Assembly: GCA_951828515.1 (NCBI GenBank)
Contig: OX639992.1
Coordinates: forward strand, 2,146,217-2,210,216
Length of the DNA: 64,000 nt
Source of the DNA: an uncultured Poribacteria bacterium
Lineage (GTDB): Bacteria; Poribacteria; WGA-4E; WGA-3G
Reading direction: 5' to 3'
Part shown: positions 1-64,000 of the stretch, piece after piece
Numbering within the stretch: the first letter of the stretch is position 1
How the letters are laid out: the number at the start of each line of letters is the position of its first letter
The notes under the pieces: generated by a model
What the model saw: only the letters and a program-made list of their open reading frames with translations
Databases searched by the model: none
Told to the model about the DNA's origin: nothing
Translations under genes and position numbers: made by a program

Positions 1-126
1 GAGACGAAAAAACCCTTTCTGGGATGTGGAAAATCTGTTGGTAGCAACTTGGGTTATAAAATGAAAAAGCCTGTCATCAGCGTGAAACTAATGACAGGCT
101 CTGATTATATTCATCCAGTGGTGAGG

Positions 127-2340
127 TTATTCAAAAGCCTGAAGTTCGCCGTCCTTAGCGATGAGTACAATCGGATCATACATCGCTTCGCCGTTGGGGT
201 CAAACGAGAAATTCCCTAAAACCGTTGGGAAATCCATCGTCTGTGCCAAGGCATCTCGAATCGCGGTGGCATCTGCCGATCCTGCGTTTGCAATCGCATT
301 GGCGAGAATATGGAGGGTCGCATACGACTGCGCCGCCCATGCGTCAGGTACCATACCGTATTTCGCCTGATAATTTTGGACGAAGGCTTGGTTACCGGGT
401 GTGTCAGCCATACTGCTCCACCCAATAAAAGCTATCGCTCCCTCAGCGGCATCGCCCGCCTCTTGAATTTCCTTACTGCTCAAATCAGGAACAATGAAAT
501 GAACGGTGTCGGGGATACCGATCGCGCGTCCTTGAGTGATAATCCCTGTAATCTCCGCCGAAAGTCCAGAGATAACGAGCGCGTCAATCTCCAATTTCAT
601 GATATTGGTTAATTGCGCAGTAAAATCGGTATCGCCGGTTTTGAAGGTTTCTGTGCCGACAATCTCAACACCGTTGGTCTCAAGTGCTGCCTTCACTTCC
701 TGATAGCTGCTTGTGGAGTAGAGATCGTCAGCATCATATATCAACGCCGCTTTTTTATAGCCGAGTTTCTCCTGAGTTGCCATCACCCCCGCGGGTATCA
801 GCATATCTGTGGCGAGACCGGCGCGGAAAAGAAAATCCCCAAGACTGCTCAAACCTGCAGCGGCGGAGAGCGAACTAAAAACGACCGCGTCACTCTCGTG
901 TGCAATTGGATAGGCTTTCTCCAGCTGAGCGGAGCTCGCGAATCCGATGATGGCAGGGAGACCTTGATCCACCAACTTTTGAACGGCACCCATCGCTCCG
1001 TCTATTGTGGTCTGACTGTCCTCGGTAATGAACGTAAGACTTGCATCACTGAGCTGCGTGTTAATTTCCTCTCGTGCCAACTCAAAGCCATATTGCATTG
1101 ACACCCCATACGGTCCAGCGTTGCTGCCTGTTAGCGGAACGACAACACCGATAGGAATCTCTTTAGCCATCATTTCAGGTGCTACCGTTTCAAAGAGCTG
1201 AAGTTTCCCGTCCTTGACCCTAAGGACAATCGGGTCATACACTGCTTCACCGTTGGGGTCAAACGAGAAATTCCCTAAAATTGTGGGGAAATCCATCGTC
1301 TGCGCCAGTGCGTCACGAATCGCGGCGGCATCTGCCGATTGCGCGTTGGCGATGGCGTTGGCGAGAATATAGAGCGTCGCATACGACTGTGCTGCCCACG
1401 GTTCAGGTTCAATTCCGTATTTCGTCCGATACTTCTGGATGAAATCTTGGTTTCCGGGGATGTTAGACAAGCTCGTCCAACCAGAAAAAGCGATCGCACC
1501 CTCGGCGGCATCACCCGCATCTTCGATTTCTGTTGCAGTTAAATCAGGCACAATCAGTTGAATACCGAGAGCTCCGGCTTGAGTGACAACCTGTGTCATC
1601 TCTACTGACAGCGCAGAGATAAAGAGTGCGTCAGGTTCCATACTCATTATATTGGTTAATTGCGCAGCAAAATCGGTGTCGCCCGTTTGGAAGGTCTCCT
1701 CTGTCAGAATTTCGACACCGCTCGCCTCAAGTGCTTTCTTCAACTCACCGTTGCTACTTACGGAGTAGGTATCCGCGGCATCATATATCAGTGCTACTTT
1801 TTCATAACCGAGTTTCTCGTGAGTGATCATCACACCACTGGGATTCACTATGTCTACAGCGAGACCGGTGCGGAAGACAAAATCCCCGATGCTACTCAAA
1901 CCTGCAGCGGTGGAAACCGAACTAAAAGCGACCACTCCACTGTCTTGCGCAATCGGGAAAGCATCTTCAAGGTAATCTGAGATAGCAATTCCAACGATGG
2001 CAGGTACGCCTTGATCCACCAACTGCTGGACAGCGGCGATCGCCCCCTCTTCGGAACTCTGATCGTCCGCGGGGACAAACATGAGGTTCCCATGACCGAG
2101 CGCGTTAATCTCCTCCCGTGCCAACTCAAAGCCACGTTGCATTGGGAGTCCATACGGTTCGGCATCTTTCCCTGTCAAGGATACGACGAGACCGATGGGA
2201 ATCTCTTCATCCATCATTTCAGGCATTGTCGTTGTGTCGTCAGGCACCATCGGTGCGATCTTTTCGCAGCTGGAAAGCCCGACTGTCAAAGCAACAATCG
2301 CGAATACAAACGCGAATGTTATGATTCTTTTTACGTTCAT
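127..2340 (-). CDS. Tandem-duplicated periplasmic substrate-binding lipoprotein. Two Leu/Ile/Val-binding type I PBP domains are fused in one 737-aa polypeptide.
   Basis: N-terminal signal peptide with a lipobox (LSSC). Residues ~45-370 and ~385-737 are near-identical repeats. Both halves carry LivJ-like type I PBP motifs (IPIG..V.LTG...PYG...GFELA). SD AAGGGAG lies upstream of ATG 2340. Confidence 0.72.
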   Translation of the reverse strand: MNVKRIITFAFVFAIVALTVGLSSCEKIAPMVPDDTTTMPEMMDEEIPIGLVVSLTGKDAEPYGLPMQRGFELAREEINALGHGNLMFVPADDQSSEEGAIAAVQQLVDQGVPAIVGIAISDYLEDAFPIAQDSGVVAFSSVSTAAGLSSIGDFVFRTGLAVDIVNPSGVMITHEKLGYEKVALIYDAADTYSVSSNGELKKALEASGVEILTEETFQTGDTDFAAQLTNIMSMEPDALFISALSVEMTQVVTQAGALGIQLIVPDLTATEIEDAGDAAEGAIAFSGWTSLSNIPGNQDFIQKYRTKYGIEPEPWAAQSYATLYILANAIANAQSADAAAIRDALAQTMDFPTILGNFSFDPNGEAVYDPIVLRVKDGKLQLFETVAPEMMAKEIPIGVVVPLTGSNAGPYGVSMQYGFELAREEINTQLSDASLTFITEDSQTTIDGAMGAVQKLVDQGLPAIIGFASSAQLEKAYPIAHESDAVVFSSLSAAAGLSSLGDFLFRAGLATDMLIPAGVMATQEKLGYKKAALIYDADDLYSTSSYQEVKAALETNGVEIVGTETFKTGDTDFTAQLTNIMKLEIDALVISGLSAEITGIITQGRAIGIPDTVHFIVPDLSSKEIQEAGDAAEGAIAFIGWSSMADTPGNQAFVQNYQAKYGMVPDAWAAQSYATLHILANAIANAGSADATAIRDALAQTMDFPTVLGNFSFDPNGEAMYDPIVLIAKDGELQAFE

Positions 2341-2781
2341 GTTGAATCTCCCTTATTATTAACTATTTCCATATAAAACGTTCAGGCGGGTCAATTAAAT
2401 AAAGAGACACCACCCTCAACCAGATACGTTATCGTCAGAAAACCAAGTTCTTGTATTAAGCCTTTTGTAATACGCAAAAAATGTTTCGGTTCAAGCACTT
2501 CAACCGCACATTTTGGCGTAAAACATTCAATCCATGCCTATTGTCGCATAACTGAAAGGTATTGTCAACCCAAAATACGAAGCAATATAGTTTTCGGTTT
2601 CAGTTATCACGAATAGAGCATGCGGGGTTTTAATTGTCAGAATCAGGATTTTCAGGATTAAAGGATGAGCAGGATTGGAAAGAGGTGAGGTTGAGCCCCT
2701 CGCCAGCGGGGAGGCAACGATCAGATGTCGGGATTTGGAGATCCCTCCTACAGTAAGATATTGAACGGAAGCCCGACGAGG

Positions 2782-3792
2782 TTACAAACCGCTCCCACCG
2801 GGGCTGGGAATGCATACGTCCAAAACATTCATAGCTATCGCATCAATAATTGCAGTAGCAAGATTTCCACGACTGTGATTAGAGAAAGTAACTATCCATG
2901 CGAATCCTTGAAAGGTGGGATATGCGTGAACAGCGTGCTGACCTGCTAAAGCGGTTTTGACCCGGGCATCTGACTTTGCGATTTGAAGGATTGTGTGCAC
3001 TTTTTGTTGAGAAGGAACGATCTGTATTCCAAGTGAATCCGATATCCGTCTGCCTTTGTCTATCTCCGGTGGTAATGCGTTGGGATTCTGCTGTGCGAGT
3101 TTTCGGAGGTGTGTAGCGTATTGACGATATACGTCTCGGTGTTTTTCGTAGTTCCTGAGTCCGTAAGCGATTGGAATTTGTTGGTACTGCGCGGCACACA
3201 TCTCTGCGGCGTCTGCTTCGAGACGTAAGACCTTGGCATAACTCTTCTCCTGCTCTGCCAACTCCCGCTGTTTCCTAAAAAACGTGGGATAGATGCCAAA
3301 CTTGTAAAACCGATTTGGGTAGCGTGGTAACCACGTTGCGATAAATTTTTCGATGTTCTGGCGTTCAGCATCCAGCATTGTCCCGTAAGCCTCTATAGGC
3401 TTACGTACGGCATCGGGGAAATCCGCAGAAAATGCCCAAGCAAAAACCCCAACCAAAAACACCTCTTCCACAAATTTCTGCCACGCCTTTTCGGCACTCG
3501 TGCGGTGGTGCAGATACTGTTTCTGAATTTCTTGTGCTTCTTTTTCAGCGCGTGCTGCCCATTTCTCGTAGCCGTGCCGCGCATAGTAAGCGTGTGCAAT
3601 CTCGTTCATCGGAACAGAGATGCGCGTGAGACATTCTGCCGCAGTCTCGTGCCAGAGGGCAAGTCTACCAAAATCGCCGGACTGCGTGTAACGTTTGATA
3701 AAGACGGCAGCGGTCGCTGTGCCTTCTCGGATCGCCATAGAGGGTTGTTCGGTTAGAAGCAAAATCGGAAGAAGCAATAAGGCACGAATCAA
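2782..3792 (-). CDS. Hypothetical secreted protein; TTG start
   Basis: Signal peptide MIRALLLLPILLLTEQPSMA. The start is TTG, preceded by GAAGGAAAC. No family recognised by eye. Confidence 0.4.
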   Translation of the reverse strand: MIRALLLLPILLLTEQPSMAIREGTATAAVFIKRYTQSGDFGRLALWHETAAECLTRISVPMNEIAHAYYARHGYEKWAARAEKEAQEIQKQYLHHRTSAEKAWQKFVEEVFLVGVFAWAFSADFPDAVRKPIEAYGTMLDAERQNIEKFIATWLPRYPNRFYKFGIYPTFFRKQRELAEQEKSYAKVLRLEADAAEMCAAQYQQIPIAYGLRNYEKHRDVYRQYATHLRKLAQQNPNALPPEIDKGRRISDSLGIQIVPSQQKVHTILQIAKSDARVKTALAGQHAVHAYPTFQGFAWIVTFSNHSRGNLATAIIDAIAMNVLDVCIPSPGGSGL

Positions 3793-3821
3793 AGGCGGTT
3801 TCCTTCATCTAAGGTTGTGCG

Positions 3822-4053
3822 CTTTTGGATGAACGGCACACGGCGTGTGTCTACTACTTTATTTCGTGGACGGCAGAACGGAGTCTGCCTACTACTTTAT
3901 TTCGTGGACGGCAGAACGGAGTCTGCCTACTACTTTATTTCGTGGACGGCAGAACGGAGTCTGCCTACTACTTTATTTCGTGGACGGCAGAACGGAGTCT
4001 GCCTACTACTTTATTTCGTGGACGGCAGAACGGAGTCTGCCTACTACTGTAAC
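3822..4053. repeat. Tandem array of 5 perfect 38-bp units (CTACTACTTTATTTCGTGGACGGCAGAACGGAGTCTGC) plus degenerate flanking copies. Each unit contains the hairpin GGCAGA-ACGGAG-TCTGCC.
   Basis: Direct reading. Full units begin at 3851, 3889, 3927, 3965 and 4003. There are no spacers, so this is not a CRISPR array. Confidence 0.9.
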
Positions 4054-5039
4054 ATAAAGCGGACGGTTCCAGAGAAGGTTTCATCAGGCGCGAGCACAAT
4101 CACGCCTGCAGGAATACCCCTTGCTTCTAAATTGATGGCATCCGTCGGGCAGGTGTAAGGCTCAAAACAGATAGAATCCCTATCAGGCGGTGTATAGACA
4201 ACAAGCTCCCTGAACTGTGCGTCCGATTCCATCACCATGCCGTAGCCGGTATCTTTATTTTCAATGAGACAGCGACTGACCCCATCAACCAATTGAACGT
4301 CCGTGAAAACATGGTCGAGCTTCAGTTTCGCGAAGGGTTGTCCATTCCGCAGATCCAGCGTGTCAGCAACATCGTGTTGTGTACCAGTTGGCACGAGGAC
4401 CTCGTCCAATTCCCAATACTTCGCAGCAGGTACGGTAATTATCGCTTCGGCGGCATTCGCCTCGGTGCCGAGATCTACGCTAAAATAGGGGTGGATACCG
4501 AACCCAACAGGCATATTCCGATCGCCCGTATTCTTAATAGCAATCCCCATCGTTAACACAGCATCTTTGAGCGTATAGGTAATTTCAATCCTAAAAGGAA
4601 ACGGATATTGACGACCGACCTCGGGAAAATCTTGAGAATTCAGTGAGCATACGAGTGTTGCCCCGTTTTCATCGGCGACATGGTTCTCGACCTGATACGG
4701 GAGATTCAACAACAAACCGTGGATTGTTGTTGGAGAGTCGGGTGCCTTGTCAAACTGATAGGTTTCCTCCTCAAATTGCCACGTGCCGTTCCGAATCCGA
4801 TTGGGGAAAGGAAACAGAATCGGATTGCCGTAAGCGGTCGGACGTTCCTCCAAAGTGGCGAGGTCCGACGGAGCATCTATCAGGTTCAACCAAGTATCCC
4901 CATCTGCGACTTTGAAGGCGTAGCAGTTATTACCAAGTGCAGGCACAATCTCAGCGACGGCTTTTTCATCTTGCTGGATGTAGTAAACTTGAAAACCTTC
5001 AATCGTCTTTACTGCTACTGAATACGTTGTATGCGCCAT
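4044..5039 (-). CDS. Aldose 1-epimerase (galactose mutarotase-like) family protein
   Basis: GFGIHPYF and surrounding mutarotase-fold motifs. Start reassigned to MAHTTY (ATG 5039, SD GGGGAG), because the longer ORF N-terminus is encoded by a repeated leader element. Confidence 0.65.
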   Translation of the reverse strand: MAHTTYSVAVKTIEGFQVYYIQQDEKAVAEIVPALGNNCYAFKVADGDTWLNLIDAPSDLATLEERPTAYGNPILFPFPNRIRNGTWQFEEETYQFDKAPDSPTTIHGLLLNLPYQVENHVADENGATLVCSLNSQDFPEVGRQYPFPFRIEITYTLKDAVLTMGIAIKNTGDRNMPVGFGIHPYFSVDLGTEANAAEAIITVPAAKYWELDEVLVPTGTQHDVADTLDLRNGQPFAKLKLDHVFTDVQLVDGVSRCLIENKDTGYGMVMESDAQFRELVVYTPPDRDSICFEPYTCPTDAINLEARGIPAGVIVLAPDETFSGTVRFMLQ

Positions 5040-5089
5040 CGTTTTCTCCCCATCTGCGTTTGTGAGTATCGTTAAAAGCAAGAAAAGAA

Positions 5090-5190
5090 TTTTAATTATA
5101 CCTTGCGGAGAAACACCGTGAATTTGAAATTTTGACGTACCTTCCATACATCCGCCCTCCATTTCATTACGGGCTAAGGGTTGGGTTGGA
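5090..5190 (-). promoter_or_regulatory. Copy of the conserved 5' leader repeat family (TTTTAATTnTCCTTGCGG ... ATCCGCCCTCCA..CATTACGGGCTA)
   Basis: Shares core modules with elements at 21994, 27706, 33457, 42891, 44823, 48295 and 63737. Confidence 0.6.
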
Positions 5191-5231
5191 AGGATGGGAC
5201 ATCTTCCATTCTTCCATGCCTCTTTTTTCTA

Positions 5232-5843
5232 TTATGCTTTAGCACACCAGCGAATGCCGCGCGTCAGTACTTCTCGGAAGTTCGGATTAGAAAAGGTGAC
5301 ATCGTCGTGTCCACTCTGGAAACAGAAGATACGAGAATTGCCGTATTCGCGCGCCCATCCCAATACATCCATACTGTTCGGATGATCAACCGTCAACAGG
5401 ATCGAACTATCATCACCAGCGGACTCCATGGTATAGGTTTCGTCGCCCATCTCCCATTCGGTGAGACCTTCTGTAATTGGATGTGTCGTATCAGCGATTT
5501 GTACCTGTAGCGTTTGCCGAGGATAGTAGCCAAAACCGCGTTCATGGATACCGCACATTTCAGAATAGGCATCCCATTCTGGGAACGCTAAGATGGCGTG
5601 ATGTAGAATTACCATGCCCTGCCCACGTTCCGTTAAACCGAGAATCGCCTGTGCTTGCGCATCCGTCGGATACGGACGGTGAAAGTTATAAAAGACGACG
5701 GCATCGTAGTCTTTTTGGCTTGGATTGTCTACAAAATCGTCCAGATCCTCTCGGACGAATTGAATCCCTTCCATACTTTCAAACACCGCGTCAAACTGTT
5801 TTTCTTGGAAGCCGTGTTCTCCGGTTACGACTGCAATTTTCAT
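5232..5843 (-). CDS. ThuA-like (trehalose utilisation) class-I glutamine amidotransferase-like protein
   Basis: ThuA-family pattern (AVVFYNFH..P, GQGMVILHHA). Strong SD AAAGGAGAAA upstream. Confidence 0.55.
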   Translation of the reverse strand: MKIAVVTGEHGFQEKQFDAVFESMEGIQFVREDLDDFVDNPSQKDYDAVVFYNFHRPYPTDAQAQAILGLTERGQGMVILHHAILAFPEWDAYSEMCGIHERGFGYYPRQTLQVQIADTTHPITEGLTEWEMGDETYTMESAGDDSSILLTVDHPNSMDVLGWAREYGNSRIFCFQSGHDDVTFSNPNFREVLTRGIRWCAKA

Positions 5844-5958
5844 AATTTTTCTCCTTTCAAGGTTTTTAGAGTAAAGCCGACAATCAACGATACATGGGCG
5901 AGGTTAGAAACCTCGCCAGCGAAGGGACAATTGCATAGAAATCCATAGACAGAAATCT

Positions 5959-7290
5959 TTAATACCGCGCCCATTGCCATAATTGCCTCAAGGTGGGACG
6001 TTTGCCATACATCAGAATCCCAACCCGATAGATTTTCCCGCTGATAAGTGTAACGATCAACACAGTCGCGCACATCAACAAGATGTTCAGCAAAATTTCC
6101 CACAAAGGCGGCATTAGCACGTTGATGCGCATAAACATAAGTATCGGCGAGAAAAATGGGACGTGAGAAAGCAGCACACTGACTATCGAATCGGGGATTC
6201 TAAATAATTGGAACATCAGGACGAACGGAACAACGATGAGCATGGTGAGTGGTACGCCCGTTTGCTGTGCCTCTTCTTCACTGCTGCAAATCGCACCGAC
6301 AACGGCATAAAGCGTTGAATACATGAAGAAACCGATAATAAAATAGATGAAGAAATAGGCAAGCATTTCGGCACTACTCGCTTTGACGGTCTCAATTACT
6401 TGGATGAGCTGTATCGGTAGGCTATCAATGCCAAAGATGCTGAGCAGCGGTTCTATATTCATGAACAGCAGTACACCAAATACCACCCAGATAGCGAACA
6501 TTGTTAAACAGACAGAGCACACGCCAACGAGTTTACCGAGTAGGAGTTGGTGCGGTTTAATCGATGAAATAATAACCTCAACGATTCGGGTCGTTTTTTC
6601 TTCAAGCACACTCCGCATGATGGAGTTGGCGTAGATGAGGACAAACATGTAAAGCACGAAAACAAGAATATATCCGAGTCCAATCCGCGCACCAGTCTCT
6701 ATAGGGCTTTCAACCTCCGCACTGCCATCCTTCTCCCTACTGCTTTTAATAGCGTAAGCGTTGAATCTGACGGAGCGCATCAGTTGACTGACTTCGCTCC
6801 GAGAATAACCACTTTCAGCAAACCGTCTGTCGCGGACAATGTCTGAAATGATCCGGCGGAGTGCCCTTTGTATCTCAAAATTCGTTGCTGCTCTGGCATA
6901 GAACCGAACCTCCCCGTTGGCAAAAACATCATTCGGGATTTCAAGATAGGCGTAGAGATCTTTTGTGTTGACGCGTTCTCGGAGTGCGGTTCTTTCTTCC
7001 TCTGTTGTAGCAGCCTCCTCATGGAGTTGATAGACGAGTTCCCCTTTACGTTGAAAGGTCGAATGCCCTGAGATAGCTGCTTGCATCTCTGTAAATATCT
7101 CGCCCGTCTCATCAATAACTGCGAGTTTTCTCATCTCTTTGGTTCTGTCCTCCATGATTGCGAGAAAACTGGACAATAACACTAACCCGCACATCAACAC
7201 CGGCATGAGAAACAAGGAAGCAAGAAACCCCTTAGATTTAACCCGCGTCATGTATTCACGCTTAATGACGGTAACAATTTTATTCGGCAT
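5959..7290 (-). CDS. ABC-2 family exporter permease (NatB-like)
   Basis: About 6 TM helices in the C-terminal half with a large N-terminal extracytoplasmic domain. Sits immediately downstream of the ATPase and is trimmed to MPNKIV to avoid a long overlap. Confidence 0.55.
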   Translation of the reverse strand: MPNKIVTVIKREYMTRVKSKGFLASLFLMPVLMCGLVLLSSFLAIMEDRTKEMRKLAVIDETGEIFTEMQAAISGHSTFQRKGELVYQLHEEAATTEEERTALRERVNTKDLYAYLEIPNDVFANGEVRFYARAATNFEIQRALRRIISDIVRDRRFAESGYSRSEVSQLMRSVRFNAYAIKSSREKDGSAEVESPIETGARIGLGYILVFVLYMFVLIYANSIMRSVLEEKTTRIVEVIISSIKPHQLLLGKLVGVCSVCLTMFAIWVVFGVLLFMNIEPLLSIFGIDSLPIQLIQVIETVKASSAEMLAYFFIYFIIGFFMYSTLYAVVGAICSSEEEAQQTGVPLTMLIVVPFVLMFQLFRIPDSIVSVLLSHVPFFSPILMFMRINVLMPPLWEILLNILLMCATVLIVTLISGKIYRVGILMYGKRPTLRQLWQWARY

Positions 7291-8203
7291 CTTGCACGAC
7301 CCCTCCGTGTGCCTCAACGCTCTGGACGAAAATCTCGTGCAACGTCGGTTCAACCAATTCAAACCGTGTCACATCAACACCTTTCTCAACCAGTTCACGG
7401 AGCAATGAACGATAGTCTTCCGGTGTCTTCAACTTGATTTCAGCATATTGCCCAAAATCGTTGACTCCTTGAATCCAAACGGAATTACGAATCGGTTCAA
7501 GACTCCCTACATATTCAATCTCAACGGAATTTTTGCCGAAAGCCCGCTTCACAGCGCGGAGTTCACCCTCAAGCAACACCTTACCGTGATGTATAAGACA
7601 GATACGATCGCATAGTTTTTCCACCTGTTCCATGACATGGGTTGAGAAGATAATTGTACTGCCGCTATCACGCAGTTCAAGCATCATATCTTTGAGGAGT
7701 GTCATGTTAATGGGGTCCAAACCGGAAAAGGGTTCATCCAAGATAATCAGTTCCGGATTGTGAATCACTGTGGTGATGAACTGAATTTTCTGAGCCATCC
7801 CCTTAGAAAGCTCATCAATCCGCTTGTTCGCCCATTCCGACAGTTGCATTTTCTCCAACCATTTCTCAATCTCACTGAGTGCTTGCTGCTTGTATAAGCC
7901 TTTTAATTCGGCAATAAAAAGGATGACATCCCGCACCTTCATTTTGCGGTATAAGCCACGCTCCTCCGGCAGATACCCAATCTGATCCAAAAAATCTTGG
8001 ATATGCCGGTTGCTGCTGAAGGTAATACTGCCCGCATCCGGTGCGATCATATCCATTATCATGCGGAGCGTGGTTGTTTTTCCGGCACCGTTGGGACCCA
8101 GGAGTCCGTATATACTTCCCTTCTCAATGCTGAAGGAGATATCCGACACGGCTGTGAAATCTCCAAATTTTTTATGGACATTTTCGAGTTGGAGGAGGTT
8201 CAT
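7280..8203 (-). CDS. ABC transporter ATP-binding protein (NatA-like)
   Basis: Walker A GPNGAGKTT, signature LSKGMAQK, Walker B ILDEPFSGLD. Confidence 0.85.
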   Translation of the reverse strand: MNLLQLENVHKKFGDFTAVSDISFSIEKGSIYGLLGPNGAGKTTTLRMIMDMIAPDAGSITFSSNRHIQDFLDQIGYLPEERGLYRKMKVRDVILFIAELKGLYKQQALSEIEKWLEKMQLSEWANKRIDELSKGMAQKIQFITTVIHNPELIILDEPFSGLDPINMTLLKDMMLELRDSGSTIIFSTHVMEQVEKLCDRICLIHHGKVLLEGELRAVKRAFGKNSVEIEYVGSLEPIRNSVWIQGVNDFGQYAEIKLKTPEDYRSLLRELVEKGVDVTRFELVEPTLHEIFVQSVEAHGGVVQDAE

Positions 8204-8317
8204 TGTTTTTATTCCAAGATTTCATGAAAGCGTTGGCGTTCATCCATGCCTAACCCAGGATAGGTTTTGCCTACCCGTCCACGGATTGGGAATACACACG
8301 GCTTAGGTTTCAGATCC

Positions 8318-8338
8318 GGTGCGGTTAGAAACCGCACC
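8318..8338. repeat. Hairpin GGTGCGG-TTAGAAA-CCGCACC, a stem variant of the GGCGAGG-TTAGAAA-CCTCGCC family
   Basis: Direct reading. A second variant lies at 12401-12422. Confidence 0.7.
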
Positions 8339-8366
8339 TACCAGAAATGGCACAGCAACCACAAAT

Positions 8367-9551
8367 CTAATCGGTAATTGCCTGATAGGTTAGCACGCGG
8401 AATTGGGCATGGAACGGTGAATCGCCGATCAATTGCGTCATCAGGATGCCGATCAAATCTTCCACAGGATCAATCCAAAATGTCGTACTTGCGAGCCCAC
8501 CCCAACTGTAAGTCCCTTCAGAACCGGGCGCGTGCGTCTCAGCGACATCCGTGACGACAGCAAATCCAAGTCCGAAACCGCATCCCGTTCTCTCAAGCGG
8601 ATGCCAATCGTCAGAGATATGATTCATTCTGATGAGTTCGACGGTTTTCCTTCCAAGCAGTCGAACCCCATCGAGTTCACCATCGTTGAGGAGCATTTGA
8701 CAGAAACGGAGGTAATCCGCGGCGGTTGACTGCAGTCCAGCACCCCCAGAATGGAAAAAACTGCGCGGTCCACTGGAAACAGGCGCGTTCTCGATTACCT
8801 GAATACCACCGTCTTCGGCGGGTTCATATAACGTCGGGTACCGATCCGCCTTTTCGTCCGGCACCGAGAAAGCGGTGTCTGTCATCCCCAACGGATCCAA
8901 AATCTGGGTTTTCAGAAATTCCTCAAACGGTACGCCAGAGACGACTTCAATGAGGTAGCCGAGTACATCGGTAGACATGCCGTAATTCCATGCATCACCA
9001 GGATGGTGGAGAAGTGGAATATTTCCGAGTTCTTGCGCCATGTTTGCGAGGTCGCCGCCGTAGAAATTCGCTTCCTTATACCGTTGATTAATCGGGTGAT
9101 CCCAGTCGCCACCGTAGATAATTCCAGCGGTGTGCGTGAGGAGATGCTTTATTGTCATCTCGCGCTCTGCGTCAACAATATTCTCGCCACCCTCAGTGTA
9201 AACTTGCATGTCCTTGAAAGCCGGCATCAATTCAGAGACGGGGGTGCCGAGTTGGAAATGTCCCTGTTCATAAAGCATCATGACAGCGATGCTGGTAATC
9301 GGCTTCGTCATCGAATAGATGCGGAAGATGGTATCAAATTCCAGCGGTTTCTCAGTAGCGATGTCCTGCATACCGAGCTTTTCAAGATGGACGAGTCTGC
9401 CCTCACGCGCGATCATCGTTAGCGCACCGGGAATTTTCCCAGCGTCAACCCAGCGTTGCATGACTGGAGCGATGCGTTCCAACCGCGATGTTGACATACC
9501 TACCTCTTCAGGCACTGCGCGCGGTAACCCGTCATATCCATATCTTGCCAT
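8367..9551 (-). CDS. Serine hydrolase, class C beta-lactamase / family VIII esterase-like (paralog 1)
   Basis: S-x-x-K (YSMTKPIT), Y-x-N-like (NYGMSTDVLG) and HSG triad motifs. No signal peptide. Confidence 0.8.
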   Translation of the reverse strand: MARYGYDGLPRAVPEEVGMSTSRLERIAPVMQRWVDAGKIPGALTMIAREGRLVHLEKLGMQDIATEKPLEFDTIFRIYSMTKPITSIAVMMLYEQGHFQLGTPVSELMPAFKDMQVYTEGGENIVDAEREMTIKHLLTHTAGIIYGGDWDHPINQRYKEANFYGGDLANMAQELGNIPLLHHPGDAWNYGMSTDVLGYLIEVVSGVPFEEFLKTQILDPLGMTDTAFSVPDEKADRYPTLYEPAEDGGIQVIENAPVSSGPRSFFHSGGAGLQSTAADYLRFCQMLLNDGELDGVRLLGRKTVELIRMNHISDDWHPLERTGCGFGLGFAVVTDVAETHAPGSEGTYSWGGLASTTFWIDPVEDLIGILMTQLIGDSPFHAQFRVLTYQAITD

Positions 9552-9650
9552 AAAAACCTCCCATATTAGCCGTCAGTCATCAGCAGTCAGCAAAGAGACC
9601 TCGTGGCAGACATGTCACGCATGCCATATACTGAAAGCCGATTGTCATTA

Positions 9651-10832
9651 TTAAATTAGTGTCTGATAGGTTAGTACCCGGAATTGGGCGTGGAACGGTG
9701 AATCAGCACCGACCAATTGTGTCATAAAAACGCCGATCAACTCCTCCACAGGATCAATCCAAAACGTGGTGCTTGCCATGCCGCCCCAAGCGCAAGTACC
9801 TACGGAACCGAGCGTGTGCGTTTCAGCGACATCCGTGACAACGGCGAACCCAAGTCCGAAACCGGATCCGGTTCTCTGATTGGGTTGCCAACTGTTAGAA
9901 ATGTGGTCCATCGTTATGAGTTCAACGGTCTTTTTTCCAAGCAATCGCACGCCGTCGAGTTCGCCACCGTTGAGTACCATCTGACAGAATCGGAGATAAT
10001 CCGGGGCAGTTGATTGTAACCCGCCGCCACCAGAGTGGAAAAAACTCAGCGGTCCAGTTGCCGCATGAACCTTCTCAATTGCTTGAAGTTCACCGTTTTC
10101 CCCGAATTCATATACCTTTGAATATCGGTCAGCATTTTTAACTGGCACCGAAAAACCGGTGTCCTTCATGCCTAAAGGCTCCAAAATACGAGTTTTCAAA
10201 AACGTCTCAAGCGGCATACCGGATACGATTCCTACAAGGTAGCCGAGTACGTCGGTAGACATACCGTACTTCCATGCGTCACCTGGATGGTGAAGGAGCG
10301 GAATACTTCCGAGCTTTTGTATCATGTTCGCGAGGTCGCCGCCGTAGAGGTCCGCATCTTCATACTGCTGATCGATTGGGTGATCCTCTCGATCACTCTC
10401 GTAGATAAGTCCGGCAGTATGTGTAAGTAAATGTTTTATTGTCACCTCGCGTTCCGCATCAACAATAGCACTGCCGTCTTCAGTGTAAACCTTCATGTCT
10501 TTGAAAGCCGGAACAAATTCGGAGACAGGTGTACTGAGCTGAAAATGACCTTCCTCATAGAGCATCATCACCGCGACGCTGGTAATCGGCTTCGTCATCG
10601 AATAAATGCGGAAAATGGTGTTACATTCTACCGGTTTAGCGGCAGCGATATCCTGCATACCAAACTTTTCAAAATGGACGAGTTTTCCTTTACGCGCTAT
10701 CATTGTCAAGGCACAAGGGATTTTCCCGTTGTCAACATAGCCTTGCATGATCGGCGCAATACGTTCTAACCGTGAGGTCGATATGCCCACATCTTCAGGA
10801 ATCGCTCGCGGCAATCCTTCATATATTGTCAT
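9651..10832 (-). CDS. Serine hydrolase, beta-lactamase family (paralog 2, highly similar to paralog 1)
   Basis: Same motifs as paralog 1. Collinear alignment along the full length. Confidence 0.8.
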   Translation of the reverse strand: MTIYEGLPRAIPEDVGISTSRLERIAPIMQGYVDNGKIPCALTMIARKGKLVHFEKFGMQDIAAAKPVECNTIFRIYSMTKPITSVAVMMLYEEGHFQLSTPVSEFVPAFKDMKVYTEDGSAIVDAEREVTIKHLLTHTAGLIYESDREDHPIDQQYEDADLYGGDLANMIQKLGSIPLLHHPGDAWKYGMSTDVLGYLVGIVSGMPLETFLKTRILEPLGMKDTGFSVPVKNADRYSKVYEFGENGELQAIEKVHAATGPLSFFHSGGGGLQSTAPDYLRFCQMVLNGGELDGVRLLGKKTVELITMDHISNSWQPNQRTGSGFGLGFAVVTDVAETHTLGSVGTCAWGGMASTTFWIDPVEELIGVFMTQLVGADSPFHAQFRVLTYQTLI

Positions 10833-11031
10833 TAAGTCTCCAGTAAGATGGCTGTCGGCTTTACGGCTTTCAGCGGTCAGAAGATTAGCGGTCAGGTCGG
10901 TTTTTTCTGCGAAAAAACCTTTCAGCAGTCAGGGAAGAGGTGTTTTTGATAGAGTGTTTCCCCACGTTTAAGTTCACTCTCTTTGCTGATTGCCAATTGC
11001 CATCTTGCTGATTACTGATCGTCGATAGCCA

Positions 11032-12309
11032 TTATTCAGTGAGTGCCTGATAGGTTAAAACCTTAAATTGTTGGTGGAAAGGGTAAGGGTTACTGAGAAG
11101 CTGCGTCATGAGCAAGCCGATTAATTTTTCTTCAGGGTCGATCCAGAAGGTGGTAGCGGCGGCACCGCCCCAACTGAAATTCCCTACGGACTCCAGAATG
11201 TTTGGGGGTTCCTTATCCGTAACGACAGCAAAACCGAGTCCAAACCAATCATCATGATGAGGGTAGCGCATCAACTCAACAGTCTTTCTGCCCAATATGC
11301 GGACACCGTCTAACTCACCGCCATTGAGCAACATTTGACAAAATCGCATATAATCTGCAGCGGTTGAAACGAGACCTCCACCGCCTGATGGGAAAAAACT
11401 GACTTCATCGTTCGCGAGAGGTGCATTCTCGACACGTTCCAGTCCATTCTCTTTGTTAGGTCTATAGAGTGCCGCAAATCTGTCGACCTTCTCCGATGGC
11501 ACTGAAAACGCTGTGTCTACCATGCCAAGGGGTCCAAAAAGACGCGTCTGGAGGAATTCTTCAAAAGGCATCCCAGCAACCACTTCCACGAGGTAGCCGA
11601 GTACGTCAACGGAGACACCATAGGTCCACCTTTCACCCGGTTCGTGAACGAGTGGAATGTCGCCGAGTTTTTTCACCATATCCGCCAATGTCGAGCCGGT
11701 TTCAAAGATTTTTAGTTCCTTGTAGCGTTCATCGACGGGTTTATCGCCCCAGCCGTAAGTCAACCCAGCGGTATGCATGAGGAGGTGTTTGATGGTTACC
11801 TCTTTCTCCGCATCCAAGATTTCAGTCTGGTCCTCGTTGTAGACCTTCATATTTTCAAATTCAGGAATAAATTGGGAGACGGGGGTACCGAGTTGAAAAT
11901 GTCCCTCCTCATAAAGCATCATCACTGCAACACTGGTAATCGGTTTCGACATGGAATAGATACGGAATATCGTATTCGGCTCAACGGATTTGTTCTCCTC
12001 AACATCTCGCATACCGATGGTTTCAAAATGAACAATTTTCCCGCGTCTCGCCACGACCGTCAGGAATCCCGGTATACGTCCGTCATCAACATAATTTTGC
12101 ATGACAGGACGGATGCGTTCAAGGCGTTCAGCGGAAACACCAACCTCCTCTGGCACCGTCATTGGTAGTCCTTGTCCGAAAGCAAATGTGGTGGTATAAA
12201 AAAGCAGTAAACACGTGTAGATTAATAATTTCCTCAATCTGTTCTCCTTCTTCTTACCTATAGTAACTCCCAAGAAGTTATAAACATCGCCACGACCGGA
12301 CTTGTACAA
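11032..12309 (-). CDS. Serine hydrolase, beta-lactamase family (paralog 3, divergent, with signal peptide or anchor)
   Basis: YSMSKPITS, YGVSVDVLG, PSGGGG. N-terminal hydrophobic segment. Confidence 0.75.
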   Translation of the reverse strand: MYKSGRGDVYNFLGVTIGKKKENRLRKLLIYTCLLLFYTTTFAFGQGLPMTVPEEVGVSAERLERIRPVMQNYVDDGRIPGFLTVVARRGKIVHFETIGMRDVEENKSVEPNTIFRIYSMSKPITSVAVMMLYEEGHFQLGTPVSQFIPEFENMKVYNEDQTEILDAEKEVTIKHLLMHTAGLTYGWGDKPVDERYKELKIFETGSTLADMVKKLGDIPLVHEPGERWTYGVSVDVLGYLVEVVAGMPFEEFLQTRLFGPLGMVDTAFSVPSEKVDRFAALYRPNKENGLERVENAPLANDEVSFFPSGGGGLVSTAADYMRFCQMLLNGGELDGVRILGRKTVELMRYPHHDDWFGLGFAVVTDKEPPNILESVGNFSWGGAAATTFWIDPEEKLIGLLMTQLLSNPYPFHQQFKVLTYQALTE

Positions 12310-12439
12310 TTTGTTGATAGACGATGTCAGAAAACCTCACCAGCAGTGAAAACAATATACCGAGAGATGGATGCTATTTCCCTAATGATTTTGCTGGTAT
12401 GGTGCGGTGGGAAACCGCACCTACCGGTTTTGAATAGTC

Positions 12440-13246
12440 TTACGGTACACGCTTAAGGTATCCCCAGCGTGTTGCGAGTTTGCCACCGGGTTCAACACTG
12501 AGAATTGCGGCTAATCCGACATCCATCGCTTCCTGAATTTCCGCTTCGGTTCGTGCGACATTGGAGATGCGTACCTCATCAATGACACCTTTCAATCCAT
12601 TTGCGTTATTGAGGTTCGGCACACCGATTGTAATCGGATCTGCGCTCTGAAACGTGGTGCCATTGGGTGCTTCAATTTCCAATTCACCATCGACATACGC
12701 GCGTCCCATTTTGCCATCATAGGTAAAGGCGAGATGATGCCACTTGTCGTCGGTGATCTTAGTCGTGGCATCTATACTAAATCCACATGCCCCATTTGCT
12801 CCGATTTCTGAATGCAGCACATGTTGATCTACATGAACCCAGATACCGTAGTTTCGGTTGCCGCATCCTGCCTGCTGTTTGCAAACGATGCCCTGCCACT
12901 TACCTGTGCCCTCTTCCACTTTGACCCATGCTTCAATACTGAGTGTCTCCAATTCCAGTTTCTTGGTAGATTCAACAACGACGTAACCACCGTCATTCCC
13001 GGGAAATTCTAATCCGCCCCCGAATTCTGCCTTGACCCATTTAGGTTTCCCCGCGAATTCGCCATCGTGTCCGTTACCAGAAACGTCTTTCACTACATCG
13101 CCGGCACCTTCGTCAAAGAGCCAGACGGCGACGGTATTTTCGTCAACCGCTGCATCTGCGAACAGACCCCCGAACAGTGCCAAAACTACTACTGCGATGA
13201 AAAGAAACTTGATGCTATAGATAGATTTTGTCTCTGTAGCGTGCAT
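12440..13246 (-). CDS. Secreted LamG-like (concanavalin A-like lectin/glucanase) domain protein with conserved C-terminal GKLATRWGYLKR tail
   Basis: Signal peptide. LamG-type N-terminus (VAVWLFDEGAGDVVKDVSGNGHDGEF). Paralog of 54939-55727. Confidence 0.6.
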   Translation of the reverse strand: MHATETKSIYSIKFLFIAVVVLALFGGLFADAAVDENTVAVWLFDEGAGDVVKDVSGNGHDGEFAGKPKWVKAEFGGGLEFPGNDGGYVVVESTKKLELETLSIEAWVKVEEGTGKWQGIVCKQQAGCGNRNYGIWVHVDQHVLHSEIGANGACGFSIDATTKITDDKWHHLAFTYDGKMGRAYVDGELEIEAPNGTTFQSADPITIGVPNLNNANGLKGVIDEVRISNVARTEAEIQEAMDVGLAAILSVEPGGKLATRWGYLKRVP

Positions 13247-13541
13247 AATCAGTTCCCCCTTTTTGAGGCATTCTACCAGAAAAGGAATCTTAAGTCAAAC
13301 GTTTGGTGGTGCATTTCAGAAGCATTCAGTTATCAGTGGTCAGCAGTCAGTAGCCCCTTGTGACAGTCGCAAACGTCCTCAATGACCACAACTGCTCTTT
13401 ACCGAAGGCTGATAACCGATACCCAATACAGCGATAAAAATGTTGACACGAGATTACGCATCGCATATAATTCGCATGTTCAGTTGTCGGCGCGTGTTGG
13501 ACACGCGTGAATCACGAGGGGCATATAAGGAGGCTTACTTC

Positions 13542-14711
13542 ATGGCAGAACGAATTAAAATGGGATTAGTCGGATGCGGCGGTATGTCCGGTGCACACAT
13601 GGGTGGGTATCGCGAACTCTGGTCGAAAGGCATCAGGGATTATGAGATCGTGGCGGCGTGCGATATCGCGGTGGAACGCGCTGAAGAACGTGCAAATCAG
13701 GCACACGAGTTACAAGGTGGAACGAAGCCCGCTGTCTATACAGAACTTGATGATATGCTGGCGAAGCACCCCGATCTGGAGTGCGTTGACATTTGTGCCC
13801 TCCACAGTGCACATCATACGCTCGCTGTGCCTGCACTCGATGCTGGAAAACATGTTATTATTGAAAAGCCATTCGGTATCACAATGCGGGCATGCAAACT
13901 GATGATGGAAGCCGCGGATCGCAACGATAGGATCATCTCTGTCGCTGAAAACTATCGTCTGGCACGCATCCAACGCACCCGCAGTTGGGCAATCGCCCAA
14001 GGACGTATCGGTGATCCTCGTATGTTCTTCTGGGTAGAGGCCGGCGAAGGTTTAGGGAAATGGGGTTGGCGCAACTTTAAGATGGATGCAGGCGGCGGTT
14101 GGGCATTAGACGGCGGTGTGCATTTCACGGATCTGATGCGCTATATTCTCGGTATGGAAGCCGAAGAAGTCTATGCGATCAACAAGGCTTATGAACCTTT
14201 TCGCTACGATAATCCCGCAGAAAGAGAAGGTGGATATGCCGTTGACGTTGAGGACGCGATGATCGCCACTATCAAATTTGAGCAGGGCGTTACAGCGCAG
14301 TGGACATGGGTAGGTTCTGCCCCTGGACACGGTTTCCGTCAACACACCGTTTACGGCAGCGAAGGATCGCTTGATTGGAACCAAGGGTTGGTGCCGCGCG
14401 GCGGCGAACCGATCTCCAATGATGACCTCATGCAGGAGTTCACAAATAGCCTCAGTGACTCGGAACGGGAATACTACTTCCCGGGCGGTGTGGAAGATAC
14501 CGTCGCGATTGAACTGAAATACTTCGCCGATGCCATTCGGAGCGGTGGTCAACCGGAAGTGGATGCCGTTGAAGGCATGCGGTCGGAAGCCATCTGCATG
14601 GCAGTCTATGAATCGGGATGGTTCGGTCGTCCAGTGACAATTGAAGAGATCGAAAACTGCGAGTTGGAAGGCTATCAGAAGGAGATTAACGATAAATTAG
14701 GAATTTTCTAA
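13542..14711 (+). CDS. Gfo/Idh/MocA family NAD(P)-dependent oxidoreductase
   Basis: Rossmann N-terminus GLVGCGGMSGAHMGGY and EKP motif. SD AAGGAGG upstream of ATG 13542. Confidence 0.8.
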   Translation: MAERIKMGLVGCGGMSGAHMGGYRELWSKGIRDYEIVAACDIAVERAEERANQAHELQGGTKPAVYTELDDMLAKHPDLECVDICALHSAHHTLAVPALDAGKHVIIEKPFGITMRACKLMMEAADRNDRIISVAENYRLARIQRTRSWAIAQGRIGDPRMFFWVEAGEGLGKWGWRNFKMDAGGGWALDGGVHFTDLMRYILGMEAEEVYAINKAYEPFRYDNPAEREGGYAVDVEDAMIATIKFEQGVTAQWTWVGSAPGHGFRQHTVYGSEGSLDWNQGLVPRGGEPISNDDLMQEFTNSLSDSEREYYFPGGVEDTVAIELKYFADAIRSGGQPEVDAVEGMRSEAICMAVYESGWFGRPVTIEEIENCELEGYQKEINDKLGIF

Positions 14712-14886
14712 TTATTCCTTGCGGTTCGTTTAGGGAGCCTTAGAGCATTCACGTTTCTTTCCGTATATCCGCCTGCGCCGTTGTTGCAGGCTATGGTTTG
14801 GGTTTAATGTTTCATTTTTAACCGAAAACCTGCTCGTAATGAAATTAGGTTCTCCTTAAATGGCATAATTCGTCTTTGCTTTACCT
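14709..14886. repeat. Composite copy of the leader repeat family, carrying modules in both orientations
   Basis: Left arm TAATTATTCCTTGCGG..ATATCCGCC..GGCTATGGTTT. Right arm is the reverse complement of GTAAAGCAAAGACAAATTATGCCATTTAAGGAGAACCTAATTTCATTACGAG. Confidence 0.6.
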
Positions 14887-14920
14887 ATGGAGAGCAGTCT
14901 AGGGGGACATAAATTAAAAA

Positions 14921-15721
14921 ATGAATCGACTGAATGGAAAAGTTGCGATTGTTACAGGTGCCGGCAAAAAAGGGGAAGTCGACGGCACGGGTTATGCGAC
15001 ATCAATGCTCTTCGCCAGAGAGGGTGCGAAAGTACTGTTGGCAGACATCTCCCTTGAAAATGCGAACGCCACACTGGCAGAGATCGAAGCAGAAGGGGGC
15101 GAAGCATCGGTATTCATCGGAGATGTGTCTACAGAGGCAGCCTGTGCTGAAATGGTAGAAGCCACCGTCGAACGTTTCGGCAAAGTGAACGTCCTCTTTA
15201 ACAACGTCGGACTTGGCGGTTCCGGGACGGTCACGCAGGTGGACGAAGAGAAGTGGGACAGAGTCATGGATGTCAACCTCAAAAGCATGATTATGGCGAG
15301 TAAGTATGCGGTACCACGGATGGCTGAGGCAGGCGGCGGCTCAATTATCAACGTCTCGTCCATCGATGCGTTGCGGGCGGGTTCATCTCGAAATCTACCG
15401 TATGCCGCCGCAAAAGGTGGGATGATTTCTGCAACAACAGTGATGGCGGTTCACCACGGACGAGATAATATTCGGGTGAATTGCATCGCGCCCGGACATC
15501 TTTACGCTTCATTCCCTGCGCCGTATTTGAGCGAAGCGGAGCGGGAACGGCGACGGCTTATCGGACCGCTCGGTACGGAGGGGACTGCATGGGATGTCGC
15601 TTGGGCGACCGTTTTTCTCGCCAGTGACGAATCGAAATGGATCTCTGGTGTCACGATTCCGATCGATGCGGGTCTACTCGCCGCAACGCCACTCGCTGTT
15701 GTGCATCAGCTTGATGAATAG
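14921..15721 (+). CDS. SDR family short-chain dehydrogenase/reductase
   Basis: TGAGKKGEVDG Rossmann motif, NNVG, YAAAKGG catalytic Tyr/Lys. Confidence 0.85.
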   Translation: MNRLNGKVAIVTGAGKKGEVDGTGYATSMLFAREGAKVLLADISLENANATLAEIEAEGGEASVFIGDVSTEAACAEMVEATVERFGKVNVLFNNVGLGGSGTVTQVDEEKWDRVMDVNLKSMIMASKYAVPRMAEAGGGSIINVSSIDALRAGSSRNLPYAAAKGGMISATTVMAVHHGRDNIRVNCIAPGHLYASFPAPYLSEAERERRRLIGPLGTEGTAWDVAWATVFLASDESKWISGVTIPIDAGLLAATPLAVVHQLDE

Positions 15722-15945
15722 GCATGAAGGGCGAGGTTAGGATTATTTAGTACTCTGTCATCAGCTACTATAGACATACCACTCCGCTGGAGTGGAAAAA
15801 CACGCCACTATCAGGAAAACTGAATAGCCATAGGCGAGGTTAGGAAACCTCGCCAGCGGTAAGAGTAGGCAACTGTAAGAAAAGGAACACCAGCAGTAGA
15901 AAACGGGCAATGGACTGAAGTCCATTGCCCATTGTTTAACAATCC

Positions 15946-18177
15946 TTATTGCTGGGTATGATCAGGATCGTCCCCTTCCTGACCCGACATCATGTTTTTG
16001 CTTGCCATGAGGTTGTATGTCATGTCAGGCGGTGGAGAATTATCCGACCAATTTGCAGCTTCACGATCCCATATCACCTGAATCGATGCTTGATCTTCCG
16101 TCGTTGAGAGGAAGATCTGAACGCTGTACGTCGTTGAATTATTGGGGTCGCCGGCGGTGCCGATGTGGCAGGGTTTATCAGCATCGTAACAGGCTCCATC
16201 GGTTTGTGTAAATTCTGTTATTGTTGAATCATCGTCTGGGATGAGCATGAATCCATTGCCGATGAAATTTGCCTCGCCATTTTCCCCTGGTGTCTGGCGC
16301 GGACCCTCGTAATTTTCTGGATAGTATATCCATACTAACCATCCTTGTTTAGACTGATCTGCATCATAATAGTGTGATTGTTGCGCCCAATCGCTATCAG
16401 TCGGTCGCACGGTAGCCGTCGCCGTAAATCTCACCGACCCCGTGATTCCAGTAGCAGTTACTGTGACAGTGTACGTGCCAGTCGTTTTACCCAACCGCAG
16501 TATCGTGCTTGCCTGACCGTCTGACCCTGTGGTAGTACTCGCAGGATTCAGGACCCCAACGCTTGGACTCACACTGAAACTCACGGTGGCATCCGGTAAG
16601 GGATTATTGTATTGATCCCACACTTTGACGACAAGAGGGTTCGTCAAGTGTTGATAGGCTTCCTTACTCTGATTGTCGCCACTGACCTTCTGCAACGTCG
16701 CCGCTCGCGGTGGCTCGATAGCCGTGGCTGTAAATGTCACCGATGTTAGTCCAGTTACACTCGCTGTGACGGTGTAGGTGGTAGCCGTGCCACCAAGCTG
16801 CAATGTAGTGCTGGCTTGACCGTCTGAACCTGTAGTCGCACTCGTAGGACTCAGAACACCACTATTTGGACTCACACTGAAATTCACTGTGACACCCGAT
16901 AGTGCAGCACTGTTCTGATCCAGCACCCTCACAACAAGAGGGTTCGTCAAGTATTGACTGGTACGCGCAGTCTGACCATCGCCACTCATCTTTTCCAGCG
17001 TCGTCGCCACCAGTGTTGGTGGCGGTGGTGGTGGGGGTGCGGTAGCCGTCGCTGTAAATGTGACAGACGATACCCCAGACGCACTCGCTACCACGGTATA
17101 TGTGTCTGCCGTGCTGCCAAGTTGCAGCAGGGTGCTTGCCTGACCGTTTGAATCCGTGGTATCACTCGTAGGACTCAGAACACCACTATTTGGATTCACT
17201 GTGAAATTCACTGTGACATCCGATAGCACAGCACTGTTCTGATCCAGAACTCTCACAACAAGAGGATTCGCCAAATGTTGACCGGTTTCAGCACTCTGAC
17301 CATCGCCACTGACTACCTCCAACGTTGACGCTCGCAGTGGCTCGGTAGCCGTTGCCGTAAATTCGACCGATGTTAGCTCAGTTACACTCGCTGTGACGGT
17401 GCAGGTGGTAGCCGTGCTACCAAGCTGAAGTGTGGTACTTGCTTGACCGTTTGATCCTGTGGTCGCACTCGTGGGATTCAGCGTTCCGCTTGGACTCACA
17501 CTGAAATTCACTGTGACACCTGATAGCACAGCACTGTTCTGATCCAGAACTCTCACAATAAGAGGGAGCGTCAAGTGTTGACTGGTTTCAGCACTCTGAT
17601 TATTACCACTGTACATCTCCAGCGTCGTCGCTGTTCGTACCGATTGCTGCGTGCCACCGTCCCCGTTATTGCCACCATTGTTATTACCACCATTGTTAGG
17701 CGGCGGTGGCGGCGGTGGCGAATTTTTAACCACTGGAGGGGGCGGTGGCGGTGGTGGTGAATTTTTAACCACTGGAGGGGGTGGCGGTGGTGGTAGGTTA
17801 TTGACAACCGGTTGATCGTTAGTTTGGGTCTGAGTTTGCAGTGCCGCCACAATCTCTGTAGTGTCTATTACCCTTTCTGCATGTACAATTTGCTTGCCTT
17901 CATAATAGAACATGTAAACAAGTTTTCTCGGATGAACATGGATGATCGGAATATTGTTGGCAGCCCCTCCCGTTCTCTGAGGTCTAAATTTAAGGCAAGA
18001 CGATTCAACACCGTTATAAAGGCAGATGGAACTTTCAGTCGAGACAATATATCGGTCTATATCGTTAGGTGTCAGCATTGAACCCGTGTAAGGCATATCG
18101 GAACAACCGATTATGCTGAAAAGCATAATGAGGATGCCACTGATTAAGCTTAACGATAAAGGTATGTTTTTTTTCAT
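15946..18177 (-). CDS. Surface lipoprotein with 5 Big/invasin-like Ig repeats and polyproline linkers
   Basis: Lipobox IIGCSDM. Five ~95-aa repeats (VRVLDQNSA.LSGVTVNF.V.P.SGVLSPTS.TT.S.GQAST.LQLG.TA.TYTV.AS). PPPPPPPVVKNS x3 linker. Start trimmed to MKKNIPL. Confidence 0.6.
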   Translation of the reverse strand: MKKNIPLSLSLISGILIMLFSIIGCSDMPYTGSMLTPNDIDRYIVSTESSICLYNGVESSCLKFRPQRTGGAANNIPIIHVHPRKLVYMFYYEGKQIVHAERVIDTTEIVAALQTQTQTNDQPVVNNLPPPPPPPVVKNSPPPPPPPPVVKNSPPPPPPPNNGGNNNGGNNGDGGTQQSVRTATTLEMYSGNNQSAETSQHLTLPLIVRVLDQNSAVLSGVTVNFSVSPSGTLNPTSATTGSNGQASTTLQLGSTATTCTVTASVTELTSVEFTATATEPLRASTLEVVSGDGQSAETGQHLANPLVVRVLDQNSAVLSDVTVNFTVNPNSGVLSPTSDTTDSNGQASTLLQLGSTADTYTVVASASGVSSVTFTATATAPPPPPPPTLVATTLEKMSGDGQTARTSQYLTNPLVVRVLDQNSAALSGVTVNFSVSPNSGVLSPTSATTGSDGQASTTLQLGGTATTYTVTASVTGLTSVTFTATAIEPPRAATLQKVSGDNQSKEAYQHLTNPLVVKVWDQYNNPLPDATVSFSVSPSVGVLNPASTTTGSDGQASTILRLGKTTGTYTVTVTATGITGSVRFTATATVRPTDSDWAQQSHYYDADQSKQGWLVWIYYPENYEGPRQTPGENGEANFIGNGFMLIPDDDSTITEFTQTDGACYDADKPCHIGTAGDPNNSTTYSVQIFLSTTEDQASIQVIWDREAANWSDNSPPPDMTYNLMASKNMMSGQEGDDPDHTQQ

Positions 18178-18349
18178 TACTTCAAAGTCCTTTTGCGTTA
18201 CTATTATTGTTTTGACGCAATGCTGACAGAATATATCACGCATTTTTAACTTTATTCTCTCCATAATACTATTCCTCTGCCCGAGAATTGTGCCCACACG
18301 AACGGCACATTTATAGTAAAGTCAACAATTAACTATACACCCACCGGAA

Positions 18350-18375
18350 GGCGAGGTTAGAAACCTCGCCAGCGG
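18350..18375. repeat. GGCGAGG-TTAGAAA-CCTCGCC-AGCGG hairpin element
   Basis: Family members at 2684, 5897, 15833, 21394 (expanded loop) and 60372, and a half copy at 15729. Confidence 0.75.
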
Positions 18376-18790
18376 CGGAACGGTGCTTGTGTTTCTAAAG
18401 TGTGCACTTATTTTTAGGATTTACTATAAATCGCATAGCGAAATCTAATTACATCCGCCATTTCGTGGATTATAATACGCAAATATGACTTTGCAGTTAC
18501 ATACTGCTTCCACCCGCTATGTTGACCCAAAAGCGGAAATGGAGTCGCGTTCTACCGCGATGTGTCTGGATTCGGAGCACACCTACGGGAAAACTATGGT
18601 GATTTGAGTGTGAATGCCGCTAAGGGCATTCACACTGGGAACCCAAACTAAAAGTTTATGCTACAAAGATGTCTATTTATTTCTATAATTCGCTATAAAT
18701 ACCCCTACGTTAAAAAAAAGAGAACGGGCAATGCCATCGCGGGCACCACCCGTTCATTGTTTCAAAGAATGTAATTGGAATATCCGTTGG

Positions 18791-21010
18791 TTAATCTCGT
18801 GAACGTTTCAATTCACCCCACTGCGTAGTCAGCTTACCTTTAGCGGAAACCAACCCTCTCAGGCGGACTGTCGCTAACGTCTGGCGTTCGCCCCCCAAAG
18901 ATACGTCCTCAATTTGATAGTAGTAGACGACATTCGGCTTCGCCGTGGTGTCTGTCCACGTATAGGTATTCCGTTCAGCGGTCGTGCCTGCTCCAGGAAT
19001 CAACTGGACGTTGATGACCTTGAATTCACCCGTCCTCGTTTGACTTCGCAATATATTGAATCCGGCGTTGTCCACCTCGGACTCGGTCGTCCAATTAATG
19101 GCAACCGTGCCAGTCTCCGTGAGGTCTGGACGGAATTGAGACAGTTGGACGGGAAGTGCCCCGCCTGCCCGGATACTGGGGCTTCCGTGGTCGGTTCTAC
19201 TACCGTACCAAGTTTCAATATTTTTCTGTGATAAGTAGAGGAATGAAGTTTCTGCTGCGCGGACCCACGCATCTCTCAGGGTCCCGTCAAGCGCGATGCC
19301 TTTGTTCGTGTATCTTCGGATCCGTGGGTTATACTCGCGATACTGGCGGATGATCGAGGTTCGGGCTCCATCTTCTGTCCATCCGTTCGGCAATTCCCAT
19401 GTGGGTCGATCGGCAGTCCGGACGCTGCCATCAAGGTTTCCAACTTCATCGACGAGGTTATTTCTCCCATCGACGAGTTTGATGTGGAACCCCTGGGTCG
19501 GATGTAAGAACGCATCTCGCGAGGTGCGCATCCCAAATTCAGCGGCGAGTGCCGGGTAAACCTTGAAGACACGGGTAGCTCCGAAAAGTTGTCCTTTCGC
19601 GTGAGTGGTCCCAGAGTTTCTTCCATCGGCTGAGACGATGAGCACCGACTGCTCTGGAGAGATCGTTTTCACGCGTCCACTATTCTTAAAATTAATTGTT
19701 CCGGACAGGGGTTCGTTGTTTGCGCGCGGATTGTCGTAGTTTTCAATGATTAGTTCCCATCCAGTATCAGCATCTAAGGCGACGGTTTCTGTTTTAGAAG
19801 TATTGGAGAGTTCAATCCACTGGATTTCATTCGCGCCCCCATCCGTAGCGAACATAATTTCGCTAATCGTCACTGTTCCTTGTCTTGGCGTAACGCCTGT
19901 TGGGGTACCGGTTGCAGCGACCCGAAAGGTGTGTGCGGGGGAAGGCGTTGCTGTGTTTTGGACCCCACCTGCGTCTGCGACTGCACCAGTGTTGACCTGC
20001 ACCGTCACAGTCGTAACCCCCGGATTGGGCGTGAGGATTGCGGAGTAGACGTTTGAACCGGGGATCGGGGTTGGTGAAGTGATTGTGCCGCCGGTGACGT
20101 TGATTTCGCTCGCCAGTAGCGTGGTGCCCGCTTGCAGCGGTTCGTTAAAGGCGATCGTCATAGGAAAGGGACCGCCGCCGAGAGAAGGCGCGCCAGCAAT
20201 CGTTGCGACGGGTCCGGTCGTATCTACAGTAAACGTGCCTTTTGGGAAGACATACGCGCCGTTACTTGCCGCTTCCACTGTTATCTCTGCTCTGCCTGGA
20301 AGAGGGACAATTGTTAACGTCCACACTCTTTTGGCAGCGTCAGGGACAATACTATCAAGATATCCGTTGGTGACCTTGAGATCTGCGGACCCCAGTGTAA
20401 TCGATTTTGTTGAGGTTAACGTCACCGTAAAGGGTGTGTCGCCACGAACAAGTTTATCAGGGGTCAACGTGAGCGGGGGTGCCGCACTCCGAATTATTTT
20501 GACTTCTAGTGGAGTAGCCGGAACACTTGGGGTCGCGGCAGTACCGTCTATTACATCCTGTGGGCTAAGAATAGTGTTAGCGGCCGCTGCTGGTATTCGT
20601 ATAATGACCCTATTGACACTACCTCCAGCGGTGATTGTTGTCGTGTACACGCCTGGAACGTCGGAATCAACAGGAGCCACAGCTGCCCCGCGTTGAACAA
20701 ACTGGTCATTTGGATCAAAAGCAAACAACTCAATATCAGTTTCATCAAACCCGGTTACTGGGGTATTCACAGGAGTAGCGGCATTGGGGTCATTTTGAAA
20801 CATGATGGTTAGTTCAAAAGAAACGGATTCAGCTCTGATGCCGTACACTTGGATGCCCAGCGTGTCTGATTCAGTGTCAACATTTGCCACCTCATCTGGG
20901 ACCGATAGGACTGGTGTTACAGCTTCGGTTGCAGGGGTCGCAACGAAAGCCAGTCCAACAACGAGTAGCACCGCAAAAACTAAGATAAATTTCAATTTAT
21001 TAAAGAACAT
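18791..21010 (-). CDS. Large secreted protein of unknown function with C-terminal GKLTTQWGELKR tail
   Basis: Signal peptide. T/V/P-rich beta-strand-like composition. SD GGAGG upstream. Confidence 0.45.
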   Translation of the reverse strand: MFFNKLKFILVFAVLLVVGLAFVATPATEAVTPVLSVPDEVANVDTESDTLGIQVYGIRAESVSFELTIMFQNDPNAATPVNTPVTGFDETDIELFAFDPNDQFVQRGAAVAPVDSDVPGVYTTTITAGGSVNRVIIRIPAAAANTILSPQDVIDGTAATPSVPATPLEVKIIRSAAPPLTLTPDKLVRGDTPFTVTLTSTKSITLGSADLKVTNGYLDSIVPDAAKRVWTLTIVPLPGRAEITVEAASNGAYVFPKGTFTVDTTGPVATIAGAPSLGGGPFPMTIAFNEPLQAGTTLLASEINVTGGTITSPTPIPGSNVYSAILTPNPGVTTVTVQVNTGAVADAGGVQNTATPSPAHTFRVAATGTPTGVTPRQGTVTISEIMFATDGGANEIQWIELSNTSKTETVALDADTGWELIIENYDNPRANNEPLSGTINFKNSGRVKTISPEQSVLIVSADGRNSGTTHAKGQLFGATRVFKVYPALAAEFGMRTSRDAFLHPTQGFHIKLVDGRNNLVDEVGNLDGSVRTADRPTWELPNGWTEDGARTSIIRQYREYNPRIRRYTNKGIALDGTLRDAWVRAAETSFLYLSQKNIETWYGSRTDHGSPSIRAGGALPVQLSQFRPDLTETGTVAINWTTESEVDNAGFNILRSQTRTGEFKVINVQLIPGAGTTAERNTYTWTDTTAKPNVVYYYQIEDVSLGGERQTLATVRLRGLVSAKGKLTTQWGELKRSRD

Positions 21011-21025
21011 TCGTCATTTTCCTCC

Positions 21026-21063
21026 TTCAAGCGAATTCAAGCGAATTCAAGCGAATTCAAGCG
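21026..21063. repeat. 3 copies of a 10-bp unit GCGAATTCAA, immediately upstream of the SD of gene 18791-21010
   Basis: Direct reading. Confidence 0.85.
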
Positions 21064-21462
21064 CAGGAACATGTTTTGGAGTTTTTTCGTCGGGTTGGGT
21101 TTTCAACGCGAATTTTCAAAAATTTCTCTCCTGAAGGGATTAACGTCATTTCGGTTAAGGGCGTTACGAAAAAGTGCGGTGAAAGAAGGATAGTGTGTCA
21201 GGCGGGATGTGGTGTGTATATTGTCTGAATCGCGGATTGGCGCGGATTTTACAGATTTCGCGGATTTTAAGAGTTTTTGGGTCTGAGGCATTGTCGCGGG
21301 TGGGAGGGATGTTATTTGTATTGAAGGATTTTTCAAGGTAGGAAGTTGTGTTGGGTTTCACATGCGTTCAACCTAACCTACAATGAAGCCTGGGCGAGGT
21401 TAGGGGGAAACACCCTATCAAAAACACCTCGCCAGCGGTTGGTGTGCGTTGTTAACTCAGTA

Positions 21463-21993
21463 TTAGAATTGTGCGGGGAAGTTTCCGCGTGCGGCATCCA
21501 TGACTTCGGCTGTGATTTCATCGTGTCCGTTGTCTTTGGCAAAACTTTCAATCCCCATCTTCGCCATCGGACGGACAAACGCCGGAATTCGCTCTAAGCG
21601 TTCGAGTGCCTCCACTGTCCAGACGGGACCGCTCGGCTCGGCAGGCTCAGGCTCTTCCTGAAATGCGTCCGAGATGGCAGAGGTAAAGGGACATTTGCCA
21701 CCTTCAGCGGTTTCACCGGTACTCATTCCTGGGGAAAACTCGTTAGGCATCGCTTCGCTTTTTCCTGTCTCTAACTGTGAACGTACCATCTGCATCGGTT
21801 GCGCAGCTTCGTTGTTACCACCGAGTTTGAGATCCAAGGATTTTAACATCTGGGTCTCCGATGGATTGAGGAACATGGCGATCTCTGTAAAACAGTCAGG
21901 ACATTCAAAAAGTGCTGTCACGGAGCCTTGTTCGGGACGGGTTACGTCCTTAAATTTCATCGCTGTGTCACAGTCTGTACATAAAAATTTCAT
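21463..21993 (-). CDS. Zinc-ribbon plus PCP_red-like (BchB/ChlB C-terminal-like) domain protein
   Basis: CxxC..CxxC at the N-terminus. C-terminal WTVEALERLERIPAFVRPMAKMGIESFAKDNGHDEITAEVMD resembles the ChlB C-terminal domain (W.PEA...L.KIPFFVRGK.R..TE.FA...G...IT.E). Confidence 0.5.
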   Translation of the reverse strand: MKFLCTDCDTAMKFKDVTRPEQGSVTALFECPDCFTEIAMFLNPSETQMLKSLDLKLGGNNEAAQPMQMVRSQLETGKSEAMPNEFSPGMSTGETAEGGKCPFTSAISDAFQEEPEPAEPSGPVWTVEALERLERIPAFVRPMAKMGIESFAKDNGHDEITAEVMDAARGNFPAQF

Positions 21994-22160
21994 TTTTTAA
22001 TTATTCCTTTTTTAATTTTCCTTGCGGAGAAACAGCGGACGTTCCAACTTTGACATGCGTTCCTCAAATCCGCTCTCCAAATGTAAAGCAAAGACAAATT
22101 ATGCCATTTAAGGAGAACCTAATTTCATTACGAGCTACGGGTTTTGAGGCTATCGTAACC
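21994..22160 (-). promoter_or_regulatory. Leader repeat family copy abutting the start codon
   Basis: TTTTAATTTTCCTTGCGGAG ... ATCCGCTCTCCAAATGTAAAGCAAAGACAAATTATGCCATTTAAGG ... ATTTCATTACGAGCTACGGG. Confidence 0.6.
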
Positions 22161-22269
22161 TAAATGACCACCTTGTAGCATGGTCTCCTGTTAGGCTGTG
22201 CGTCTTCGGGCACAGGAGGTCAACACTTTCCTACGCTACAAAGAGGTACACTTATTTATCGGCTTGACT

Positions 22270-23154
22270 CTATAGACTTTGAAAAAACGCTTGAACTTTC
22301 TCAGCCACTGCCATGAGTACCTTGCTCGCCGGAGCGTCCGGGTATTCATGAAGATACAAAGTTCCGTCGTCACTGGAACGGGCGAGTTTCGGATCAAAGG
22401 GGACACTGCCCAAAAGATCCTGCTGGAATGCAGTATCCAACGTCTCGTCACTGGAAAAAAGCGGTTCCTTTTCGCCACAGTGTTGACAGACATAGAACGC
22501 CATGTTCTCGACAACACCGATGATTGGGACCTTGAGAACGTCCCTCGCCATTGTTACCGATTTTTTGACGATGAACTGCGAGACCTCAGACGGGATTGTC
22601 ACGACGACGACACCCCCGAGGTCCGGGATCAGTTCTGCCACGTTCGGAAGCCGATCGGTACCGGGAGGCAAATCCAGTAGGAGATAATCCAACGTTCCCC
22701 ATTCCGTATCGCCGATGAATTCTCGGAGCGCGCCAACCTCCATCGCGCTACGCCACGTGAACGCATCCTTCTGGGTGTGCGCATTCCAGATTACCGGGGC
22801 ATCGTCTTCCGCCAAGAGCAAATCCATAGAGATAAGTTTTGTGCCGAGTGCAGTAATCGCAGGCTTGACACCCGCGGGTGTGTATTCCAGCGTAGCATTA
22901 CGCACCCCCATCATCTTGGCAAGTGTCGGTCCGTTGATGTCAGCATCGACGACTCCGACAGTGTTACCCTGCAATGTGAGGGCAGTGGCGAGGTTCGCGG
23001 TGAGCGAACTTTTGCCGACCCCGCCTTTCCCGCTCATAATCGCGACGGTGTGCTTGACTGAAGCGAGTCGTTTCTGGACTCGGTTCGCCTGTGCCTCGAC
23101 TTGCCCGATAATGTTGGAACCGGCATCGCTTGGTAGTTCTTTGTAAGTTTTCAT
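22270..23154 (-). CDS. apbC: Mrp/NBP35 (ApbC) family Fe-S cluster carrier ATPase
   Basis: Deviant Walker A SGKGGVGKSS and a ParA/MinD-like fold. The CxxC motif of the family is not visible in the translation. Confidence 0.8.
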   Translation of the reverse strand: MKTYKELPSDAGSNIIGQVEAQANRVQKRLASVKHTVAIMSGKGGVGKSSLTANLATALTLQGNTVGVVDADINGPTLAKMMGVRNATLEYTPAGVKPAITALGTKLISMDLLLAEDDAPVIWNAHTQKDAFTWRSAMEVGALREFIGDTEWGTLDYLLLDLPPGTDRLPNVAELIPDLGGVVVVTIPSEVSQFIVKKSVTMARDVLKVPIIGVVENMAFYVCQHCGEKEPLFSSDETLDTAFQQDLLGSVPFDPKLARSSDDGTLYLHEYPDAPASKVLMAVAEKVQAFFQSL

Positions 23155-23282
23155 TTATGATAGATTTTAGAATTACTTATACATTGTGACCGGTGAGCGG
23201 GCAACCACGAGGGTTGCCCCTACAGAGAACACGCGTTACGCAAACTATTCAAATAGAGATGATATTACTCGCTTGCACCAGA

Positions 23283-24551
23283 TTAAAAACCACCGATGGC
23301 ATAGAGTGCCTGATAACTGCGCAGATAGAGCGTCCCATTTACGAGAACAGGAGATGCGGCGATGACCTCGCCCATCGAGTTGCTGGCAACGATTTCAAAT
23401 TCACGTCCCGCCTTTACAACGGTGATAACACCATCGCGAGATGTGAGATAAACAAATCCGTCCGCATAGATCGGTGAGGCGCGATGTCGGTGGCGATGTG
23501 TCCGTTCACGATAGAGTTGTTCGCCAGTCTCGGCATCAAGACATATCAGATCCCCGTTTTCTCGACAGAGATAAACTAAACCGTCATGAATAAGCGGGGA
23601 AGGTACATCTGGCGTGCCTTGTCGAAGCTTCCAACGTTGCCACTCGCTGTTTGTAATATCACCCTGTGCCGCCGGATCAATGCCAACAACAGGCCCATTT
23701 TTCGCTGAGGGGACAACGATGAGCCCCTCCATGGCAACCGGAGAAGCGACGAACCGCAGACTGTAGTTATAACGTTCTTTCGGGTTCAGGTCACCACACC
23801 GCCAGATTTCACTGCCATCTTCAAGACTGTGAGCCGTAACATAGTCTGCGCCGTGTACGACGAGATATTCACGTTCTGAATCACGGTAGAGAATGGGAGA
23901 GGTATAAGCGTGTTCACACTCCTCAGTTGCGTCGCTGTCGCGCTTATGCTTCCAGATCTCTTCCCCCGTCATTTTGTCGAGTGCCAGCACAAGCCATGCG
24001 TTGCTGTGGATGAGTTGGATGTAAAGCCGATCCTTATCCAGCAGCGGGGTTGTTGACATGACGAAATAGAGATTAAACCTACCGTAACGGTCGGCGAGAT
24101 TGGTGTGCCACACCTGATTCCCATCGAAATCGTAGCAGGCGAGATCCCCAGTGCCGAGGAACGCCCAGACGTGTTCGCCATCGGTTACGGGAGAGGGAGC
24201 GGCAGAATTGCCTTCGCCGCCGCGGACGACGCGGTTGCCACGTCCTAAAGTCCGCTTCCAGAGTTCTTTGCCTTCGGTACTGATACACATCAAAACAAGT
24301 GTATTGCCTTCAGCAGAGGTAAGGAAAATTTTATCTTCCCAGACAATAGGGGTAGAGGCGGCATCACCTGGGAGCGGCAAACGCCATCGGATATTCTCGG
24401 TTTGGCTCCATTGGATAGGCGCGTCGGTCTCTTGGCTGACACCGTCGTTGTTCGGTCCGCGCCACTGGTGCCAGTTGCCAGCAAAACCATTCGCGACCAG
24501 GATAAACACCCCGAGTAGGAGTGTTAGTGTATTTCGTAAAACATTTCGCAT
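23283..24551 (-). CDS. PQQ-like beta-propeller repeat protein, secreted
   Basis: Signal peptide. Repeated W..xxG propeller blades (WHQWRGPNNDG). Confidence 0.65.
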   Translation of the reverse strand: MRNVLRNTLTLLLGVFILVANGFAGNWHQWRGPNNDGVSQETDAPIQWSQTENIRWRLPLPGDAASTPIVWEDKIFLTSAEGNTLVLMCISTEGKELWKRTLGRGNRVVRGGEGNSAAPSPVTDGEHVWAFLGTGDLACYDFDGNQVWHTNLADRYGRFNLYFVMSTTPLLDKDRLYIQLIHSNAWLVLALDKMTGEEIWKHKRDSDATEECEHAYTSPILYRDSEREYLVVHGADYVTAHSLEDGSEIWRCGDLNPKERYNYSLRFVASPVAMEGLIVVPSAKNGPVVGIDPAAQGDITNSEWQRWKLRQGTPDVPSPLIHDGLVYLCRENGDLICLDAETGEQLYRERTHRHRHRASPIYADGFVYLTSRDGVITVVKAGREFEIVASNSMGEVIAASPVLVNGTLYLRSYQALYAIGGF

Positions 24552-24743
24552 GATGAGCCTCCGCCTTTCAGCACACTTTATTGAGAGTCTATCCCCTCAC
24601 ACGGCATATATAACAACAGAACTTACGCAAAGTGGATAAAAAAGCGATAGATTTCACCGGAAAAGGCGTTATCTCAGTAACCTAACCCTCTAAATCCCCC
24701 TTATCAGGGGGACTTTAAGAAGAACTGCGTAAGTCCTAAACAA

Positions 24744-25172
24744 TTAACGCTTTTCGTCTGTCCACACGCCTCTATCAGGACCATTCCACTGATAAGGCAC
24801 TATTTTTGATAAACTCCCCACGTTGTATTCCAGGAACTCATGTCCAGCCTCTATAACATAACCTTCGTTTGTAAAAATGGGGAATTCCAGATCGGAGAGG
24901 GAAGTAAAAGGTTCAATTTCCAGCGATATGTCGAGCTGACCTTCCACCGTTTTATAGATAAGATCCGCGGAATGGCTTTCGTGCTTGAGGATCATGATTA
25001 CACCGGACTGTTGAACCTTTCCATTAGACGAACAGACCTTCAAGCCGATAACAAGATCCGCTGGTGGCGGAGGAGTCGATTGCACCTTAAACCATAAACT
25101 CTGGACGGTGCCTTCCGCTGACCCTTCATTCGGACCAAGAATTTGGAACGTGACCGTTGGAATATCAGACAT
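24744..25172 (-). CDS. Hypothetical protein
   Basis: ORF with SD AGGAG before ATG 25172. No motifs recognised. Confidence 0.35.
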   Translation of the reverse strand: MSDIPTVTFQILGPNEGSAEGTVQSLWFKVQSTPPPPADLVIGLKVCSSNGKVQQSGVIMILKHESHSADLIYKTVEGQLDISLEIEPFTSLSDLEFPIFTNEGYVIEAGHEFLEYNVGSLSKIVPYQWNGPDRGVWTDEKR

Positions 25173-25333
25173 ACACCTACTCCTACGTTTTAACCAGTTG
25201 ATCAACAATTGCGGTTTATCTAAACATCAATTCTAAAGGCATCTGTGTTGCTCGTTCTTTTTCGGTTGGCTTGTGAATAGGTTTCCCTAACGGACGAAGT
25301 GGCAATTCTCCTTGTGCAAATTTCTGTATTCTT

Positions 25334-25558
25334 TCACGAGTGCTTCTCGTATTTTTTCCCTATGTTGTATGGGGGAGATGTGATGACTAAATCCACTGAA
25401 TTTGATGGAATGCTTTTGAGTAGGTTGTTACAATCTCCTTCAAAGAGCGTAACATCCACATCCGTGTTATAGGTATCTGAAATCTCAATCTGACGTGGCG
25501 TGTTGAAAATACCCGTCTCAACTTCAACTGTCTCAACGCGAGAATCTTGGGATGCCAT
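25334..25558 (-). pseudogene. N-terminal 74-aa remnant of a beta-class N4/N6 DNA methyltransferase (motif IV, SPPY)
   Basis: DLVITSPPYNIGKKYEK. The reading frame stops shortly after the catalytic motif and no continuation is found in the other frames. Confidence 0.5.
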
Positions 25559-25800
25559 GTCAATCTCCTAAGAATGTATCAATTGACAAAAGTCACCTAC
25601 AATAGCGTAGGATTACTTATATTCTATAAATTTCTGTAACTTTTGTCCACCACTATAAGATACGGAGCCATTCAGTTGTCGGTTTTGTGCCAGTGTCGCG
25701 ATTCGGAGATCGCTCCTACCGCGAAAAGTCGGGAATCGGAGTTCCCTCCTACAGGAGAACTGAATGTAAGGAATCTTGATACTTTAGCATGGAGAGGATA

Positions 25801-27705
25801 TCAATCCTGATCTGGCTGTTGATAATACTGCCCAAGCACCTCATTGGCGAGACTTCTGCCGTCCTCAATGACGCGTGCGGCAAAATCAAGCGTAACTTGG
25901 GGAACGTCGTTCTCTTGCGCTCGCTGTTCAATCCGAGTTTGCGTGATATTCCGCATAAACCCAGCAGGCACCAAGTTCAAGCGTTCGAGTGCCTCCTCAG
26001 TCCACTGCACCGGACTCTCAAAGCCCTGTACGACTTCAGCACTCTGAGCGTCGCTCTGTGTCTGCACAGCTCTGAGTTCGGGAGCATCTTCACGGACAGC
26101 CGCCGCTTCACCCATACTGTCGTCAATAATCTCGGTTGCGAAAGTGTTTGTGATAGTGGCAATCTTTTGAGAACGTGCGGACTTCTCAATACGCGCTTTG
26201 ACGTTCCGGCGCATATAACCGCGTGGCACACGCCGCAGTGCCTTTTTCGACTGTTCCGACCACTGGAGTCGCACGCCGTCAAACGTCTCTTCTTCGGCAG
26301 TGCCGCCTTCGTCTACAGCCACATGCTGCAGTGCCCCCTTGTCAACCCTCTGAAAACGCTCCGGTGGTGAACTACAGACGGGACATTTCACGGGTTGTTG
26401 GTTGTGCGCAGCGTAACCACATTCTCCACAGATGTAGGTTTGGACGGCATCCGATTCCAACACTTTCTGTTCGGCGATTTCCTTGGCGACACGCGTCAAT
26501 TGCTCAGAGGCACGTTGTGGCATAATCGCTTCCATCGCCATGTCAATGACGCTTTCGGTAATTACGGAATGCCCACGTTCTATAGCAAACCGATGGACGG
26601 CTGTCTTGGCGATGCCACGGACGAGTGGTGGTGCTTTCTCCATCCTATCCAACGCTTCCTGCGTCCAGACGAGCGTCTCCTCCGCTTTCACATCGATTTG
26701 TGGGAAATAACGCTGACTCGATAAGAGAACGTTGCAAGGTGCCAAACGCAACAGATTTTCGGCAGTGCTACCGATGTCCATATCCTGTTCACTGTGGACT
26801 CCGATTCTGCCTAAAACGAGGAGCCAAGGATTTGTTTTTCGTGCGTATTGTAGGATTTTTTCGTAGGATTTTCCATCAAGTAGGGTAATTTTTAGAGCGT
26901 AGTCGTGTTCCTCTTTTGCGATAGAGCGCGCAACCTCCAAGTGCGACTGATAGATTTTTGCCAACCCTGTATCAATCACCTCTTCGTGGAGTTGCTCCTG
27001 CTCTTTAAACCTGAAAGTCCGTGCGGCGCGTTCCGTGAGTACATTCACAACGGAATTGAAGACGATGTAGTGTAGATACGGATCATAGACGCCAACGGCT
27101 TCGACCTGTTTATTGAACTTATGTCCGAGTTGTATCGCGGTTTTCAAGCCTGAGAAAGATTCCGGACTTCCATCAATTCCGACGAGGATATTTCCTTCGC
27201 TCTCTTCAATCGATTCAAGGTCCCGGACAACAAGCGTATCGGTATTAATACGGCGAACGACGCGTTCACAGACCCCACCGATGAGGCTATCCTTGACGGC
27301 ACCCATACCGAGTGCTCCCATAATCACGAGATCGTAATCGCCTTCCTGAATGTCCTCAACAAGTTTTATGAAATGTTTGCCTTCCGGCATTCTCGGTTCA
27401 AACGGAATCCCAAATTCAGTGCATTTCTGCTGCATCACCTCAAGATAGGAATCCGAGATGAGTTGGAGCCCCATCGTAATGAGCGTATCGTGGATACGAC
27501 GCTGCTTTTCAAGTTCGACCTCGTCTTGGTACTCCTCCGGGAGGGTGTACTCCATCTGCTTAAAGCGAACATCGTGCATTTTTGCGGCGTAAACGTGTGA
27601 ACCTACCAACTGGGACCCGAACTTCCTCGCGAACGCAACTGATAGAGCGATACTCGCGTCCGAGTAGTCGGAATTGTCAACGGGTACGTATATTTTTTTC
27701 ATCAT
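25801..27705 (-). CDS. Multidomain protein with 2 UspA domains, a rubredoxin-like zinc ribbon and 3 PCP_red-like domains
   Basis: UspA-like blocks at residues 1-150 and 160-320. CGECG...CPVC. Three W(T/S)xEA..RL..VP.F.R...T..RIE...A modules. Confidence 0.55.
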   Translation of the reverse strand: MMKKIYVPVDNSDYSDASIALSVAFARKFGSQLVGSHVYAAKMHDVRFKQMEYTLPEEYQDEVELEKQRRIHDTLITMGLQLISDSYLEVMQQKCTEFGIPFEPRMPEGKHFIKLVEDIQEGDYDLVIMGALGMGAVKDSLIGGVCERVVRRINTDTLVVRDLESIEESEGNILVGIDGSPESFSGLKTAIQLGHKFNKQVEAVGVYDPYLHYIVFNSVVNVLTERAARTFRFKEQEQLHEEVIDTGLAKIYQSHLEVARSIAKEEHDYALKITLLDGKSYEKILQYARKTNPWLLVLGRIGVHSEQDMDIGSTAENLLRLAPCNVLLSSQRYFPQIDVKAEETLVWTQEALDRMEKAPPLVRGIAKTAVHRFAIERGHSVITESVIDMAMEAIMPQRASEQLTRVAKEIAEQKVLESDAVQTYICGECGYAAHNQQPVKCPVCSSPPERFQRVDKGALQHVAVDEGGTAEEETFDGVRLQWSEQSKKALRRVPRGYMRRNVKARIEKSARSQKIATITNTFATEIIDDSMGEAAAVREDAPELRAVQTQSDAQSAEVVQGFESPVQWTEEALERLNLVPAGFMRNITQTRIEQRAQENDVPQVTLDFAARVIEDGRSLANEVLGQYYQQPDQD

Positions 27706-27870
27706 TTTTTTAATTTTCCTTGCGGATTTTTAATTTTACCTTGCGGAGAAACAACGTACGTTTCGACTTTTAGGTGCGCTTCTTATATCCGCCCTCCAAA
27801 TGTAGAGCAAAGACAAATTATGCCATTTAAGGCATAATTTCATTACGGGCTATGGTTTCGGTCTTTCGGG
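27706..27870 (-). promoter_or_regulatory. Leader repeat family copy with a duplicated TTTTAATTTTCCTTGCGG head
   Basis: Direct reading. Contains the palindrome TTATGCCATTTAAGGCATAA. Confidence 0.6.
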
Positions 27871-27892
27871 TTAGGGAACTCAACTGCCATCT

Positions 27893-28168
27893 CTACAGTT
27901 TATCCTGTTCACTTGGTTTGTAACGAGCCCCCAAAAAGCCACCAAGGATATGGGCAATCAACGTTGCGGGCCATAGGTAAATCATCGCAGTTTGCCATGC
28001 CCAGTGGAGAACAAAACGCCGTACAACGATGTTAATAACGATCGGTATGTAGAGGCATCTGCTCCACGGACGACTGAATCTCTTAAACCTGCTACGGTAA
28101 AATCCGAACGTGAAATGAACCACAAAAGCCGCCACCGAAATTAACAAACTTGGTACATCGTTTATCAT
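27893..28168 (-). CDS. Small membrane protein, hypothetical
   Basis: Two to three hydrophobic helices. Last gene of the cox-direction operon. Confidence 0.3.
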   Translation of the reverse strand: MINDVPSLLISVAAFVVHFTFGFYRSRFKRFSRPWSRCLYIPIVINIVVRRFVLHWAWQTAMIYLWPATLIAHILGGFLGARYKPSEQDKL

Positions 28169-28290
28169 TGCCTCTAAACAAACCGACTTGACCAGAGCGT
28201 GTAGTCCGATGTGTAAGATCGGACGGGGTTACGTAGAGAAAATCCAATTCAAACTAAACCTAACCGAACGCACGGCGAATAATTAAAAAA

Positions 28291-28956
28291 TCATTTTTCG
28301 AGAAGCACCTTGATATCCCGCCGTAGACGCAAGAGTGCCGGTTTGCTTCGACTATCGTAATAGCCATAGATGTTTCCATCCGGCTCAACGAGAACAAACC
28401 GCGTGCTATGAAGGAGCTCCGTGCCGTTGTGCCCCGCAGCTAAACTGAATCCGTCCTCGGCTAACTGGTAGATAGCTGTCTTGTCCCCAGTAAGAAAGTG
28501 CCAACGTCTATCATCAGCCCCATAAGCCTTTGCGTAGCGCGAGAGGACGCTTGACGTATCCCGCTCCGGATCCACGGAGTAAGAGACAAAATAGACCGGA
28601 TCCGCAACAAATTCGGATTGAAGGCGTGCCATCTCCTGCGTCATTGCCGGACAAATCGTTGGACAATTGGTGAAGATGAAGTCAGCAACCCAAATTTTGC
28701 CCTTCATGTCGGACAGTGTTAACGGCTCTCCGTGCTGTGTTGTCAGGCTAAAGTCCGGGACGCTGACAGCGGCACTTTTAGACACCGGTACTTCCGATTT
28801 AGTGCCAAATACCGACCACAAATTGATACCGGCAATGCCGATGATGATAACACCCAGCACTACCCAGATTAGGGTACTTTTGTCAAGTTTTCGTTCTCGA
28901 AGTCGGGAATCGGAGTTCCCTCCTACACTCTCGGTTTGTGTGTCCATATTGAGCAC
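28291..28956 (-). CDS. SCO1/SenC copper chaperone for cytochrome oxidase assembly
   Basis: Thioredoxin-like CxxxC (FTNCPTICP), N-terminal TM anchor, family-typical length. Confidence 0.8.
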   Translation of the reverse strand: MLNMDTQTESVGGNSDSRLRERKLDKSTLIWVVLGVIIIGIAGINLWSVFGTKSEVPVSKSAAVSVPDFSLTTQHGEPLTLSDMKGKIWVADFIFTNCPTICPAMTQEMARLQSEFVADPVYFVSYSVDPERDTSSVLSRYAKAYGADDRRWHFLTGDKTAIYQLAEDGFSLAAGHNGTELLHSTRFVLVEPDGNIYGYYDSRSKPALLRLRRDIKVLLEK

Positions 28957-28967
28957 CCAACCAGCAG

Positions 28968-29312
28968 TTAGTGAGCGGACGTATCTACAACTTCTGTTGT
29001 CGGTTGCGTTGCGCCTTCGATTCGTGAGTCTAACGTTAGGTCAGGCATCAACGCAAAAACGAGCAGAACGCAGATAATGAAGGGGGTCATTACGATAATC
29101 GCCAACGTCCGCCTTTCAAATTTCAGATGCATGAAATAATTTGCAACTAAGATGGCCTTAGCACATGCCAGTCCGATGAGCAGGATGGCTTTGACTACCG
29201 TCGGGAAATCCGGTATGACGACCAAAAGCTCAAGGACGGTCAGCCCGGTAAGCCACCAGAAAATATTCATGTATTTCGGATGCTCTTTGTGCCCATTCTG
29301 TGCCATTTTCAT
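28968..29312 (-). CDS. Cytochrome c oxidase subunit IV (prokaryotic COX4-like small subunit)
   Basis: 114 aa with 3 TM helices, directly downstream of coxIII. Confidence 0.45.
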   Translation of the reverse strand: MKMAQNGHKEHPKYMNIFWWLTGLTVLELLVVIPDFPTVVKAILLIGLACAKAILVANYFMHLKFERRTLAIIVMTPFIICVLLVFALMPDLTLDSRIEGATQPTTEVVDTSAH

Positions 29313-29318
29313 GTCCTC

Positions 29319-29969
29319 CTATAGTAGATAAATGAAGGTGAAAACCATAATCCAGATAAGATCAACGAAGTGCCAATAGAGCCCGACGATTTCTACCTCA
29401 TGGTTAAATTCAGCCGTATATCTACCGCGTAAGCCGTGGATTAAAATAACAATGAGGTAAATAACACCACCGGTCACGTGCATCCCGTGGAAACCCGTGA
29501 TGGCGTAGAAAGTGGGACCAAAAAGCGTTGAGCCACTAACTGCAGCACCCGACAACCCGTGGTCGGGAATACCCGTAAGTGTCAACCCGTGGTGAATCAG
29601 ATGATACCATTCATAAGCCTGTAGCCCAAGAAAGATTATGCCTCCCCCGATCGTCAATCCAAGGAACATGCACATGCGTGAGACATTGCCGTTCTGAATC
29701 GACTCCAGTGCTTTCACCATCGTGACACTGCTGCATATCAACAGGAATGTCATAAACGCGGTTAGCTCAATGCCAAGAATCTCAGTTGGCGGAACCCAAC
29801 CGATTGCGCCTGCACCTGCTCGGATAGCGGCATAAGCTGCCAACAAGGCACCAAACGACATGGTGTCCCCGACAAGGAAAACCCACATACCGAGCTTACC
29901 AAGACTGTCCGGTGTCAGCGAAGGCTCATATACGTCTTCAGTATGATCTAAAGTGGTAGCGTGTTCCAC
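29319..29969 (-). CDS. coxC: Cytochrome c oxidase subunit III
   Basis: Five to seven TM helices and heme-copper subunit III-like motifs (HGLT, HVTGG, HFVD). Confidence 0.75.
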   Translation of the reverse strand: MEHATTLDHTEDVYEPSLTPDSLGKLGMWVFLVGDTMSFGALLAAYAAIRAGAGAIGWVPPTEILGIELTAFMTFLLICSSVTMVKALESIQNGNVSRMCMFLGLTIGGGIIFLGLQAYEWYHLIHHGLTLTGIPDHGLSGAAVSGSTLFGPTFYAITGFHGMHVTGGVIYLIVILIHGLRGRYTAEFNHEVEIVGLYWHFVDLIWIMVFTFIYLL

Positions 29970-30025
29970 TATATCTAACTCCTTTCCGTTTTAAGAGTTG
30001 TCAGCTGTCAGTACGGGTGCTATGC

Positions 30026-30115
30026 ACCCTTTCAGTTATCAGTTAAGAGGTTTTCGTTTAACAAAAGCCTCTTTTAACCGACTACCGATGACCGATAACC
30101 GATAACCATTCCAAT
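30026..30115. repeat. Hairpin repeat element (CAGTTATCAG ... AAGAGGTTTTCGTTTAACAAAAGCCTCTT ... CCGATAACCGATAACC). It lies in the same orientation as the copy at 31598-31690.
   Basis: Direct reading. Encodes the C-terminus of ORF 30039-30320. Confidence 0.7.
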
Positions 30116-30317
30116 TTAAGAAAATCGTGCCGCCGATGAGACCGAAAACCGTAAACGGCATCGCCATCAGAAAAAGGACACTCCAATTAAAACCTTTAGC
30201 GATCGGCTCATCAAGTTCTTTACAGCCTGGACATGCCTCAACGGACATCGGAACTATAAATATGACGAGTACCAAGATGGCAGCCCATACAGCATTTGTA
30301 TAAAACGATTTGCTCAT
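30039..30317 (-). CDS. Small membrane protein (2 TM, CPGC motif); C-terminal 20 aa encoded by a repeat element
   Basis: Hydrophobic helices. ATG at 30317. Confidence 0.35.
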   Translation of the reverse strand: MSKSFYTNAVWAAILVLVIFIVPMSVEACPGCKELDEPIAKGFNWSVLFLMAMPFTVFGLIGGTIFLNWNGYRLSVIGSRLKEAFVKRKPLN

Positions 30318-30346
30318 CAAAGTATTCGGGCAGGATACCCCTTGCT

Positions 30347-31372
30347 TTAGCTCGGGGAGGAATGCCCGCTCCTATAATTAAAGTTTAGTTTTGTTAGAAC
30401 TTTGAAGTCCATTCGTTTGGCACTTGTTGTGAGTCGTTTTCCATCTAAACTGTAGAGAGCAAACAATCCTTTGGCGTTGATCCCTGCTAATCTTGTGAAT
30501 CCGTATTTGATATGCTTAACAAGTGTGTTCTTTATCAACCCCTCACAGAGCACAGTGCCGCCATATTTTGAACGAACACCCCCCTTTTTGTATTGTTCTC
30601 TATGCAGACTACGTCTCGCTATAGGTATCGGTGATATACAGAATAGGTCTGTATTCTCCAAAATAGGCCCGCCAATTGTATAATAAGCAAGACACCAAGA
30701 ATCTACACAATGCGCCTCAAAAGCGTCAGAGAGTTTCTTTGACGACTTCCTGAGACCGAGGCGATCCCGTATCTCTTTCGTCTCCCACCCTTGAAGCGTT
30801 AGGAGTTCCCACCGCTTTTTGACTTCATCATAGAACCATTGCTTACCGACTTCCAAAGGACTAAATGACGTATTCCATTTCTTGGCACTCTTGAGAGTTC
30901 TTGCTTTGATGTCCTCAACGCATACATGCGTCACAGGGAACAGTTTTGACAGCCACTCAAGGATGCGAAGTTTCCAGTCCCAACGTGCGCGTGTGCCAGC
31001 AGGAATACGCGCTTTATTCAAAAGTCGGTTTGTTCGGTTCTTGCGATTCGGACACTTCCGTGAACGTCTACCTCTACGCAACTCACACCGCTTTTCAACT
31101 TTCTTTCCAACTTTACTATGGGCATCGGCTTGCACATTTAAGTAGGTATGTGCTTTGGATTTGACAGTAAAGCCTTCCTTTTTGCTGCCCGGATCAACAC
31201 CGACAGCGATTTCTTGTGTTTCCCGTGCTACAGGCTCTTTGTTGAGGCGGATACAATAGATACCATTATCAAAATAGGGAGTTGCCTGACCGCGCTTTAC
31301 AAGTTTCCTTGCCCGCGCAGCGTGCATAGGCATCAGTTGTTGTCCGTCTTTGGTCTTAACAGGCACAAACAT
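30347..31372 (-). CDS. isrB: IscB-family RNA-guided nuclease lacking an HNH domain (IsrB-like, OMEGA system)
   Basis: N-terminal PLMP/RRXRR domain (KDGQQLMPMHAARARKLVKRGQA...IYCIRL). RuvC-I IAVGVDPGSKKEGFTV. Arg-rich bridge helix RRGRRSRKCPNRKNRTNR. RuvC-II VCVEDIKA. RuvC-III EAHCVDSWCLAYY. No CxxC..H..N..H HNH motif. The 341-aa length matches IsrB. Confidence 0.6.
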   Translation of the reverse strand: MFVPVKTKDGQQLMPMHAARARKLVKRGQATPYFDNGIYCIRLNKEPVARETQEIAVGVDPGSKKEGFTVKSKAHTYLNVQADAHSKVGKKVEKRCELRRGRRSRKCPNRKNRTNRLLNKARIPAGTRARWDWKLRILEWLSKLFPVTHVCVEDIKARTLKSAKKWNTSFSPLEVGKQWFYDEVKKRWELLTLQGWETKEIRDRLGLRKSSKKLSDAFEAHCVDSWCLAYYTIGGPILENTDLFCISPIPIARRSLHREQYKKGGVRSKYGGTVLCEGLIKNTLVKHIKYGFTRLAGINAKGLFALYSLDGKRLTTSAKRMDFKVLTKLNFNYRSGHSSPS

Positions 31373-31690
31373 AAGTTTGTATTCTCCTTTTCAGGGTATA
31401 TGTTTCCCCATCCAGATCATAGTATCCAAGAAGAATCAGACTTGGGGAGCATCCGAAACGTTGTTCTAACTGCCACGTCAAGATACTACGATATATTACT
31501 GTAGTCAACCGTTTAACTTGTGGAGTGGACGTTTGGCGGACGCTTCGCACAGGTCCCCCGAATTTATTCGGGGGTTATTGACTTAACACTTCCTTTTTAT
31601 AGGTGTCAGTGGTCAGTTTTCAGTTAAAGAGGACTCTGGTTCAACGGATCTGCCTTTTAACCGACTCCTGATAACCGATAACCAACAACC
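31373..31690 (-). ncRNA. Candidate omegaRNA region of the IsrB element
   Basis: A 318-bp non-coding stretch immediately 5' of isrB on the same strand. Contains a strong hairpin CCCCCGAATTTATTCGGGGG (31554-31573) and a repeat-element hairpin at the distal end. Placement is by analogy to known IsrB loci. Confidence 0.35.
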
Positions 31691-31691
31691 A

Positions 31692-32270
31692 TTAAAAGAG
31701 ATACACCAACACATAGAGAATTGGCCAGAGGGCGACAACAAAAATCCAGTAGATAGTACAAGTATCAATGCCGACGTAACCTTCGGCTGAGAAACGACCC
31801 GCCATCGCCATCCCAAAAACTATAAATAGCCAGATAACAGCACTCAGCACGTGAACGGCATGGCATCCGATGAGTACATAAAAGATACCACCATAGACAC
31901 CAGATTGGAGGGTAAGCCCATTGCGAATCAACTGTATCCATTCGCTTCCCTGTACGCCGAGGAAGAGTAAGCCAAGTCCTCCTGTAAGCAACAACCAATT
32001 GCGGAGTTGCTTCAGTTGGTCCTTCTGAATTGCGCGGCGTGCTTGAAACATCGTGTAGCCGCTCAATAGGAGAAGCACAGTGTTGATGCCGGTTACCGCG
32101 CGTGGCAGTTCAATCCCGATATGCGATGGTGGGGGCCAGGTGACATTTCCCACTCGAAAGACGAGAAATGTACCGATGAGCCCTGAAAACAGCATCGTCT
32201 CTGCACCCAGCAGGACTAATATTCCCAATCGTGCGTTGCTCAAGGGTGAACGTTGGTGCATTTCTGCCAT
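31692..32270 (-). CDS. Second cytochrome c oxidase subunit III-like protein
   Basis: Five TM helices and subunit III-like His pattern (HAVHVLS). Confidence 0.65.
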   Translation of the reverse strand: MAEMHQRSPLSNARLGILVLLGAETMLFSGLIGTFLVFRVGNVTWPPPSHIGIELPRAVTGINTVLLLLSGYTMFQARRAIQKDQLKQLRNWLLLTGGLGLLFLGVQGSEWIQLIRNGLTLQSGVYGGIFYVLIGCHAVHVLSAVIWLFIVFGMAMAGRFSAEGYVGIDTCTIYWIFVVALWPILYVLVYLF

Positions 32271-32512
32271 CAGTCACGCACCCTATTTCTTACAATCCGA
32301 AGAACAATCTCAACGACCGCGGCGATAACCAGTAGTAGTCCGATAACACCCAAAACAGGGACGACCAGACTCTTGATGACACTTTCAACAGACTGAGGTG
32401 CTTTGCTGCCTGTAATAATTGCAATCGTTACGACGACAAACAATCCTGCAAACAGTAGACACAAAATGAGTCCGAGGCGGCGGTTTTGCTTGCGGTGTTC
32501 TGGCGTGTTCAT
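32270..32512 (-). CDS. Small membrane protein (possible oxidase subunit IV-like)
   Basis: 80 aa with 2 TM helices. The start overlaps the coxIII-like gene by 4 bp. Confidence 0.3.
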   Translation of the reverse strand: MNTPEHRKQNRRLGLILCLLFAGLFVVVTIAIITGSKAPQSVESVIKSLVVPVLGVIGLLLVIAAVVEIVLRIVRNRVRD

Positions 32513-32529
32513 AATCTGCGGACTCCCGA

Positions 32530-33456
32530 CTAAATTTTATCCAACGCCATTGTGACAAATACCAACGGCAGATAGAGCAGCGAAGCATATAGCAGATAGC
32601 GTGCGGCTTTCACTGAACGTGTGCGTGCTAAATAGATACCGACTGCCAGAAACGCCACGCCTGATAGTAGTGCTGTGAAGAAATAGACTGTCCCGGCAAT
32701 GTTATACAACGTCGGTAACAAGCCTATTCCGAGGAGCGCGACGCAATTAACCACAATCTGGCGGCACGTGCTTGTCCCATCCGGATGAATGACCGGCAAC
32801 AAACGGAATCCTGCTTTTGCGTAGTCTTCGCGATAGATGTAGGCAATTGCGAGAGAATGCGGGATCTGCCACAAAAAGAGTATCGTAAACAGCACCCATG
32901 CCTCGCCTGTTAGCGAACCTCGTGCGGCAACCCATCCAACGACAGGTGGGAGCGCGCCGGGTACAGCACCAATAAGCGTACACAGTGAGGTTTTCCGCTT
33001 GAGTGGTGTATAGAGAAAGAGATAACTCACGACTATCAGCGAAATGACAAAACCGCTCAGCATATTGACGACGAATGTCAGGTAAAGCATCCCACTGCCT
33101 GTAAGGACAGCACCGACAAGAAGTGCGGTCAGAGGGCTCATTCTCCCGCCAGGGAGCGGTCTCTCCTGCGTCCGTTTCATCTGAGCGTCTACATCGCGCT
33201 CAAGGTATTGGTTGAGCCCTAAGACACCAGCAGCGGTCAATCCAGCACCAAAGAGAGTATGTAGACCTCGGAGCCAATCTACAGTCTGTTGTGCGCCGAG
33301 ATAGAAGCCGGCAGCAGTCGTAATGAGTATCATCACCACCAATCTCGGCTTGACGAGTTCGATAAAGTCTGCGACACTTGGCGCGAAAACGTCTTGCTTC
33401 GATGGTTGCTTCGCCGTATCTGTATTATCTGGCAATGTTACCGTTGTTGAACGCAT
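32530..33456 (-). CDS. ctaB: Protoheme IX farnesyltransferase (heme O synthase)
   Basis: UbiA prenyltransferase fold with 8-9 TM helices and D/N-rich motifs. Confidence 0.85.
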   Translation of the reverse strand: MRSTTVTLPDNTDTAKQPSKQDVFAPSVADFIELVKPRLVVMILITTAAGFYLGAQQTVDWLRGLHTLFGAGLTAAGVLGLNQYLERDVDAQMKRTQERPLPGGRMSPLTALLVGAVLTGSGMLYLTFVVNMLSGFVISLIVVSYLFLYTPLKRKTSLCTLIGAVPGALPPVVGWVAARGSLTGEAWVLFTILFLWQIPHSLAIAYIYREDYAKAGFRLLPVIHPDGTSTCRQIVVNCVALLGIGLLPTLYNIAGTVYFFTALLSGVAFLAVGIYLARTRSVKAARYLLYASLLYLPLVFVTMALDKI

Positions 33457-33556
33457 TTTTTAATTATACCTTGCGGAGGAATGACGTAGATTGAAATTTT
33501 GACCCACCATTCTCACGAGTCGCCCTCCACTTCGTTACGGGCTACGGTTACGAAAA
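33457..33556 (-). promoter_or_regulatory. Leader repeat family copy abutting the ctaB start
   Basis: TTTTTTAATTATACCTTGCGGAGG ... GTCGCCCTCCACTTCGTTACGGGCTACGG. Confidence 0.6.
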
Positions 33557-33650
33557 TTAGCTTAAGACAACAGCTTGCAACAGCGGCACAGGGAGATATG
33601 AGAGAAATATCAACAAACCAATCGCCTCATTAACGCCTTGCAAATCATTG

Positions 33651-34775
33651 TTATTCTGTGGCGAGCGCATCCGTCGCGGGTGCTCTGACAACTACCGATG
33701 CATCAGTGAACCGGTAGATTTTCAGGGTAAGCACAAAACTGCTCACCAACATAAGCGCACCGACTGCGACATGCGCAGTCGTGATTGTGACCGTGAGTGC
33801 GGTTGCAAATGTTTCTCCGAAGGCGGTAAGTTTCGCGAAAAACGCCCCAGTGCCGAGCATCAACTGAATAGCAAGCAAACCCAGCAATAACATAGGTATC
33901 GATTGCCCAATTCTCTGGGCGTCACTATTCATACTAAGAACACGTCTCGCCAATAAAAAGATATGCAACGCGACCAGAAAAGCAAAGAGCAGATGTGCGT
34001 CAAGTCTGCTTCCGGTATGCCGCAAAATCGCGCCAAAGATGAGTTGCACATAAATAAGGCACGTCGTAATCAGGCTTAACCGGCGTAACTTCTGTGCTTT
34101 AAGATGGCTTTCGGCTCTCGGCTCTCGGCTTTCAGCAAGAGGGTTTTTGTTAAACGAAAACCTCTTTACCGACTGCTGATTGCTGATTGCTGATTGCCTG
34201 TCTGGTTCGCTTTTTGGCGCAGCTTGCAAGCCAAAACTTGCTGTACGAAAGTCCTGCCACCAATCGCGAGAGGTGAACCAAGCAATTCCACAAAGCAGGG
34301 CAAAAAACGCTTGTGCGAGACATGCATGTACGATCGCGAAGTTGAGATTAATCTGTGTAACCCGAAGTCCACCGAGAACGCCTTGCACAATGACAGCGAC
34401 CAAGGCAACAAATCCAAGCCATTTTAACCATTTGCGTGAATCTCTCACCAAAAGGAAAACCAAGAGACCGACTGTCAAAAGTCCAACAAGGGAGCCCATG
34501 AGCCGATGACTATGTTCGTATAGGATGCCTCCTACCATTTCCGAGAGTGGATAGAGAAACATATTATACCCAAAGGTCGTCGGCCAATCAGGCACTGCTA
34601 ATCCCGATTCTGTACTTGTGACAATCCCACCGATGACAATCAACAAGAAAGTCGCGACTGCGGTAGCGCGTGCTATTCTATGTAGCCATAGGCTATAATT
34701 GGGTGGAAGATTGGAAGATTGGAAGATTGGGTATCCACCCTTCCTCTCTTCCCTCCTTCCAGTCTTCTCTTCCAT
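33651..34775 (-). CDS. ctaA: Heme A synthase (CtaA/COX15, type 2 lacking the loop cysteines) with a repeat-encoded ~60-aa insertion in the central loop
   Basis: Eight TM helices, HRLMG and HIFLLARR His motifs, VPDWP loop. The central loop (ISNQQSVKRFSFNKNPLAESREPRAES) is encoded by the hairpin repeat element at 34090-34200. Confidence 0.65.
   Translation of the reverse strand: MEEKTGRREERKGGYPIFQSSNLPPNYSLWLHRIARATAVATFLLIVIGGIVTSTESGLAVPDWPTTFGYNMFLYPLSEMVGGILYEHSHRLMGSLVGLLTVGLLVFLLVRDSRKWLKWLGFVALVAVIVQGVLGGLRVTQINLNFAIVHACLAQAFFALLCGIAWFTSRDWWQDFRTASFGLQAAPKSEPDRQSAISNQQSVKRFSFNKNPLAESREPRAESHLKAQKLRRLSLITTCLIYVQLIFGAILRHTGSRLDAHLLFAFLVALHIFLLARRVLSMNSDAQRIGQSIPMLLLGLLAIQLMLGTGAFFAKLTAFGETFATALTVTITTAHVAVGALMLVSSFVLTLKIYRFTDASVVVRAPATDALATE
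34090..34200. repeat. Hairpin repeat element (GCTTTCGGCTCTCGGCTCTCGGC ... GGTTTTTGTTAAACGAAAACCTCTTT ... CTGATTGCTGATTGCTGATTGC) embedded in-frame in ctaA
   Basis: Same family as 30026-30115, 31598-31690 and 38150-38245. Confidence 0.65.
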
Positions 34776-34795
34776 CCTTCCATCTACCTCCGTTA
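34716..34795. repeat. GAAGATTGG x3 microsatellite followed by a ~55-nt polypyrimidine tract at the coxA/ctaA junction
   Basis: Direct reading. Confidence 0.8.
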
Positions 34796-36616
34796 GTCCC
34801 CACTGGTCGCGGGTGCATGCTCAGGTTGCGCCTGCGGGATCCAATCATTTTCTTCACCGGGAACACTATATTCATAGGGACCGCGGTAGACAGTCGGAAT
34901 TTGACCGAAATTGCCGTGTGGCACAGGCGTAGGTGCCTCCCATTCCAAGGTGGTTACCTGCCATGGATTCTGTTCGGCAACTTTTCCACGGTATATGCTC
35001 CAGAAGAAGTTAAAGACCAGTATCAACTGTGCAAATCCGAGGGTAAACGCACTCATCGTGATAAAGATGTTCATGCCCTCAAACCCTTGCAGGAATTCAT
35101 ACTGCATCGGGTTGGAGATACGCCGCATGTGTCCACCTACACCGAGAATATGCATCGGGAAGAAGGTACAGTTGAACGCGACGAACGTCAGCCAAAAATG
35201 AATTTTGGAGAGTACATCGTTCATATAACGTCCGTACATCTTCGGGAACCAGAAGACTATGCCGCCGAAAATAGCGAATAGACTTCCACCAAACACAACG
35301 TAGTGAATGTGAGCGACAATATAATACGTATCGTGGATGAAGATGTCGACCGGTGTGTTTGCCATATAGATACCGCTCAACCCACCGATTACAAACATCG
35401 AGACGAAAGCGATACCGTGCAACATGGGTGTCGTGAATTTGATTGACCCTCGGAACATTGTCCCCAGCCAGTTAAATGTTTTGATGGCTGACGGCACCGC
35501 AATGAGCATAGTTGTCGTCATGAATACAGAGCCGAGTCCGGGCCGCATTCCACTTTGGAACATGTGGTGTCCCCAGACGATCCATCCCAAAAACGCGATG
35601 GCAATCATGGCGTAAACCATGGACCGGTATCCGAAGATAGGTTTCCGTGAAAAGACAGCAATTAATTCAGAAGCGATACCCATACCGGGCAAGATGAGGA
35701 TATAGACCTCAGGGTGTCCGAAGAACCAGAAGAGGTGCTGCCACAAGAGCGGGTCGCCGCCGCCTTCAGCTGTTGCAGAGAAGAACGTCGTTCCCGCAAG
35801 CCTATCAAAGATAAGAAGTGCGAGCGCAGACGACAGCACGGGGAAGGCGAGTAGCAACAGGATCGCGACGATGAAAAGCGACCAGATAACTAAGGGGAGT
35901 CGGAAGAACGTCATCCCAGGTGCGCGCATATTGATGATCGTCGTGATGTAGTTAATAGATCCGACCAGCGAGGAAAACCCTTGAATGAGCAAACTAATTG
36001 CCCAGAGGTTTTGTCCCCACTCGACCCCCGTCCACTGCGGATCGGCAGAGAGCGGTGCGTAGCCTGTCCATCCAGCAGCGGCGTGACCGCCGGGTACAAA
36101 GAACCCGATTGCCATAATAATTGCAGCGAGAACCGCGAGCCAAAATGAGAGCATGTTGAGGATAGGAAACGCCATATCGCGTGTCCCAATCATCAACGGA
36201 ATCAGGAAATTTCCGAAAGTCCCCACCAAGATCGGAACCACGACGAAGAACACCATAATAGTGGCATGCATCGTAAACAGCATGTTGTAAAATGCCGGTT
36301 CGACGACCCCATTGGGCATGTTTACCTCAAGCCACTCCTCTTTCTCGGACTCATAAATGTTCTCCCACATCCTGTCAGCCCCGGTGACAACTTCACCTTC
36401 ATCCATGTATTGCTGCGATGCGCCGATAATCGGCAAAGGTCTTTCAGGATAGGCGAGTTGCCATCTAAAAAGGAGTGCGAGCCCACCACCGACGAAAAAC
36501 ATAATCAGTCCGTAGATAAGGAACTGCTTGCCGATCATCTTGTGGTCGAGCGAAAAGATGTATTTTCTAATAAAACTTTCTTCGTGATGATGTGACGCAT
36601 GTTCGTTATCGTGCAT
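34793..36616 (-). CDS. coxA: Cytochrome c oxidase subunit I (heme-copper oxidase)
   Basis: Twelve-TM protein with the canonical heme a/a3-CuB His motifs (WFFGHPEVY, HHMF, GGLSGI). Confidence 0.9.
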   Translation of the reverse strand: MHDNEHASHHHEESFIRKYIFSLDHKMIGKQFLIYGLIMFFVGGGLALLFRWQLAYPERPLPIIGASQQYMDEGEVVTGADRMWENIYESEKEEWLEVNMPNGVVEPAFYNMLFTMHATIMVFFVVVPILVGTFGNFLIPLMIGTRDMAFPILNMLSFWLAVLAAIIMAIGFFVPGGHAAAGWTGYAPLSADPQWTGVEWGQNLWAISLLIQGFSSLVGSINYITTIINMRAPGMTFFRLPLVIWSLFIVAILLLLAFPVLSSALALLIFDRLAGTTFFSATAEGGGDPLLWQHLFWFFGHPEVYILILPGMGIASELIAVFSRKPIFGYRSMVYAMIAIAFLGWIVWGHHMFQSGMRPGLGSVFMTTTMLIAVPSAIKTFNWLGTMFRGSIKFTTPMLHGIAFVSMFVIGGLSGIYMANTPVDIFIHDTYYIVAHIHYVVFGGSLFAIFGGIVFWFPKMYGRYMNDVLSKIHFWLTFVAFNCTFFPMHILGVGGHMRRISNPMQYEFLQGFEGMNIFITMSAFTLGFAQLILVFNFFWSIYRGKVAEQNPWQVTTLEWEAPTPVPHGNFGQIPTVYRGPYEYSVPGEENDWIPQAQPEHAPATSGD

Positions 36617-36636
36617 CGTTATCGTCCTCCTTCAGC

Positions 36637-37302
36637 CTACTGAGGCCATCTTTCTTGCACCCAGGCATTGTAGTTTTCTTGCGTATGCACATTGAGATAC
36701 CCAAGCATCCCGGAGTGTCCAAATCCACACAATTCAGCGCACGGAATTTCATAACGACCTGCCTTTGTTGCCTCAAACCAGACGTTGATAAATCGGTTGG
36801 GCAAGCTATCCTGTTTCAGTCGCAACTGTGGCACAAAAAAACTGTGGATGACATCCACGGAGGTTAAGCGGATATGCACGACCGCGTTGATCGGCACATG
36901 CAATTCGTTTTCTAACTCCAAGTCATCATCTGTTCCGAACTCGTTATCGGGACCGGGATAGGTCATATCCCAGTTAAACTGTTTTCCACTGACCTGGACA
37001 ACAACATCTGGATTCTCAGGAAATTGCGTAGGCGACTTAATATTGTTCCACTGTGGGTAACTGAGCATAGCGAGTCCAAAGACAATTACCGTTGTAGCAG
37101 CTGTCCAGACGATTTCAACCGTTGTGCTACCTTCAATGTAGTGTGCCCTCTTCCCTTCCTGATGGCGATACTTAATCAGGAAAACGATAAGGGTTCCCAT
37201 CACAAGGATGAACACAACGAGGGTAAGATAATAGATAGCGTAAAAGAGGCTATCAACGCTTTGCCCGAACGTTGATACGTTCTCTGGGAGCCATTGCAGC
37301 AT
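36637..37302 (-). CDS. coxB: Cytochrome c oxidase subunit II (CuA; no fused cytochrome c domain)
   Basis: Two N-terminal TM helices. CuA site H...CAELCGFGHSGM. Confidence 0.85.
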   Translation of the reverse strand: MLQWLPENVSTFGQSVDSLFYAIYYLTLVVFILVMGTLIVFLIKYRHQEGKRAHYIEGSTTVEIVWTAATTVIVFGLAMLSYPQWNNIKSPTQFPENPDVVVQVSGKQFNWDMTYPGPDNEFGTDDDLELENELHVPINAVVHIRLTSVDVIHSFFVPQLRLKQDSLPNRFINVWFEATKAGRYEIPCAELCGFGHSGMLGYLNVHTQENYNAWVQERWPQ

Positions 37303-37372
37303 AGGTCCTCCTTAACAGTGCGTCTCACTCATTGAAAAGTGAAAACGCGTCAAATTTTTGTTTCTAACAAGT

Positions 37373-38146
37373 CTAATTCGTTTGTGCAGACGCGGTGAGC
37401 GTTGCCCCCACGAACGTCACGGCACAAAACAAACCAGTAATCAGCATAGAAAGTGCCCAAGTCGGCCCCTCTCCAATTGCTTTCATGGTGGTGTCAAGAT
37501 AGAGGCTCTGCCGAAAAGCGGCGAGCCCATACGTTAACGGATTGAGTTTCATTGTCCATTCTAACCAACCGGGCACACCCGTACTCGGAAAAAACGCACC
37601 AGAGAGCAGCCATATCGGGATCAGCAGGAGATTCATAATTGCATGAAACCCTTGCGTTGAGTCCATCCGCCACGCGATGAGGAGTCCGAGATTTGTCAAG
37701 CCTAACGCCAGAAGTGTCATCACACCGAGCGTGGCAAAGAGCGACGCTGTACCGAATCGGATGCCAGTCATGGGTGCAAGTATTAGCAGTAACACCCCTT
37801 GTAAAAGTGCTAATGTCGTCCCGCCTAACGCCTGGGCAAGCACAATGTGCCACCTTGGCACAGGAGCGACGAGTACGCCCTGCAAGAAGCCCTCGCGCCG
37901 ATCATTCACGACAGAGATTGTAGCGAAAATGGACGTAAAAAGCAAGACTAAAACAACGATACCGGGATAAAAGTATTCAATATAACTGACCCCATCTGCT
38001 GTATCAGAGGGCTGAAAGGAAGCACTCAAACCGCTTCCGATGAGGAGCCAAAATACCAAAGGTTGTGCGATAGCACTGAAGAGTCGGCTCCGCTGGCGAT
38101 AAAATCTGATGACTTCGCGCCACCATATCGTTGCAATCGGTTTCAT
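37373..38146 (-). CDS. ABC-2 type transporter permease
   Basis: Six TM helices and ABC-2 family topology. Sits immediately downstream of the ATPase. Confidence 0.6.
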   Translation of the reverse strand: MKPIATIWWREVIRFYRQRSRLFSAIAQPLVFWLLIGSGLSASFQPSDTADGVSYIEYFYPGIVVLVLLFTSIFATISVVNDRREGFLQGVLVAPVPRWHIVLAQALGGTTLALLQGVLLLILAPMTGIRFGTASLFATLGVMTLLALGLTNLGLLIAWRMDSTQGFHAIMNLLLIPIWLLSGAFFPSTGVPGWLEWTMKLNPLTYGLAAFRQSLYLDTTMKAIGEGPTWALSMLITGLFCAVTFVGATLTASAQTN

Positions 38147-38149
38147 TAG

Positions 38150-38245
38150 CAGTCAGCAGTCAGCAGTCAGCAATCAGTAAAGAGGTGTTCGGAGTTGAAG
38201 ATACCTCTTTCAAGTGATGGCTGATAGCCGATAGTCATTCCTCTA
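38150..38245. repeat. Hairpin repeat element (CAGTCAGCAGTCAGCAGTCAGCAATCAG ... GGCTGATAGCCGATAG)
   Basis: Direct reading; intergenic. Confidence 0.65.
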
Positions 38246-39181
38246 TACGAATGGATTACCCGTCAATTTTATAAACACATCCTCCAGTGTCGGTTTCCCA
38301 AATCGAACCGATTGAATCTCATCTGGAAAGGTGGCAACTAAATCCCGGACGAACTCATGTCCCCGTTCACATTCAACACGGATCAGATTGTCAGCCAGCA
38401 CCGGTGAAACGCCAAACCTCTTCGTAATTTCGGTGCAGAAGACTTCGTTGTCTATGCACTCTATGAGGATGACATCGCCACTGACTTCCGCCTTGAGTTC
38501 ATTAGGCTCTCCAAGGGCGACCAATTTGCCTGCGTCCAGAATACCGACTCTATTGCACGCCTCGGCATCATCCAGTAGGTGCGTCGTGAGGAAGACGAGG
38601 ATATTTTCTGTATCCGCGAGTGCGCCAAGATAGTCATTGAGTTGTCGGCGTGCCGCCACATCCAACCCACTTGTCGGTTCGTCAAGGAGTAGAAGACGGG
38701 GAGAATGCAGCATGGCTTTCGCGATTTCAACCCGTCTTTGTAAACCACCGGATAAGAGTTCCACACGTTCCTTCGCCCTATCCAAGACGCCAAAACGTTC
38801 GAGGAGTTCCGAAATTCGATCGCGTAGGGTTTTGCCAGCAAGTCCATAGAGGTGTCCATGGTGCCGCAAATTCTCAAAAACGGTAAGTTTGCCATCCAGC
38901 CCTGGGTGTTGGAAAACAACTCCCAAGAGCTTCCGAACTGCCTTCACCTCGGTGGTTAAGTCGTGTCCGAGGACACGAACGGTACCGGACGTGACCGGCA
39001 TCAGCGTGGACAGGATTCTAAAAAGAGTCGTTTTTCCACTCCCGTTCGGTCCGAGGAGCCCAAAAACCTCACCGCATGAGACGCTAAAACTGACATTGTC
39101 AAGTGCGCGCCGTGTTTGATATACATGCGAAAGATTTTTTACCTCAATTTGGTCGTCGGTGTATTGGAAACCATCAGCCAT
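38243..39181 (-). CDS. ABC transporter ATP-binding protein with C-terminal extension
   Basis: GPNGSGKTT, LSGGLQRR and LLLDEPTSGLD motifs. Start trimmed to MADGFQ because the upstream sequence is a repeat element. Confidence 0.75.
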   Translation of the reverse strand: MADGFQYTDDQIEVKNLSHVYQTRRALDNVSFSVSCGEVFGLLGPNGSGKTTLFRILSTLMPVTSGTVRVLGHDLTTEVKAVRKLLGVVFQHPGLDGKLTVFENLRHHGHLYGLAGKTLRDRISELLERFGVLDRAKERVELLSGGLQRRVEIAKAMLHSPRLLLLDEPTSGLDVAARRQLNDYLGALADTENILVFLTTHLLDDAEACNRVGILDAGKLVALGEPNELKAEVSGDVILIECIDNEVFCTEITKRFGVSPVLADNLIRVECERGHEFVRDLVATFPDEIQSVRFGKPTLEDVFIKLTGNPFV

Positions 39182-39227
39182 CGGCTTTCGGCTATCAGCA
39201 AAGAAATCCTGTTGCATTCAAAGATCG

Positions 39228-39290
39228 CGAGTACAACTCGCTCCTAATAAACATCGCGAGTACAACTCGCTCCTACAGCGGAGGTTTACG
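39228..39290. repeat. Direct duplication of ATCGCGAGTACAACTCGCTCCTA (hairpin GCGAGT-ACA-ACTCGC); a related copy lies at 54345-54380
   Basis: Direct reading. Confidence 0.75.
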
Positions 39291-39379
39291 GAACTTATGC
39301 CACCTAAACCGGCATTTCAAGGTTGACAGAACACTACCACAAAATCCCCGACTGATAGCCGACTGCTAACTGCCGACTG

Positions 39380-40162
39380 CTATTTAAGTTTCAGCGTGAA
39401 ATTCTGTGTGGCAGTACCGCCAGCTTCCACGGTAACAGAGGCAGGAGCACCGCTGTTCGAGCCACACGCCTCATGCCAATAACCGAGTTTATAGGTGCCT
39501 GCGGGAACATCTTCAAGTGTGAATTCACCGTTTTCGTTCGTCACAGCAAAATACGGATGCGGCACGTAAGCCATCCAAGCGGACATCCATCCGTGAATGT
39601 CACATTTTACAGCCACGGGTCCTTCCGCCTTTTTTACACCCGCAAGCGGCATTTTCCTACGGTTTTTCGTCTGCTGTTTGTTAACTGGCTTGTTGATACT
39701 ACTGAAGATATGGACGTTGTGATTAACTTTATCGGTGTTGAGCATCGTCAACCGAGCACCGACTGGAACAATTTGGACATGCGGAGTGAACTTGCAGCCC
39801 TTCTGATCAATTTCCAGTTTGGTGGCTTTGTCGAAATCTTTGCCTTTTGAAACGTCGATGAGGTAGACAATGGTATTTTTTAAAGCGTTGCCTTCACCAA
39901 CGACAAGCGATTCATCATATTTTTCAGTAGCATCACAGATTGCCTGATCTTTTGTGATTTCAAGTTTTTTCATCTCAGGCGCGCTGCCTTCAAACGTTAC
40001 TATGCCGCTAATTGTGCCACCACCGCTAACGCTCCCAGCAGTATAGGAATCAGGAAATACCAACATTTCCACTTCGCCGGCATCACTATCAGCCGCAAAA
40101 GTGCCACTGACATAACAGCAAGTGAGAAGCAAGGCAAGTCCTGCTAACAAATAGGTTTTCAT
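39380..40162 (-). CDS. Blue (type 1) copper protein, amicyanin/pseudoazurin-like, lipoprotein
   Basis: Lipobox LLTCCY. Upstream His (VNHNVHIF). C-x2-H-x2-M copper site (CDIHGWM). Paralog of 47089-47838. Confidence 0.5.
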   Translation of the reverse strand: MKTYLLAGLALLLTCCYVSGTFAADSDAGEVEMLVFPDSYTAGSVSGGGTISGIVTFEGSAPEMKKLEITKDQAICDATEKYDESLVVGEGNALKNTIVYLIDVSKGKDFDKATKLEIDQKGCKFTPHVQIVPVGARLTMLNTDKVNHNVHIFSSINKPVNKQQTKNRRKMPLAGVKKAEGPVAVKCDIHGWMSAWMAYVPHPYFAVTNENGEFTLEDVPAGTYKLGYWHEACGSNSGAPASVTVEAGGTATQNFTLKLK

Positions 40163-40169
40163 TTTTTCT

Positions 40170-40395
40170 CCTTTTTAATAGTTATCAGTTATCGGTTTTA
40201 ACCATCAACTCGTGCTTTAACATTTATAACAGAGGCGAGTTGATGGTTAAAGTTTTCAGTTAAAGCACTTTTTGATTCATCTACTGAACGTTGATAGCTG
40301 AAGGTTCATTATTAATTATCAGTTATTGGTTATCAGTTTTCAGTTAAAATCCCTTTTGATGCGTCTCAGGTATCTCTTGAACTGAAGACCAACAA
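40170..40395. repeat. Large hairpin-rich repeat element between gene 40401-42110 (stop) and the cupredoxin gene (start)
   Basis: GTTATCAGTTATCGGTTTTAACCATCAACTCG..CGAGTTGATGGTTAAAG and CAGTTATTGGTTATCAGTTTTCAGTTAAAATCCCTTTTGA. Confidence 0.6.
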
Positions 40396-40400
40396 TTTTC

Positions 40401-42110
40401 TTATGCATTTCTCCGCTGTACGACTGCCCGTAAACCGAAGAGCAGACCGAGAGAGAGAATTGCGATCAAAGGTGGATAAACGAACCGTCTTGAAGACGGA
40501 ACGGGTTCAAGTACAAAAGTATACCAACTGGACATGACCCGTTTTGTGTCAACATCGCCGTTCGCGCCATCCCATGCAGAGAAAGCGATAGGCACAAAGA
40601 CACCGGGTTCGAGTTGTAAGTCCTTCTTGTCCTCGGTCTTCAAGGCACGTTTCACCCACAATTTGTATTGTCCATCTGTGTAAACACTCTGTGTCTGCAA
40701 TTCGCCTTGCGCTTCCTGAACTTCGGCATTGCTGACCCCTTTAGCGGTGACCTCAGTTACCTGCTCAGGCGCGGAGGCTTTCCAATGCCACAGATAGACG
40801 GGGAGTCTACCCCCCCATAAGAAGTAAGGCTTCGGTGCGGTGGGACCTTGCGGCACCTTCACCGGAAATTGAATCGCCAATGCATCCTCAAGCGGTTGCC
40901 CCGTTGTCTCATCGGTTTCGTCACCAGTCGTGTGCGTCCGATCATCCCACGTGAAGAGGAACGCTACCTCCGTGTCGTTATAAAACGATTTGACGTTCAC
41001 GGAATCAATTGTCGGGTTAAACTGTCGAGGTTCGATGACTATCTGTCCAACAAGCGGGAAATGCTTAGATTGTAGCGTTTCCCACGCCGCATCATCCATT
41101 GATGGTAACCCACCTTGAAGGTATTGCGAACGGAGGACGTTGTTCCCAATTGCGGATTCGGGACGTTTTTCAGGCGCGAGGGATTTAACATAGTTCGCCA
41201 GATGCCAACTCTTTTCATAGACGACTTTCATCGCGTCATCATACGTTTGTTGTTCAGTTGCGGTCAACTCTATACCTTCCACCCGATTGAGCGCGAGGTC
41301 AACAGCGGCATCCATTTTCTCGTAAAACTTCTCGGATTCCGCTTCCTCTGCCTCCGTCATCTCGTCTTTGTTCTCCAATTCGCTGAGGCGTTTGGATTCC
41401 GCTACTGTTAATCCGAAATGCAAGAAACTATCGCCTTCAAATGCGGGCATAGGTGATCCCGCAATACCGCCGATAAACCGTTTGAAGATGGCTTCAGTGT
41501 CACCACCACCGCGGAAAGTCCAACTTTGGGTGAGATTCGCGGGCCATGTCTGGAAGCCCCATTCATCCGTTAGCGTAGGCGCAGACGTCCCGTCACCTCG
41601 TCCAACGTTACCGTGGCATTCGACACAACCGAGTTCAACATAAAGCCCCTTTCCGGTTTCCACGCTCTGCTCAGAGTAAGAGATTTTACCTTCCAAGTTA
41701 ATTTGCCGTGGCGGTGTTTCACTCTCTTTAAACCCATCGTAGAAGGTCTTAATATATGCCACCACTTCCCAGCGATCATCGGTACTCAGGGAAGTTTCCC
41801 ACCCCGGCATTGACGATCCGGGCATCCCGATGGTAATAATGTCAAAGAGATCCTGGTCCATTGGGAGTTGACCACTCTCTGTAGAACGAATCTTATACAA
41901 GCCGCGTGTGAAATCCCGCGGTTTCGGAAGGAGATTCTCAGCGGCGGAACCGTCGCCTCTCCCTTCAGTCCCATGGCAGTGTGCGCAACTCTGCTCATAC
42001 ACCTCTTTCCCTTTCTCAGAAGCCTCTGGAGCGTTCTGTGCGTGCGCTAACATCACAGTATATAGCAGTCCCAAAACCAACATCAGGAGAGTTACATTTC
42101 TGGTTCTCAT
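40401..42110 (-). CDS. Di-heme c-type cytochrome with C-terminal TM anchor
   Basis: Signal peptide. CAHCH and CVECH heme sites. C-terminal hydrophobic helix. Confidence 0.7.
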   Translation of the reverse strand: MRTRNVTLLMLVLGLLYTVMLAHAQNAPEASEKGKEVYEQSCAHCHGTEGRGDGSAAENLLPKPRDFTRGLYKIRSTESGQLPMDQDLFDIITIGMPGSSMPGWETSLSTDDRWEVVAYIKTFYDGFKESETPPRQINLEGKISYSEQSVETGKGLYVELGCVECHGNVGRGDGTSAPTLTDEWGFQTWPANLTQSWTFRGGGDTEAIFKRFIGGIAGSPMPAFEGDSFLHFGLTVAESKRLSELENKDEMTEAEEAESEKFYEKMDAAVDLALNRVEGIELTATEQQTYDDAMKVVYEKSWHLANYVKSLAPEKRPESAIGNNVLRSQYLQGGLPSMDDAAWETLQSKHFPLVGQIVIEPRQFNPTIDSVNVKSFYNDTEVAFLFTWDDRTHTTGDETDETTGQPLEDALAIQFPVKVPQGPTAPKPYFLWGGRLPVYLWHWKASAPEQVTEVTAKGVSNAEVQEAQGELQTQSVYTDGQYKLWVKRALKTEDKKDLQLEPGVFVPIAFSAWDGANGDVDTKRVMSSWYTFVLEPVPSSRRFVYPPLIAILSLGLLFGLRAVVQRRNA

Positions 42111-42112
42111 TT

Positions 42113-42889
42113 TTAGTGTGCCTCCCCAAAGGTTCGGAACTGATAACCGGTGTAGTCAGATAGGAAGAGGATTACGTCCCAAATTTCGTCTTCTGTCAAG
42201 TGGTTTTCCCAGATAGGCATCGCTGAATCCCAAGGTGTGCCAGCTGCAGGTAACCCCGGTCCGCCTTTGGCTATTCGCCAAAAAAAGAAACCTTCTTGGA
42301 AGTTCGGGATAATCCCTGGATCTTGGAAATTAGCGGGTAGCGGTTGGAGGTGAGACGCAAAGTGTCCCTGCCCATCAAGGTGATCCCCATGGCAGTAAAA
42401 GCAGTTGTTATAATAAACACGCCTGCCGTTCTCAACATGCGCTTTGAACGCATCTGGATCGTCCTTTTCATAATGCCGGAAAGGGTTCACGACATCTTGC
42501 ATCGTGCCAATAACCTCATCTTTGTAGGTTAATTCAAGCGGAGGCGATGGATGAGCATCACGTGGACTCCCCGGTGGATTCGCGCGCTGGGCGATAATCG
42601 AATAGGTATAACCGAGCAGGAACAACGGGATTAACACCGCGACAACACGGCGGCGGACACGGCGATTGTTATCGGTGAGGGTTTCATGAATAGGGCGCAG
42701 AAATTCGCGAAATAGTGAATCCTCAACGGAGATATGCACCAAGATAGCAATTATAATCAACCCCATATACATCGCAATCACGCTGCCTGGTATCGGTACT
42801 GAGACGATACCGCCAACGGCAAACCGTAGTACAGCCCAAGAACCAATCAGAATTATGAGACATATTGTGAAGAGTGACAGTCTTTTCAT
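42113..42889 (-). CDS. Membrane-anchored mono-heme cytochrome c
   Basis: Three N-terminal TM helices. CFYCHGDHL. Confidence 0.65.
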   Translation of the reverse strand: MKRLSLFTICLIILIGSWAVLRFAVGGIVSVPIPGSVIAMYMGLIIIAILVHISVEDSLFREFLRPIHETLTDNNRRVRRRVVAVLIPLFLLGYTYSIIAQRANPPGSPRDAHPSPPLELTYKDEVIGTMQDVVNPFRHYEKDDPDAFKAHVENGRRVYYNNCFYCHGDHLDGQGHFASHLQPLPANFQDPGIIPNFQEGFFFWRIAKGGPGLPAAGTPWDSAMPIWENHLTEDEIWDVILFLSDYTGYQFRTFGEAH

Positions 42890-42890
42890 C

Positions 42891-43334
42891 TTTTAATATT
42901 ACCTTGCGGTTCGGTTAGGCAGGTTTCATGAATAAAGTGCCTTTACGTATATCCGTCCTCCATTACATTACGGACTATGGCTTAGAGGGTTATCGGTTGT
43001 CAGGCACCGGTTTTTTATTCCGCCGGAATTGCCTCCGCTTTTAATATTACCTTGCGGTTCGGTTAGGCAGGTTTCATGAATAAAGTGCCTTTACGTATAT
43101 CCGTCCTCCATTACATTACGGACTATGGTTTAGAGGGTTATCGGTTGTCAGGCACCGGTTTTTTATTCCGCCGGAATTGCCTCCGCTTTTAATATTACCT
43201 TGCGGTTCGGTTAGGCAGGTTTCATGAATAAAGTGCCTTTACGTATATCCGTCCTCCATTACATTACGGACTATGGTTTAGAGGGTTATCGGTTGTCAGG
43301 CACCGGTTTTTTATTCCGCCGGAATTGCCTCCGC
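42891..43334. repeat. Three tandem copies of a 148-bp unit, each containing the leader-family head TTTTAATATTACCTTGCGG and core ATATCCGTCCTCCATTACATTACGGACTATGG
   Basis: Unit starts at 42891, 43039 and 43187. The last copy overlaps the 3' end of the upstream cytochrome gene. Confidence 0.85.
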
Positions 43335-44822
43335 TGCCCCTTCAGAAACTGCTTCCGCTGTTGCCCCCGTAAGCGTGCTTAAGAAAGAGAGCAAATTGCT
43401 CATATCCGACACTGATAACAGTAGCGGGAAGTTTTCGGGCATCGGCGATGTAACGAATAATTTTTTGCCAGAGGCACGGGTAAAGGTGGCTTCCTCAAGA
43501 TCAAAAAAGGGATCAAATACCTCTTCACTCCCATCAACCATTAAGACAATCTCGTCGTCCATCGTGCCTGAAACGTAGTCGCCAACAATTTCATCGCCAT
43601 CAAAAGTGAGAACAGTCATCTGGCTTTTTACATCTGTCTTAGAAAATGTCCGATCTTCGCCGCCGACTTTTAGCGTTACAGTGTCTTCGGTTTCGGAAAC
43701 AATTTCACCGCTCACCGGAGCATCCGCATCCGCAGGCGTTAGCGTCAATGTGAAATAACCCCTCACTTGTAGATTCGTGAGATCCTCAATCGGCTCGTCA
43801 TCAAGTTCGCTCAATAAGAGGGTATGCTCCTCTTCCACGCCATCTGCCGTTTTGGTTCGGACGACAATCTGTTCTGTATCCTGCGAGACAAGCGTTCCCT
43901 GCAAGGTCGTTCCATTGGCACGGACGGTAACGGCACCATAACCGCTTACAATCTGCGCACTCGGTTTCAGGACCGATTCCTCAAGATACCGCATATCGTT
44001 AAAAGCAGCAATTTCAGAGAGGTCTGGTGCAGTGACGACTTCAAAATCTGTACTCGCCTCACCCGTAGCTGGACTTTCTATACCTATCACAGCGTGGCAC
44101 GAGATACACGCCGCAGTCACAAACACCTTTTTGCCGAGTTCTGGATCACCCGTAAGCACGGGTGGGAGTGCCGCTGCCATTGTCCCTGCATCTGCCCGAT
44201 CTATCGGTTCATTAAAGGGTGTCGGATCGATTTCCCCCCCTTGGCTCTGCAGATAGGCAATAACGGCTTCAATTTCCAGTTTTGAGAGAGCAATGGGAGC
44301 CTTCCAAATTTCTGGCATAATCTTGCCGTATCCGGGCACAAGATACTTAGCCGGCTCGTAGAGCGATTCGATGAGATAGGTTTTCGCGTCCGTGCCGGGT
44401 ACGCGACTTGCGGCGTTAATGCCAATGTCCGTGAGATCAGGACATCTCCCTTTCGGTGCAGAGGTATCGACGGTATGGCACGCGCTACACTGCCCTTTTC
44501 CGTTAAACACCAAGGCTCCCTGCTCAGCGACAGCGTCTGGATCGCTCCAATCCAGCTCAGTCAGATTCACCGCTGTGGAACTTTCTGGGACAAGCCCCGC
44601 GACAAAGGCGTAAAACCATATCACGGCAAGCGAAAACGTCAACAACTTCATGACGTTCGACCACAAAACGATATTTACGATTACCGAGATGAGAAACCAG
44701 ACCGACCACGGTAGCAAGTTCTCCGAAGCAATCGGAAACGCGGACGCCCCTGCAATATAGGCGATGAAACTTACCACCATTAAGATGAGACTCGCAATTT
44801 TAATGAGCGTATTTCTTGACAT
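43311..44822 (-). CDS. Membrane-anchored di-heme cytochrome c
   Basis: Three N-terminal TM helices. CSACH and CISCH. Confidence 0.65.
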   Translation of the reverse strand: MSRNTLIKIASLILMVVSFIAYIAGASAFPIASENLLPWSVWFLISVIVNIVLWSNVMKLLTFSLAVIWFYAFVAGLVPESSTAVNLTELDWSDPDAVAEQGALVFNGKGQCSACHTVDTSAPKGRCPDLTDIGINAASRVPGTDAKTYLIESLYEPAKYLVPGYGKIMPEIWKAPIALSKLEIEAVIAYLQSQGGEIDPTPFNEPIDRADAGTMAAALPPVLTGDPELGKKVFVTAACISCHAVIGIESPATGEASTDFEVVTAPDLSEIAAFNDMRYLEESVLKPSAQIVSGYGAVTVRANGTTLQGTLVSQDTEQIVVRTKTADGVEEEHTLLLSELDDEPIEDLTNLQVRGYFTLTLTPADADAPVSGEIVSETEDTVTLKVGGEDRTFSKTDVKSQMTVLTFDGDEIVGDYVSGTMDDEIVLMVDGSEEVFDPFFDLEEATFTRASGKKLFVTSPMPENFPLLLSVSDMSNLLSFLSTLTGATAEAVSEGAAEAIPAE

Positions 44823-45171
44823 ATTTTTAACTATTAAGTTTTCGCTCCGCTCTCCATTTCATTCCGAGCGGGTTTTGATTAAATAAATTGGGGTTAAGTG
44901 CCAATTTTGGTTCAGACGCGGCTGTATCCTTAACCGGGGTTACCAACCTTTTCCGTCAGCAATTCTTCCCGCAAAAGTTCCTAACGCCGTCGCCCACGGT
45001 GTTACCAGGCTTCCTGCAGTGACTGCCCCAGCAATACACCCAAGGCATGCGCCACTTAACGCGACCCGATTCCTTGTCCGTTTATAGCGAACCACATAAA
45101 AGTCAATATATTCAGGCGATTTGCCCAAAAACCGTGTCGGTCGTGGCGAAAGTTCCGTTCTTAGCCTTCTA

Positions 45172-47067
45172 TTAGTCATCACCCTCAACAGTAGCCGCTG
45201 CTTCGGCGGTAGTTGTTGCTTCTTGCTTCTTCTTTTCGCCCCACAAACCGAGCCAGAAAATAAACCCAACGAGTGCGAAGAAGATCACCATGATAATTGC
45301 TACCATGTTCACTGCCTCGCTGAGAAGCGGTGTAAAGGCATCAGCAGATGTATCCTGCATGACTCCGAAGATATGCCACGCCTCTCGAAGCCCTGAGCGT
45401 GCGTATCCCATCAGTCCCATTAGGGACGTAAACGTAATCGCCACGAGAATTAACACATACTGTGAGCGATCCGTCATTTCGCCCCATTTAATGGTGCCAG
45501 ACGTTGTCGCCTTGCGGTACATGAAAATATCAACGATTGTTACGACTGCCATCACCGCGAGTGCAATCAGGACCTGATAAGGCGTAAGGATATTGACACG
45601 TAAATCTGTCGGGACAGTAAATCCGACGATACCGATAACGACAATCGAGACCGTGGCAAGGAAGAAGGCTGCAGAAATGCCAATGTTGCCAATCTTTTTC
45701 CAATTCGCCGTAGGCACTTTACCCGAACGCCGATAAAATAGGAAACTCAAGAAGGTCGTGAGAATAATGATATTAACAGCCGTATTTTTGGCAGTCATCA
45801 AGCCGAACAAACCGAGGTGTGGGTGGTTTGCGCCGCCCATCGCGCTCAGTTCGCTGGCACTCGAAATCTTAGAGAGCGTCCGCGGGGTCATCCAGATTGC
45901 AACACAGATGATAATAACTGTAATCATATATGGACGGTAGCGCGCATAAATCTCCGCACCTTCAATCCGTCCCATGCCTGACCAGAGGTAGTAGTTTGCC
46001 CCAATAAAGAGCACACCAATCATCACTGCCTGAATGATAAATAGCCAAGAGAACAGGCTCCCCATCATGTTAATGCCCATCGTGTTATTGAACATGTAGA
46101 TTTCTCTACCGAGCCAATAGCCGAGGAAAGGCAGGGGTATCAATCCGCAGAGAGCGATGAAGTTGCCGGTATAGCCCATCCAATCGTAGTGCGCTTTGTC
46201 CTCTTTCGTCTTCGCGACGAGGAATCGGAACGCCGCATAAGCAGCTACAATGGAACCACCAAAGGCAATATTACCGACGAGTCGATGGATATTGACAGGC
46301 ATCCAAGTAAAGTTGTTGACGGCATCCCAAACGGTTCCCATGAACTCGCCTGTTGTCTCGTTGTGGAGCGGCACCGTCGTATGGCTTGTGACACCCTCCA
46401 TAGCGGTTTCAGGTGTAAGTGCTGGATCTGCAGCCAATTTCTCCTCTATCCAAGACTTACGTCTTCCCTCAGAGAGTACGCCGTATTGGGTTGCGGGACT
46501 GGTTTGGTAACTCAACCACGCGTTAGAAACGAACATAATCGCAGTGCCGAACACATTCAGAAGCACGCCGAGGAAGAGATGCCATCCTTTATGGCGTCCC
46601 TGCATCTTGTCCCATCCGTAGGAGTAAAGGTAAAGCGTAAAGGTCTCACCGAAGAATAGGATGACGTAAAAAATCATCGTCGGTCCAAATATCCCGCTGA
46701 GCTTTGTCATAACTTTGGGATAGCACCAGATGAGGACGAAGACGAGAACACCACCGAGTAAGGCTGTCGTCGAAAACGCGCCCATACAGAGTTTAATGAA
46801 CTCTTGCGCCATCCGATCGTATCGCATGTCCTTCGTTTTCCAGCCGATAAATTCGATGATAACAGCGAACATCGGGACACCGAGAATAAAAGATCCGAAC
46901 AACAGGTGGAGTTGGGCAGCGATCCACGCTGCATTTCGACTGCCGATCTTCGGGAAAGCGCGATATTCTGCCTCGGTCACGTCCTGTGCAAACACCGGTG
47001 CAACAGCTAATACCACATAAGCGAAGAGTACACAACCAAGTATAAGATAGAGTCTCTTTTTCGACAT
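45172..47067 (-). CDS. Large polytopic membrane protein of the respiratory cluster, at least 14 TM. The N-terminus resembles the heme b558 region of cytochrome bd subunit I.
   Basis: AAQLHLLFGSFILGVPMFAVIIEF resembles CydA helix 1. There is a long hydrophilic loop after TM5. No heme-copper His pattern. Confidence 0.35.
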   Translation of the reverse strand: MSKKRLYLILGCVLFAYVVLAVAPVFAQDVTEAEYRAFPKIGSRNAAWIAAQLHLLFGSFILGVPMFAVIIEFIGWKTKDMRYDRMAQEFIKLCMGAFSTTALLGGVLVFVLIWCYPKVMTKLSGIFGPTMIFYVILFFGETFTLYLYSYGWDKMQGRHKGWHLFLGVLLNVFGTAIMFVSNAWLSYQTSPATQYGVLSEGRRKSWIEEKLAADPALTPETAMEGVTSHTTVPLHNETTGEFMGTVWDAVNNFTWMPVNIHRLVGNIAFGGSIVAAYAAFRFLVAKTKEDKAHYDWMGYTGNFIALCGLIPLPFLGYWLGREIYMFNNTMGINMMGSLFSWLFIIQAVMIGVLFIGANYYLWSGMGRIEGAEIYARYRPYMITVIIICVAIWMTPRTLSKISSASELSAMGGANHPHLGLFGLMTAKNTAVNIIILTTFLSFLFYRRSGKVPTANWKKIGNIGISAAFFLATVSIVVIGIVGFTVPTDLRVNILTPYQVLIALAVMAVVTIVDIFMYRKATTSGTIKWGEMTDRSQYVLILVAITFTSLMGLMGYARSGLREAWHIFGVMQDTSADAFTPLLSEAVNMVAIIMVIFFALVGFIFWLGLWGEKKKQEATTTAEAAATVEGDD

Positions 47068-47088
47068 TTTTTATGGCTTTCGCGTTAT

Positions 47089-47838
47089 TTATTTTGTGCG
47101 TTTCTTGAAGTCAGCACTTGTGAAGTTTACGGCGATATCGCCACTCGCTGTCACTTCAACGGTTTTGTTTGCTGAACCGAGTTCTTCATGCCATGCGACG
47201 ACACGGACTTTACCGGCTGGCACATCAGCGATCGAATAAGCACCGGCATCAGCGGATTTCTCATAGTCATCCGAACTGATCCATGCACCATCAGCATTTT
47301 TGTAACCCGTAACCGTGAAAAAGTTGTTAGGAACAGCGACAATGTAACCGGTCATCCATGCGTGGATATCGCATGTGAACTTAATTTCCTCAGCTTTGGC
47401 AATTTTGTGCGGGATGATTTTGCCAGGCTGTGGAATCTGATAGTTTATCGCGTCGTTCTTTTTCGCGTGAGAGTGGACGTTGTGTGCGACTGGATCACTG
47501 GAGGTAATATCAATAGTAGAGCCAGCAACAACTGCGAGAACGTGCGGGTAGTAAGCGCATGCCTTCTGGTCCATCACTGGGTTCTTATCCGGAACGACAG
47601 GTTTTGCGCCACGGACGCGAGCGTAAACAACGACGTTTTTAATACCCTTGCCCTTTGAGACAACAAGCGCATCGGACTTTGTGCCTGCTACAGCGTCAAC
47701 GCAATGTTGATCTTTAGTAGCCGTTAAGGCAGGGCGCGCGGGGGCATCGCCTTCATACATTACGGTGCCGGTGATGGTCCCTGCGAACGCAGCACTTGCA
47801 AGCATCGTGCCAACAAGCAGGGAGACGAAAATTTTCAT
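47089..47838 (-). CDS. Blue copper (cupredoxin) protein, paralog of 39380-40162
   Basis: Signal peptide. HNVH upstream His. CDIHAWM copper site. Confidence 0.5.
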   Translation of the reverse strand: MKIFVSLLVGTMLASAAFAGTITGTVMYEGDAPARPALTATKDQHCVDAVAGTKSDALVVSKGKGIKNVVVYARVRGAKPVVPDKNPVMDQKACAYYPHVLAVVAGSTIDITSSDPVAHNVHSHAKKNDAINYQIPQPGKIIPHKIAKAEEIKFTCDIHAWMTGYIVAVPNNFFTVTGYKNADGAWISSDDYEKSADAGAYSIADVPAGKVRVVAWHEELGSANKTVEVTASGDIAVNFTSADFKKRTK

Positions 47839-47937
47839 AATTTGGTTTCTCCTTATCTGTTTTAAATTTACCTACAATATATTAACACCCCAAAGTTTTA
47901 GGATGCAAATAAATAGACCTAAAAATTCACTTTCAAA

Positions 47938-48294
47938 TTACGGACGAAACATCTCCTTAATATAGGCGAGTATCTCCCGTTGTTCCTCATCACTGAGGTA
48001 ATAGTAGAACGCCGGCATATCGTCCTTTCCAGCATTGATGCTATCCAGCAATTGTTCATCACTGTGCATATCCCAGAGACCGCTGTCTGTCAGGTCTGCG
48101 GGATCCAACCTTTTGAAACGTCCGATGCGTCCGTTGCCCTCTCCGTTGTTGCCATGGCATCCAGCGCAATACCGAGCGTACTTGTATTCAACCTCCGACT
48201 GATACTTCGTACTCGGGTCAACCTGCTTAGCCAACCAGATTAAGCCGTTGAGCCATACCATAATCATGACGATAATGACCACAAGGTGTCTCAT
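47938..48294 (-). CDS. Small mono-heme cytochrome c (c6/c553-like), membrane-anchored
   Basis: N-terminal TM helix. CAGCHG. Met-rich distal region. Confidence 0.7.
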   Translation of the reverse strand: MRHLVVIIVMIMVWLNGLIWLAKQVDPSTKYQSEVEYKYARYCAGCHGNNGEGNGRIGRFKRLDPADLTDSGLWDMHSDEQLLDSINAGKDDMPAFYYYLSDEEQREILAYIKEMFRP

Positions 48295-48470
48295 TTTTTA
48301 ATTATTCCTTGCGGAGTAATAAAGGGCGTTTGAAGTGTCGGATGCGTTCCATCTATCTGAAGAAAGGGAAACGCCCTATCAAAAACCCCAAGCAAAAACA
48401 CGCAGGCGGATATGAGAAATACACGCAAAAATCTTAACACACGCAATTTCTCCGCAAGGTAAAATTAAAA
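48295..48470. mobile_element. MITE-like unit with a ~20-bp terminal inverted repeat (TTAATTATTCCTTGCGGAG ... CTCCGCAAGGTAAAATTAA) derived from the leader repeat family
   Basis: Direct reading. Lies between the start of gene 47938-48294 and the stop of gene 48471-51581. Confidence 0.55.
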
Positions 48471-51400
48471 TTAGCGTCCCAAGGAGATGAGGTAATCTCG
48501 GACGAGTCGAATCTGTTTTTCAGCATCATTGTCAACATAACCATCGAGTGGCATGTGTTGTCCACCAACGAGGGGCCATGCTTGCGGCATCGCTGTTCCG
48601 GGTTGGAACGACTGCGGATCTTTCATCCAATCAATGAGCCAATCCGCCTTGAGTCGCTCTTTCGCCAACGCAAGATCGGGGCGTCCTGCCTTGTCACTTC
48701 CTTCAGGAATAGTCTCACCTTTTGCGGGATGGCAGGAAATACACTGAAGTACGTCAAAAATCTGCTTCCCGACTCGTAACTCAGCACTCGTCGGTGTTGG
48801 CGTTTCAAGCGTTTCATAAGGGAATGGTTCATTATCAAGCGCGGAGAAGTATTTAACCAGCGTTGTCGCCTCGTCATCAGATAATCCGAATGTCGGCATC
48901 CGTACTTTGAGTCCGTATCGGATGTCTGAGGGTTCTTTGAGGAATGTAAATAACCAATCTGGATACACTCTTGCGCCTTCCGCTTTCAAGGGTGGCGGTG
49001 CCACTTGCTTGGCAACCATCTCGCTCAACCCTTCATGTGCGATGATAACATCCTGATAATCACCGCCCGCGCCTTCAATCTCGTGGCATCCGGTGCAGTT
49101 ATATTTCTTGACCAATCGCCTACCCGCATCAATGTCGTTCAATTTCTCGGATCGGTTATGGATATAACTCAGCGGATACTGCTCCGGTTGAAAACTCTTC
49201 AAAAGCACGGCGATCGCTCTCGCGTCTTCATCGCTAATCTGGAAGACTGGCATCCGAGAAACAATCCGGCGGGTTTGATAACGTCGTGGATTGGTAACTT
49301 TACCGAGCGTCCACCCCGTCCAACTGTGTTCAATGCCCACCGTGTCGCCGAAGTCAAGTTCATCAGCGAATTTCGCGCCGAATTCGCCGAGATCCGCACC
49401 GACTTTTGACTCATTCTCAAAACCGGGAATCGTGTGACAACCGAAACATCCATAAGTCCTGACGAGTGCTTCACCTTCCGCTACATCTACTTCGCCGATG
49501 GATTCGGTAACTGCGTTGGTCGTTGCTTGCTGTAAACTCATCAGATAGGCGACGACGTTGTCAAGTTCGCCGGCACTTAACCGCAAACTCGGCATACTCG
49601 TATCCGGGTCATACGCTTTTGGATCGCTAATCCACTGGTGGAGGTAACTCGCCGTAACCTTTGTGCCAACACTGTCAAGTGCCGGGGCAAAATCACTCCC
49701 TAACCCATCGACGGCATGACATGTGAGGCAACCAACAGTTTTGACGGTTTCCTCGCCTGCTTTAATAGCACTTTCGGATGTGGAATACTTGGAATTGGAT
49801 GCATCCAATTCCGCATCATTCATCGCAGCAAGGTAAGCCGAGATAGATTTCACCTCATCAACAATGCGGAGGACATAGCTATCAGGGTAAGGATACTCTG
49901 TGCCATCGTCTGTTTTAATGACAATACCATTGGCTGTTTTGGTAACAACCCCGGTGCGCATCCCACCGTTTTTAAGGTAGACGATCTGCGTCATACCGTC
50001 GGCTGGGAAGAAATTCGGCATTTTCGCATTTGATAGATAAGCTTCAGGGTTCTTAATCCAACTTTCAAGCCATGCTGTATCTTTCACCTTACTGCCGACT
50101 TTTGCCAAGGATGGACCAACTTTGGCGATGTTATCGAGGGCACTATACCCTTCAACAGCGTGACATCCGTGGCATCCAAGGTCTTCAAAGAGTGCCAATC
50201 CCTTCGTCAAATTCGGTGCATAGTCTTGTGGTTCATCCGTTTCAGGATTCACACCGTAATCTAACATCATCACGCCATCGTGACAGCGGCGGCAGTTAGA
50301 CTCCATATACCCTTCTGTTTCTTCAGATGTTCTGCCGGTATGTTCATCTAATCCGAGGACAGGGGTGAGCCAGTATTCAGCGTGCGTCAAGGCGTGGGCG
50401 GATTTCGCTGTGAGTGCTTGACCTTGCCCACCATGGCACGGGGTACACCCGAACCTATCAACCGGATGCTTGTCGAGAAGCACATCGCGGTGGGGATGCG
50501 TCTGAAGGACAGGACGATAGCCGGTCTCATAAGAGATTTCAATTTCACCGAAGACATCCACGTCACTGAAGGTAAGCGTGCCATTTTCCTCTAATGTATA
50601 TTCATCCGCTTCTGCGTCAAATCCATCTATTATAACACTCTCACTACCGACCTTAACGCTTGCGTGCTTGAGACGATGTATAACAGGATTTTCGCCATCA
50701 CCTTCCACCTCAAACATCTCTTGTCCGGACTGTTCGTAACCCTCTTTATCAGCGGAGAAGTGACAGGTAGCACACCGATCTGCGGTATGATTAAAGTCTT
50801 CAAGATAGTATTGAACGATGGTTCGTGTTTCACGGAAAGGATTTTCTAACAGACTCCCCAAGAAGGTTCGCTTAATACCGCCGACCGAATGCAGTTTTTC
50901 TTCAAGGCGCGTAACTTCTTCGTGTTGTGCTTTGTCGGCTTGCAATGATTGAAAGGATGCTTGTGCGGCGGCGATACCCGCAGTAATTTCCGTATCCGTA
51001 GGATTATATTTCTGGGCGATGAGATAGGTGCTGAGGGCACTCTGTGCGTCCCCATTGGTTTGATAAAATTGCGCCAAAGCCTTGTTCGCATTTGCAAAGG
51101 TTGCTTCTGCGTTCAAAACGGCTTCGGTGAGTTCGCCTTCAATTTGGGACTCATAATCCGCTAATTTTTCCTGCCATCTATCAACGGTAGCATTGTGTTT
51201 ACCCTTCGCTTCATGGAGACTATGCTGATATTTATAGTTAATGGCATCGGATTCGCTCTGTCGGAATTTGCGTTCTTGCAGTGCTTCTTCTACGGCGACC
51301 TGAGCGTCCCTGACTTCCTTCGTTAACCGACCAAGTTCCTTTGCGTCAGGTTCTTGAGGTGTGGGGAGTTCAGGCAAAGCCAATTGTGCATTCTCTAATT

Positions 51401-51581
51401 CCGCGCTTGTTTTCTCATACTCATATTGATAAAATTGCTGCTGGACCTGCTTCCACGGACGACGAGTAATCATCTCATCCCAGAATCCCCATATCGTCAC
51501 CAGTCCTAACAATCCGGACAAAATAAAGAACAAAGCAGAATACGACTTACTCTCAGCAGGAATTTCCTTTTTGCTCCTCAC
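48471..51581 (-). CDS. Octaheme c-type cytochrome with N-terminal TM helix and a ~250-aa coiled-coil region
   Basis: Eight CxxCH sites (CATCH, CTPCH, CRRCH, CHGCH, CLTCH, CFGCH, CTGCH, CISCH). Heptad-like E/K/Q-rich N-terminal segment. Confidence 0.7.
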   Translation of the reverse strand: MRSKKEIPAESKSYSALFFILSGLLGLVTIWGFWDEMITRRPWKQVQQQFYQYEYEKTSAELENAQLALPELPTPQEPDAKELGRLTKEVRDAQVAVEEALQERKFRQSESDAINYKYQHSLHEAKGKHNATVDRWQEKLADYESQIEGELTEAVLNAEATFANANKALAQFYQTNGDAQSALSTYLIAQKYNPTDTEITAGIAAAQASFQSLQADKAQHEEVTRLEEKLHSVGGIKRTFLGSLLENPFRETRTIVQYYLEDFNHTADRCATCHFSADKEGYEQSGQEMFEVEGDGENPVIHRLKHASVKVGSESVIIDGFDAEADEYTLEENGTLTFSDVDVFGEIEISYETGYRPVLQTHPHRDVLLDKHPVDRFGCTPCHGGQGQALTAKSAHALTHAEYWLTPVLGLDEHTGRTSEETEGYMESNCRRCHDGVMMLDYGVNPETDEPQDYAPNLTKGLALFEDLGCHGCHAVEGYSALDNIAKVGPSLAKVGSKVKDTAWLESWIKNPEAYLSNAKMPNFFPADGMTQIVYLKNGGMRTGVVTKTANGIVIKTDDGTEYPYPDSYVLRIVDEVKSISAYLAAMNDAELDASNSKYSTSESAIKAGEETVKTVGCLTCHAVDGLGSDFAPALDSVGTKVTASYLHQWISDPKAYDPDTSMPSLRLSAGELDNVVAYLMSLQQATTNAVTESIGEVDVAEGEALVRTYGCFGCHTIPGFENESKVGADLGEFGAKFADELDFGDTVGIEHSWTGWTLGKVTNPRRYQTRRIVSRMPVFQISDEDARAIAVLLKSFQPEQYPLSYIHNRSEKLNDIDAGRRLVKKYNCTGCHEIEGAGGDYQDVIIAHEGLSEMVAKQVAPPPLKAEGARVYPDWLFTFLKEPSDIRYGLKVRMPTFGLSDDEATTLVKYFSALDNEPFPYETLETPTPTSAELRVGKQIFDVLQCISCHPAKGETIPEGSDKAGRPDLALAKERLKADWLIDWMKDPQSFQPGTAMPQAWPLVGGQHMPLDGYVDNDAEKQIRLVRDYLISLGR

Positions 51582-51609
51582 GAAATTTTCTCCCTTTTTC
51601 TAATTTCCC

Positions 51610-52476
51610 TTAAACATTGAACCACGGGGATACCCAGATGTATTTTACATTCAAAACCACACGCAGAATCATTTTTATCGGCAGCGCGAGCATGGTTAAG
51701 AACAGAAATGAAACGACGATATATCGGACAAGACCCAGTTCCTGTAAGAACTGGCTACTTTTAGACTTCCATAAGTAGAAAAGGGGACCGATTGCAAAAT
51801 AGCCTGCAACCATCACGAACCCGAAAAAGTTCGCGGTATCCGCATCACGGATGCCGAAAAGATACGACAAATTCACATTTGTCAACGGGACAACGAGATG
51901 TGGATCCCACGCTTCCCATGGCGCAAAGAAGTTCCATCCGGGACCTCTCAGGAATGTCCCAACGACCATCAGAACGATCCATAAAATGATAAATCCGAAA
52001 CAGAATACTCCAAGCGCGAAGGGACGCTCTTTTATTGTGTAATATCCCTTGCCCTTCGGATTGATGTCAATGTACGGAATAGCAACCAGGCCTGCGATGA
52101 TCAGTCCAGGGAGCACCACTCCAGCAATCCACGGATCGAAATAAACGAGCATTTCCTGAAGTGCCAGGAAATACCACGGTGCTTTAGAAGGGTTCGGTGT
52201 CTTCGTCGGATCACTGGGTTCCTCAAGCGGTGCATCAATCATAATCGACCACACACCGAGCACGAGCATCACGATAATAGCGCAGATAAACTCATTCCGG
52301 CACAGATAGGGCCACACGTAAACCTTATCGTTAAGAGCGGCATCCGAGGGGACACCTGTTTTGTCCGTCTGGCGTGCCTGCCGGTATGAAAGCCAGATGA
52401 AATAAGGTATCAAAAAGAGAATAGCAACAATGGGGACATTATCCGGCTTTGTCACCAATGCTATAAGATGCTCCAT
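51610..52476 (-). CDS. Cytochrome b C-terminal domain protein (b6f subunit IV / PetD-like)
   Basis: PEWY-type motif (APWYFLALQEML). Three to four TM helices. Confidence 0.7.
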   Translation of the reverse strand: MEHLIALVTKPDNVPIVAILFLIPYFIWLSYRQARQTDKTGVPSDAALNDKVYVWPYLCRNEFICAIIVMLVLGVWSIMIDAPLEEPSDPTKTPNPSKAPWYFLALQEMLVYFDPWIAGVVLPGLIIAGLVAIPYIDINPKGKGYYTIKERPFALGVFCFGFIILWIVLMVVGTFLRGPGWNFFAPWEAWDPHLVVPLTNVNLSYLFGIRDADTANFFGFVMVAGYFAIGPLFYLWKSKSSQFLQELGLVRYIVVSFLFLTMLALPIKMILRVVLNVKYIWVSPWFNV

Positions 52477-52524
52477 ATTCGTCTGCTCCTTTTCATAGCC
52501 ATCAGTATGGATTTTTTCAAAAAT

Positions 52525-52665
52525 CCTTTCAGTTATCAGCCGTCAGTCTCAAGAGATGCGGATGCATCATAACTCTCTTAACTCAGATTCTCCCACGCTC
52601 TTCAAAAGCTTTGTATCAGTAGGCGTGGGTGAGTCTGGGCTGACTACTGACGGCTGATAGCTATT
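52525..52665. mobile_element. MITE-like element with a perfect 13-bp TIR (ATCAGCCGTCAGT / ACTGACGGCTGAT) between the two cytochrome b genes
   Basis: Direct reading. Confidence 0.6.
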
Positions 52666-53436
52666 TTATAGAGGTCCAGAGATACCACCGTCTTTACGGA
52701 CTCGCCAGAAATGTAAAGCCATTAGGACGCTTGCCAACAGAGGCACCGCAACGCAGTGTAAAATATAGAACCTCAATAACGTTGAGGGTCCTACGATCGT
52801 ACCCGCCAGCAGCGCGAATCGAACATCGTTGGATTGTGTGATGTCCTGTGGGGCGAATGGACCTTCATGCCCCAAAACCGGTGTCGCACGTGCCATGTTC
52901 GTGCCGACAGTCACAGCCCAAAATGCCAGTTGATCCCACGGTAACAGATAGCCCGTGAAACTCAGGAAAAATGTCACAAGCAACAAAATAACCCCGACTG
53001 CCCAGTTGAATTCTCGAGGCTTCTTATAGGAACCGGTCAAGAAAACCCGGAACATGTGCAGCATCACCGAGATAACCATTCCGTGTGCCGCCCAGCGGTG
53101 CATGTTCCGCAGGAGCATGCCAAACGGAATGTCAAATTCGAGGTACTGGACATCGTGGAAGGCGTATTCAGCTGTTGGTCGATAATAGAACATCAGAAGT
53201 ACGCCAGTGACGGCTGTCACGAGGAACATGAGGAAAGTGATACCGCCCATGCACCATGTAAATCGGAAGTTCAACGCGTGGCGAGAAATCCGGGGAGGAT
53301 GGAGATGTAACCAGACGTTTTGGAGGACCTGTAAGGTATAACGGCGCCCAGTGTCTTCATATCCGTGGCGGAACATAGAGCGCCAAATGTCGGAATTCGT
53401 AATCTTTTCTTTGAGCCCTTTACGTTCTTCGTTCAT
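52666..53436 (-). CDS. Cytochrome b N-terminal domain protein (b6-like, split cytochrome b)
   Basis: Heme-ligand His pairs in helices B and D (RNMHRWAAHGMV...HMFRV ; GYLLPWDQLAFWA). Confidence 0.8.
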   Translation of the reverse strand: MNEERKGLKEKITNSDIWRSMFRHGYEDTGRRYTLQVLQNVWLHLHPPRISRHALNFRFTWCMGGITFLMFLVTAVTGVLLMFYYRPTAEYAFHDVQYLEFDIPFGMLLRNMHRWAAHGMVISVMLHMFRVFLTGSYKKPREFNWAVGVILLLVTFFLSFTGYLLPWDQLAFWAVTVGTNMARATPVLGHEGPFAPQDITQSNDVRFALLAGTIVGPSTLLRFYILHCVAVPLLASVLMALHFWRVRKDGGISGPL

Positions 53437-53551
53437 ATTTTTTTAGCAAATTTCGACGTGGACGTTGCGATACTGGCTTTGAAACTGCGCCCTACAACGC
53501 CGAAACGCCTTTTCTACCTGACGGGAGCCAGGCACAAATGCTCTCCTTTCT

Positions 53552-54040
53552 TCAGACCTTCAAAAAGGAGCCTGGGTCGGTCCACTGCCCCTTCTCACCT
53601 AAAAACTTCACAGACTTGTCGATTTCGAGCTGTCCATCTTCTGCCAAAATAATTTTAACACGTTCAAGGGGTCGTGGCGCAGGACCTTCGTAGTTAACGC
53701 CCTCTCGATCGAAACCGCTGCCGTGACATGGGCACTTGAATTTGTTCTCAGAACCGAGCCAGCGCGGCGTGCACCCGAGGTGTGTGCAAATCGTTAAGAG
53801 CGCGTAGAACTCGCCGTCTTGCTTCCGGACAATCCAAACACCAAACGGCTCTTTTTTGAATTTTTCGCTAACGCTACCCGGTGGATATTCTGCTGGAAAT
53901 CCTGCTTTAAAAACAGAGGAGGGTTCAAACAGCACACGTGGATACAAATACCGAACCAATCCCGGTCCGAAGGTCAACCCCAATGCAGCAACGAAATTCC
54001 CCCAGCCGAGAAATTTAAAAAATTTACGTCGAGATACCAC
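53552..54040 (-). CDS. Rieske [2Fe-2S] iron-sulfur protein
   Basis: CTHLGC ... CPCHGS boxes. N-terminal TM anchor. Confidence 0.85.
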   Translation of the reverse strand: MVSRRKFFKFLGWGNFVAALGLTFGPGLVRYLYPRVLFEPSSVFKAGFPAEYPPGSVSEKFKKEPFGVWIVRKQDGEFYALLTICTHLGCTPRWLGSENKFKCPCHGSGFDREGVNYEGPAPRPLERVKIILAEDGQLEIDKSVKFLGEKGQWTDPGSFLKV

Positions 54041-54107
54041 TTATACCCCCGATCTTGTAGGATAACGCTTACGCGCTACACCCACGAATTAAAGGTAAAT
54101 CGCAAAC

Positions 54108-54137
54108 ATTATAACCCAAATTTGAAATAAATGTCAC
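54108..54137 (-). promoter_or_regulatory. Candidate sigma70 promoter of the respiratory operon (-35 GTGACA, 18-bp spacer, -10 TATAAT)
   Basis: Read on the minus strand ~65 nt upstream of the Rieske ATG. Confidence 0.4.
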
Positions 54138-54499
54138 CAAAATCTTTCCGCATTTGGAAGCCTGTTCTGCACAAACTGGACCCACGCATCAATTCCAGAG
54201 GGGTTCAATCGAAAGCACACTAAAACCCCATCACCGCAATATTCGCGCATGAGCGTTAATTATTATAACATGTCTTGAAAAGTTTGTCAACCAATTTTTA
54301 AATTTTCTTAGGGCATTCAGTTTTCAGCAATCAGGGGTCAGTAAGAATCGCGAGCACAACTCGCTCCTATAGCGAGGTATCCGAAATTGGAGGCACTTCC
54401 TACAAGAGAACTCAATGACCTTAAGAAATCGTAAAATTATCCATTTCTTCAGTGTCAAAACTCCATCCTTTAGAGTGGAGATGTAGACGCTGTTTCTCC

Positions 54500-54528
54500 T
54501 TGAAATAATGTGTTGCGTGTGCTATAAT
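54500..54528 (+). promoter_or_regulatory. Near-consensus sigma70 promoter (TTGAAA, 17-bp spacer, TATAAT) ~410 nt upstream of the LamG gene
   Basis: Direct reading. Would generate a long leader or an independent sRNA. Confidence 0.45.
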
Positions 54529-54938
54529 ACTTTTAGAGTGTAAGGTTGCTATAGAGGGTTGTTACACACCTCTAAGGTTAGATGCCTATAGTGTAAAGCT
54601 CTAATATCTAAGACCCTGAAAGTTGTAGCTTACAGTCGTTAGTAGGGAAAGACAGGTGATGCTGAATCCCTTTTGAAATATACGACTCAAAACTTTTCGT
54701 AAGGTGCTTTTTAGCACGCAGTCAGGATAGTGTCTGTTGCAGGAGGCTGTGTAAGACTTTTGTAAAAAAGCGACGGTCGTTGATCGCACGAATGCTTCTG
54801 CAAAGATGGTTTTGTAGAAGCCACATGCTTTAGCATGTGGTCTATCACGTTCAATTCTCCAACGATTTGTGTTAAAATCTAACCCAGAAATTTCCCAGTT
54901 TTCAGAAATCAATAACCCACAAACAAAGGAGAACCGAG

Positions 54939-55727
54939 ATGATTCGTTTTACAATCAGTTTAATAATGGTAGGTTTCATGTGTGCGCAAGTCAGCAACGC
55001 TGAAATCGACCCGAACACTATCGTCGGCGCGTGGTTATTCGATGAAACAGGTGGAAAAGTCGCCAAAGATTCATCCGACAATGGCAACGACGGCGACCTC
55101 GTCGGTGGTGCGAAATGGGCAAAGGGTAAATTTGGTAACGCCATTGAACTCAACGGTAAGGACGCTTGGGTCACTGTGCCAGAGATTGAACCGCTTGAGG
55201 ACTTTACGCTCATGAAATGGTTCAATTCGACAGGTAGGGTTGGATTGTGGAGATGCTTCTTCAATCGTGACGGTTGGGCTGCCGGATACGTCCATTATCA
55301 ATTCCGTCCGGACAACAAGATGGAAATGGCTATTCACTCTAATGCCCCAGTCCGACATCCGGGGTGGCCTGATTCGGATTTCACGGCGGACAAAGACATC
55401 TTGGATGAATGGTTTCATCTCGCAGTTGCCTACAGCAGCAACGATGAAGAGGTTCGCGTCTACTTCGATGGCGAACTTGACGCAGAGGGTAAATGGGGAC
55501 CTTTGCCAGGAGAATTTGGACCCGGACGGATCGGCTCCTGGGATGGTGGCGGCAGAGAATGGGAGGGTCTGTTCGACGAAATGCTACTCTTCGATGTCGC
55601 ACTGGAGGCAGACGACATTCAGATGCTCATGGATAACGGGTTAGAAGCCACGCTTGCTGTCGAACCGGCGGGTAAACTTACCACAAGTTGGGGGGAACTT
55701 AAGTTAGGACGGACACACAGTAGGTAG
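54939..55727 (+). CDS. Secreted LamG-like domain protein with C-terminal GKLTTSWGELK tail
   Basis: Signal peptide. LamG N-terminus (IVGAWLFDETGGKVAKDSSDNGNDGDL). SD AAAGGAGAA. Confidence 0.65.
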   Translation: MIRFTISLIMVGFMCAQVSNAEIDPNTIVGAWLFDETGGKVAKDSSDNGNDGDLVGGAKWAKGKFGNAIELNGKDAWVTVPEIEPLEDFTLMKWFNSTGRVGLWRCFFNRDGWAAGYVHYQFRPDNKMEMAIHSNAPVRHPGWPDSDFTADKDILDEWFHLAVAYSSNDEEVRVYFDGELDAEGKWGPLPGEFGPGRIGSWDGGGREWEGLFDEMLLFDVALEADDIQMLMDNGLEATLAVEPAGKLTTSWGELKLGRTHSR

Positions 55728-55826
55728 GCAGGAACGCAGCACAGACAATCTCCGATAGGCGCGCTTCCACGCGCGCCCGGAGATTCTGCTCCGCTGCTTG
55801 ACTGTCATTTGCGTGTCCATAGTTCG

Positions 55827-56882
55827 TTAGTTATCTACCTGCTTTGAGTCGGTCTTCTTTAGTTCAGCCCAGATGACGATTGTCTTTACTTTGAGATTAG
55901 ACGGGGCAGCTGGTGCGTCATTAAGGTTAATCGTGAGCTCATTGAAAAACTGATTACCTTCAACGTCCATCGTATGCAACTGAACCTTATCAGATTTCAG
56001 GAACATTTTTCGGTGAACATTGAATTCAATAGTGAATGTTCCAGCGGACAATGTTCCCCAGCCTACAGCTTCGTTCCTGCTGACACATTTAAGAAAAGAC
56101 TGATGTATCCTATTTTTATTTTTAACATCAAAAACGATGCGGATATAACCAGTCCTCAACTCAAATTTTTCAGCTTTCGTGACGATAGGAAAGGCTTTGA
56201 TGTGCCTTCTGTTATTGAAATATCGGTTCTTATCAAGCCATCTCACTTCTTCTGGAGAAAGAAACGTGATGTCGAGATCGTAACTGGGGTTATCGTCCAC
56301 CGACGCGACCATTACAAAATCCTTTCCGTCTTGGTTGTGTTCCAACCCAAAAGCATGTCCCATTTCGTGCGCAGTCAAAAACGATGATAATGTATTTCGG
56401 TTTGCAGGAATTATAGGATAGTTTGCACAGAATTCGTCTACGACATTATTAGCGTTGTCCCGCCAAGTCTTACACCAGTTTGCATTGAATGCCCCTCCAG
56501 CAATCTTTTCTGCACCGGCGACATATACAACTCGTAGCCCGTTCTCATCGTTAAATCCCTCACCGAGCGCGTTATTGACTTCATCAACGATAAGATTAAT
56601 ATCGCCATACTGCCTTAAGGTTTTCTTACCCTTGATATTGTGACAGATCACCTTGCCATCGCCGTCGGTTTCAAGGTTGAATGTCTTGTATCCGTAACCG
56701 TGTCGATTCATCTCTTTGGCGTAGAACCGCTGAGTGTTCAGCAGGATATTTGCTTTCGCTTTCATTTCTGCCTCTAAAGGCACCCCCATATCAGACGGTG
56801 TTAGGTAAATAGCACGAACCAGAGGTTGATTTGCGTAGACATAGGTAGTAGACAACAGTATTACTATCAGGGTAAAACGCTT
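55827..56882 (-). CDS. Secreted zinc metalloprotease (metzincin, HExxHxxGxxH)
   Basis: HEMGHAFGLEH. GTG start with SD AAGGGAA and signal peptide MKRFTLIVILLSTTYVYA. Confidence 0.6.
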   Translation of the reverse strand, partial: KRFTLIVILLSTTYVYANQPLVRAIYLTPSDMGVPLEAEMKAKANILLNTQRFYAKEMNRHGYGYKTFNLETDGDGKVICHNIKGKKTLRQYGDINLIVDEVNNALGEGFNDENGLRVVYVAGAEKIAGGAFNANWCKTWRDNANNVVDEFCANYPIIPANRNTLSSFLTAHEMGHAFGLEHNQDGKDFVMVASVDDNPSYDLDITFLSPEEVRWLDKNRYFNNRRHIKAFPIVTKAEKFELRTGYIRIVFDVKNKNRIHQSFLKCVSRNEAVGWGTLSAGTFTIEFNVHRKMFLKSDKVQLHTMDVEGNQFFNELTINLNDAPAAPSNLKVKTIVIWAELKKTDSKQVDN

Positions 56883-57051
56883 CACTTCGGATTCCCTTTT
56901 CGGATTGCTCGAAATTAGAATTTTGAGGATTTTGATTAGATAATGATGTGAAAAAGTCGCGAATGCCTCTGTATGGTGCTTATCACTTTTCAACCGTCGT
57001 AATGGTAGCAACCTTGACAAAAGCAAACTGAATGCCTTGATGTGCCTTATA

Positions 57052-58140
57052 CTACTGCTTAACAACGAATATTATATCTGCATCGGTTGAGTAAGGTTCA
57101 CCCTCCCAGTAGAAATTCAGTTCAAAGCCAGGACCTTGATTGACCCCAGTCAGATAATTGTTCACGTTTTCTGAAATTAAATGCCTAGCCCTTTTCAACT
57201 TCCATGAACTGAAAAAATCGCTTTTATCTACCAGCACTAAAAACAAACGATTTGAAGCATCAAAACGCCGTGTACCTTGGTTTTCATATAGCCATCGAAC
57301 AAGTGGTTCTGGATTCACGATACAATCATCTAACAACGCCTCTCGATATTCTTGCAGCTCGCTTATTAGTTCTTGGGCACTATGCTGTGGATTGTCGTCA
57401 AGCTTACGCCATAAATCTGGAATCAATATTGAATCTGGTACTGACGTGTCAAAACCAACATCGAGTGCCCGAGCTAAGCCTTTCATCAAGGTTAATTCCG
57501 GACGAAGATCACGAGACCTGCGGTGATCTTTAATATACCCCTCAGGCAAATAGGTAACCTTCAAGTCAAAAGGTTTGTTGTTAACGAAAAAGTCGATTTT
57601 CTTTATTTGTCCGATTGCTGGAATTACACTAACATGTTCTTTAAAAATGTCTTCAATGATGATAGAACTCCAATGGTTGTACCACGAAGCTACTACATAA
57701 GCCCGCAAACTGTTATGAAGATTGCCTTCTATCTCGTTTTGCAAGGATTCGTAAGAGGTAATCTGTTTCACATATCTGTTAACAATTGTTGTCTCTAAAC
57801 TATTCTGATGTAAACCACCCCAATCAAAAGACTCGATTTTATACAACTCGTTGATTAACTGTTGTTCGTTATCACGTCGGATTTTCCGCTCTTTTTCAAA
57901 CAATTCTTGTATGACATCGTCTATATCTTCTAATCGGATAGCCGATTCATAAATATACTGCAGTTTCTCTACTACCTTAAGCCTTCCTACTTTTAGTTCA
58001 AATTTGTGGATTAGGTAATCAAGGTATTCCTTCCGCGAGAGCGAACATAGTTTCAAAAACCGCATTCCATCATCTGTCTTCGCTAGTTCGCGAATTTTAT
58101 CATTTTTGTAGAGATTCATTGTCCCGTTAAAGTTTAACAT
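57052..58140 (-). CDS. Hypothetical protein. Candidate type II restriction endonuclease partner of the adjacent methyltransferase.
   Basis: Start lies ~2 nt after the MTase stop codon, suggesting an operon. AT-rich. Possible PD-(D/E)xK signature (KIDFFVNNKPFDLKV). No similarity search was possible. Confidence 0.3.
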   Translation of the reverse strand: MLNFNGTMNLYKNDKIRELAKTDDGMRFLKLCSLSRKEYLDYLIHKFELKVGRLKVVEKLQYIYESAIRLEDIDDVIQELFEKERKIRRDNEQQLINELYKIESFDWGGLHQNSLETTIVNRYVKQITSYESLQNEIEGNLHNSLRAYVVASWYNHWSSIIIEDIFKEHVSVIPAIGQIKKIDFFVNNKPFDLKVTYLPEGYIKDHRRSRDLRPELTLMKGLARALDVGFDTSVPDSILIPDLWRKLDDNPQHSAQELISELQEYREALLDDCIVNPEPLVRWLYENQGTRRFDASNRLFLVLVDKSDFFSSWKLKRARHLISENVNNYLTGVNQGPGFELNFYWEGEPYSTDADIIFVVKQ

Positions 58141-58142
58141 CT

Positions 58143-59690
58143 TCAACAAATCCCCTTTGGGTGTCGGGTTGTCCATCCATTTGTAAATTTAAAAGTATCT
58201 ATAATACGGACTTGATCTTCTTTTTTCATGGATTTGCCATATAGCAACACGAAATCTGTTTTTAATCCTCCTTTTCTGTTGTCTTGAAGAATTGATCCAG
58301 CAGAATATACTACAGGATAACATCCAAGGTAGACCAGATCTGAAGTCGCTTCCAATTCTCGCAGGCTATCCCAATAATGTGTTGAACGTGTATTAAACAT
58401 GAATGCTAAAACTCCATTTTTCTCCAGGACCCGAGAGCACTCATGAAAAATTGATGCTAACTTTTTCTTATAGGCAAGTATGTCTTTACCGCGCTCTTTC
58501 GCGTTTGAAACAACGAGCTCATCTTCATAGTTTGATTCAAGACCGATTATACCATTCCACATTTCGCTGAGCTCTAAATAAGGAATCCTGTCTCCGTGAG
58601 GAGGATCTGTTAAAACAACTTTGATTGTGCCTGTTGGGATATTCTTCAGAAGGACTTCGGAGTCGCCCTGCTGGATACAAGCTGATTGATTTCCATTTAT
58701 GAAGGAACTTAGAGAGGACGACATTACAACAGGGTTTGTTACGCCTGCTTCTCCAACAGCCTTTAATAATTTCTGAGCTTTGGTCGCGTAACAATTCCAT
58801 GCGTTTATTTCAAAATGTCGCGCTGGCTGCCAATATCCAACAGCCCAACTTCCTACCTCAATAGATCCCTTATCACGCAGAGAATCAACCTGCTTATCAA
58901 TTTTTGCTTTCACATTCTTGGTTTTATTTCTCTTTGAAATGGCGAAAACCATCTTGGACATTTGACCTGCTGATGCTGAAAGTATCAGGTGGAGAGCTCT
59001 CTTTAAATCACCAGAATACTGTTCTATTTCAGCCTTAATTAAGTCAATTGCTCGTAACGCACGAGGGGTGAAAATTTCTATAAAGCCACGGGTTTTCTGT
59101 GAGTTAATTCGCGAATTGTCAAACAAGCAGAGCTCCCTTAGCAGTCGTGGTTCGTACATTTCCACGTTTTGGAGCCTCTCTATTTCGTCTCTAGTTAGGT
59201 TAAGCTCAATGCGTTTTCGACCTTGTTTCGTCCATACTCGCGTTATTCGATCATTCTCCCATAGAATATGCGTAGCGTGATTTCCATCCGATAAGAGGTA
59301 CATAGAATTAATGAGTGCCTTAAGGCGATTTTCAACGCCATAAATAGCATTTCTTAAATCCATATAGTCCGGTGCTTGTAGATAAAGTTTTGTCAATTCA
59401 ATACTGATCGGATTAACATCAAAACCAATAAATCGACGATTTCGAGTGATGCACTCTTTCGCTATAAGCCCAGAACCGAGAAACGGGTCTAACACAATAC
59501 TATTGGGGGCTGTTAACTTTTCTATCAGAAATTGCCATGCCTCAATAGGCTTTTTCCCCCAATATTTGTGGAAACCAGCAAATCCTTTGTATCCCGCCGG
59601 TAGATGCGTATCACAAGTATGAATAGAGGATAACCGGTCACCGACTGTCCTATTTCCGTCAAAGTCAATAGTGGTTTGCAAATCACTCAA
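58143..59690 (-). CDS. DNA methyltransferase (alpha-class N6-adenine/N4-cytosine type)
   Basis: AdoMet motif I LDPFLGSGL near the N-terminus. Catalytic motif IV VLTDPPHG in the C-terminal third. AT-rich gene. Confidence 0.7.
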   Translation of the reverse strand: MSDLQTTIDFDGNRTVGDRLSSIHTCDTHLPAGYKGFAGFHKYWGKKPIEAWQFLIEKLTAPNSIVLDPFLGSGLIAKECITRNRRFIGFDVNPISIELTKLYLQAPDYMDLRNAIYGVENRLKALINSMYLLSDGNHATHILWENDRITRVWTKQGRKRIELNLTRDEIERLQNVEMYEPRLLRELCLFDNSRINSQKTRGFIEIFTPRALRAIDLIKAEIEQYSGDLKRALHLILSASAGQMSKMVFAISKRNKTKNVKAKIDKQVDSLRDKGSIEVGSWAVGYWQPARHFEINAWNCYATKAQKLLKAVGEAGVTNPVVMSSSLSSFINGNQSACIQQGDSEVLLKNIPTGTIKVVLTDPPHGDRIPYLELSEMWNGIIGLESNYEDELVVSNAKERGKDILAYKKKLASIFHECSRVLEKNGVLAFMFNTRSTHYWDSLRELEATSDLVYLGCYPVVYSAGSILQDNRKGGLKTDFVLLYGKSMKKEDQVRIIDTFKFTNGWTTRHPKGIC

Positions 59691-59712
59691 GGTTTTTTAA
59701 CCCCCAAAGTAC

Positions 59713-60345
59713 TCAAAAAAGCGTCAGTTTTGGAATTTCGACCGCTTCTTGTAACTTTCGCACAGTTTCGGCGATATCGTCGACAAGGACTTGTCGGAGT
59801 GCTGTAAAATTCTCACCCACCTGCCGTAGCACATAAGCAGGGTTAAACGTCGCCATAGCGAAGGGAGCATACGTGGTATCTGTAAACCAGACACCACGTT
59901 CCTCCGTAATGCGAAAACTGCGATGGATAAGCACTTTCGCGGCAGGCGCACCCATACATAAAATCACGGAAGGTTGCATCAAAGTCAACTCACCATCGAG
60001 CCATTTGGAACACGCCTTAATCTCTGATGCCTTCGGTGGACGGTTCTTCAACACATCCCCTTTACGACTCGCGGCGCGACACTTAATGATGTTTGTGAGC
60101 CAGATGTCGCTACGCGTTAACCCATTTGCGGTCAAAACATCATCAAGCATATCCCCAGCGGGACCTGAAAACGGCAGTGCTGTCCGATTATCAGCGGCAG
60201 ACGGACCCTCCGCAACAATCGCTAACTTTTCGGTAGCATCGCCGCTACCGAAAACAACATTCGCACGGGTTTTCGCTAAATCACAAGCCGTACAAACACT
60301 TGCCCGAGTTTTGAGGGCTTGCATCTGTGTCTGAACGTTACTCAT
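59713..60345 (-). CDS. Uracil-DNA glycosylase, family 4
   Basis: Four-Cys Fe-S pattern (CTAC...C...C), GPSAAD and FSGPAGDML motifs. Confidence 0.8.
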   Translation of the reverse strand: MSNVQTQMQALKTRASVCTACDLAKTRANVVFGSGDATEKLAIVAEGPSAADNRTALPFSGPAGDMLDDVLTANGLTRSDIWLTNIIKCRAASRKGDVLKNRPPKASEIKACSKWLDGELTLMQPSVILCMGAPAAKVLIHRSFRITEERGVWFTDTTYAPFAMATFNPAYVLRQVGENFTALRQVLVDDIAETVRKLQEAVEIPKLTLF

Positions 60346-60423
60346 CGTTTCACACCAATTTCTCTAAAAGAGGCGAGGCTACAAACCTCGCCAGCGAAAT
60401 CAGGTTTGGGTGCCTTGACGAAA

Positions 60424-62973
60424 CTACAGATTGCCTCCGGAAGTTTTCGCGAAGTGAACGCTGGCGTGTACTAACTGATCCGGTCGTACTCCCGTAAATG
60501 TCAGTTTATAAATCGGTTTGTCCCAATTATATTGATAATCGCTTCCATAGGTCGCCGCATTCATCGGTAGGTAATCATCCGGTACATGAATAAAGCAGGT
60601 TCCCTCAGCCTGCCTAAGTGGATTACAAACGAGCATGTAACTTTGGCTGTGTGTATCCCAACCAGCAGATAAAATCTCAACGCCGCCCTGCGTATAGTGC
60701 ATATCCGTGGCGAGCAATTGCGGTACGTTCTGTTCTTCACGGAAGCAAAGCAGTTTGGCAGAACGGGGTGGAATGTTCAACAAAGTTACACTGTTTGAAA
60801 CCTTTCCAAGATATTGGCGCATCCAGAAGTCGTGAACGAGAAATTCTTTAGATTTCGGTAACCCAAGTGTCTCCAGTTCAAAATAGGCATCATTCTCGTA
60901 GTCGTCCCAGTTGAAAACTGCGGCGAGATACCAAGCTTCACGAGGTGTTGATACCGGTAGACACCATATTTTTGGAAAAGGTTCATCGTAAAGGTCTATA
61001 GGTGTAGCCGCCTTACCTATGAGTGGAAAAATTTTTGCCAAGTAACCCGCACGCGACGAAGTCAGTGTCGTAAATTGGTCTGCGCACAAAACTGTCCCAC
61101 CACTCAATGCCGCCGCTGTCATTTCCACAATTGCCTCGTTGACAGGACGTGGTTCATTCACAGCAATCTCACCAAAGACGTGTCCCCAGAGAACGTTATG
61201 CTCCCTGAGATGTGCGGCATACCTGCTGAGACGATGCTTTGTGCCACGCTGATGATGCCACGAGTCATTTGCCCGATTGGAAGCCGCGCCCACAGCAGAA
61301 AGAGAAGGACTGAGGAGTGGCGTATTAATATCAATACTACCAAGGCATGGACCGGGTACAGCATTGTATCCGGCGAGTAGAATATCATCCTTCAGAGGCA
61401 CGTTTTCCGCCCGCGCCTCATCGACCGCCTCCCTGAGCAATTTTCCAGCGAGACGATAAAGTTCGACTGAGGTCAGACTGCTATCACGCCAACGCAAGTT
61501 GTGTGAAGCATTCGTGAGTCCCATCGTATAAGCTGTAAAGTCGGCGTTGATGAATGAATATCCACATTCACCAACGACCTGTTTAATCTGTTCACGAATA
61601 CGGGACTGCACCTCTGGATGCGAAACATCTAAGAGGGCGACCTCTTTACCACTCTCTGGCAAATGAACTGTGGCAGGTTTGGAACCGTTACGCGCAGAAT
61701 GCTTACGGGAGTATCTTCTTCCACCACGGGACGCAGTTTTCTCTTGTATACAATAGTTTGGATGGCTTTGGACAAGTGCCGAATCCAGGGCGGCACAGAA
61801 CGGATTGAACCGGATACCCGCTTTGAAACCTTTCGCTCGGATGTGACTGGTAATCGCTTGCATTTCCTCACGATTTTGCGATACCGAAGCCTCTGAACCC
61901 TGCGTAAAAACCCCCAATTCTGATTCCAAGATTGCATTCAATTGAATATAATCAATACCGCCTGGACAGTTCGGCTGAAACATCGGATTCTCGGCGAGCG
62001 CGTCTGTTTCGGTCAAGATAGCATTTGCATCAAGTGATCCCTCTGTATCGGCAAGCGTCCACACAGTAGTGGGCATGCTGTGTTCAAGGGTGGGCTGAGC
62101 CTCAGTAAGATCGCTTTCGTGTGCGATATTCCGCGCTGCTATAACCGAAGTATAATGTTCATAAGCTGCAGACACCCTATCTGTAAAATTGATGTAAGCA
62201 GTTTCGGAGGTGATTTCTTTACCGGAGTCGCACTGCTGCGTACACTCATGATAAAGGGACCACGGATTCACACCTGACGCGGACGACTTTTTACCATGCG
62301 ATTGCGAGCCGCGCCCACCATTTTTATGACAGCCGACTTGAATTCGGGGCCACCATTTCTCAGTCGTCAGGAAACCGAAGACAAGTGCTTTCCCGCCTTT
62401 TGTATCGCAAATTACACCATCATTGCCCGGATGCATAGCGTCGGTCTCACTCAGTAGAAACCCTTCATAGAGTTTTTTACTGACGCCAGGGGAAACAGGC
62501 GGCATGTTAATAAAGAGATGATAATCCGATGGAAGTCCGCCAAGTGACACAGCACCACGGTTGCCTGAAACCCCAAGCACCGTTACACTATCGAGTCGTA
62601 GTGGCTCCGATTTCAGGTTTTCAATACCAACCTTGAGGTGTATCGCGGGGTGTGCCGCATAGCACTTGAGATAGGTATTTATCCGCACCCCCTTCCCTGT
62701 CGCCTCATGAGAGAAGCGAATTTGGTGATAACTGCCGAAAGCATCGGTCTTCGGAAGTTCAGTGTTAAATTCGCGAGTGCCAGCGTCTTCAGTTTTGATG
62801 GTACTTCCATTGTTAAGGGTTATTTGTGTGGACCCCTCTCGGATAATTGTGTGACCACTCTCATCGACATAATCCCATGTTCCTTTTGAAAGGTTAAACT
62901 TAATCTCAAAATTAGCGTGGTTTATCACAGCGAGGTTGCCCTGCCGTGAAACTGTTATCACATTTGATCTCAT
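60424..62973 (-). CDS. Large glycoside hydrolase-like protein (GH36-like alpha-galactosidase fold, tentative)
   Basis: KGFKAGIRFNPF...HPNY and GYSFINADF resemble the GH36 catalytic region. Start reassigned to MRSNVITV, which abuts a leader-family head (TTTTCTAATTTTCCTTGCAG). Confidence 0.4.
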   Translation of the reverse strand: MRSNVITVSRQGNLAVINHANFEIKFNLSKGTWDYVDESGHTIIREGSTQITLNNGSTIKTEDAGTREFNTELPKTDAFGSYHQIRFSHEATGKGVRINTYLKCYAAHPAIHLKVGIENLKSEPLRLDSVTVLGVSGNRGAVSLGGLPSDYHLFINMPPVSPGVSKKLYEGFLLSETDAMHPGNDGVICDTKGGKALVFGFLTTEKWWPRIQVGCHKNGGRGSQSHGKKSSASGVNPWSLYHECTQQCDSGKEITSETAYINFTDRVSAAYEHYTSVIAARNIAHESDLTEAQPTLEHSMPTTVWTLADTEGSLDANAILTETDALAENPMFQPNCPGGIDYIQLNAILESELGVFTQGSEASVSQNREEMQAITSHIRAKGFKAGIRFNPFCAALDSALVQSHPNYCIQEKTASRGGRRYSRKHSARNGSKPATVHLPESGKEVALLDVSHPEVQSRIREQIKQVVGECGYSFINADFTAYTMGLTNASHNLRWRDSSLTSVELYRLAGKLLREAVDEARAENVPLKDDILLAGYNAVPGPCLGSIDINTPLLSPSLSAVGAASNRANDSWHHQRGTKHRLSRYAAHLREHNVLWGHVFGEIAVNEPRPVNEAIVEMTAAALSGGTVLCADQFTTLTSSRAGYLAKIFPLIGKAATPIDLYDEPFPKIWCLPVSTPREAWYLAAVFNWDDYENDAYFELETLGLPKSKEFLVHDFWMRQYLGKVSNSVTLLNIPPRSAKLLCFREEQNVPQLLATDMHYTQGGVEILSAGWDTHSQSYMLVCNPLRQAEGTCFIHVPDDYLPMNAATYGSDYQYNWDKPIYKLTFTGVRPDQLVHASVHFAKTSGGNL

Positions 62974-63004
62974 GTTTTCTAATTTTCCTTGCAGTTCGGT
63001 GAGG

Positions 63005-63736
63005 TTAATTGGCGGCAACTGCCCAACAAGATATGATCTCCGCGGGTTCATCCCCCGTTTGGGAAAGCGAAAAGGTGTCTCTGGGGTCGAGGAAAAGGAC
63101 ATCATGTCGTTTCAAAGCACACGTTTCTCCGGCATCAGTCGTCACTTCAGCACATCCATCCCTTAGCACATAAATTGACTCGCTGTCTATCGGTTCATGT
63201 GCAAAGTTTTCCCCTTTGTTGAGATAGATGTAATCTAAGGAGAGGTGTACAGAGCCTTTTTGTGGAGAGACCACACTTCGCCATTCGGTGGATTTTCCAA
63301 ACACAGGACCACTGCGCGCCATATTGATGACTTGGACGTTACTGCGATGTCCGTCTTGAGGTGTAGGCGCTGTATTCGGGGTATCCCGTTCGCCTCGGTA
63401 GAGTGCCATATCCGGCGGAGCCTGGAAGCTAATTAAACGCGCCATGTTCGGGGTCGTATTCACCGTTCCATGTACCTCGCCTGCCGGCACAAAGATAACA
63501 TCGCCCGCAGCAATCGGTGTATAGACCGCCCCTTGGCGGATAGCTCCACCACCTTCTAAAACGACAATCGCGTCTTCCGATGCATCGTGATAATGCTGTG
63601 TAAACTCTTGACCGGGGGCGTGAACCCCATGATTTAAGGTCAGCTGTTTGGAACCCATATCAGGATGCACGACACGCCAATTTTTACCTTTGCCCATTTG
63701 AAAGGGCGTTCCGGATTGGAGATTCAAAATTTCCAT
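63005..63736 (-). CDS. Bicupin (two cupin domains) protein
   Basis: Two G(X)5HXH-like cupin motifs (HYHDASEDAIVVLEGGG; HEPIDSESIYVLRDG). Confidence 0.6.
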   Translation of the reverse strand: MEILNLQSGTPFQMGKGKNWRVVHPDMGSKQLTLNHGVHAPGQEFTQHYHDASEDAIVVLEGGGAIRQGAVYTPIAAGDVIFVPAGEVHGTVNTTPNMARLISFQAPPDMALYRGERDTPNTAPTPQDGHRSNVQVINMARSGPVFGKSTEWRSVVSPQKGSVHLSLDYIYLNKGENFAHEPIDSESIYVLRDGCAEVTTDAGETCALKRHDVLFLDPRDTFSLSQTGDEPAEIISCWAVAAN

Positions 63737-63850
63737 GTTTTTAATTTTCCTTGCGGAGGAACAACGTGCGTTAGAATTATCGGATGCGTCCCTTAAATCC
63801 GCTCTCCATTACATTACGAGCTACGGGCTTTGAGGCTATTGTAGCATAAC
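63737..63850 (-). promoter_or_regulatory. Leader repeat family copy abutting the bicupin start
   Basis: TTTTTAATTTTCCTTGCGGAGG ... ATCCGCTCTCCATTACATTACGAGCTACGGGC. Confidence 0.6.
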
Positions 63851-64000
63851 CTGTTAGGTTGTGCATCTTCGCGCAGGAACCCAACAGTTTCCAACCAAGG
63901 CAGCCGCGTAAGTCCTGTTAATATTTACAACTTTTCTCATAAAACGATACAACTGTATCCCCGTAACGCGCGTGCCGACTCCGCCTCAAATTCCCGACAC

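What the first reader, a model, noticed from the sequence alone, without database searches (positions are those of the whole stretch)
21463..27705. Paralogous zinc-ribbon/PCP_red-domain proteins, one fused to tandem USP domains, flanking an Mrp/ApbC Fe-S carrier and a PQQ-propeller protein
Protein 25801-27705 combines two UspA domains, a rubredoxin-like CxxC..CxxC ribbon and three copies of a ~50-aa module (W[TS]xEAL.RL..VP.F.R…ARIE…). The module resembles the C-terminal domain of the protochlorophyllide reductase BchB/ChlB subunit (PCP_red). Protein 21463-21993 is a minimal ribbon plus one module. Between them lie an Mrp/ApbC P-loop Fe-S cluster carrier and a secreted PQQ-like beta-propeller. 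This organism shows no other sign of chlorophyll synthesis here. The neighbourhood therefore suggests an uncharacterised system using the PCP_red module, perhaps as an Fe-S or nitrogenase-like partner-binding domain in stress or metal-centre assembly.
Basis: partly seen in the sequence, partly recalled or inferred. Interest (0 to 1): 0.7.

Follow-up and report, generated by a model that had tools for sequence, protein, structure and literature searches.

The report
Oxidase-linked PCP_red, USP and Mrp module
Two proteins carrying a small domain otherwise known only from a chlorophyll enzyme flank an iron-sulfur carrier ATPase at the end of a large respiratory gene island, and this trio recurs next to oxygen-reducing enzymes in more than ten bacterial phyla, which points to an unstudied helper system, most likely for haem handling.

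Summary
Gene 25801-27705(-) encodes two USP domains, three PCP_red modules and a rubredoxin-like ribbon. Gene 21463-21993(-) encodes a zinc ribbon plus one PCP_red module. An Mrp/NUBPL-type P-loop ATPase and a PQQ_2 propeller lie between them.

The conserved unit is a three-gene set, UspPCP, Mrp and small PCP_red protein (sPCP), found tightly linked in many phyla. The propeller and a 154-aa ORF are Poribacteria-only inserts (0/47 loci elsewhere).

In the window the trio ends a 32.6-kb co-directional respiratory island: Rieske/cytochrome b, a bd-like oxidase with cytochromes c, aa3 oxidase, CtaA/CtaB and SCO1.

Outside Poribacteria, 40/47 loci carry terminal-oxidase genes within 10 kb. In 32/47 there is an AhbD/NirJ2-like radical SAM enzyme fused to PCP_red.

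The small protein has an invariant Cys-Pro-Phe motif (123/124 sequences), like a haem regulatory motif.

Best reading (confidence 0.45): a haem (Fe-tetrapyrrole) maturation and hand-off system for terminal oxidases, with Mrp supplying Fe-S clusters. Rivals are PCP_red as an Mrp docking tag, pure USP regulation, and copper handling.

No paper on this was found. Function is inferred only.

The parts
25801..27705 (-). UspPCP gene (634 aa): tandem USP, PCP_red-1, rubredoxin-like ribbon, PCP_red-2, PCP_red-3
   Evidence: ORF. Pfam Usp 117.9 bits and PCP_red 95.6 bits in 3 stretches. At least 596 species genomes encode relatives. 325 clusters at 50% identity have E<1e-30.
27220..27699 (-). USP domain 1 (aa 3-162), with a long conserved helical insert and a G-x2-G-x9-G-G motif
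   Evidence: Pfam. Motif GALGMGAVKDSLIGG at aa 130. Most homologues have G-S at the end of the motif.
26722..27192 (-). USP domain 2 (aa 172-328), with the canonical ATP-binding motif G-x2-G-x9-G-S
   Evidence: Pfam best stretch 172-328. Motif GRIGVHSEQDMDIGS at aa 299.
26533..26670 (-). PCP_red module 1 (aa 346-391), BchB-like subtype (P-x-[FL]-V-R)
   Evidence: Pfam stretch 347-389. 49% identical to the small protein's module. Coordinates checked by translation.
26353..26436 (-). Rubredoxin-like ribbon C-x2-C-x11-C-P-x-C (aa 424-451)
   Evidence: RUBY_RBDX 21.8 bits, below the 26.5 cut-off. NCBIfam rubrerythrin 28.8 bits. The same CxxC pair, 15 residues apart, is kept in most three-module homologues.
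26122..26265 (-). PCP_red module 2 (aa 481-528), subtype with P-x-G-[FY]-M-R and a 4-residue insert
   Evidence: Module HMM i-E 3e-31. Alignment.
25864..26007 (-). PCP_red module 3 (aa 567-614), same subtype as module 2
   Evidence: Module HMM i-E 9.7e-32. Alignment.
22270..23154 (-). Mrp/NUBPL-type P-loop ATPase (294 aa), the central gene of the conserved trio
   Evidence: PF10609 237.6 bits. GKGGVGKS at aa 42 and CQHC at aa 223. Outside Poribacteria it starts 16-122 nt after UspPCP in 14 of 28 loci, and 16-338 nt in 16 of 28.
21463..21993 (-). Small PCP_red protein, sPCP (176 aa): zinc ribbon, disordered linker, CPF motif, PCP_red
   Evidence: PCP_red 62.4 bits. Conserved across phyla. Model pLDDT is 82-86 for PCP_red and below 50 for residues 49-120. 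Foldseek hits 2kru, 2l09 and 2ynm_D.
21892..21981 (-). sPCP zinc ribbon C5-x2-C8...C31-P-x-C34
   Evidence: All four Cys are invariant in 12 sequences from 8 lineages.
21682..21699 (-). Invariant G-K-C-P-F-T motif (aa 99-104), resembling a haem regulatory (Cys-Pro) motif
   Evidence: A single CPF occurs in 123/124 distinct sPCP sequences, a median of 20 residues before the PCP_red Trp. 118/124 have exactly five Cys. The CP-motif definition is from PMC6356037.
21484..21624 (-). sPCP PCP_red module (aa 124-170)
   Evidence: Pfam 125-169 covers the full 45-position model. Foldseek to ChlB 2ynm_D gives rmsd 1.0 over 49 columns.
23283..24551 (-). PQQ_2/BamB-like beta-propeller with a signal-like N-terminus. 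It is a lineage-specific insert, not part of the conserved module.
   Evidence: PQQ_2 88.7 bits. Found in 25/33 Poribacteria loci and 0/47 other loci.
24744..25208 (-). 154-aa ORF with no family. It is a lineage-specific insert.
   Evidence: No Pfam or NCBIfam hit. Found in 16/33 Poribacteria loci and 0/47 others.
27893..28168 (-). 91-aa membrane protein directly upstream of UspPCP, conserved in Poribacteria
   Evidence: Seen by tblastn in most of the 35 Poribacteria loci, including lower-identity ones (45-50% identity in L029, L032, L039). No Pfam hit.
28291..37302 (-). Context: SCO1, COX4, COX3 (two copies), CtaB, CtaA, COX1 and COX2 (aa3-type oxidase and haem a synthesis)
   Evidence: Pfam. 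Same order in L001/L002.
39380..47067 (-). Context: bd-like (CydA-like) oxidase subunit, three cytochrome c proteins (one with EB_dh) and a cupredoxin-like protein
   Evidence: Pfam. HNVH...CDIHGWM motif. The same gene set lies upstream of UspPCP in Rhodothermales, Calditrichia and Latescibacterota.
51610..54040 (-). Context: Rieske protein and split cytochrome b, the start of the co-directional respiratory island
   Evidence: Pfam.

Best explanation
UspPCP, Mrp and sPCP form a conserved three-gene accessory module of terminal-oxidase gene clusters.

Shown:
- The trio is syntenic and tightly spaced in many phyla.
- It sits at the 3' end of a respiratory island in the window.
- In most other lineages it lies beside aa3-type and/or bd-like oxidase genes, and beside an AhbD/NirJ2-like radical SAM/SPASM enzyme that ends in its own PCP_red domain.

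Inferred mechanism:
1. The system handles an iron tetrapyrrole (coprohaem or haem b) destined for the oxidases.
2. The radical SAM enzyme is encoded beside the trio in most other lineages and about 37 kb downstream in a close relative of this genome. It makes or modifies the haem.
3. Mrp loads that enzyme's two [4Fe-4S] clusters.
4. The PCP_red modules work as small helical caps or docking units. In DPOR, PCP_red forms the end of the BchB C-terminal region, and a helix of that region covers the tetrapyrrole cavity. Here the modules would hold the tetrapyrrole, or each other, during transfer.
5. The sPCP Cys-Pro-Phe motif, in a disordered linker, gives a transient thiolate ligand to the haem iron.
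6. The tandem USP domains bind an adenine nucleotide. They tie hand-off by the three-module scaffold to the cell's energy state.
For: - Domains are present.
- The family is broad: 325 clusters at 50% identity with E<1e-30, and at least 596 species.
- Synteny outside Poribacteria: Mrp downstream 31/40; sPCP 26/40; rSAM-PCP_red within 9 kb 32/47; any terminal-oxidase gene within 10 kb 40/47. I estimate a few percent would be expected for a random gene.
- Gaps are short, as in operons. UspPCP to Mrp is 16-122 nt in 14 of 28 loci. Mrp to sPCP ranges from -18 to 119 nt in 16 of 18.
- In the window the trio ends a 32.6-kb co-directional respiratory island.
- In Binatia locus L166, UspPCP and rSAM-PCP_red lie between two bd-like oxidase modules.
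- The rSAM's best families are AhbD (329.8 bits) and NirJ2 (345.3 bits), far above the best peptide-maturase match (167 bits, mycofactocin maturase; PqqE 131-138 bits).
- 118/120 rSAM homologues have CX3CX2C plus the exact AhbD auxiliary motif CX2CX5CX2CX17C (motif from PMC10114771).
- CPF is invariant in 123/124 sPCPs and lies in a segment with pLDDT below 50. CP motifs are the best-known haem regulatory motifs (PMC6356037).
- Ten UspPCP variants have CP[FVMY] before a PCP_red module; six of them also have a His close after it (for example CPFAHE, CPVSHA).
- Mrp and the rSAM co-occur: 25 both, 3 Mrp only, 3 rSAM only, 6 neither.
- Precedents from PMC10114771: HemW is a radical-SAM-type haem chaperone for a respiratory enzyme, and an AhbD-like enzyme is suspected for coprohaem decarboxylation.
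Against: - There is no direct evidence of haem binding.
- The PCP_red modules have no conserved His/Cys/Tyr axial ligand.
- I could not verify at residue level that the 45-aa PCP_red segment, rather than an earlier BchB helix, touches Pchlide.
- The rSAM gene is not in this window. In a related genome it is 37 kb away.
- In an sPCP-anchored metagenome sample, only 16/53 loci had Mrp adjacent. The rest sat in an unrelated context.
- Chloroflexota-type loci have UspPCP next to bd-like oxidases with no Mrp, sPCP or rSAM.
- An oxygen-labile radical SAM haem enzyme is unexpected in aerobes.
- Both structure models are poor outside single domains (pLDDT 56.7 and 58.7).
Confidence: 0.45

Rival explanations
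1. Fe-S delivery reading. PCP_red is a docking tag recognised by the dedicated Mrp ATPase dimer. Mrp would use it to find its clients: the rSAM-PCP_red enzyme and perhaps the ribbon proteins. It would then load their Fe-S or Fe(Cys)4 centres. UspPCP would be a nucleotide-gated adaptor with three docking sites. No tetrapyrrole would be bound by PCP_red.
For: - Mrp is sandwiched between two PCP_red proteins with very short gaps.
- Mrp and rSAM-PCP_red co-occur: 25 both, 3 Mrp only, 3 rSAM only, 6 neither.
- The only characterised PCP_red carrier, BchB, is the partner of BchL, a P-loop ATPase homodimer with overall structural similarity to the nitrogenase Fe protein (PMC7242693). The window's Mrp gives weak hits to the NifH and BchL families.
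- The Mrp has the GKGGVGKS and CxxC motifs of Fe-S carriers.
Against: - UspPCP occurs beside oxidases with no Mrp in Chloroflexota, Dormibacterota, Holophagales and Planctomycetota loci.
- sPCP is often not next to Mrp (37/53).
- This reading does not explain the invariant CPF motif, or why the client is specifically a tetrapyrrole-type rSAM.
- No evidence that BchB's C-terminal domain contacts BchL was found in the papers I could read.
Confidence: 0.2
2. Regulatory reading. UspPCP (and sPCP) are stress, hypoxia or energy-state regulators of oxidase expression or activity, as proposed for other tandem USP proteins. The neighbourhood would reflect co-regulation rather than cofactor chemistry.
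For: - There are two USP domains with ATP-binding motifs.
- UspPCP alone accompanies bd-like oxidases in Chloroflexota-type loci.
- Each of the two PCP_red genes in the window has its own promoter-like upstream element.
Against: - This does not explain the tight coupling to an Fe-S carrier and to a tetrapyrrole-type rSAM that shares the same rare domain.
- No DNA-binding or signalling output domain was detected.
- The shared upstream element is a dispersed genomic repeat, not a specific regulon mark.
Confidence: 0.15
3. Copper reading. The Cys-rich ribbons and the CPF cysteine bind Cu(I). They would feed the CuA/CuB sites together with SCO1 and the CopD-like membrane protein.
For: - SCO1 lies just upstream, separated from UspPCP only by the 91-aa membrane-protein gene.
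- A CopD-like membrane protein lies directly downstream of sPCP in many loci.
- A cupredoxin-like protein is in the island.
Against: - The CopD match is weak and equally close to HemJ.
- bd-type oxidases are described as copper-free (PMC8951039 abstract), yet the association with bd-like oxidases is strong.
- This reading does not explain the AhbD-like rSAM or the PCP_red domain.
Confidence: 0.08
4. Reading as first written. A five-gene system that includes the secreted PQQ-like propeller and uses PCP_red to bind a nitrogenase-like partner.
For: All five genes are co-directional in the window and in close Poribacteria relatives.
Against: - The propeller and the 154-aa ORF are absent from all 47 non-Poribacteria loci, and from some Poribacteria loci.
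- No nitrogenase-like gene was found among the window ORFs scanned.
Confidence: 0.03

Closest known systems
C-terminal PCP_red domain (PF08369) of DPOR subunit BchB/ChlB
   Same: The sequence family and three-helix fold are the same. Scores are 62-96 bits against a cut-off of 32.5. Foldseek to ChlB 2ynm_D gives rmsd 1.0 over 49 columns. In DPOR this domain is the end of the BchB C-terminal region, and a helix of that region covers the tetrapyrrole cavity (PMC4071322).
   Different: There is no nitrogenase-like core: NCBIfam BchB scores are 43-59 bits against cut-offs of 490-912. There are no bchL or bchN genes, and the host is not a phototroph. The modules are repeated up to six times per protein and fused to USP, ribbon or radical SAM domains. 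BchB lacks the CPF motif and has GGSIPP at that place.
Stand-alone PCP_red proteins solved by structural genomics (PDB 2L09 Asr4154 from Nostoc; 2KRU)
   Same: They are single PCP_red domains outside a BchB core. They are the best Foldseek hits to the sPCP model (E 9e-4 and 1.4e-3).
   Different: They are about 62 aa with no ribbon, no CPF motif and no known context. No function is described for them.
Tandem universal stress proteins (PF00582), such as ATP-binding tandem USPs of mycobacteria (from my own knowledge)
   Same: Two USP domains with the G-x2-G-x9-G-(S/T) nucleotide motif.
   Different: This subfamily has long, highly conserved helical inserts in both domains and a C-terminal array of PCP_red modules. 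No NCBIfam model names it.
Mrp/ApbC/NUBPL/MrpORP Fe-S cluster carrier ATPases
   Same: PF10609 at 237.6 bits, the deviant Walker A motif GKGGVGKS, and a CxxC pair.
   Different: It is below the equivalog cut-offs for MrpORP (237.7 versus 450) and ApbC (169.3 versus 348). No other domain family was detected beyond overlapping P-loop NTPase families on the same stretch. It has a fixed position between two PCP_red genes.
AhbD (haem b synthase) and NirJ/NirJ2 radical SAM enzymes. This applies to the neighbour gene in related loci, not to a gene in the window.
   Same: They are the best-scoring families (330-345 bits). The CX3CX2C motif and the AhbD auxiliary motif CX2CX5CX2CX17C are present in 118/120 homologues.
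   Different: Scores are below the equivalog cut-off of 500. The enzyme carries an extra C-terminal PCP_red domain. It is encoded beside terminal oxidases in aerobes rather than in a sirohaem-dependent pathway cluster.
HemW, a radical-SAM-type haem chaperone for respiratory enzymes (functional analogy only)
   Same: It is a radical-SAM-family protein that binds haem and inserts it into a membrane respiratory enzyme, and it needs its Fe-S cluster (PMC10114771).
   Different: It belongs to a different radical SAM clade (CgdH/HemN-like). It has no PCP_red, USP or Mrp partners. The analogy is untested here.
Haem regulatory (Cys-Pro) motifs
   Same: A Cys-Pro dipeptide followed by a hydrophobic residue, in a disordered and exposed segment (PMC6356037).
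   Different: Membership is defined by haem binding, which was not tested. The motif is short and could serve another metal or a thiol chemistry.

Membership tests
PCP_red domain (PF08369) | Sequence match above the Pfam gathering score (32.5 bits) | tested here: met
   62.4 bits (small protein) and 95.6 bits over 3 stretches (large protein).
PCP_red domain (PF08369) | Small helical fold that superposes on solved PCP_red domains | tested here: met
   sPCP model residues 121-170 have pLDDT 82-86. Foldseek: 2kru E 9e-4 with TMt 0.77; 2l09; 2ynm_D rmsd 1.0 over 49 columns.
DPOR subunit B (BchB/ChlB) | Nitrogenase-like catalytic core, scoring above the NCBIfam equivalog cut-offs | tested here: not met
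   Scores are 42.6-58.6 bits against cut-offs of 490-912. Only the last 55-75 model positions match.
DPOR subunit B (BchB/ChlB) | Partner genes bchL/chlL and bchN/chlN nearby | tested here: not met
   None among the window ORFs of 150 aa or more that were scanned against Pfam. The rest of the genome was not seen.
Universal stress protein (PF00582) | Match above the gathering score (24 bits) | tested here: met
   117.9 bits in two stretches.
Universal stress protein (PF00582), ATP-binding class | G-x2-G-x9-G-(S/T) motif | tested here: met
   GRIGVHSEQDMDIGS at aa 299. Domain 1 has GALGMGAVKDSLIGG, where homologues have G-S. Nucleotide binding itself cannot be tested here.
Mrp/NUBPL Fe-S carrier ATPase (PF10609) | Family match, deviant Walker A motif and conserved CxxC | tested here: met
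   237.6 bits. GKGGVGKS at aa 42 and CQHC at aa 223.
MrpORP / ApbC equivalogs (NCBIfam) | Score above the equivalog cut-off | tested here: not met
   MrpORP 237.7 versus 450; ApbC 169.3 versus 348.
Mrp/NUBPL Fe-S carrier ATPase | Binds and transfers a [4Fe-4S] cluster | not testable with these tools
   This needs biochemistry.
PQQ-dependent dehydrogenase | Score above the subfamily cut-off and the PQQ-enzyme architecture | tested here: not met
   TIGR03075 35.2 versus 480; BamB 65.8 versus 285. Only the generic PQQ_2 repeat matches (88.7 bits).
Rubredoxin-like domain of rubrerythrin (PF21349) | Match above the gathering score (26.5 bits), with four Cys in two knuckles | tested here: inconclusive
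   21.8 bits, below the cut-off. The CxxC...CPxC pattern is conserved in most three-module homologues, and some homologues carry the PF21349 annotation.
Haem regulatory motif (CP motif) | Cys-Pro dipeptide in an exposed, flexible segment | tested here: met
   CPF in 123/124 sequences. The segment has pLDDT below 50. The definition is from PMC6356037.
Haem regulatory motif (CP motif) | Binds haem through the Cys thiolate | not testable with these tools
   This needs spectroscopy of the wild type and the C101A variant.
AhbD/NirJ tetrapyrrole radical SAM enzymes (neighbour in related loci) | CX3CX2C plus the auxiliary motif CX2CX5CX2CX17C | tested here: met
   118/120 homologues. The motif is from PMC10114771.
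AhbD/NirJ tetrapyrrole radical SAM enzymes (neighbour in related loci) | Score above the equivalog cut-off (500 bits) | tested here: not met
   AhbD 329.8 and 306.2 bits; NirJ2 306.2 and 345.3 bits.
AhbD/NirJ tetrapyrrole radical SAM enzymes | Gene present in this window | tested here: not met
   tblastn of the window finds only the PCP_red tail match in sPCP. In a 91%-identical relative the gene lies 37 kb downstream.

The most novel reading that the evidence does not exclude
PCP_red is a general tetrapyrrole hand-off domain, not a chlorophyll-specific one. The UspPCP, Mrp and sPCP genes, together with the AhbD-like rSAM-PCP_red enzyme and the CopD/HemJ-like membrane protein, would then form a previously unrecognised route. 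This route would make haem b from coprohaem, or modify haem, and deliver it directly to terminal oxidases (aa3 and the uncharacterised bd-like OR-N enzymes) in aerobic bacteria of many phyla.
Probability: 0.25. Interest if true: 0.8.

Novelty: new variant of a known kind. Interest (0 to 1): 0.64.

Why it matters
How haem b reaches membrane oxidases is poorly understood. So is how the cofactors of the bd-like (OR-N) oxidases are made.

This finding is a widespread, tightly linked gene set with three notable features:
- It joins a tetrapyrrole-type radical SAM enzyme, a dedicated Fe-S carrier and four to six copies of a domain so far characterised only in the chlorophyll enzyme DPOR.
- It sits inside oxidase gene clusters in more than ten phyla.
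- It includes candidate phyla known only from metagenomes and sponge symbionts.

It gives concrete proteins and a single cysteine to test. If the haem reading is right, it would give PCP_red a general role in tetrapyrrole transfer. It would also add a new accessory system to respiratory-chain biogenesis. If the Fe-S reading is right, it would be a rare case of a client-targeting tag for an Mrp-type carrier.

Tried and rejected
1. **Shared 5' leader as a riboswitch or regulon mark.**
- The roughly 150-nt upstream regions of the two PCP_red genes are 84% identical.
- They show no significant fold (z -0.74 and -0.56) and no Rfam match.
- Both halves recur in front of unrelated genes and at four other window sites.
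- I rejected this as a specific signal. It is a dispersed palindromic intergenic repeat.

2. **Homology of the two zinc ribbons.** No alignment was found.

3. **First search alignment (30 sequences).** It was too diverse for the search for related loci and was replaced by a 10-sequence alignment.

4. **Structure prediction.**
- sPCP reached pLDDT 56.7 and UspPCP 58.7.
- The alignments were shallow, because only hits from the search for homologous proteins could be used.
- Only the sPCP PCP_red module reaches pLDDT above 80; in the UspPCP model only isolated stretches of the USP domains and of PCP_red module 2 do. No inter-domain conclusions were drawn, and the UspPCP model was not used for fold search.

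5. **PDB sequence searches** of three conserved unknown neighbours (c32, c37, c26) gave nothing.

6. **Literature.**
- Searches for PCP_red/PF08369, 'PCP reductase family', and bd-like oxidase plus radical SAM plus USP found no paper on this system.
- The OR-N oxidase paper and a Nitrospirales genome paper do not mention radical SAM or USP neighbours.
- The PNAS paper on the DPOR ternary complex is not held.

7. **sPCP-anchored metagenome sample.** It showed that adjacency to Mrp is not universal. In 37/53 loci sPCP sits next to a D-Ala-D-Ala carboxypeptidase-like gene and a HAD-like gene. I treat this as dispersal of the genes in some high-GC soil lineages, not as a second system.

8. **The 612-687-aa rSAM-PCP_red forms in Brocadia** are not near oxidases. 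They are a separate subfamily.

Full report
**1. Observation**

Pfam results:
- 25801-27705 (634 aa): Usp 117.9 bits in two stretches; PCP_red 95.6 bits in three stretches (cut-off 32.5); a rubrerythrin-type rubredoxin ribbon at 21.8 bits (below its 26.5 cut-off).
- 21463-21993 (176 aa): PCP_red 62.4 bits over the whole 45-position model.
- 22270-23154: the NUBPL/Mrp P-loop family PF10609 at 237.6 bits.
- 23283-24551: PQQ_2 at 88.7 bits.

NCBIfam matches to BchB cover only the last 55-75 model positions. They score 43-59 bits against cut-offs of 490-912, so these are isolated PCP_red domains and not DPOR subunits.

The two proteins are related only through the PCP_red modules (49% identity, E 3e-11). 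The ribbons do not align.

Module and motif coordinates were checked by translation.

**2. Organism and breadth**

The closest proteins are labelled Candidatus Poribacteria.

The fusion is not a local oddity:
- An exhaustive HMMER search of 1.84 billion cluster representatives gave 325 clusters at E<1e-30.
- Of the best 150, most have tandem USP followed by one to six PCP_red modules, often with the same CxxC...CxxC ribbon.
- A scan of one genome per species found at least 596 species. They include Poribacteria, Rhodothermales/Bacteroidota, Calditrichia, Latescibacterota, Krumholzibacteriia, Methylomirabilota/Rokubacteria, TA06, Tectomicrobia/Entotheonella, Binatia, Chloroflexota, Dormibacterota, Holophagales and Planctomycetota.

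**3. What is conserved around it**

I compared the window proteins with 82 loci by tblastn and clustered ORFs de novo.

Outside Poribacteria (47 loci):

| Feature | Count |
|---|---|
| Mrp downstream of UspPCP, same strand | 31/40 loci with enough flank |
| sPCP downstream | 26/40 |
| PQQ-like propeller | 0/47 |
| 154-aa ORF | 0/47 |

- The gap from UspPCP to Mrp is 16-122 nt in 14 of 28 loci.
- The gap from Mrp to sPCP ranges from -18 to 119 nt in 16 of 18 loci.

The conserved core is therefore a trio: UspPCP, Mrp and sPCP. The propeller, the 154-aa ORF and a DNA-methylase fragment (about 25335-25556) are Poribacteria-specific fillers. In the window they stretch the trio over 6.2 kb.

**4. 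The respiratory context**

Pfam scans of the rest of the window show that the trio is the 3' end of a 32.6-kb run of co-directional genes. In order of transcription these are:
- Rieske protein (53552-54040)
- split cytochrome b (51610-53436)
- a 1036-aa multihaem cytochrome c
- a CydA-like 'bd-like' oxidase subunit (45172-47067)
- three cytochrome c proteins, one with an EB_dh haem domain
- a cupredoxin-like protein (39380-40162; HNVH...CDIHGWM)
- an ABC-2 transporter
- COX2, COX1, CtaA, CtaB, two COX3 genes, COX4 and SCO1
- a 91-aa membrane protein
- then UspPCP

The same association holds elsewhere. 40/47 non-Poribacteria loci have aa3-type, haem a or bd-like oxidase genes within 10 kb. By my estimate only a few percent would be expected for a random gene.

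- In Rhodothermales, Calditrichia and Latescibacterota the order is bd-like subunit, three cytochromes c, rSAM, three unknown genes, UspPCP, Mrp, sPCP, then cupredoxin-like protein and COX genes.
- In a Binatia contig, UspPCP and the rSAM lie between two bd-like oxidase modules.
- The bd-like subunits fit the OR-N family, whose members lack a quinol site and sit with alternative electron donors (bioRxiv 10.1101/2021.01.16.426971). That paper does not mention these neighbours.

**5. A third and fourth PCP_red protein**

The most frequent further neighbour is a protein of about 430 aa (32/47 loci). It has Radical_SAM, SPASM and a C-terminal PCP_red domain.
- Its best NCBIfam families are haem b synthase AhbD (329.8 and 306.2 bits) and NirJ2 (306.2 and 345.3 bits). 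Both are below the 500-bit equivalog cut-offs but far above the best peptide-maturase match (167 bits, mycofactocin maturase; PqqE 131-138 bits).
- 118 of 120 homologues carry CX3CX2C and the exact AhbD auxiliary-cluster motif CX2CX5CX2CX17C (motif from PMC10114771).

Next to it are often two more genes:
- a CopD/HemJ-like membrane protein
- a 137-aa protein with a weak PCP_red match

The window lacks these genes. In the 76-88% identity Poribacteria clade they directly follow sPCP. In a genome whose UspPCP is 91% identical to the window's, they lie 37 kb further downstream on the same strand. The cluster was therefore split in the window's lineage, and that part falls beyond the window edge.

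Mrp and the rSAM co-occur: 25 loci have both, 3 have only Mrp, 3 have only the rSAM, and 6 have neither.

**6. The small protein**

sPCP is strongly conserved across phyla. Its parts are:
- an N-terminal ribbon domain (MKFLCxxCD...CPxC...ETQ)
- a variable linker
- an invariant G-x-C-P-F-[TAS] motif
- the PCP_red module

Among 124 distinct sequences from genomes and metagenomes, 123 have exactly one CPF, a median of 20 residues before the PCP_red tryptophan. 118 have exactly five cysteines.

The linker is predicted to be disordered (pLDDT below 50 for residues 49-120). BchB has no cysteine at this place.

A Cys-Pro dipeptide in an exposed flexible stretch is the best-known kind of haem regulatory motif (PMC6356037). 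Ten UspPCP variants have CP[FVMY] before a PCP_red module, and six of them also have a His close after it, for example CPFAHE and CPVSHA.

**7. Mechanism**

What is shown:
- the domain content
- the trio's synteny
- its link to terminal-oxidase clusters
- its link to an AhbD/NirJ-type enzyme that shares the rare domain

What is inferred: the system handles an iron tetrapyrrole for the oxidases. Four points lead there:
1. The only characterised PCP_red belongs to the BchB C-terminal region, a helix of which covers the protochlorophyllide cavity (PMC4071322).
2. The fused rSAM belongs to the clade that acts on haem precursors.
3. The CPF motif looks like a transient haem ligand.
4. CtaB and CtaA, which convert haem b to haem o and haem a, are in the same island.

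Mrp would supply the rSAM's two [4Fe-4S] clusters. The USP pair would couple the scaffold to nucleotide levels.

There are precedents (PMC10114771). HemW is a radical-SAM-type haem chaperone for a respiratory enzyme. An AhbD-like enzyme is suspected for coprohaem decarboxylation.

I give this reading 0.45.

**8. Rivals**

- **PCP_red as a docking tag for the Mrp dimer, that is, dedicated Fe-S delivery (0.2).** It explains the sandwich arrangement and the Mrp-rSAM co-occurrence. It does not explain loci that have UspPCP but no Mrp, nor the CPF motif. It is compatible with part of the main reading.
- **Pure USP-type regulation of oxidases (0.15).** It fits the Chloroflexota-type loci, where UspPCP alone accompanies bd-like oxidases. 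It leaves the rest unexplained.
- **Copper handling (0.08).** It rests on SCO1, the weak CopD match and the cupredoxin-like gene.
- **The five-gene system as first written (0.03).** The synteny contradicts it.

**9. Limits**

- No function was tested.
- The sPCP-anchored metagenome sample shows that adjacency is not universal. Mrp was adjacent in 16/53 loci. All ten of those with at least 3.5 kb upstream also had the tandem USP. The other 37 sat in an unrelated context.
- Counts are of loci, not of independent events.
- Some sPCP hits in Methylomirabilota may be the rSAM's own PCP_red tail.
- Both AlphaFold models are poor beyond single domains.
- I could not check at residue level whether the PF08369 segment itself touches Pchlide or BchL.

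**10. Novelty**

- Sources name these proteins only 'universal stress protein', 'PCP reductase family protein' and 'radical SAM protein'.
- No NCBIfam model names them.
- Full-text searches found no paper on the system.
- The parts belong to known families, but the assembly and its link to oxidases appear undescribed.
- I rate it a new variant of a known kind (respiratory cofactor-maturation accessory systems), with interest 0.64.

Noticed in passing
window 30347-31372 (-) and 31379-31582 (-): A 341-aa RRXRR-domain ORF (103 bits; IscB/IsrB-like, no HNH found) is inserted between the two COX3 genes. Directly upstream is a full-length but weak HEARO (omega-RNA) match (23.2 bits against a gathering score of 83, E 0.035). 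In other Poribacteria the same site holds an N6_N4 DNA methylase (L001 7052-7939).
   Followed up: partly
window 27706-27900 (-), 21994-22190 (-), 14781-14920 (+), 5087-5161 (-), 48291-48470, 63738-63849 (-): This is a dispersed intergenic repeat with two halves. One half is a palindrome, AAATTATGCC-TTAAAT-GGCATAATTT, which also reads as an extended -10 (TGgCATAAT). The other is a leader ending in GTTTCTCCGCAAGGAAAATTAAAAA-ATG. It precedes both PCP_red genes, an SDR gene and, in other Poribacteria, ctaB. It shows no significant RNA fold and no Rfam match.
   Followed up: yes
window 21463-54040 (-): A 32.6-kb co-directional respiratory island. It holds Rieske/split cytochrome b, a 1036-aa multihaem cytochrome c, a bd-like (OR-N type) oxidase with three cytochromes c, a cupredoxin-like protein, an ABC-2 transporter, aa3 oxidase, CtaA/CtaB and SCO1.
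   Followed up: partly
window ~25335-25556 (-): A 74-codon fragment resembling the N-terminus of a DNA methyltransferase (DVDLVITSPPY motif), ending in a stop. It is a likely pseudogene remnant between UspPCP and the 154-aa ORF.
   Followed up: partly
L044 7889-8689, 8807-9472, 9424-9912, 13449-13808(-), 19071-19577; L041 7971-9875: Five conserved soluble proteins with no Pfam or NCBIfam match; the three searched against PDB sequences (c32, c37, c26) also gave nothing. My clusters are c32, c37, c25, c26 and c28. They travel with the trio in Rhodothermales, Latescibacterota and Calditrichia. c26 also occurs in Poribacteria, after the rSAM gene.
   Followed up: partly
L083 3789-11471 (ENA ERZ21830300 ctg717594l, 2.95 Mb): In a close Poribacteria relative the split-off half of the cluster reads: TP_methylase, 3HCDH, VTT, EamA, CopD-like, rSAM-SPASM-PCP_red, PhyH, small PCP_red protein, an unknown gene, HEAT. 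The tetrapyrrole-methylase-family gene and the PhyH dioxygenase may belong to it.
   Followed up: no
window 39380-40162 (-): A secreted 260-aa protein with a CarboxypepD_reg-like C-terminus carries HNVH...C-x2-H-x2-M, like a type-1 copper site. Homologues sit immediately before COX1, or before UspPCP, in other phyla (cluster c21).
   Followed up: partly
window 8367-12309 (-): Three tandem paralogues of the serine beta-lactamase/esterase family (PF00144, 215-229 bits each).
   Followed up: no
window 15946-18297 (-): A 783-aa protein with four Big_1 Ig-like repeats and three PPPPPPP-VVKNS proline-rich repeats. Next to it is a 739-aa Big_12/LTD-domain protein (18791-21010). These fill the place where other Poribacteria have the CopD-like and rSAM genes.
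   Followed up: no
L165 9001-11064, L167 9001-10839: Longer (612-687 aa) rSAM-SPASM-PCP_red proteins occur in Brocadia-type anammox bacteria; one was named 'nirJ 3' by its source. They sit next to a dCache histidine kinase and response regulator, not next to oxidases.
   Followed up: partly

Follow-up and report, generated by a model that had tools for sequence, protein, structure and literature searches.

An insertion sequence (IS) encoding IsrB lies at positions 30318–31582 (− strand) of a 64-kb stretch of Candidatus Poribacteria DNA (64,000 nucleotides; hereafter the window), with a short hairpin-forming repeat near each of its sides, and the locus raises the question of what these repeats are and whether they and the IS have anything to do with one another. 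The original prediction held that they belong to a dispersed and abundant family with arms of the CAGTCAG or CTGATAACC type. This is borne out by a motif-chain scan of the window, which found 15 arrays in which three or more TC(A/G)G or C(T/C)GA motifs follow one another every 7 nt, where only about 0.2 are expected (mean 0.21 and maximum 2 in 100 dinucleotide-preserving shuffles of the window), and an autocorrelation scan gave 10 regions of period 7 compared to 0–3 for periods 5, 6, and 8–11. The arrays are found at 9573, 13326/13402, 30078, 31606/31661, 34111/34169, 38153, 39174/39352, 40319, 52529/52640, and 54317, and 11 of the 37 intergenic gaps of at least 60 nt in the window contain them. 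All of the predicted loci were recovered, although the one at 10840–10930 has only weaker two-unit runs, and the array at 54317 is an addition to them. The copies at 30026–30115 and 31598–31690 have the sequences ascribed to them and are in direct orientation, with a common 40-nt block (CTTTTAACCGACT..GATAACC) of 88% identity. They are near isrB, as had been noted, but an ORF of 93 aa separates the IsrB unit from the first of them, and so the IS is not directly framed by the two copies.

The typical order of features at these sites is a stop codon, a TC(A/G)Gnnn array, a variable core, an nnnC(T/C)GA array, a Shine-Dalgarno sequence, and a start codon, where the second array is complementary to the first and the core is often a hairpin itself. 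In operons the first array usually begins 0–10 nt past the upstream stop codon and the second ends just ahead of the Shine-Dalgarno sequence or start codon. Total element length ranges from 85 to 240 nt, the arms are made of variable numbers of 7-nt units, and the cores come from several unrelated families. These include core A (AAGAGG..TTTGTTAAACGAAAACCTCTT), located at 30046–30075 and 34136–34168 and present at no fewer than five non-orthologous sites with differing arms, the GTGGCAGACA-type core at 9565–9648, and the longer composite cores at 39169–39379 and 52522–52665.

The elements of the window, designated E1 to E11, differ considerably in how this plan is realized. E1 (9565–9648) lies between two beta-lactamase-family paralogs and contains a TCAG array, a GTGGCAGACA-type core, and a short ACTGAAAGCCGA array. 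E2 (10846–11031), also between beta-lactamase-family paralogs, is a composite in which small hairpins are nested and each end has a degenerate array, and it occupies the entire gap at 10833–11031. In E3 (13318–13432, − strand), which is intergenic between divergent genes, a four-unit TCAG array and a CTGA/CCGA array surround a core of ∼50 nt (−38.2 kcal/mol on the − strand and −23.5 on the + strand). E4 (30000–30107, − strand) is the first of the two copies near isrB. Read on the − strand, it has the 5′ array GGTTATC GGTTATC GGTCATC GGTAGTC GG at 30076–30107, the core A hairpin at 30046–30075, the 3′ array AACTGAT AACTGA at 30031–30045, a small GGGTGC..GCACCC hairpin, and distal CTGACAG CTGACAA units at 30000–30014, with a fold of −25.7 kcal/mol on the − strand compared to −17.6 on the + strand. 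The second copy is E5 (31603–31690, − strand), where the 5′ array GGTTGTT GGTTATC GGTTATC AGGAGTC GG begins 2 nt past the TAA stop codon (31692–31694) of a COX3-like gene and is followed by a core and the 3′ array AACTGAA AACTGAC CACTGAC (−29.3 kcal/mol, z −2.8).

E6 (34098–34200, + strand) is a 93-nt in-frame insertion in ctaA with core A and arms of GGCTCTC and GCTGATT units, and it folds better on the + strand, antisense to ctaA (−42.6 vs. −31.9 kcal/mol). E7 (38147–38242, − strand) occupies the entire gap between the genes for an ABC ATPase and an ABC-2 permease, and its 3′ array (GCTGATT GCTGACT x3 on the − strand) stops at an ATG without a Shine-Dalgarno sequence; it folds at −29.7 kcal/mol on both strands, with z values of −5.8 and −3.8. 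A 27-nt hairpin, CGCAAGCC-N7-GGCTTGC, is inside the heptamer array of E7 in genome L003 and is absent in the window. In E8 (39169–39379, − strand) heptamer arms surround a long composite core in which ATCGCGAGTACAACTCGCTCC occurs twice, the − strand 3′ array extends over the start of an ABC ATPase ORF, and the fold is −80.9 kcal/mol on the − strand and −59.1 on the + strand. E9 (40163–40400, − strand) fills an entire intergenic gap with two adjacent array units of the TTATCAG/TTATCGG type, each with its own core, and the last array on the − strand is followed by AAGGAG and ATG. E10 (52522–52665, + strand), between genes for cytochrome b (petB-like) and a petD-like protein, has near-perfect 17-bp arms and a long core (−63.5 kcal/mol on the + strand and −53.6 on the − strand), while E11 (54312–54345) is a four-unit TCAG array, for which no clear partner array was found, and then one copy of the small repeat ATCGCGAGCACAACTCGCTCC.

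The capacity to form hairpins that had been predicted is evident in every copy tested, as the six elements that were folded with shuffle controls gave −25.7 to −63.5 kcal/mol with z values of −2.8 to −6.8 on the better strand (the other strand being as weak as z −0.8), but the single common hairpin core that was also envisaged gives way to several unrelated core families. The other copies, folded without shuffle controls, gave −17 to −81 kcal/mol. In E3, E4, E5, and E8 it is the sense strand that folds better, with G-U pairs between TCGG and CTGA, whereas in E6, E10, and the GTGGCAGACA-core group it is the antisense strand that does so. The G-U polarity (a 5′ arm with TCGG facing a 3′ arm with CTGA) was rejected as a mark of the transcribed strand, as it fails for the latter elements, and 97 paired elements from the wider survey described below are split 25 to 33. 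Most base pairs are invariant in alignments of 23 E4 orthologs, 7 E5 orthologs, and 21 GTGGCAGACA-core orthologs, and RNAalifold found no convincing compensatory pairs in them, with 0–4 double changes per alignment, all of which are marginal. Hence we do not claim that the RNA structure is proven. Intrinsic terminators were discarded on direct reading of the sequence, as the hairpins are not followed by T-runs, and Rfam gave no matches at gathering score in the window, including the repeats, the one sub-threshold match close to the two copies being the omega-RNA of IsrB described below.

How general the family is can be seen from 1.03 Mb of sequence from 52 other Poribacteria genomes (about 1.1 Mb of Poribacteria sequence in all), which is mostly syntenic, so that orthologous sites inflate the counts that follow. 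Arrays of period 7 numbered 168 compared to 0–23 for other periods, making them at least seven-fold more common. Chains of three or more units numbered 75 and 83 at 7-nt spacing and 0–6 at other spacings, and six scrambled control motifs at 7-nt spacing gave 0–12 chains. About 73% of the period-7 arrays are in the ∼10% of the DNA that does not code. By a crude ORF call, 141 of 198 arrays are in the ∼10% of the sequence that is intergenic and about a quarter are in ORFs. On the sense strand the 5′ array starts at a median of 6 nt past the stop codon and the 3′ array ends at a median of 22 nt ahead of the next start, and there are 97 paired elements in the 1.03 Mb with complementary arrays 7–170 nt apart. 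The arrays are 3–6 units long. Among the 703 units in arrays of at least three, TAACTGA (16%) and TAACCGA (12%) are the most common, followed by CAACTGA, AAACTGA, and TTACTGA. The core of the unit, C(T/C)GA with the preceding purine, is strict, and three positions vary. Stop codons are present in at least two frames in 162 of the 198 3′ arrays, and 137 of the 198 5′ (reverse) arrays have none in any frame.

The commonest unit is identical to one that is already known. Direct repeats of the heptamer TAACTGA occur in Beggiatoaceae, Cyanobacteria, and Bacteroidetes, where forward repeats are located just upstream of start codons and reverse repeats within ORFs read LSVISYQ, and the 170 sets of the Beggiatoa genome comprise 169 direct ones and a single inverted one (MacGregor, 2015, Front Microbiol 6:1397, PMC4679880). 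Poribacteria were not among the hosts reported in that study. The likeness extends to the number of units per array (3–6 here and 2–6 there), to the mainly intergenic location of tandem copies with forward arrays upstream of starts, sometimes at an ATG without a Shine-Dalgarno sequence, to the tolerance in ORFs of the reverse, stop-free orientation as LSVI-type peptides, and to the interruption of arrays by related units. The distance to the start codon, in contrast, is usually longer in Poribacteria, with a Shine-Dalgarno sequence between, compared to the 1 nt typical of Beggiatoa, and TAACCGA is rarely repeated in Beggiatoa but is the second most common unit here. Moreover, the known repeats are direct and have no secondary structure of their own, whereas the rule in Poribacteria is a complementary upstream array (often of the G-variant TCGGTTA) that makes a long hairpin together with the core. 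As the arrays are paired and fold into hairpins, we regard them as a variant rather than a plain member of the TAACTGA-type repeats, and both the host phylum and the architecture are new for what is otherwise a known kind of repeat. Cyanobacteria reportedly have heptamer repeats termed STRRs, and small dispersed repeats are said to be embedded in their heptamer arrays. The Poribacteria elements are similar to these in being intergenic tandem heptamers with small hairpin modules within the arrays that recur at unrelated sites, but the phylum, unit sequences, and cores all differ and no association with HIP1 is evident in Poribacteria.

We propose, with moderate confidence, that the TAACTGA-type heptamer-repeat hairpins are a resident, Poribacteria-wide intercistronic family that is transcribed and punctuates operons, and that is unrelated to the IsrB IS. 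The anatomy of the elements, their enrichment, their position relative to genes, their age and conservation, the match of their heptamer to the published one, and their independence from IsrB are shown by the analysis, and transcription, RNA folding in vivo, and every functional effect are what we infer. Each element would be transcribed within a polycistronic mRNA, where it would fold as a long imperfect hairpin and punctuate the operon, and the hairpin may protect the upstream segment from 3′ exonucleases or offer a processing site. The 3′ array would stop stray ribosomes, because it usually has TGA or TAA in two or three frames, and the hairpin might also gate the AU-rich ribosome-loading region of the gene that follows, as its base would be melted by a ribosome that terminates immediately before it. 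In E4 and E5 the Shine-Dalgarno sequence is outside the hairpin, so the elements cannot in general act by sequestering the ribosome-binding site directly. The mode of action might resemble that of the REP/BIME elements of E. coli. REPs are extragenic, transcribed imperfect palindromes between operon genes near stop codons. They reportedly stabilize upstream mRNA, and where one is no more than ∼15 nt from a stop codon, the translation of the preceding gene is reportedly affected. While the Poribacteria elements are analogous to REP/BIME elements and REPINs in operation, membership of the REP/REPIN family is not supported, as REPs have no tandem 7-nt unit structure and the elements are not short (20–40 nt) palindromes of fixed length with a conserved 5′ head tetranucleotide of the GT(A/G)G type. 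The elements may have originated as selfish DNA, by slippage of heptamers, the spread of small cores, and now and then an insertion or recombination event, and they would now be mostly fixed with at least some of them under constraint.

The first of the other possible explanations is that the arrays are RNA or DNA platforms to which a protein binds with each of its monomers reading about 7 nt, for instance a cold-shock-domain protein, ribosomal protein S1, or some dedicated factor, and that the hairpin is secondary. This was the proposal for Beggiatoaceae (MacGregor, 2015, PMC4679880), and it is consistent with the strict C(T/C)GA and preceding purine next to three variable positions and with 3′ arrays that end at or just before starts, as in E7 with its ATG but no Shine-Dalgarno sequence. 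A study in Nostoc, in which deletion of heptamers upstream of recO altered the response of the promoter to LexA and NtcA in E. coli reporter assays, also points in this direction. The complementary pairing of the arrays in Poribacteria is left unexplained, however, as is the occurrence on the sense strand of many 3′ arrays with CCGA in place of CTGA, and no candidate protein came out of our analysis. We think this explanation unlikely.

A second explanation, and one that we consider still more doubtful, is that the repeats are neutral simple-sequence DNA without function, in which heptamers arise by slippage and accumulate wherever they are tolerated, either in intergenic regions or in ORFs where they can be read through. 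Polymerase slippage as the origin of heptanucleotide repeats was proposed by Mrazek (2007), as summarized in PMC4679880, and heptamers are the most common class of long simple-sequence repeat in many bacteria (PMC4679880). Stop codons in the forward orientation would by themselves account for the exclusion of arrays from ORFs, the number of units at one site does differ between species, and the lack of covariation is as a neutral model would have it. On the other hand, the 97 complementary pairs around a core in 1.03 Mb are far above what independent slippage would give, unit number is invariant in three strains, and TAACTGA is dominant in at least four phyla when the present units are taken together with those of PMC4679880. 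Conservation also argues against neutrality. Most of the 52 genomes have the element that lies at the 3′ end of the 93-aa ORF, and its arms and core are 80–86% identical in pairs of genomes in which the four-fold degenerate sites of ctaB are only 47–55% identical, and a second element, which has the GTGGCAGACA core and is fully intergenic, is conserved in 21–22 genomes. The elements are old and stable, and at two sites they are more conserved than the silent sites of the neighboring gene. Three strains of ∼99% identity have identical arrays and no differences in copy number, by which a hypervariable contingency locus was rejected. An indel screen of 16 genome pairs of 90–96% identity found no gain or loss of whole elements, compared to many indels in other repeat families, which makes an active MITE unlikely. 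The changes that did turn up were the ctaA insertion and an allelic replacement carrying E5.

Elements enter ORFs, as had been proposed, and they do so at two places, the tail of ORF 30039–30320 and the in-frame 93-nt insertion in ctaA. The first ORF (30039–30317, − strand, 92/93 aa) encodes a membrane protein with a CPGC motif that is conserved across Poribacteria. Its native C-terminus is ..HYRRANRKPTDQETI before the stop in 13 genomes, and in the window this is replaced by the element-encoded tail GYRLSVIGSRLKEAFVKRKPLN, in which the TCGGTTA array is read as YRLSVIG. E4 supplies the last ∼22 codons of this ORF, close to the ∼20 initially estimated, together with its TGA stop, and the IS now lies between the ORF and its Shine-Dalgarno sequence. 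The entropy per column in E4 is 0.38, 0.23, and 0.59 at codon positions 1, 2, and 3, which is a coding-like pattern, and the conservation of E4 may be partly at the protein level, with its 5′ array and core being translated as the ORF tail. E6 is an insertion in a variable loop of ctaA and is translated from the − strand, in its stop-free orientation, as ..RQSAISNQQSVKRFSFNKNPLAESREPRAES.. The insertion is present in the window and in genomes L003 and L056, L001 and L002 are identical over this stretch, and L007, L008, and L009 have an empty site. Inverted arms are present, and this one clean insertion shows no unambiguous target-site duplication and lies where the sequence already resembled a unit (GCAATCG). 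The palindromic elements of Rickettsia (RPE) are reportedly found as in-frame, translated insertions in protein-coding genes. The loop of ctaA and the tail of the 93-aa ORF are comparable to this, but the RPE are unrelated in sequence and host, and insertion into ORFs is the exception in Poribacteria, where intergenic placement is the rule. Elements give rise to spurious ORF extensions and in-frame insertions at the tail of the 93-aa ORF, the loop of ctaA, and the N-terminus of the ABC ATPase, and Poribacteria gene calls and protein-family alignments will inherit such artifacts.

As for the IS itself, isrB (31372–30347, − strand) encodes an RRXRR domain (PF14239, 1.8e-29), and upstream of it is an omega-RNA scaffold (31582–31379, − strand) with a full-length but weak, sub-threshold match to HEARO (RF02033; 23 bits, E 0.03), with the guide presumably at about 31602–31583. 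It is similar to the IscB/IsrB elements of Meers et al. (2023) in that it is non-autonomous, has the upstream omega-RNA, makes no target duplication, and lies beside a TTCAT-type TAM, and it is oriented as the upstream gene is. Its ends were defined from the window copy together with five places with related copies, L081–L085, representing four distinct insertion sites (L084 and L085 are the same over the stretches compared), and as a metagenome scan gave only four close IsrB copies, the sample of target sites is small. One end reads GTCAATAACCCC..GGGG.. and the other ..CCTGCCCGAA, after which come some variable bases (NNN) and TTG, giving GAATACTTTG in the window and L081. All of the copies adjoin ATGA, reading on the opposite strand as TTCAT in L081–L083 and the empty sites, ATCAT in L084/L085, and CTCAT in the window, where this TAM-like motif (30313–30317, + strand) overlaps the ATG of the 93-aa ORF. 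The target in the window is the start-codon context of that ORF, ∼24 nt beyond the element, and an IscB element of Geobacillus has been reported to use TTCAT as its TAM (Meers et al., 2023, bioRxiv 10.1101/2023.03.14.532601).

The proposed connection of the repeats to IsrB, IS200/IS605, and REPs is not supported. The closest IsrB-free genomes, L056 and L003, have both flanking elements at the same positions, with E5 unchanged in sequence and an empty site of GGAAGTGTTAA|ATGAAC, which means that the elements are older than the IS and are not part of it. There are no heptamers in either end of the IS and no IS-end sequence in the elements, so that the repeats share neither ends nor a TAM with the IS and are not its PATEs, and no heptamer array is found within 1.5–2 kb of the other five IsrB places (four distinct sites). 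That IsrB lies close to the repeats is coincidental, a product of how crowded the intergenic space is and of a TTCAT-type TAM, without any mechanistic link, the IS having targeted such a motif adjoining one element. What might still favor REP/REPIN- or PATE-like non-autonomous elements, moved by an IS200/IS605-type Y1 transposase (RAYT/TnpA) and associated with IsrB through common machinery or target sites, is that the repeats are hairpin-forming, extragenic, and dispersed, with core A placed among differing arms and at least one clean insertion in ctaA. Poribacteria have, in addition, a great many IsrB elements (3072 homologs at E ≤ 1e-30, of which the best 120 are 75–88% identical), and from the biology of the family (Meers et al., 2023) these genomes must have some active Y1 transposase. 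A Pfam search found no Y1 transposase or RAYT domain (PF01797) among the 36 ORFs of the window or, from existing annotation, among the Pfam-annotated genes of the near-identical contig L001. With this, with the age of both flanking elements, with a target that is TTCAT-like and not a heptamer, with far less polymorphism between close genomes than in other repeat families, and with arrays of variable numbers of 7-nt units being, to our knowledge, a feature of neither REPs nor PATEs, mobilization by such a transposase is very unlikely.

Heptamers of exactly this sequence have been an unexplained oddity of three unrelated bacterial groups since 2015, and TAACTGA is now the dominant intergenic repeat of an uncultured phylum of sponge symbionts. 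To the known repeat are added a regular hairpin architecture, a stop-to-start placement, and conservation beyond silent-site saturation, which together provide the first comparative evidence that the arrays are maintained rather than neutral, and dozens of orthologous sites are now on hand for designing transcript-end mapping or reporter tests. It is tempting to speculate, as a long shot, that TAACTGA arrays and their anti-arrays might be a cross-phylum, post-transcriptional code of operon punctuation, read by a conserved RNA-binding factor or by the ribosome, with the anti-array as a switch that terminating ribosomes would open, and carried by phages between Beggiatoaceae, Cyanobacteria, Bacteroidetes, and Poribacteria. 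Exact (TAACTGA)3 is found in 107 stretches of IMG/VR viral contigs, some of them with the same inverted architecture.

The hairpin elements of the window belong to a Poribacteria-wide, hairpin-forming variant of the TAACTGA heptamer class, and we propose a selfish origin for them, with transcribed intercistronic punctuation as their most likely role; we hold this reading as a whole with moderate confidence, and our confidence in its descriptive part is far higher. The dispersed repeats of the original prediction have the sequences described and contain arrays at every locus listed, though as weaker two-unit runs at 10840–10930, a motif-chain scan adds a further array at 54317, and the two copies around isrB do share a block, which is 40 nt long and 88% identical. 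They are best described as tandem heptamers, with nnnTC(A/G)G units in one arm and C(T/C)GAnnn units in the other, hereafter the reverse and forward arrays, separated by a core. An autocorrelation scan of the window gave 10 period-7 regions versus 0–3 for neighbouring periods, and there are 15 chains of at least three motifs at 7-nt spacing, whereas 100 dinucleotide-preserving shuffles gave 0.21 on average and never more than 2. Measured against shuffle controls, the better strand of each of six elements has a hairpin z-score between −2.8 and −6.8, and the remaining elements fold at −17 to −81 kcal/mol, values calculated without such controls. No convincing compensatory changes were seen in three ortholog alignments, and G-U asymmetry was dropped as a mark of the sense strand, on which it was not consistently found. 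No single core unites the copies. One of them, core A (AAGAGG..TTTGTTAAACGAAAACCTCTT), is common to 30046–30075 and 34136–34168 and also occurs at five or more non-orthologous sites in other Poribacteria, with different arms every time, while copies lacking it have unrelated or composite cores. We infer that the elements are transcribed, fold in vivo and affect expression. A small repeat, ATCGCGAG(T/C)ACAACTCGCTCCTA, forming a hairpin with a 6-bp stem, was noticed at 39220–39275 and 54343–54365, with two copies within the core of the element at 39169–39379 (− strand) and one beside the array at 54317.

The window comes from Candidatus Poribacteria, a sponge symbiont, and the family was surveyed in 78 genomes, each sampled over 20 kb around ctaB; 52 of them are Poribacteria (1.03 Mb). 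These 52 contain 168 period-7 arrays versus 0–23 for periods 5, 6, and 8–10, and the two motifs form 75 and 83 chains at 7-nt spacing, compared with 0–6 at other spacings and 0–12 for six scrambled control motifs at 7 nt. The unit consensus is [T/C][A/T][A/G]C[T/C]GA, and with both strands pooled TAACTGA is the top unit (16%), followed by TAACCGA (12%). The TAACTGA-type family is absent from the non-Poribacteria ctaB loci among the 78 genomes. Some of those loci hold heptamer hairpins of other units. Arrays of different heptamers (AGACAGA/TCTGTTC, AATTTCG, CTTTTGA, and GTTGTCG) occur in other phyla at 12777–12887 of the Planctomycetia locus L061, 7968–8198 of the Methylomirabilota locus L051, in loci L052/L053, and at 13287 of locus L079; some of these other-phylum arrays are inverted and hairpin-forming, and hairpins with heptamer arms may be widespread in bacteria, each lineage using units of its own. 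Exact (TAACTGA)3 was also found in 107 viral-contig stretches of IMG/VR, far above chance by a rough 21-mer estimate, in arrays of up to 25 units, some with a reverse array, core, and forward array (loci L111–L190; e.g., L117 6127–6247, L144 3245–3323, and L147). TAACTGA could have reached its several phyla by way of phages.

In the Poribacteria loci 141 of 198 arrays are intergenic, although ∼90% of the sequence is coding (by a crude ORF call). Read on the sense strand, the median distance from the upstream stop codon to the start of the TC(A/G)G array is 6 nt, and that from the end of the C(T/C)GA array to the next start is 22 nt. Within the window, where nearly all genes are on the − strand, arrays occupy 11 of the 37 intergenic gaps of at least 60 nt, and several gaps are made up entirely of heptamer elements. 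The latter include 38147–38242, where the array reaches the ATG and there is no Shine-Dalgarno sequence, 39218–39379, 40163–40400, 52477–52665 between the cytochrome b and petD-like genes, and 9552–9650 and 10833–11031 between beta-lactamase-family paralogs. Stops abound in forward arrays (162 of 198 in at least two frames, 82 of them in all three), whereas reverse arrays are open, with 137 of 198 stop-free in every frame, as follows when TGA or TAA sits in a unit whose length three does not divide.

Elements enter two reading frames of the cytochrome oxidase operon on the − strand, which runs from ctaA (34775..33651) and ctaB (33456..32530) through an 80-aa ORF and a COX3-like gene (32270..31692) to the IsrB unit, the 93-aa ORF (30320/30317..30039), COX3, COX4, and SCO1. 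One of the two frames, the 93-aa ORF, is a genuine gene that every Poribacteria locus examined has conserved. Its native C-terminus (..HYRRANRKPTDQETI*) is kept in 13 genomes, with an element or nothing past the stop (L008, one of the comparison loci, has no element at this end), and in the window and most of the remaining genomes the end is replaced by the reverse array and core and reads GYRLSVIGSRLK.. up to the TGA of the first forward unit. A repeat copy was indeed predicted to supply the end of ORF 30039–30320, and this element-encoded tail proves to be shared by most of the genomes outside those 13. The second case is ctaA, which has a 93-nt in-frame insertion with core A in a variable loop. 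This insertion is confined to the window, the two contigs near-identical to it, L003, and L056; it lies in the sole orientation whose arms lack stop codons. Loci L007, L008, and L009 have the empty site, which is itself unit-like (GCAATCG), and no clear target duplication is visible at the insertion. Adjoining it at 34214–34245 is a ∼40-nt element, TTTTGGCG(C/T)AGCTTGCAAGCCAAAACTTGCT(G/A)TAC, translated in ctaA as ..FGLQAAPKS.. and missing from ctaA of several other species; the ctaA loop is therefore one of nested in-frame repeat insertions. In L026, L032, L035, L036, and L040, the 93-aa ORF has the same ∼40-nt element in its N-terminus, where it reads ..FWRSLQAKTCYTK.. in translation.

That the hairpins around isrB mark a REP-like insertion site, linking them to an IS200/IS605-type element, is not supported by the comparison of loci. 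The isrB gene matches PF14239 and, at this locus, is confined to the window and the two contigs near-identical to it, with 52 of 52 other Poribacteria loci lacking it. When the window is aligned with L056 and L003, the empty site is clean (− strand, GGAAGTGTTAA|ATGAAC), and in these IsrB-free loci both flanking hairpins are already present with nearly unchanged sequence. The ends of the insertion sequence were set from five other places, L081 (88% protein identity) and L082–L085 (74%; L084 and L085 are identical across the stretches shown). The related copies start with GTCAATAACCCC and end with ..CCTGCCCGAA, a few variable bases and TTG, followed by ATGA, and because these ends are conserved the element extends over 30318–31582; a full-length but weak HEARO match (31379–31582) terminates precisely at this boundary. 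As the opposite-strand flank, the window has CTCAT, L084/L085 have ATCAT, and L081–L083, like the empty sites, have TTCAT, which is the TAM reported for a Geobacillus IscB element (Meers et al.). The target of the insertion was thus the sequence around the start codon of the 93-aa ORF, ∼24 nt downstream of the hairpin element at 31603–31690. The insertion parted the ORF from its Shine-Dalgarno sequence, and hence the ORF may now depend on read-through from isrB. No heptamer arrays lie within 1.5–2 kb of the related IsrB places (L081–L085, a small sample), and neither the 36 window ORFs scanned against Pfam nor the annotated genes of L001, one of the near-identical contigs, yielded a Y1 transposase domain. 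The repeat observation stands, and is extended, without support for its proposed tie to IsrB. The IsrB family itself is hugely expanded in Poribacteria-type assemblies, with 3072 homologs in a protein search (E ≤ 1e-30); the best 120 have 75–88% identity, and several share the same 6-Mb contigs.

The elements are stable over the distances compared. The two contigs of ENA assembly ERZ18545484 (L001 and L002) are ∼99% identical to the window, whose ctaB product is 99% identical to that of OZ243935 (L056) and 98% to that of OZ246979 (L003). The arrays show no differences among three strains of ∼99% identity, and in 16 genome pairs of 90–96% identity, whose alignments show many indels in other repeat families, no element was seen to have been gained or lost as a whole. 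In the element that closes the 93-aa ORF, arm and core identity is 0.80–0.86 where four-fold degenerate sites of ctaB are at 0.47–0.55, and its untranslated forward array is at 0.73–0.79. Part of this conservation may reflect protein-level selection on the translated tail, a suspicion raised by per-column entropies of 0.38, 0.23, and 0.59 at the three codon positions. Another element, with a GTGGCAGACA core, lies wholly between genes and can be recognised in 21–22 genomes. The element after the COX3-like gene is patchy (L005, L022, L031, L041, L003, L056, and the window at 31575–31694). It is present in L005 and absent from L004 and L006, relatives 94–96% identical, and is always accompanied by the 93-aa ORF N-terminus MNKSFYTNAVWAS, instead of MHKLFFWAS or MYRFF..., so that the two look like an allele spread between lineages by recombination. 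Separately, ∼150 of the 209 variant columns between the window and the two ENA contigs fall in 28500–30000, in SCO1, COX4, and COX3, and end abruptly at the element at 30000–30107, which looks like a recombination tract bounded by that element. L002 also carries an N6/N4 DNA methyltransferase gene (17899–18888) not present in L001, a strain-level difference in a restriction-modification gene.

The closest described repeats are the TAACTGA heptamers of marine Beggiatoaceae, Cyanobacteria, and Bacteroidetes (MacGregor, 2015; PMC4679880), which are mainly intergenic, lie in forward orientation close to the start codon that follows, in many cases with no Shine-Dalgarno sequence, are tolerated inside ORFs in the reverse orientation as LSVISYQ, and have been proposed to act in translation through binding by S1, Csp, or CsrA. 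The Poribacteria elements resemble them in unit, array length, placement, and behaviour in ORFs, but are regularly paired with a complementary array and core, whereas only 1 of 170 sets is inverted in the Beggiatoa genome (PMC4679880). In the literature searched, such repeats were not reported from Poribacteria. While the kind of repeat is already known, the host phylum, the architecture, and the evidence of constraint are new, and they make the old heptamer puzzle more tractable. Small dispersed repeats embedded in cyanobacterial heptamer arrays were reportedly described by Elhai (2008), and these, together with the cyanobacterial STRR repeats, would be the nearest architectural parallel. Consistent with this parallel, the L003 counterpart of the array at 38147–38242 (− strand) contains a 27-nt hairpin (CGCAAGCCGCGTGTGGGCTTGCAGGAC, L003 5195–5221) that the window lacks near 38150–38165; this hairpin and a similar 28-nt GCAAGCC..GGCTTG insert in ctaA of L005 (at 9682) resemble the very small mobile repeats of cyanobacterial arrays. 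Of the defining features compared, those of REP-RAYT and PATE families were not found in the elements, and those of MITEs were seen in part, with inverted arms but no clear target duplication at the ctaA insertion. E. coli REP/BIME would be the closest analogy in function.

A second repeat family of the window, ∼100–340 nt and unrelated to the heptamers, lies at 5087, 14703, 22006, 27725, 33455, 48293, 48428, 62975, and 63735, and as three copies of a 148-nt unit at 42888–43335. On the gene-sense strand it ends in ..CCGCAAGG(A/T)AAAATTAAAA right ahead of start codons. It shows many presence/absence differences among close genomes (upstream of AAGGAAAATTAAAAAAATG, L056, L010, and the window have a copy and L003 does not) and seems much more mobile than the heptamer family. 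Finally, a 38-nt tandem repeat (..GGACGGCAGAACGGAGTCTGCCTACTACTTTATTTCGT..) at 3802–4089, with ∼6 copies of 96–100% identity and no spacers, overlaps a short predicted ORF.

Follow-up and report, generated by a model that had tools for sequence, protein, structure and literature searches.

The IsrB family was reportedly first described by Altae-Tran et al. in 2021. The best solved relative of the protein analysed here is DtIsrB from Desulfovirgula thermocuniculi, in complex with its omegaRNA (PDB 8DMB; Hirano et al. 2022, PMC9581776). DtIsrB nicks the non-target strand, works with an omegaRNA of ~300 nt and has the target-adjacent motif (TAM) NTGA. The related IS200/IS605-family iscB elements of Geobacillus stearothermophilus have a scaffold that runs from the transposon end, need read-in transcription and are inserted in co-orientation with upstream genes; the TAM of GstIscB is TTCAT, which corresponds to ATGAA when the iscB strand is read (Meers et al. 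2023, bioRxiv 10.1101/2023.03.14.532601). Only ~1.5% of iscB genes are found near a tnpA (bioRxiv 10.1101/2023.03.14.532601). In both IscB and IsrB the guide lies 5' of the scaffold, outside the transposon. IsrB, its omegaRNA and the transposon logic have already been described (PMC9581776; bioRxiv 10.1101/2023.03.14.532601), and the element reported here leaves their known working unchanged.

The window is a 64-kb stretch (64,000 nt) from an uncultured Poribacteria bacterium. The 1,265-bp unit at 30318-31582 on its minus strand is very probably a non-autonomous IS200/IS605-type OMEGA element that encodes an IsrB nickase and its omegaRNA, a clear yet ordinary new member of the known family. 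The core reading of a first-pass annotation of this DNA (IsrB-type nuclease, upstream omegaRNA, insertion into a respiratory operon) is supported; the borders, the length of the omegaRNA and the position of the guide had to be corrected. The features of the locus are as follows.

30318-31582, minus strand: complete inserted element, 1,265 bp, made up of isrB, preceded by the omegaRNA scaffold and followed by a 3' end of 29 nt
30347-31372, minus strand: isrB coding sequence, 341 aa, HNH-less IscB-family protein
31374-31582, minus strand: omegaRNA scaffold, ~209 nt, starting with GUCAAUAA, followed by the stem-loop CCCCCGAAUAAAUUCGGGGG
31583-31602, minus strand: putative guide segment, host-derived flank CTATAAAAAGGAAGTGTTAA
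30318-30346, minus strand: 3' terminus of the element, 29 nt, AGCAAGGGGTATCCTGCCCGAATACTTTG, with a small GG..CC hairpin, kept in all Poribacteria copies
30314-30317, minus strand: ATGA, probable target-adjacent and insertion-site motif; host sequence already present in the empty site
30039-30317, minus strand: host gene of the Poribacteria cytochrome oxidase (cox) operon, encoding a conserved membrane protein of 92 aa with a CPGC motif
31598-31693, minus strand: native intergenic hairpin repeat 3' of the 192-aa COX3-family gene, outside the element
30026-30112, minus strand: the other native hairpin repeat, found at the 92-aa gene's 3' end and likewise outside the element

The locus resembles DtIsrB in the size (~340-350 aa), domain order and HNH-less architecture of the protein, and in an omegaRNA encoded just 5' of the gene on its strand, with the Shine-Dalgarno sequence held in the terminal hairpin. 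The ATGA flank fits the published TAM NTGA (PMC9581776). It differs from DtIsrB in sequence (28% identity in the Foldseek alignment to 8dmb), in having QLMP instead of PLMP, in the scaffold length (~209 nt versus 262 nt) and in the host, presumably a mesophilic marine-sponge symbiont (Poribacteria) and not a thermophile.

With the iscB elements of G. stearothermophilus the locus shares its non-autonomous nature, a scaffold that begins at the transposon end, a guide taken from the flank, and co-orientation with the upstream host gene, so that read-in transcription can make the guide. The far-end motif is the same (TTCAT, or ATGAA on the nuclease strand), and guide plus motif rebuilds the empty donor joint. 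In contrast to those elements, the nuclease here is HNH-less and is therefore a predicted nickase, not a double-strand cutter. No cognate TnpA was identified here, and nick-based homing or retention is a prediction for IsrB.

The IsrB protein

The 341-aa protein has the domain order of IsrB: a PLMP domain, RuvC-I with D60, a bridge helix, RuvC-II with E153, RuvC-III with H221 and D224, and then a C-terminal TAM-interacting region. The first-pass annotation had called it an HNH-less IscB-family, IsrB-like protein, and profile searches bear this out. The Pfam profile RRXRR (PF14239) matches residues 3-157 with 103.3 bits (E=1.8e-29), and no HNH domain was detected in the protein, Pfam at E<=1 returning RRXRR alone. 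DtIsrB (8DMB), the best solved relative found by phmmer, is matched over residues 3-317 (E=2.7e-32, 115 bits), versus matches of at most 41 bits (E>=1e-9), confined to the N-terminal part, for IscB structures.

All protein motifs quoted in the annotation were located: QLMP at residues 12-15, VDPGS at 59, CVEDIK at 151, HCVDS at 221 and an Arg-rich stretch from R99. In the alignment to DtIsrB, residues D60, E153, H221 and D224 fall within its VDPG, TED and H..D. This catalytic D/E/H/D set is intact here and invariant across 30 homologues, in which M14 and P15 of the xLMP motif are invariant as well. The Arg-rich bridge helix (residues ~95-120, RCELRRGRRSRKCPNRKNRTNRLLNK) aligns with the DtIsrB segment RRNLRRARRYRKTPRR, and the C-terminal TAM-interacting domain is homologous to that of DtIsrB, the alignment to 8DMB reaching residue 317. 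An AlphaFold2 model built with 30 close homologues is poor (pLDDT 54 overall, ~80-86 for residues 280-325); with this model as a query the top Foldseek match is 8dmb_P (E=9.7e-18), a ranking that, given the low-confidence model, carries little weight beyond the sequence match. Lacking HNH, the protein is predicted to be an RNA-guided nickase.

More than 3,000 homologues sharing a length of ~342 aa were retrieved. They extend IsrB to Poribacteria (sponge symbionts), where the family is large, diverse and represented by several paralogues per genome. The dN/dS ratios against seven paralogues range from 0.04 to 0.21 (six computable, dS being saturated for L059), which indicates that the family is under purifying selection. 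A limited literature search found no paper on IscB in Poribacteria. Given its 341-aa protein, its scaffold of ~209 nt and a marine host that is presumably mesophilic, the system could be of practical interest as a compact nickase.

The omegaRNA scaffold and the putative guide

A candidate omegaRNA of ~318 bp had been placed 5' of isrB on the same strand. Its existence and strand are confirmed, and its length is reduced to ~209 nt: both the conservation and the insertion border start at 31582. The hairpin quoted in the first-pass annotation, CCCCCGAATAAATTCGGGGG, lies at 31555-31574 within this structured region, and the 3' end of the scaffold is a hairpin sequestering the isrB Shine-Dalgarno sequence.

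The Rfam model HEARO (RF02033) aligns in full (1-211) at 31379-31582 with 23.2 bits (E=0.067), short of the gathering score of 83 bits, and the scaffold is not a HEARO member by Rfam's curated criterion. No match at the gathering threshold was found in the whole 64-kb window, and the upstream regions of homologues are likewise sub-threshold (24-41 bits). Like HEARO, the scaffold lies directly 5' of an IscB-family open reading frame, and it has in common with HEARO the enclosing helix 5' GUCAA...UUGAC as well as the first stem-loop, CCCC/GGGG; it differs in a ~20-nt expansion of the second hairpin and in a shorter 3' region.

Since the HEARO score was only 23 bits, we built our own covariance model, CM R1. 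It gives 214 bits at the window scaffold, the best score of all copies, and recovers nine homologue upstream regions that were not used in training (E=3e-9 to 5e-24). Paired cells amount to 88.4% in the CM alignment versus 36-48% in slid controls, and 36 of the 49 pairs have compensatory changes on both sides. The covariation score is 0.454, compared with at most 0.105 in slid controls, and the observed values were reached by none of 500 shuffles. The long-range helix GUCAA/UUGAC is paired at just 63.5%. The 209 nt directly 5' of isrB are a conserved structured RNA.

Conservation among copies breaks off at exactly 31582, beyond which each copy has its own, unrelated upstream flank. This 5' flank forms the putative guide of the omegaRNA, probably 16-20 nt in length. 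The annotation had sought the guide next to 31690; it abuts 31582 instead, extending from 31583 to ~31602. This segment contains AAGGAAG, the Shine-Dalgarno sequence of the downstream 92-aa gene. The 16-nt guide followed by ATGA is found verbatim in the empty cox sites of three related loci (L004, L027 and L052). Where the element is present, scaffold DNA (GTCA) and not ATGA comes directly after the guide match.

Insertion into the cytochrome oxidase operon

The isrB gene is missing from all 55 other Poribacteria cox operons that were compared, and the segment is therefore an insertion into the cox operon, as had been suspected. The inserted unit is delimited to 30318-31582, because the operon of the closest relative provides a base-exact empty site; such sites were found in L004, L005 and L027. 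With the joints marked by slashes, the empty site in L004 reads ...GGAAGTGTTAA/ATGAACAAATCG and the occupied site in the window reads ...GGAAGTGTTAA/GTCAATAACC...GAATACTTTG/ATGAGCAAATCG. This base-exact comparison reveals no target-site duplication. Terminal inverted repeats are likewise absent, as the end sequences GTCAATAACC and GAATACTTTG show. The edge at 31582 coincides with position 1 of the omegaRNA scaffold. The locus is a natural textbook case of OMEGA transposon logic, in which an occupied site and a base-exact empty site make the guide, the borders and the TAM readable from genomes.

The insertion is limited to one strain cluster. It is young, the element being absent from a relative with 94-96% identity in the flanks; judging from these comparisons, its entry into the cox operon of this sponge-symbiont lineage is recent. 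The 29-nt 3' end is still recognisable in IsrB loci with 45-55% protein identity (L063, L064, L068, L069 and L074) and is presumably the terminus recognised by a TnpA supplied in trans.

The first-pass annotation had the element next to coxIII. It was right about the operon, but the immediate downstream neighbour is the 92-aa gene, which is flanked by cox3a (the 192-aa COX3-family gene) and cox3b (the 216-aa coxIII gene) in almost all 55 related operons. In the L001 gene call the 92-aa gene begins 30 nt past the isrB stop. The element is co-oriented with the operon and parts the ATG of the 92-aa gene from its Shine-Dalgarno sequence; this shows that a 1.3-kb insertion cutting a gene off from its ribosome-binding site is tolerated in an essential respiratory operon. 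A promoter and terminator scan of 29900-32400 gave counts at the shuffle level, with no minus-strand terminator inside the element. No second copy of the protein was found in the 64-kb window, nor, using CM R1, a second copy of the omegaRNA.

Two hairpin repeats had been taken to bracket the unit. The repeat is real (40 nt at 88% identity, 30071-30110 and 31654-31693), but it does not mark the borders. Both repeats occur in the uninterrupted operon of L004 (6578-6658 and 6896-6975), and the one at 31598-31693 also has its counterpart at the corresponding position in L005, whose operon is uninterrupted too. They belong to a dispersed family with the heptamer GGTTATC, which has 12 matches in the window versus 0.28 expected. 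Their presence in uninterrupted operons and membership in this family rule them out as IS ends. The RNA fold of the repeat at 31598-31693 is better for the minus strand, with -29.3 kcal/mol (z=-2.5); the fold of that at 30026-30112 has -25.5 kcal/mol (z=-3.8).

A 1.4-kb mosaic patch was observed downstream; its foreign version is that of the sister contigs and not that of the window. No evidence was found for IsrB as the cause of this patch, and ~380 bp of near-identical sequence lie between the patch and the element.

Flanking motif, proposed mechanism and placement of insertions

The motif ATGA is present 3' of the element in 11 of the 12 independent Poribacteria copies, the exception being ATAA in L094, and distant copies have ATGA or ATGG at the 3' flank. 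From these flanks and from the motifs of other enzymes we infer that ATGA is the TAM; it also agrees with the motif of GstIscB (bioRxiv 10.1101/2023.03.14.532601). In all copies conservation extends from GTCAAT to ...TTTG and the 5' flanks vary. With the same landmarks as end points, lengths of 1,261-1,270 bp were obtained for the other eleven independent copies. Twelve different contexts are represented in the Poribacteria genomes, with several diverged paralogues per genome; the contexts of homologous copies are unrelated, and some copies split genes (L094 and L098). The other retrieved copies are 75-88% identical and none is near-identical; recent transposition bursts within this genome were not seen.

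Following published IscB/IsrB work, from which we infer transcription, RNP formation, nicking, homing and the source of TnpA, the element would most likely function in the following way. Transcription of the operon would read into the element and yield the omegaRNA. Its 5'-terminal 16-20 nt (host flank ...AAAAAGGAAGTGTTAA) would act as the guide, and the ~209-nt scaffold would bind IsrB. [quoted passage not shown] The occupied locus would be spared because the guide match there precedes GTCA and not the TAM. After TnpA-mediated excision, or in sister chromosomes lacking the element, the lesion could promote recombinational re-copying, leading to retention and spread. Transposition itself would require a Y1 TnpA supplied in trans.

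It is possible, if unlikely, that the unit is an immobile relic, i.e. an IsrB/omegaRNA cassette stranded in a genome without a compatible TnpA, whose RNP has no current function and whose insertion is merely tolerated. A tblastn search found no TnpA in the element, the 64-kb window or the fetched loci, although this is a weak test, the query being an IS200 TnpA sequence. Proximity to tnpA is in general as rare as ~1.5% for iscB (bioRxiv 10.1101/2023.03.14.532601), and the divergence of the other retrieved copies (75-88% identity) is not that of recent duplicates. However, the reading frame is intact with all catalytic residues, the window omegaRNA outscores all other copies on the family model (214 bits), the family is under purifying selection (dN/dS 0.04-0.21), copies occupy many different sites, and the insertion itself is young, being absent in the relative with 94-96% identical flanks.

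We also considered, and rejected, domestication as an RNA-guided regulator, in which IsrB and its RNA, like nuclease-dead TnpB-derived repressors, would tune respiratory genes by binding DNA or RNA at the cox operon. The position inside an essential operon in co-orientation, with the ribosome-binding region of the next gene as the guide, agrees with such a role, which is nevertheless very improbable on account of the phyletic distribution and the intact catalytic residues. Its restriction to one strain cluster and its absence from 55 related operons mean that the element has no conserved host role; its own chromosomal copy is not a predicted target, since GTCA and not ATGA follows the guide match there; and homologous copies adjoin unrelated genes. 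Equally hard to credit is an IscB outside the IsrB clade that lost its HNH secondarily by deletion: the NCBIfam IscB model (below its cut-off, with only profile positions 3-157 of 314 matched) and several IscB structures do match the N-terminal 110-160 residues, but over the full length DtIsrB matches best (115 bits for residues 3-317 versus at most 41 bits for any IscB), the length of ~342 aa is shared by the >3,000 homologues, and the 67-residue segment from E153 to H221 aligns with DtIsrB without a deletion-type gap.

The ATG of ATGA in the window is the start codon of the 92-aa gene, and the reconstructed empty sites put the element directly 5' of a start-like ATG in 6 of the 12 independent Poribacteria insertions. 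Start-like positions make up 6.8% of 1,550 ATGA sites in the same genomes (binomial p ~6e-5). We tentatively speculate, while doubting it more than we believe it, that IsrB elements are preferentially inserted or retained behind the ribosome-binding site of a co-oriented gene and exactly in front of its start codon, the ATG of the TAM being that codon. If so, the element would gain read-in transcription for its guide and use the host 5' UTR as the guide, while coding sequences would be left intact. This would be a 'safe-harbour' strategy written into the TAM, of which translational coupling between isrB and the downstream gene might be a part. Survivorship offers a simple alternative explanation of the excess, namely that gene-disrupting insertions have been purged. 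The location of half of the copies exactly before a start codon may be a new observation.

The IsrB insertion in the cox operon

The protein encoded by the insert is also found on long metagenomic contigs of one ENA sample (ERZ18545484). For comparison, 55 cox operons from different Poribacteria species were fetched with the 192-aa COX3-family protein as a probe. Their common gene order is an 80-aa gene, the 192-aa COX3-family gene (cox3a), a gene for a ~92-aa membrane protein, the 216-aa coxIII (cox3b) and cox4; isrB is present in none of the 55. The nearest relative (locus L004, OZ243935.1), whose flanks are 94–96% identical to the window, has the empty site ...AAAAAGGAAGTGTTAA / ATGAACAAATCG..., and the window has the occupied site ...AAAAAGGAAGTGTTAA / GTCAATAACCCCCG...GAATACTTTG / ATGAGCAAATCG..., where slashes mark the junctions. 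The insertion into the operon proposed in the first-pass annotation is thus confirmed with base-exact borders. The main features are:

31582..30318, minus strand: inserted element, 1,265 bp, base-exact against the L004 empty site
30347–31372, minus strand: isrB ORF, 341 aa

Comparison of the two sites reveals neither a target-site duplication nor terminal inverted repeats, and insertion without these features is a hallmark of IS200/IS605-type elements. As a result of the insertion, the ATG of the 92-aa gene is no longer next to its Shine-Dalgarno sequence, AAGGAAG.

The ORF contains the motifs quoted in the first-pass annotation, namely QLMP at residues 12–15, VDPGS at 59, an Arg-rich segment from R99, CVEDIK at 151 and HCVDS at 221. 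A Pfam scan detected a single family, RRXRR (PF14239; 103 bits, E=1.8e-29, residues 3–157), and no HNH family even at E<=1. The NCBIfam IscB equivalog was matched only at profile positions 3–157 of 314 and below its cut-off (83.8 bits vs 175), as expected for a protein with the N-terminal half of IscB and without the HNH part. Among all PDB chains searched, the best match by far was Desulfovirgula thermocuniculi IsrB (DtIsrB, 8DMB; E=2.7e-32, query residues 3–317); matches to IscB structures were limited to the first 110–170 residues (E>=1e-9). In the 8DMB alignment, the DtIsrB motifs VDPG, TED and H..D align with residues D60, E153 and H221/D224, which are invariant among 30 aligned homologues, and the DtIsrB bridge helix aligns with the Arg-rich segment. 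With a poor AlphaFold2 model (pLDDT 54), Foldseek ranked 8dmb_P first (E=9.7e-18, 28% identity), followed by IscB structures. The dN/dS ratios (Nei-Gojobori) between the window copy and seven paralogues, computable for six because dS was saturated for L059, are 0.04–0.21, so the family is kept under purifying selection. By these sequence criteria, the 341-aa protein is classified as a new, fairly divergent IsrB, and the HNH-less architecture suggested earlier holds. An IscB with a secondary deletion of the HNH domain is a less favoured reading, because the match to IsrB is full-length and family members are uniformly ~342 aa long.

The upstream RNA

The gap of 319 nt between isrB and the upstream 192-aa COX3-family gene (31692–32270) holds the hairpin CCCCCGAATAAATTCGGGGG. 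The Rfam family HEARO (RF02033) covers the RNA that was subsequently identified as the omegaRNA of IscB. In the covariance-model search proposed by the first-pass annotation, it aligned end to end (model 1–211) at 31379–31582 on the minus strand, with a score (23.2 bits, E=0.067) under the gathering score of 83. Matches directly 5' of six more distant IsrB homologues are likewise full-length but sub-threshold (24–41 bits). In the RNAalifold prediction for an alignment of twelve upstream regions, 27 of 43 pairs show compensatory changes. The covariance model built from this alignment, R1, scores 214 bits at 31374–31582, has no second match in the window, and recovers nine homologue loci outside its training set (E=3e-9 to 5e-24). 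The first inserted base is position 1 of both the HEARO alignment and R1.

In an R1-derived alignment of 21 distinct sequences, 88.4% of cells contain standard pairs, compared to 36–48% when the partners are slid by 1–3 columns, and 36 of the 49 pairs have changes on both sides. The alignment has a covariation score of 0.454 (<=0.105 in controls), and none of 500 shuffles matches the observed pairing and covariation values. The least supported helix is the outer GUCAA/UUGAC (63.5% paired). The terminal hairpin, CCCUGAAAAGG in the window and CCC-GNRA-GGG in relatives, holds the isrB Shine-Dalgarno sequence, as was also described for DtIsrB (PMC9581776); in contrast to the DtIsrB RNA, the window scaffold is shorter, ~209 nt. 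On the strength of its conserved structure, we assign the upstream RNA as the omegaRNA. The candidate is therefore retained, but not its initial extent of ~318 bp, since the R1 match covers 31374–31582 and the insert ends at 31582.

Mobility, guide and target site

More than 3,000 related proteins were retrieved; close homologues at 75–88% identity are abundant, and several diverged paralogues occur on single contigs of ~6 Mb. The copies lie in unrelated contexts, usually between genes of the same orientation. Among 12 independent copies (8 in the first comparison), 1,261–1,270 bp in length, conservation starts exactly at GTCAATAAC and stops at ...GAAxxTTG. Their 5' flanks are unrelated to each other. 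On the 3' side, 11 copies are followed by ATGA and one by ATAA; IsrB loci of 45–55% identity have ATGA or ATGG at the equivalent position. ATGA belongs to the target rather than to the element, because it is present in the empty site. Judged by these copies, the element family is mobile. Two of them split coding sequences, a GFO_IDH_MocA oxidoreductase gene (L094 2596–4297, flank motif ATAA, not ATGA) and a DUF5060/Laminin_G_3 ORF (L098 1826–3822), thus the family makes disruptive insertions too. A stranded, inactive relic is disfavoured by the intact isrB ORF, the best-scoring omegaRNA and the young insertion, and a domesticated regulator by the restriction of the insert to one strain cluster and the intact nuclease residues.

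A tblastn search with an IS200 TnpA sequence as query, a weak test, gave no match inside the element, elsewhere in the window or in the retrieved loci. One IsrB copy is followed, 220 bp downstream, by an ORF of 140 aa (L088 4251–4673) that weakly matches HTH_OrfB_IS605 (TnpB N-terminal), hence TnpB-type elements co-occur in these genomes.

The ~300-nt omegaRNA of IsrB has its guide at the 5' end, and the nick is made in the non-target strand beside an NTGA target-adjacent motif (TAM) (PMC9581776). For IscB elements, the transposon end provides the scaffold and sequence outside the transposon encodes the guide, whose production needs read-in transcription from a co-oriented upstream gene; the TTCAT motif, ATGAA on the nuclease strand, is common to TnpA and the IscB nuclease, and a tnpA lies close to only ~1.5% of iscB genes (bioRxiv 10.1101/2023.03.14.532601). 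The variable 5' and constant ATGA 3' flanks of the window family match this published behaviour and point to a guide in the 5' flank and to ATGA as the putative TAM. The putative 16-nt guide of the window element, followed by ATGA, has exact matches in three other species, at the empty cox sites of L004, L027 and L052; in the window the guide sequence occurs once, followed by GTCA. The RNP is thus predicted to act on the empty allele but not on the locus that encodes it. By analogy with the cited work, cox-operon transcription could produce an omegaRNA with a host-derived guide, IsrB-omegaRNA would nick vacant sites where the guide match is followed by ATGA, and recombination after the nick may restore or spread the element, possibly mobilised by a Y1 TnpA encoded elsewhere. 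Promoter and terminator signals in and around the element do not exceed the shuffle level, and no terminator lies on its minus strand, which would allow read-through into the cox genes that follow.

Published work already covers IsrB and its omegaRNA, the logic of the TAM and the model of read-in transcription; in the literature searched, we found no reports of IscB or IsrB in Poribacteria and no earlier description of a start-codon pattern of IsrB insertions. The ATG of the putative TAM is a start-like codon (ORF >=85 codons, <=25 open codons upstream) in 6 of 12 reconstructed empty sites, against a background of only 6.8% among 1,550 ATGA sites of these genomes.

Window 30314–30317, L003, L089, L099, L100, L102: six start-like sites, downstream gene co-oriented

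At these six sites the element separates the Shine-Dalgarno sequence from the ATG, and the host 5' UTR would serve as the guide. Gene calls start at the flanking ATG in L001, L089, L098 and L102; the L098 ATG, an internal in-frame Met with 128 open codons upstream, is outside the six. The excess may reflect purging of gene-disrupting insertions (survivorship); it could also be a real site preference.

Repeats and neighbouring sequences

The two hairpin repeats thought to bracket the unit are real, a 40-nt direct repeat of 88% identity (30071–30110 and 31654–31693) with the best RNA fold on the transcribed strand. As transposon ends they were rejected, being native intergenic sequences that both occur in uninterrupted operons (L004 6578–6658, 6896–6975) and belong to a dispersed GGTTATC-heptamer family (12 matches in the window, 0.28 expected). 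The window sites are 13411, 30087–30107, 31670–31690, 40180–40341, 42988–43297 and 59629. These intergenic repeats resemble REP elements, and the RNA hairpins that they form on the transcribed strand include G:U pairs; in many Poribacteria the 92-aa cox gene lies between two copies. A 148-bp unit repeated 3.0 times (42890–43335, 99% identity) has one heptamer-repeat motif per unit. A 38-bp unit is repeated 5.7 times head to tail at 3833–4048 (97% identity); a CRISPR array was rejected here, the units having no spacers.

Two sister contigs with an identical element (L001/L002) differ from the window in a ~1.4-kb mosaic recombination patch (window 28519–29934, sister contigs 7439–8854) spanning coxIII, coxIV and the start of the SCO gene, with ~140 mismatches (~10%) vs <0.3% elsewhere. 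The window version resembles the nearest species (L004/L005, 96–97%), and the foreign version is that of the sister contigs (best match 90.7%, L041). In another cox operon (L022 6799–10448, VXZK01000347.1), an unrelated ~3.6-kb insertion lies between the 92-aa gene and coxIII, and L005 and L050 carry ~0.4–0.6 kb of extra sequence there; repeated insertions seem to be tolerated at this intergenic spot.
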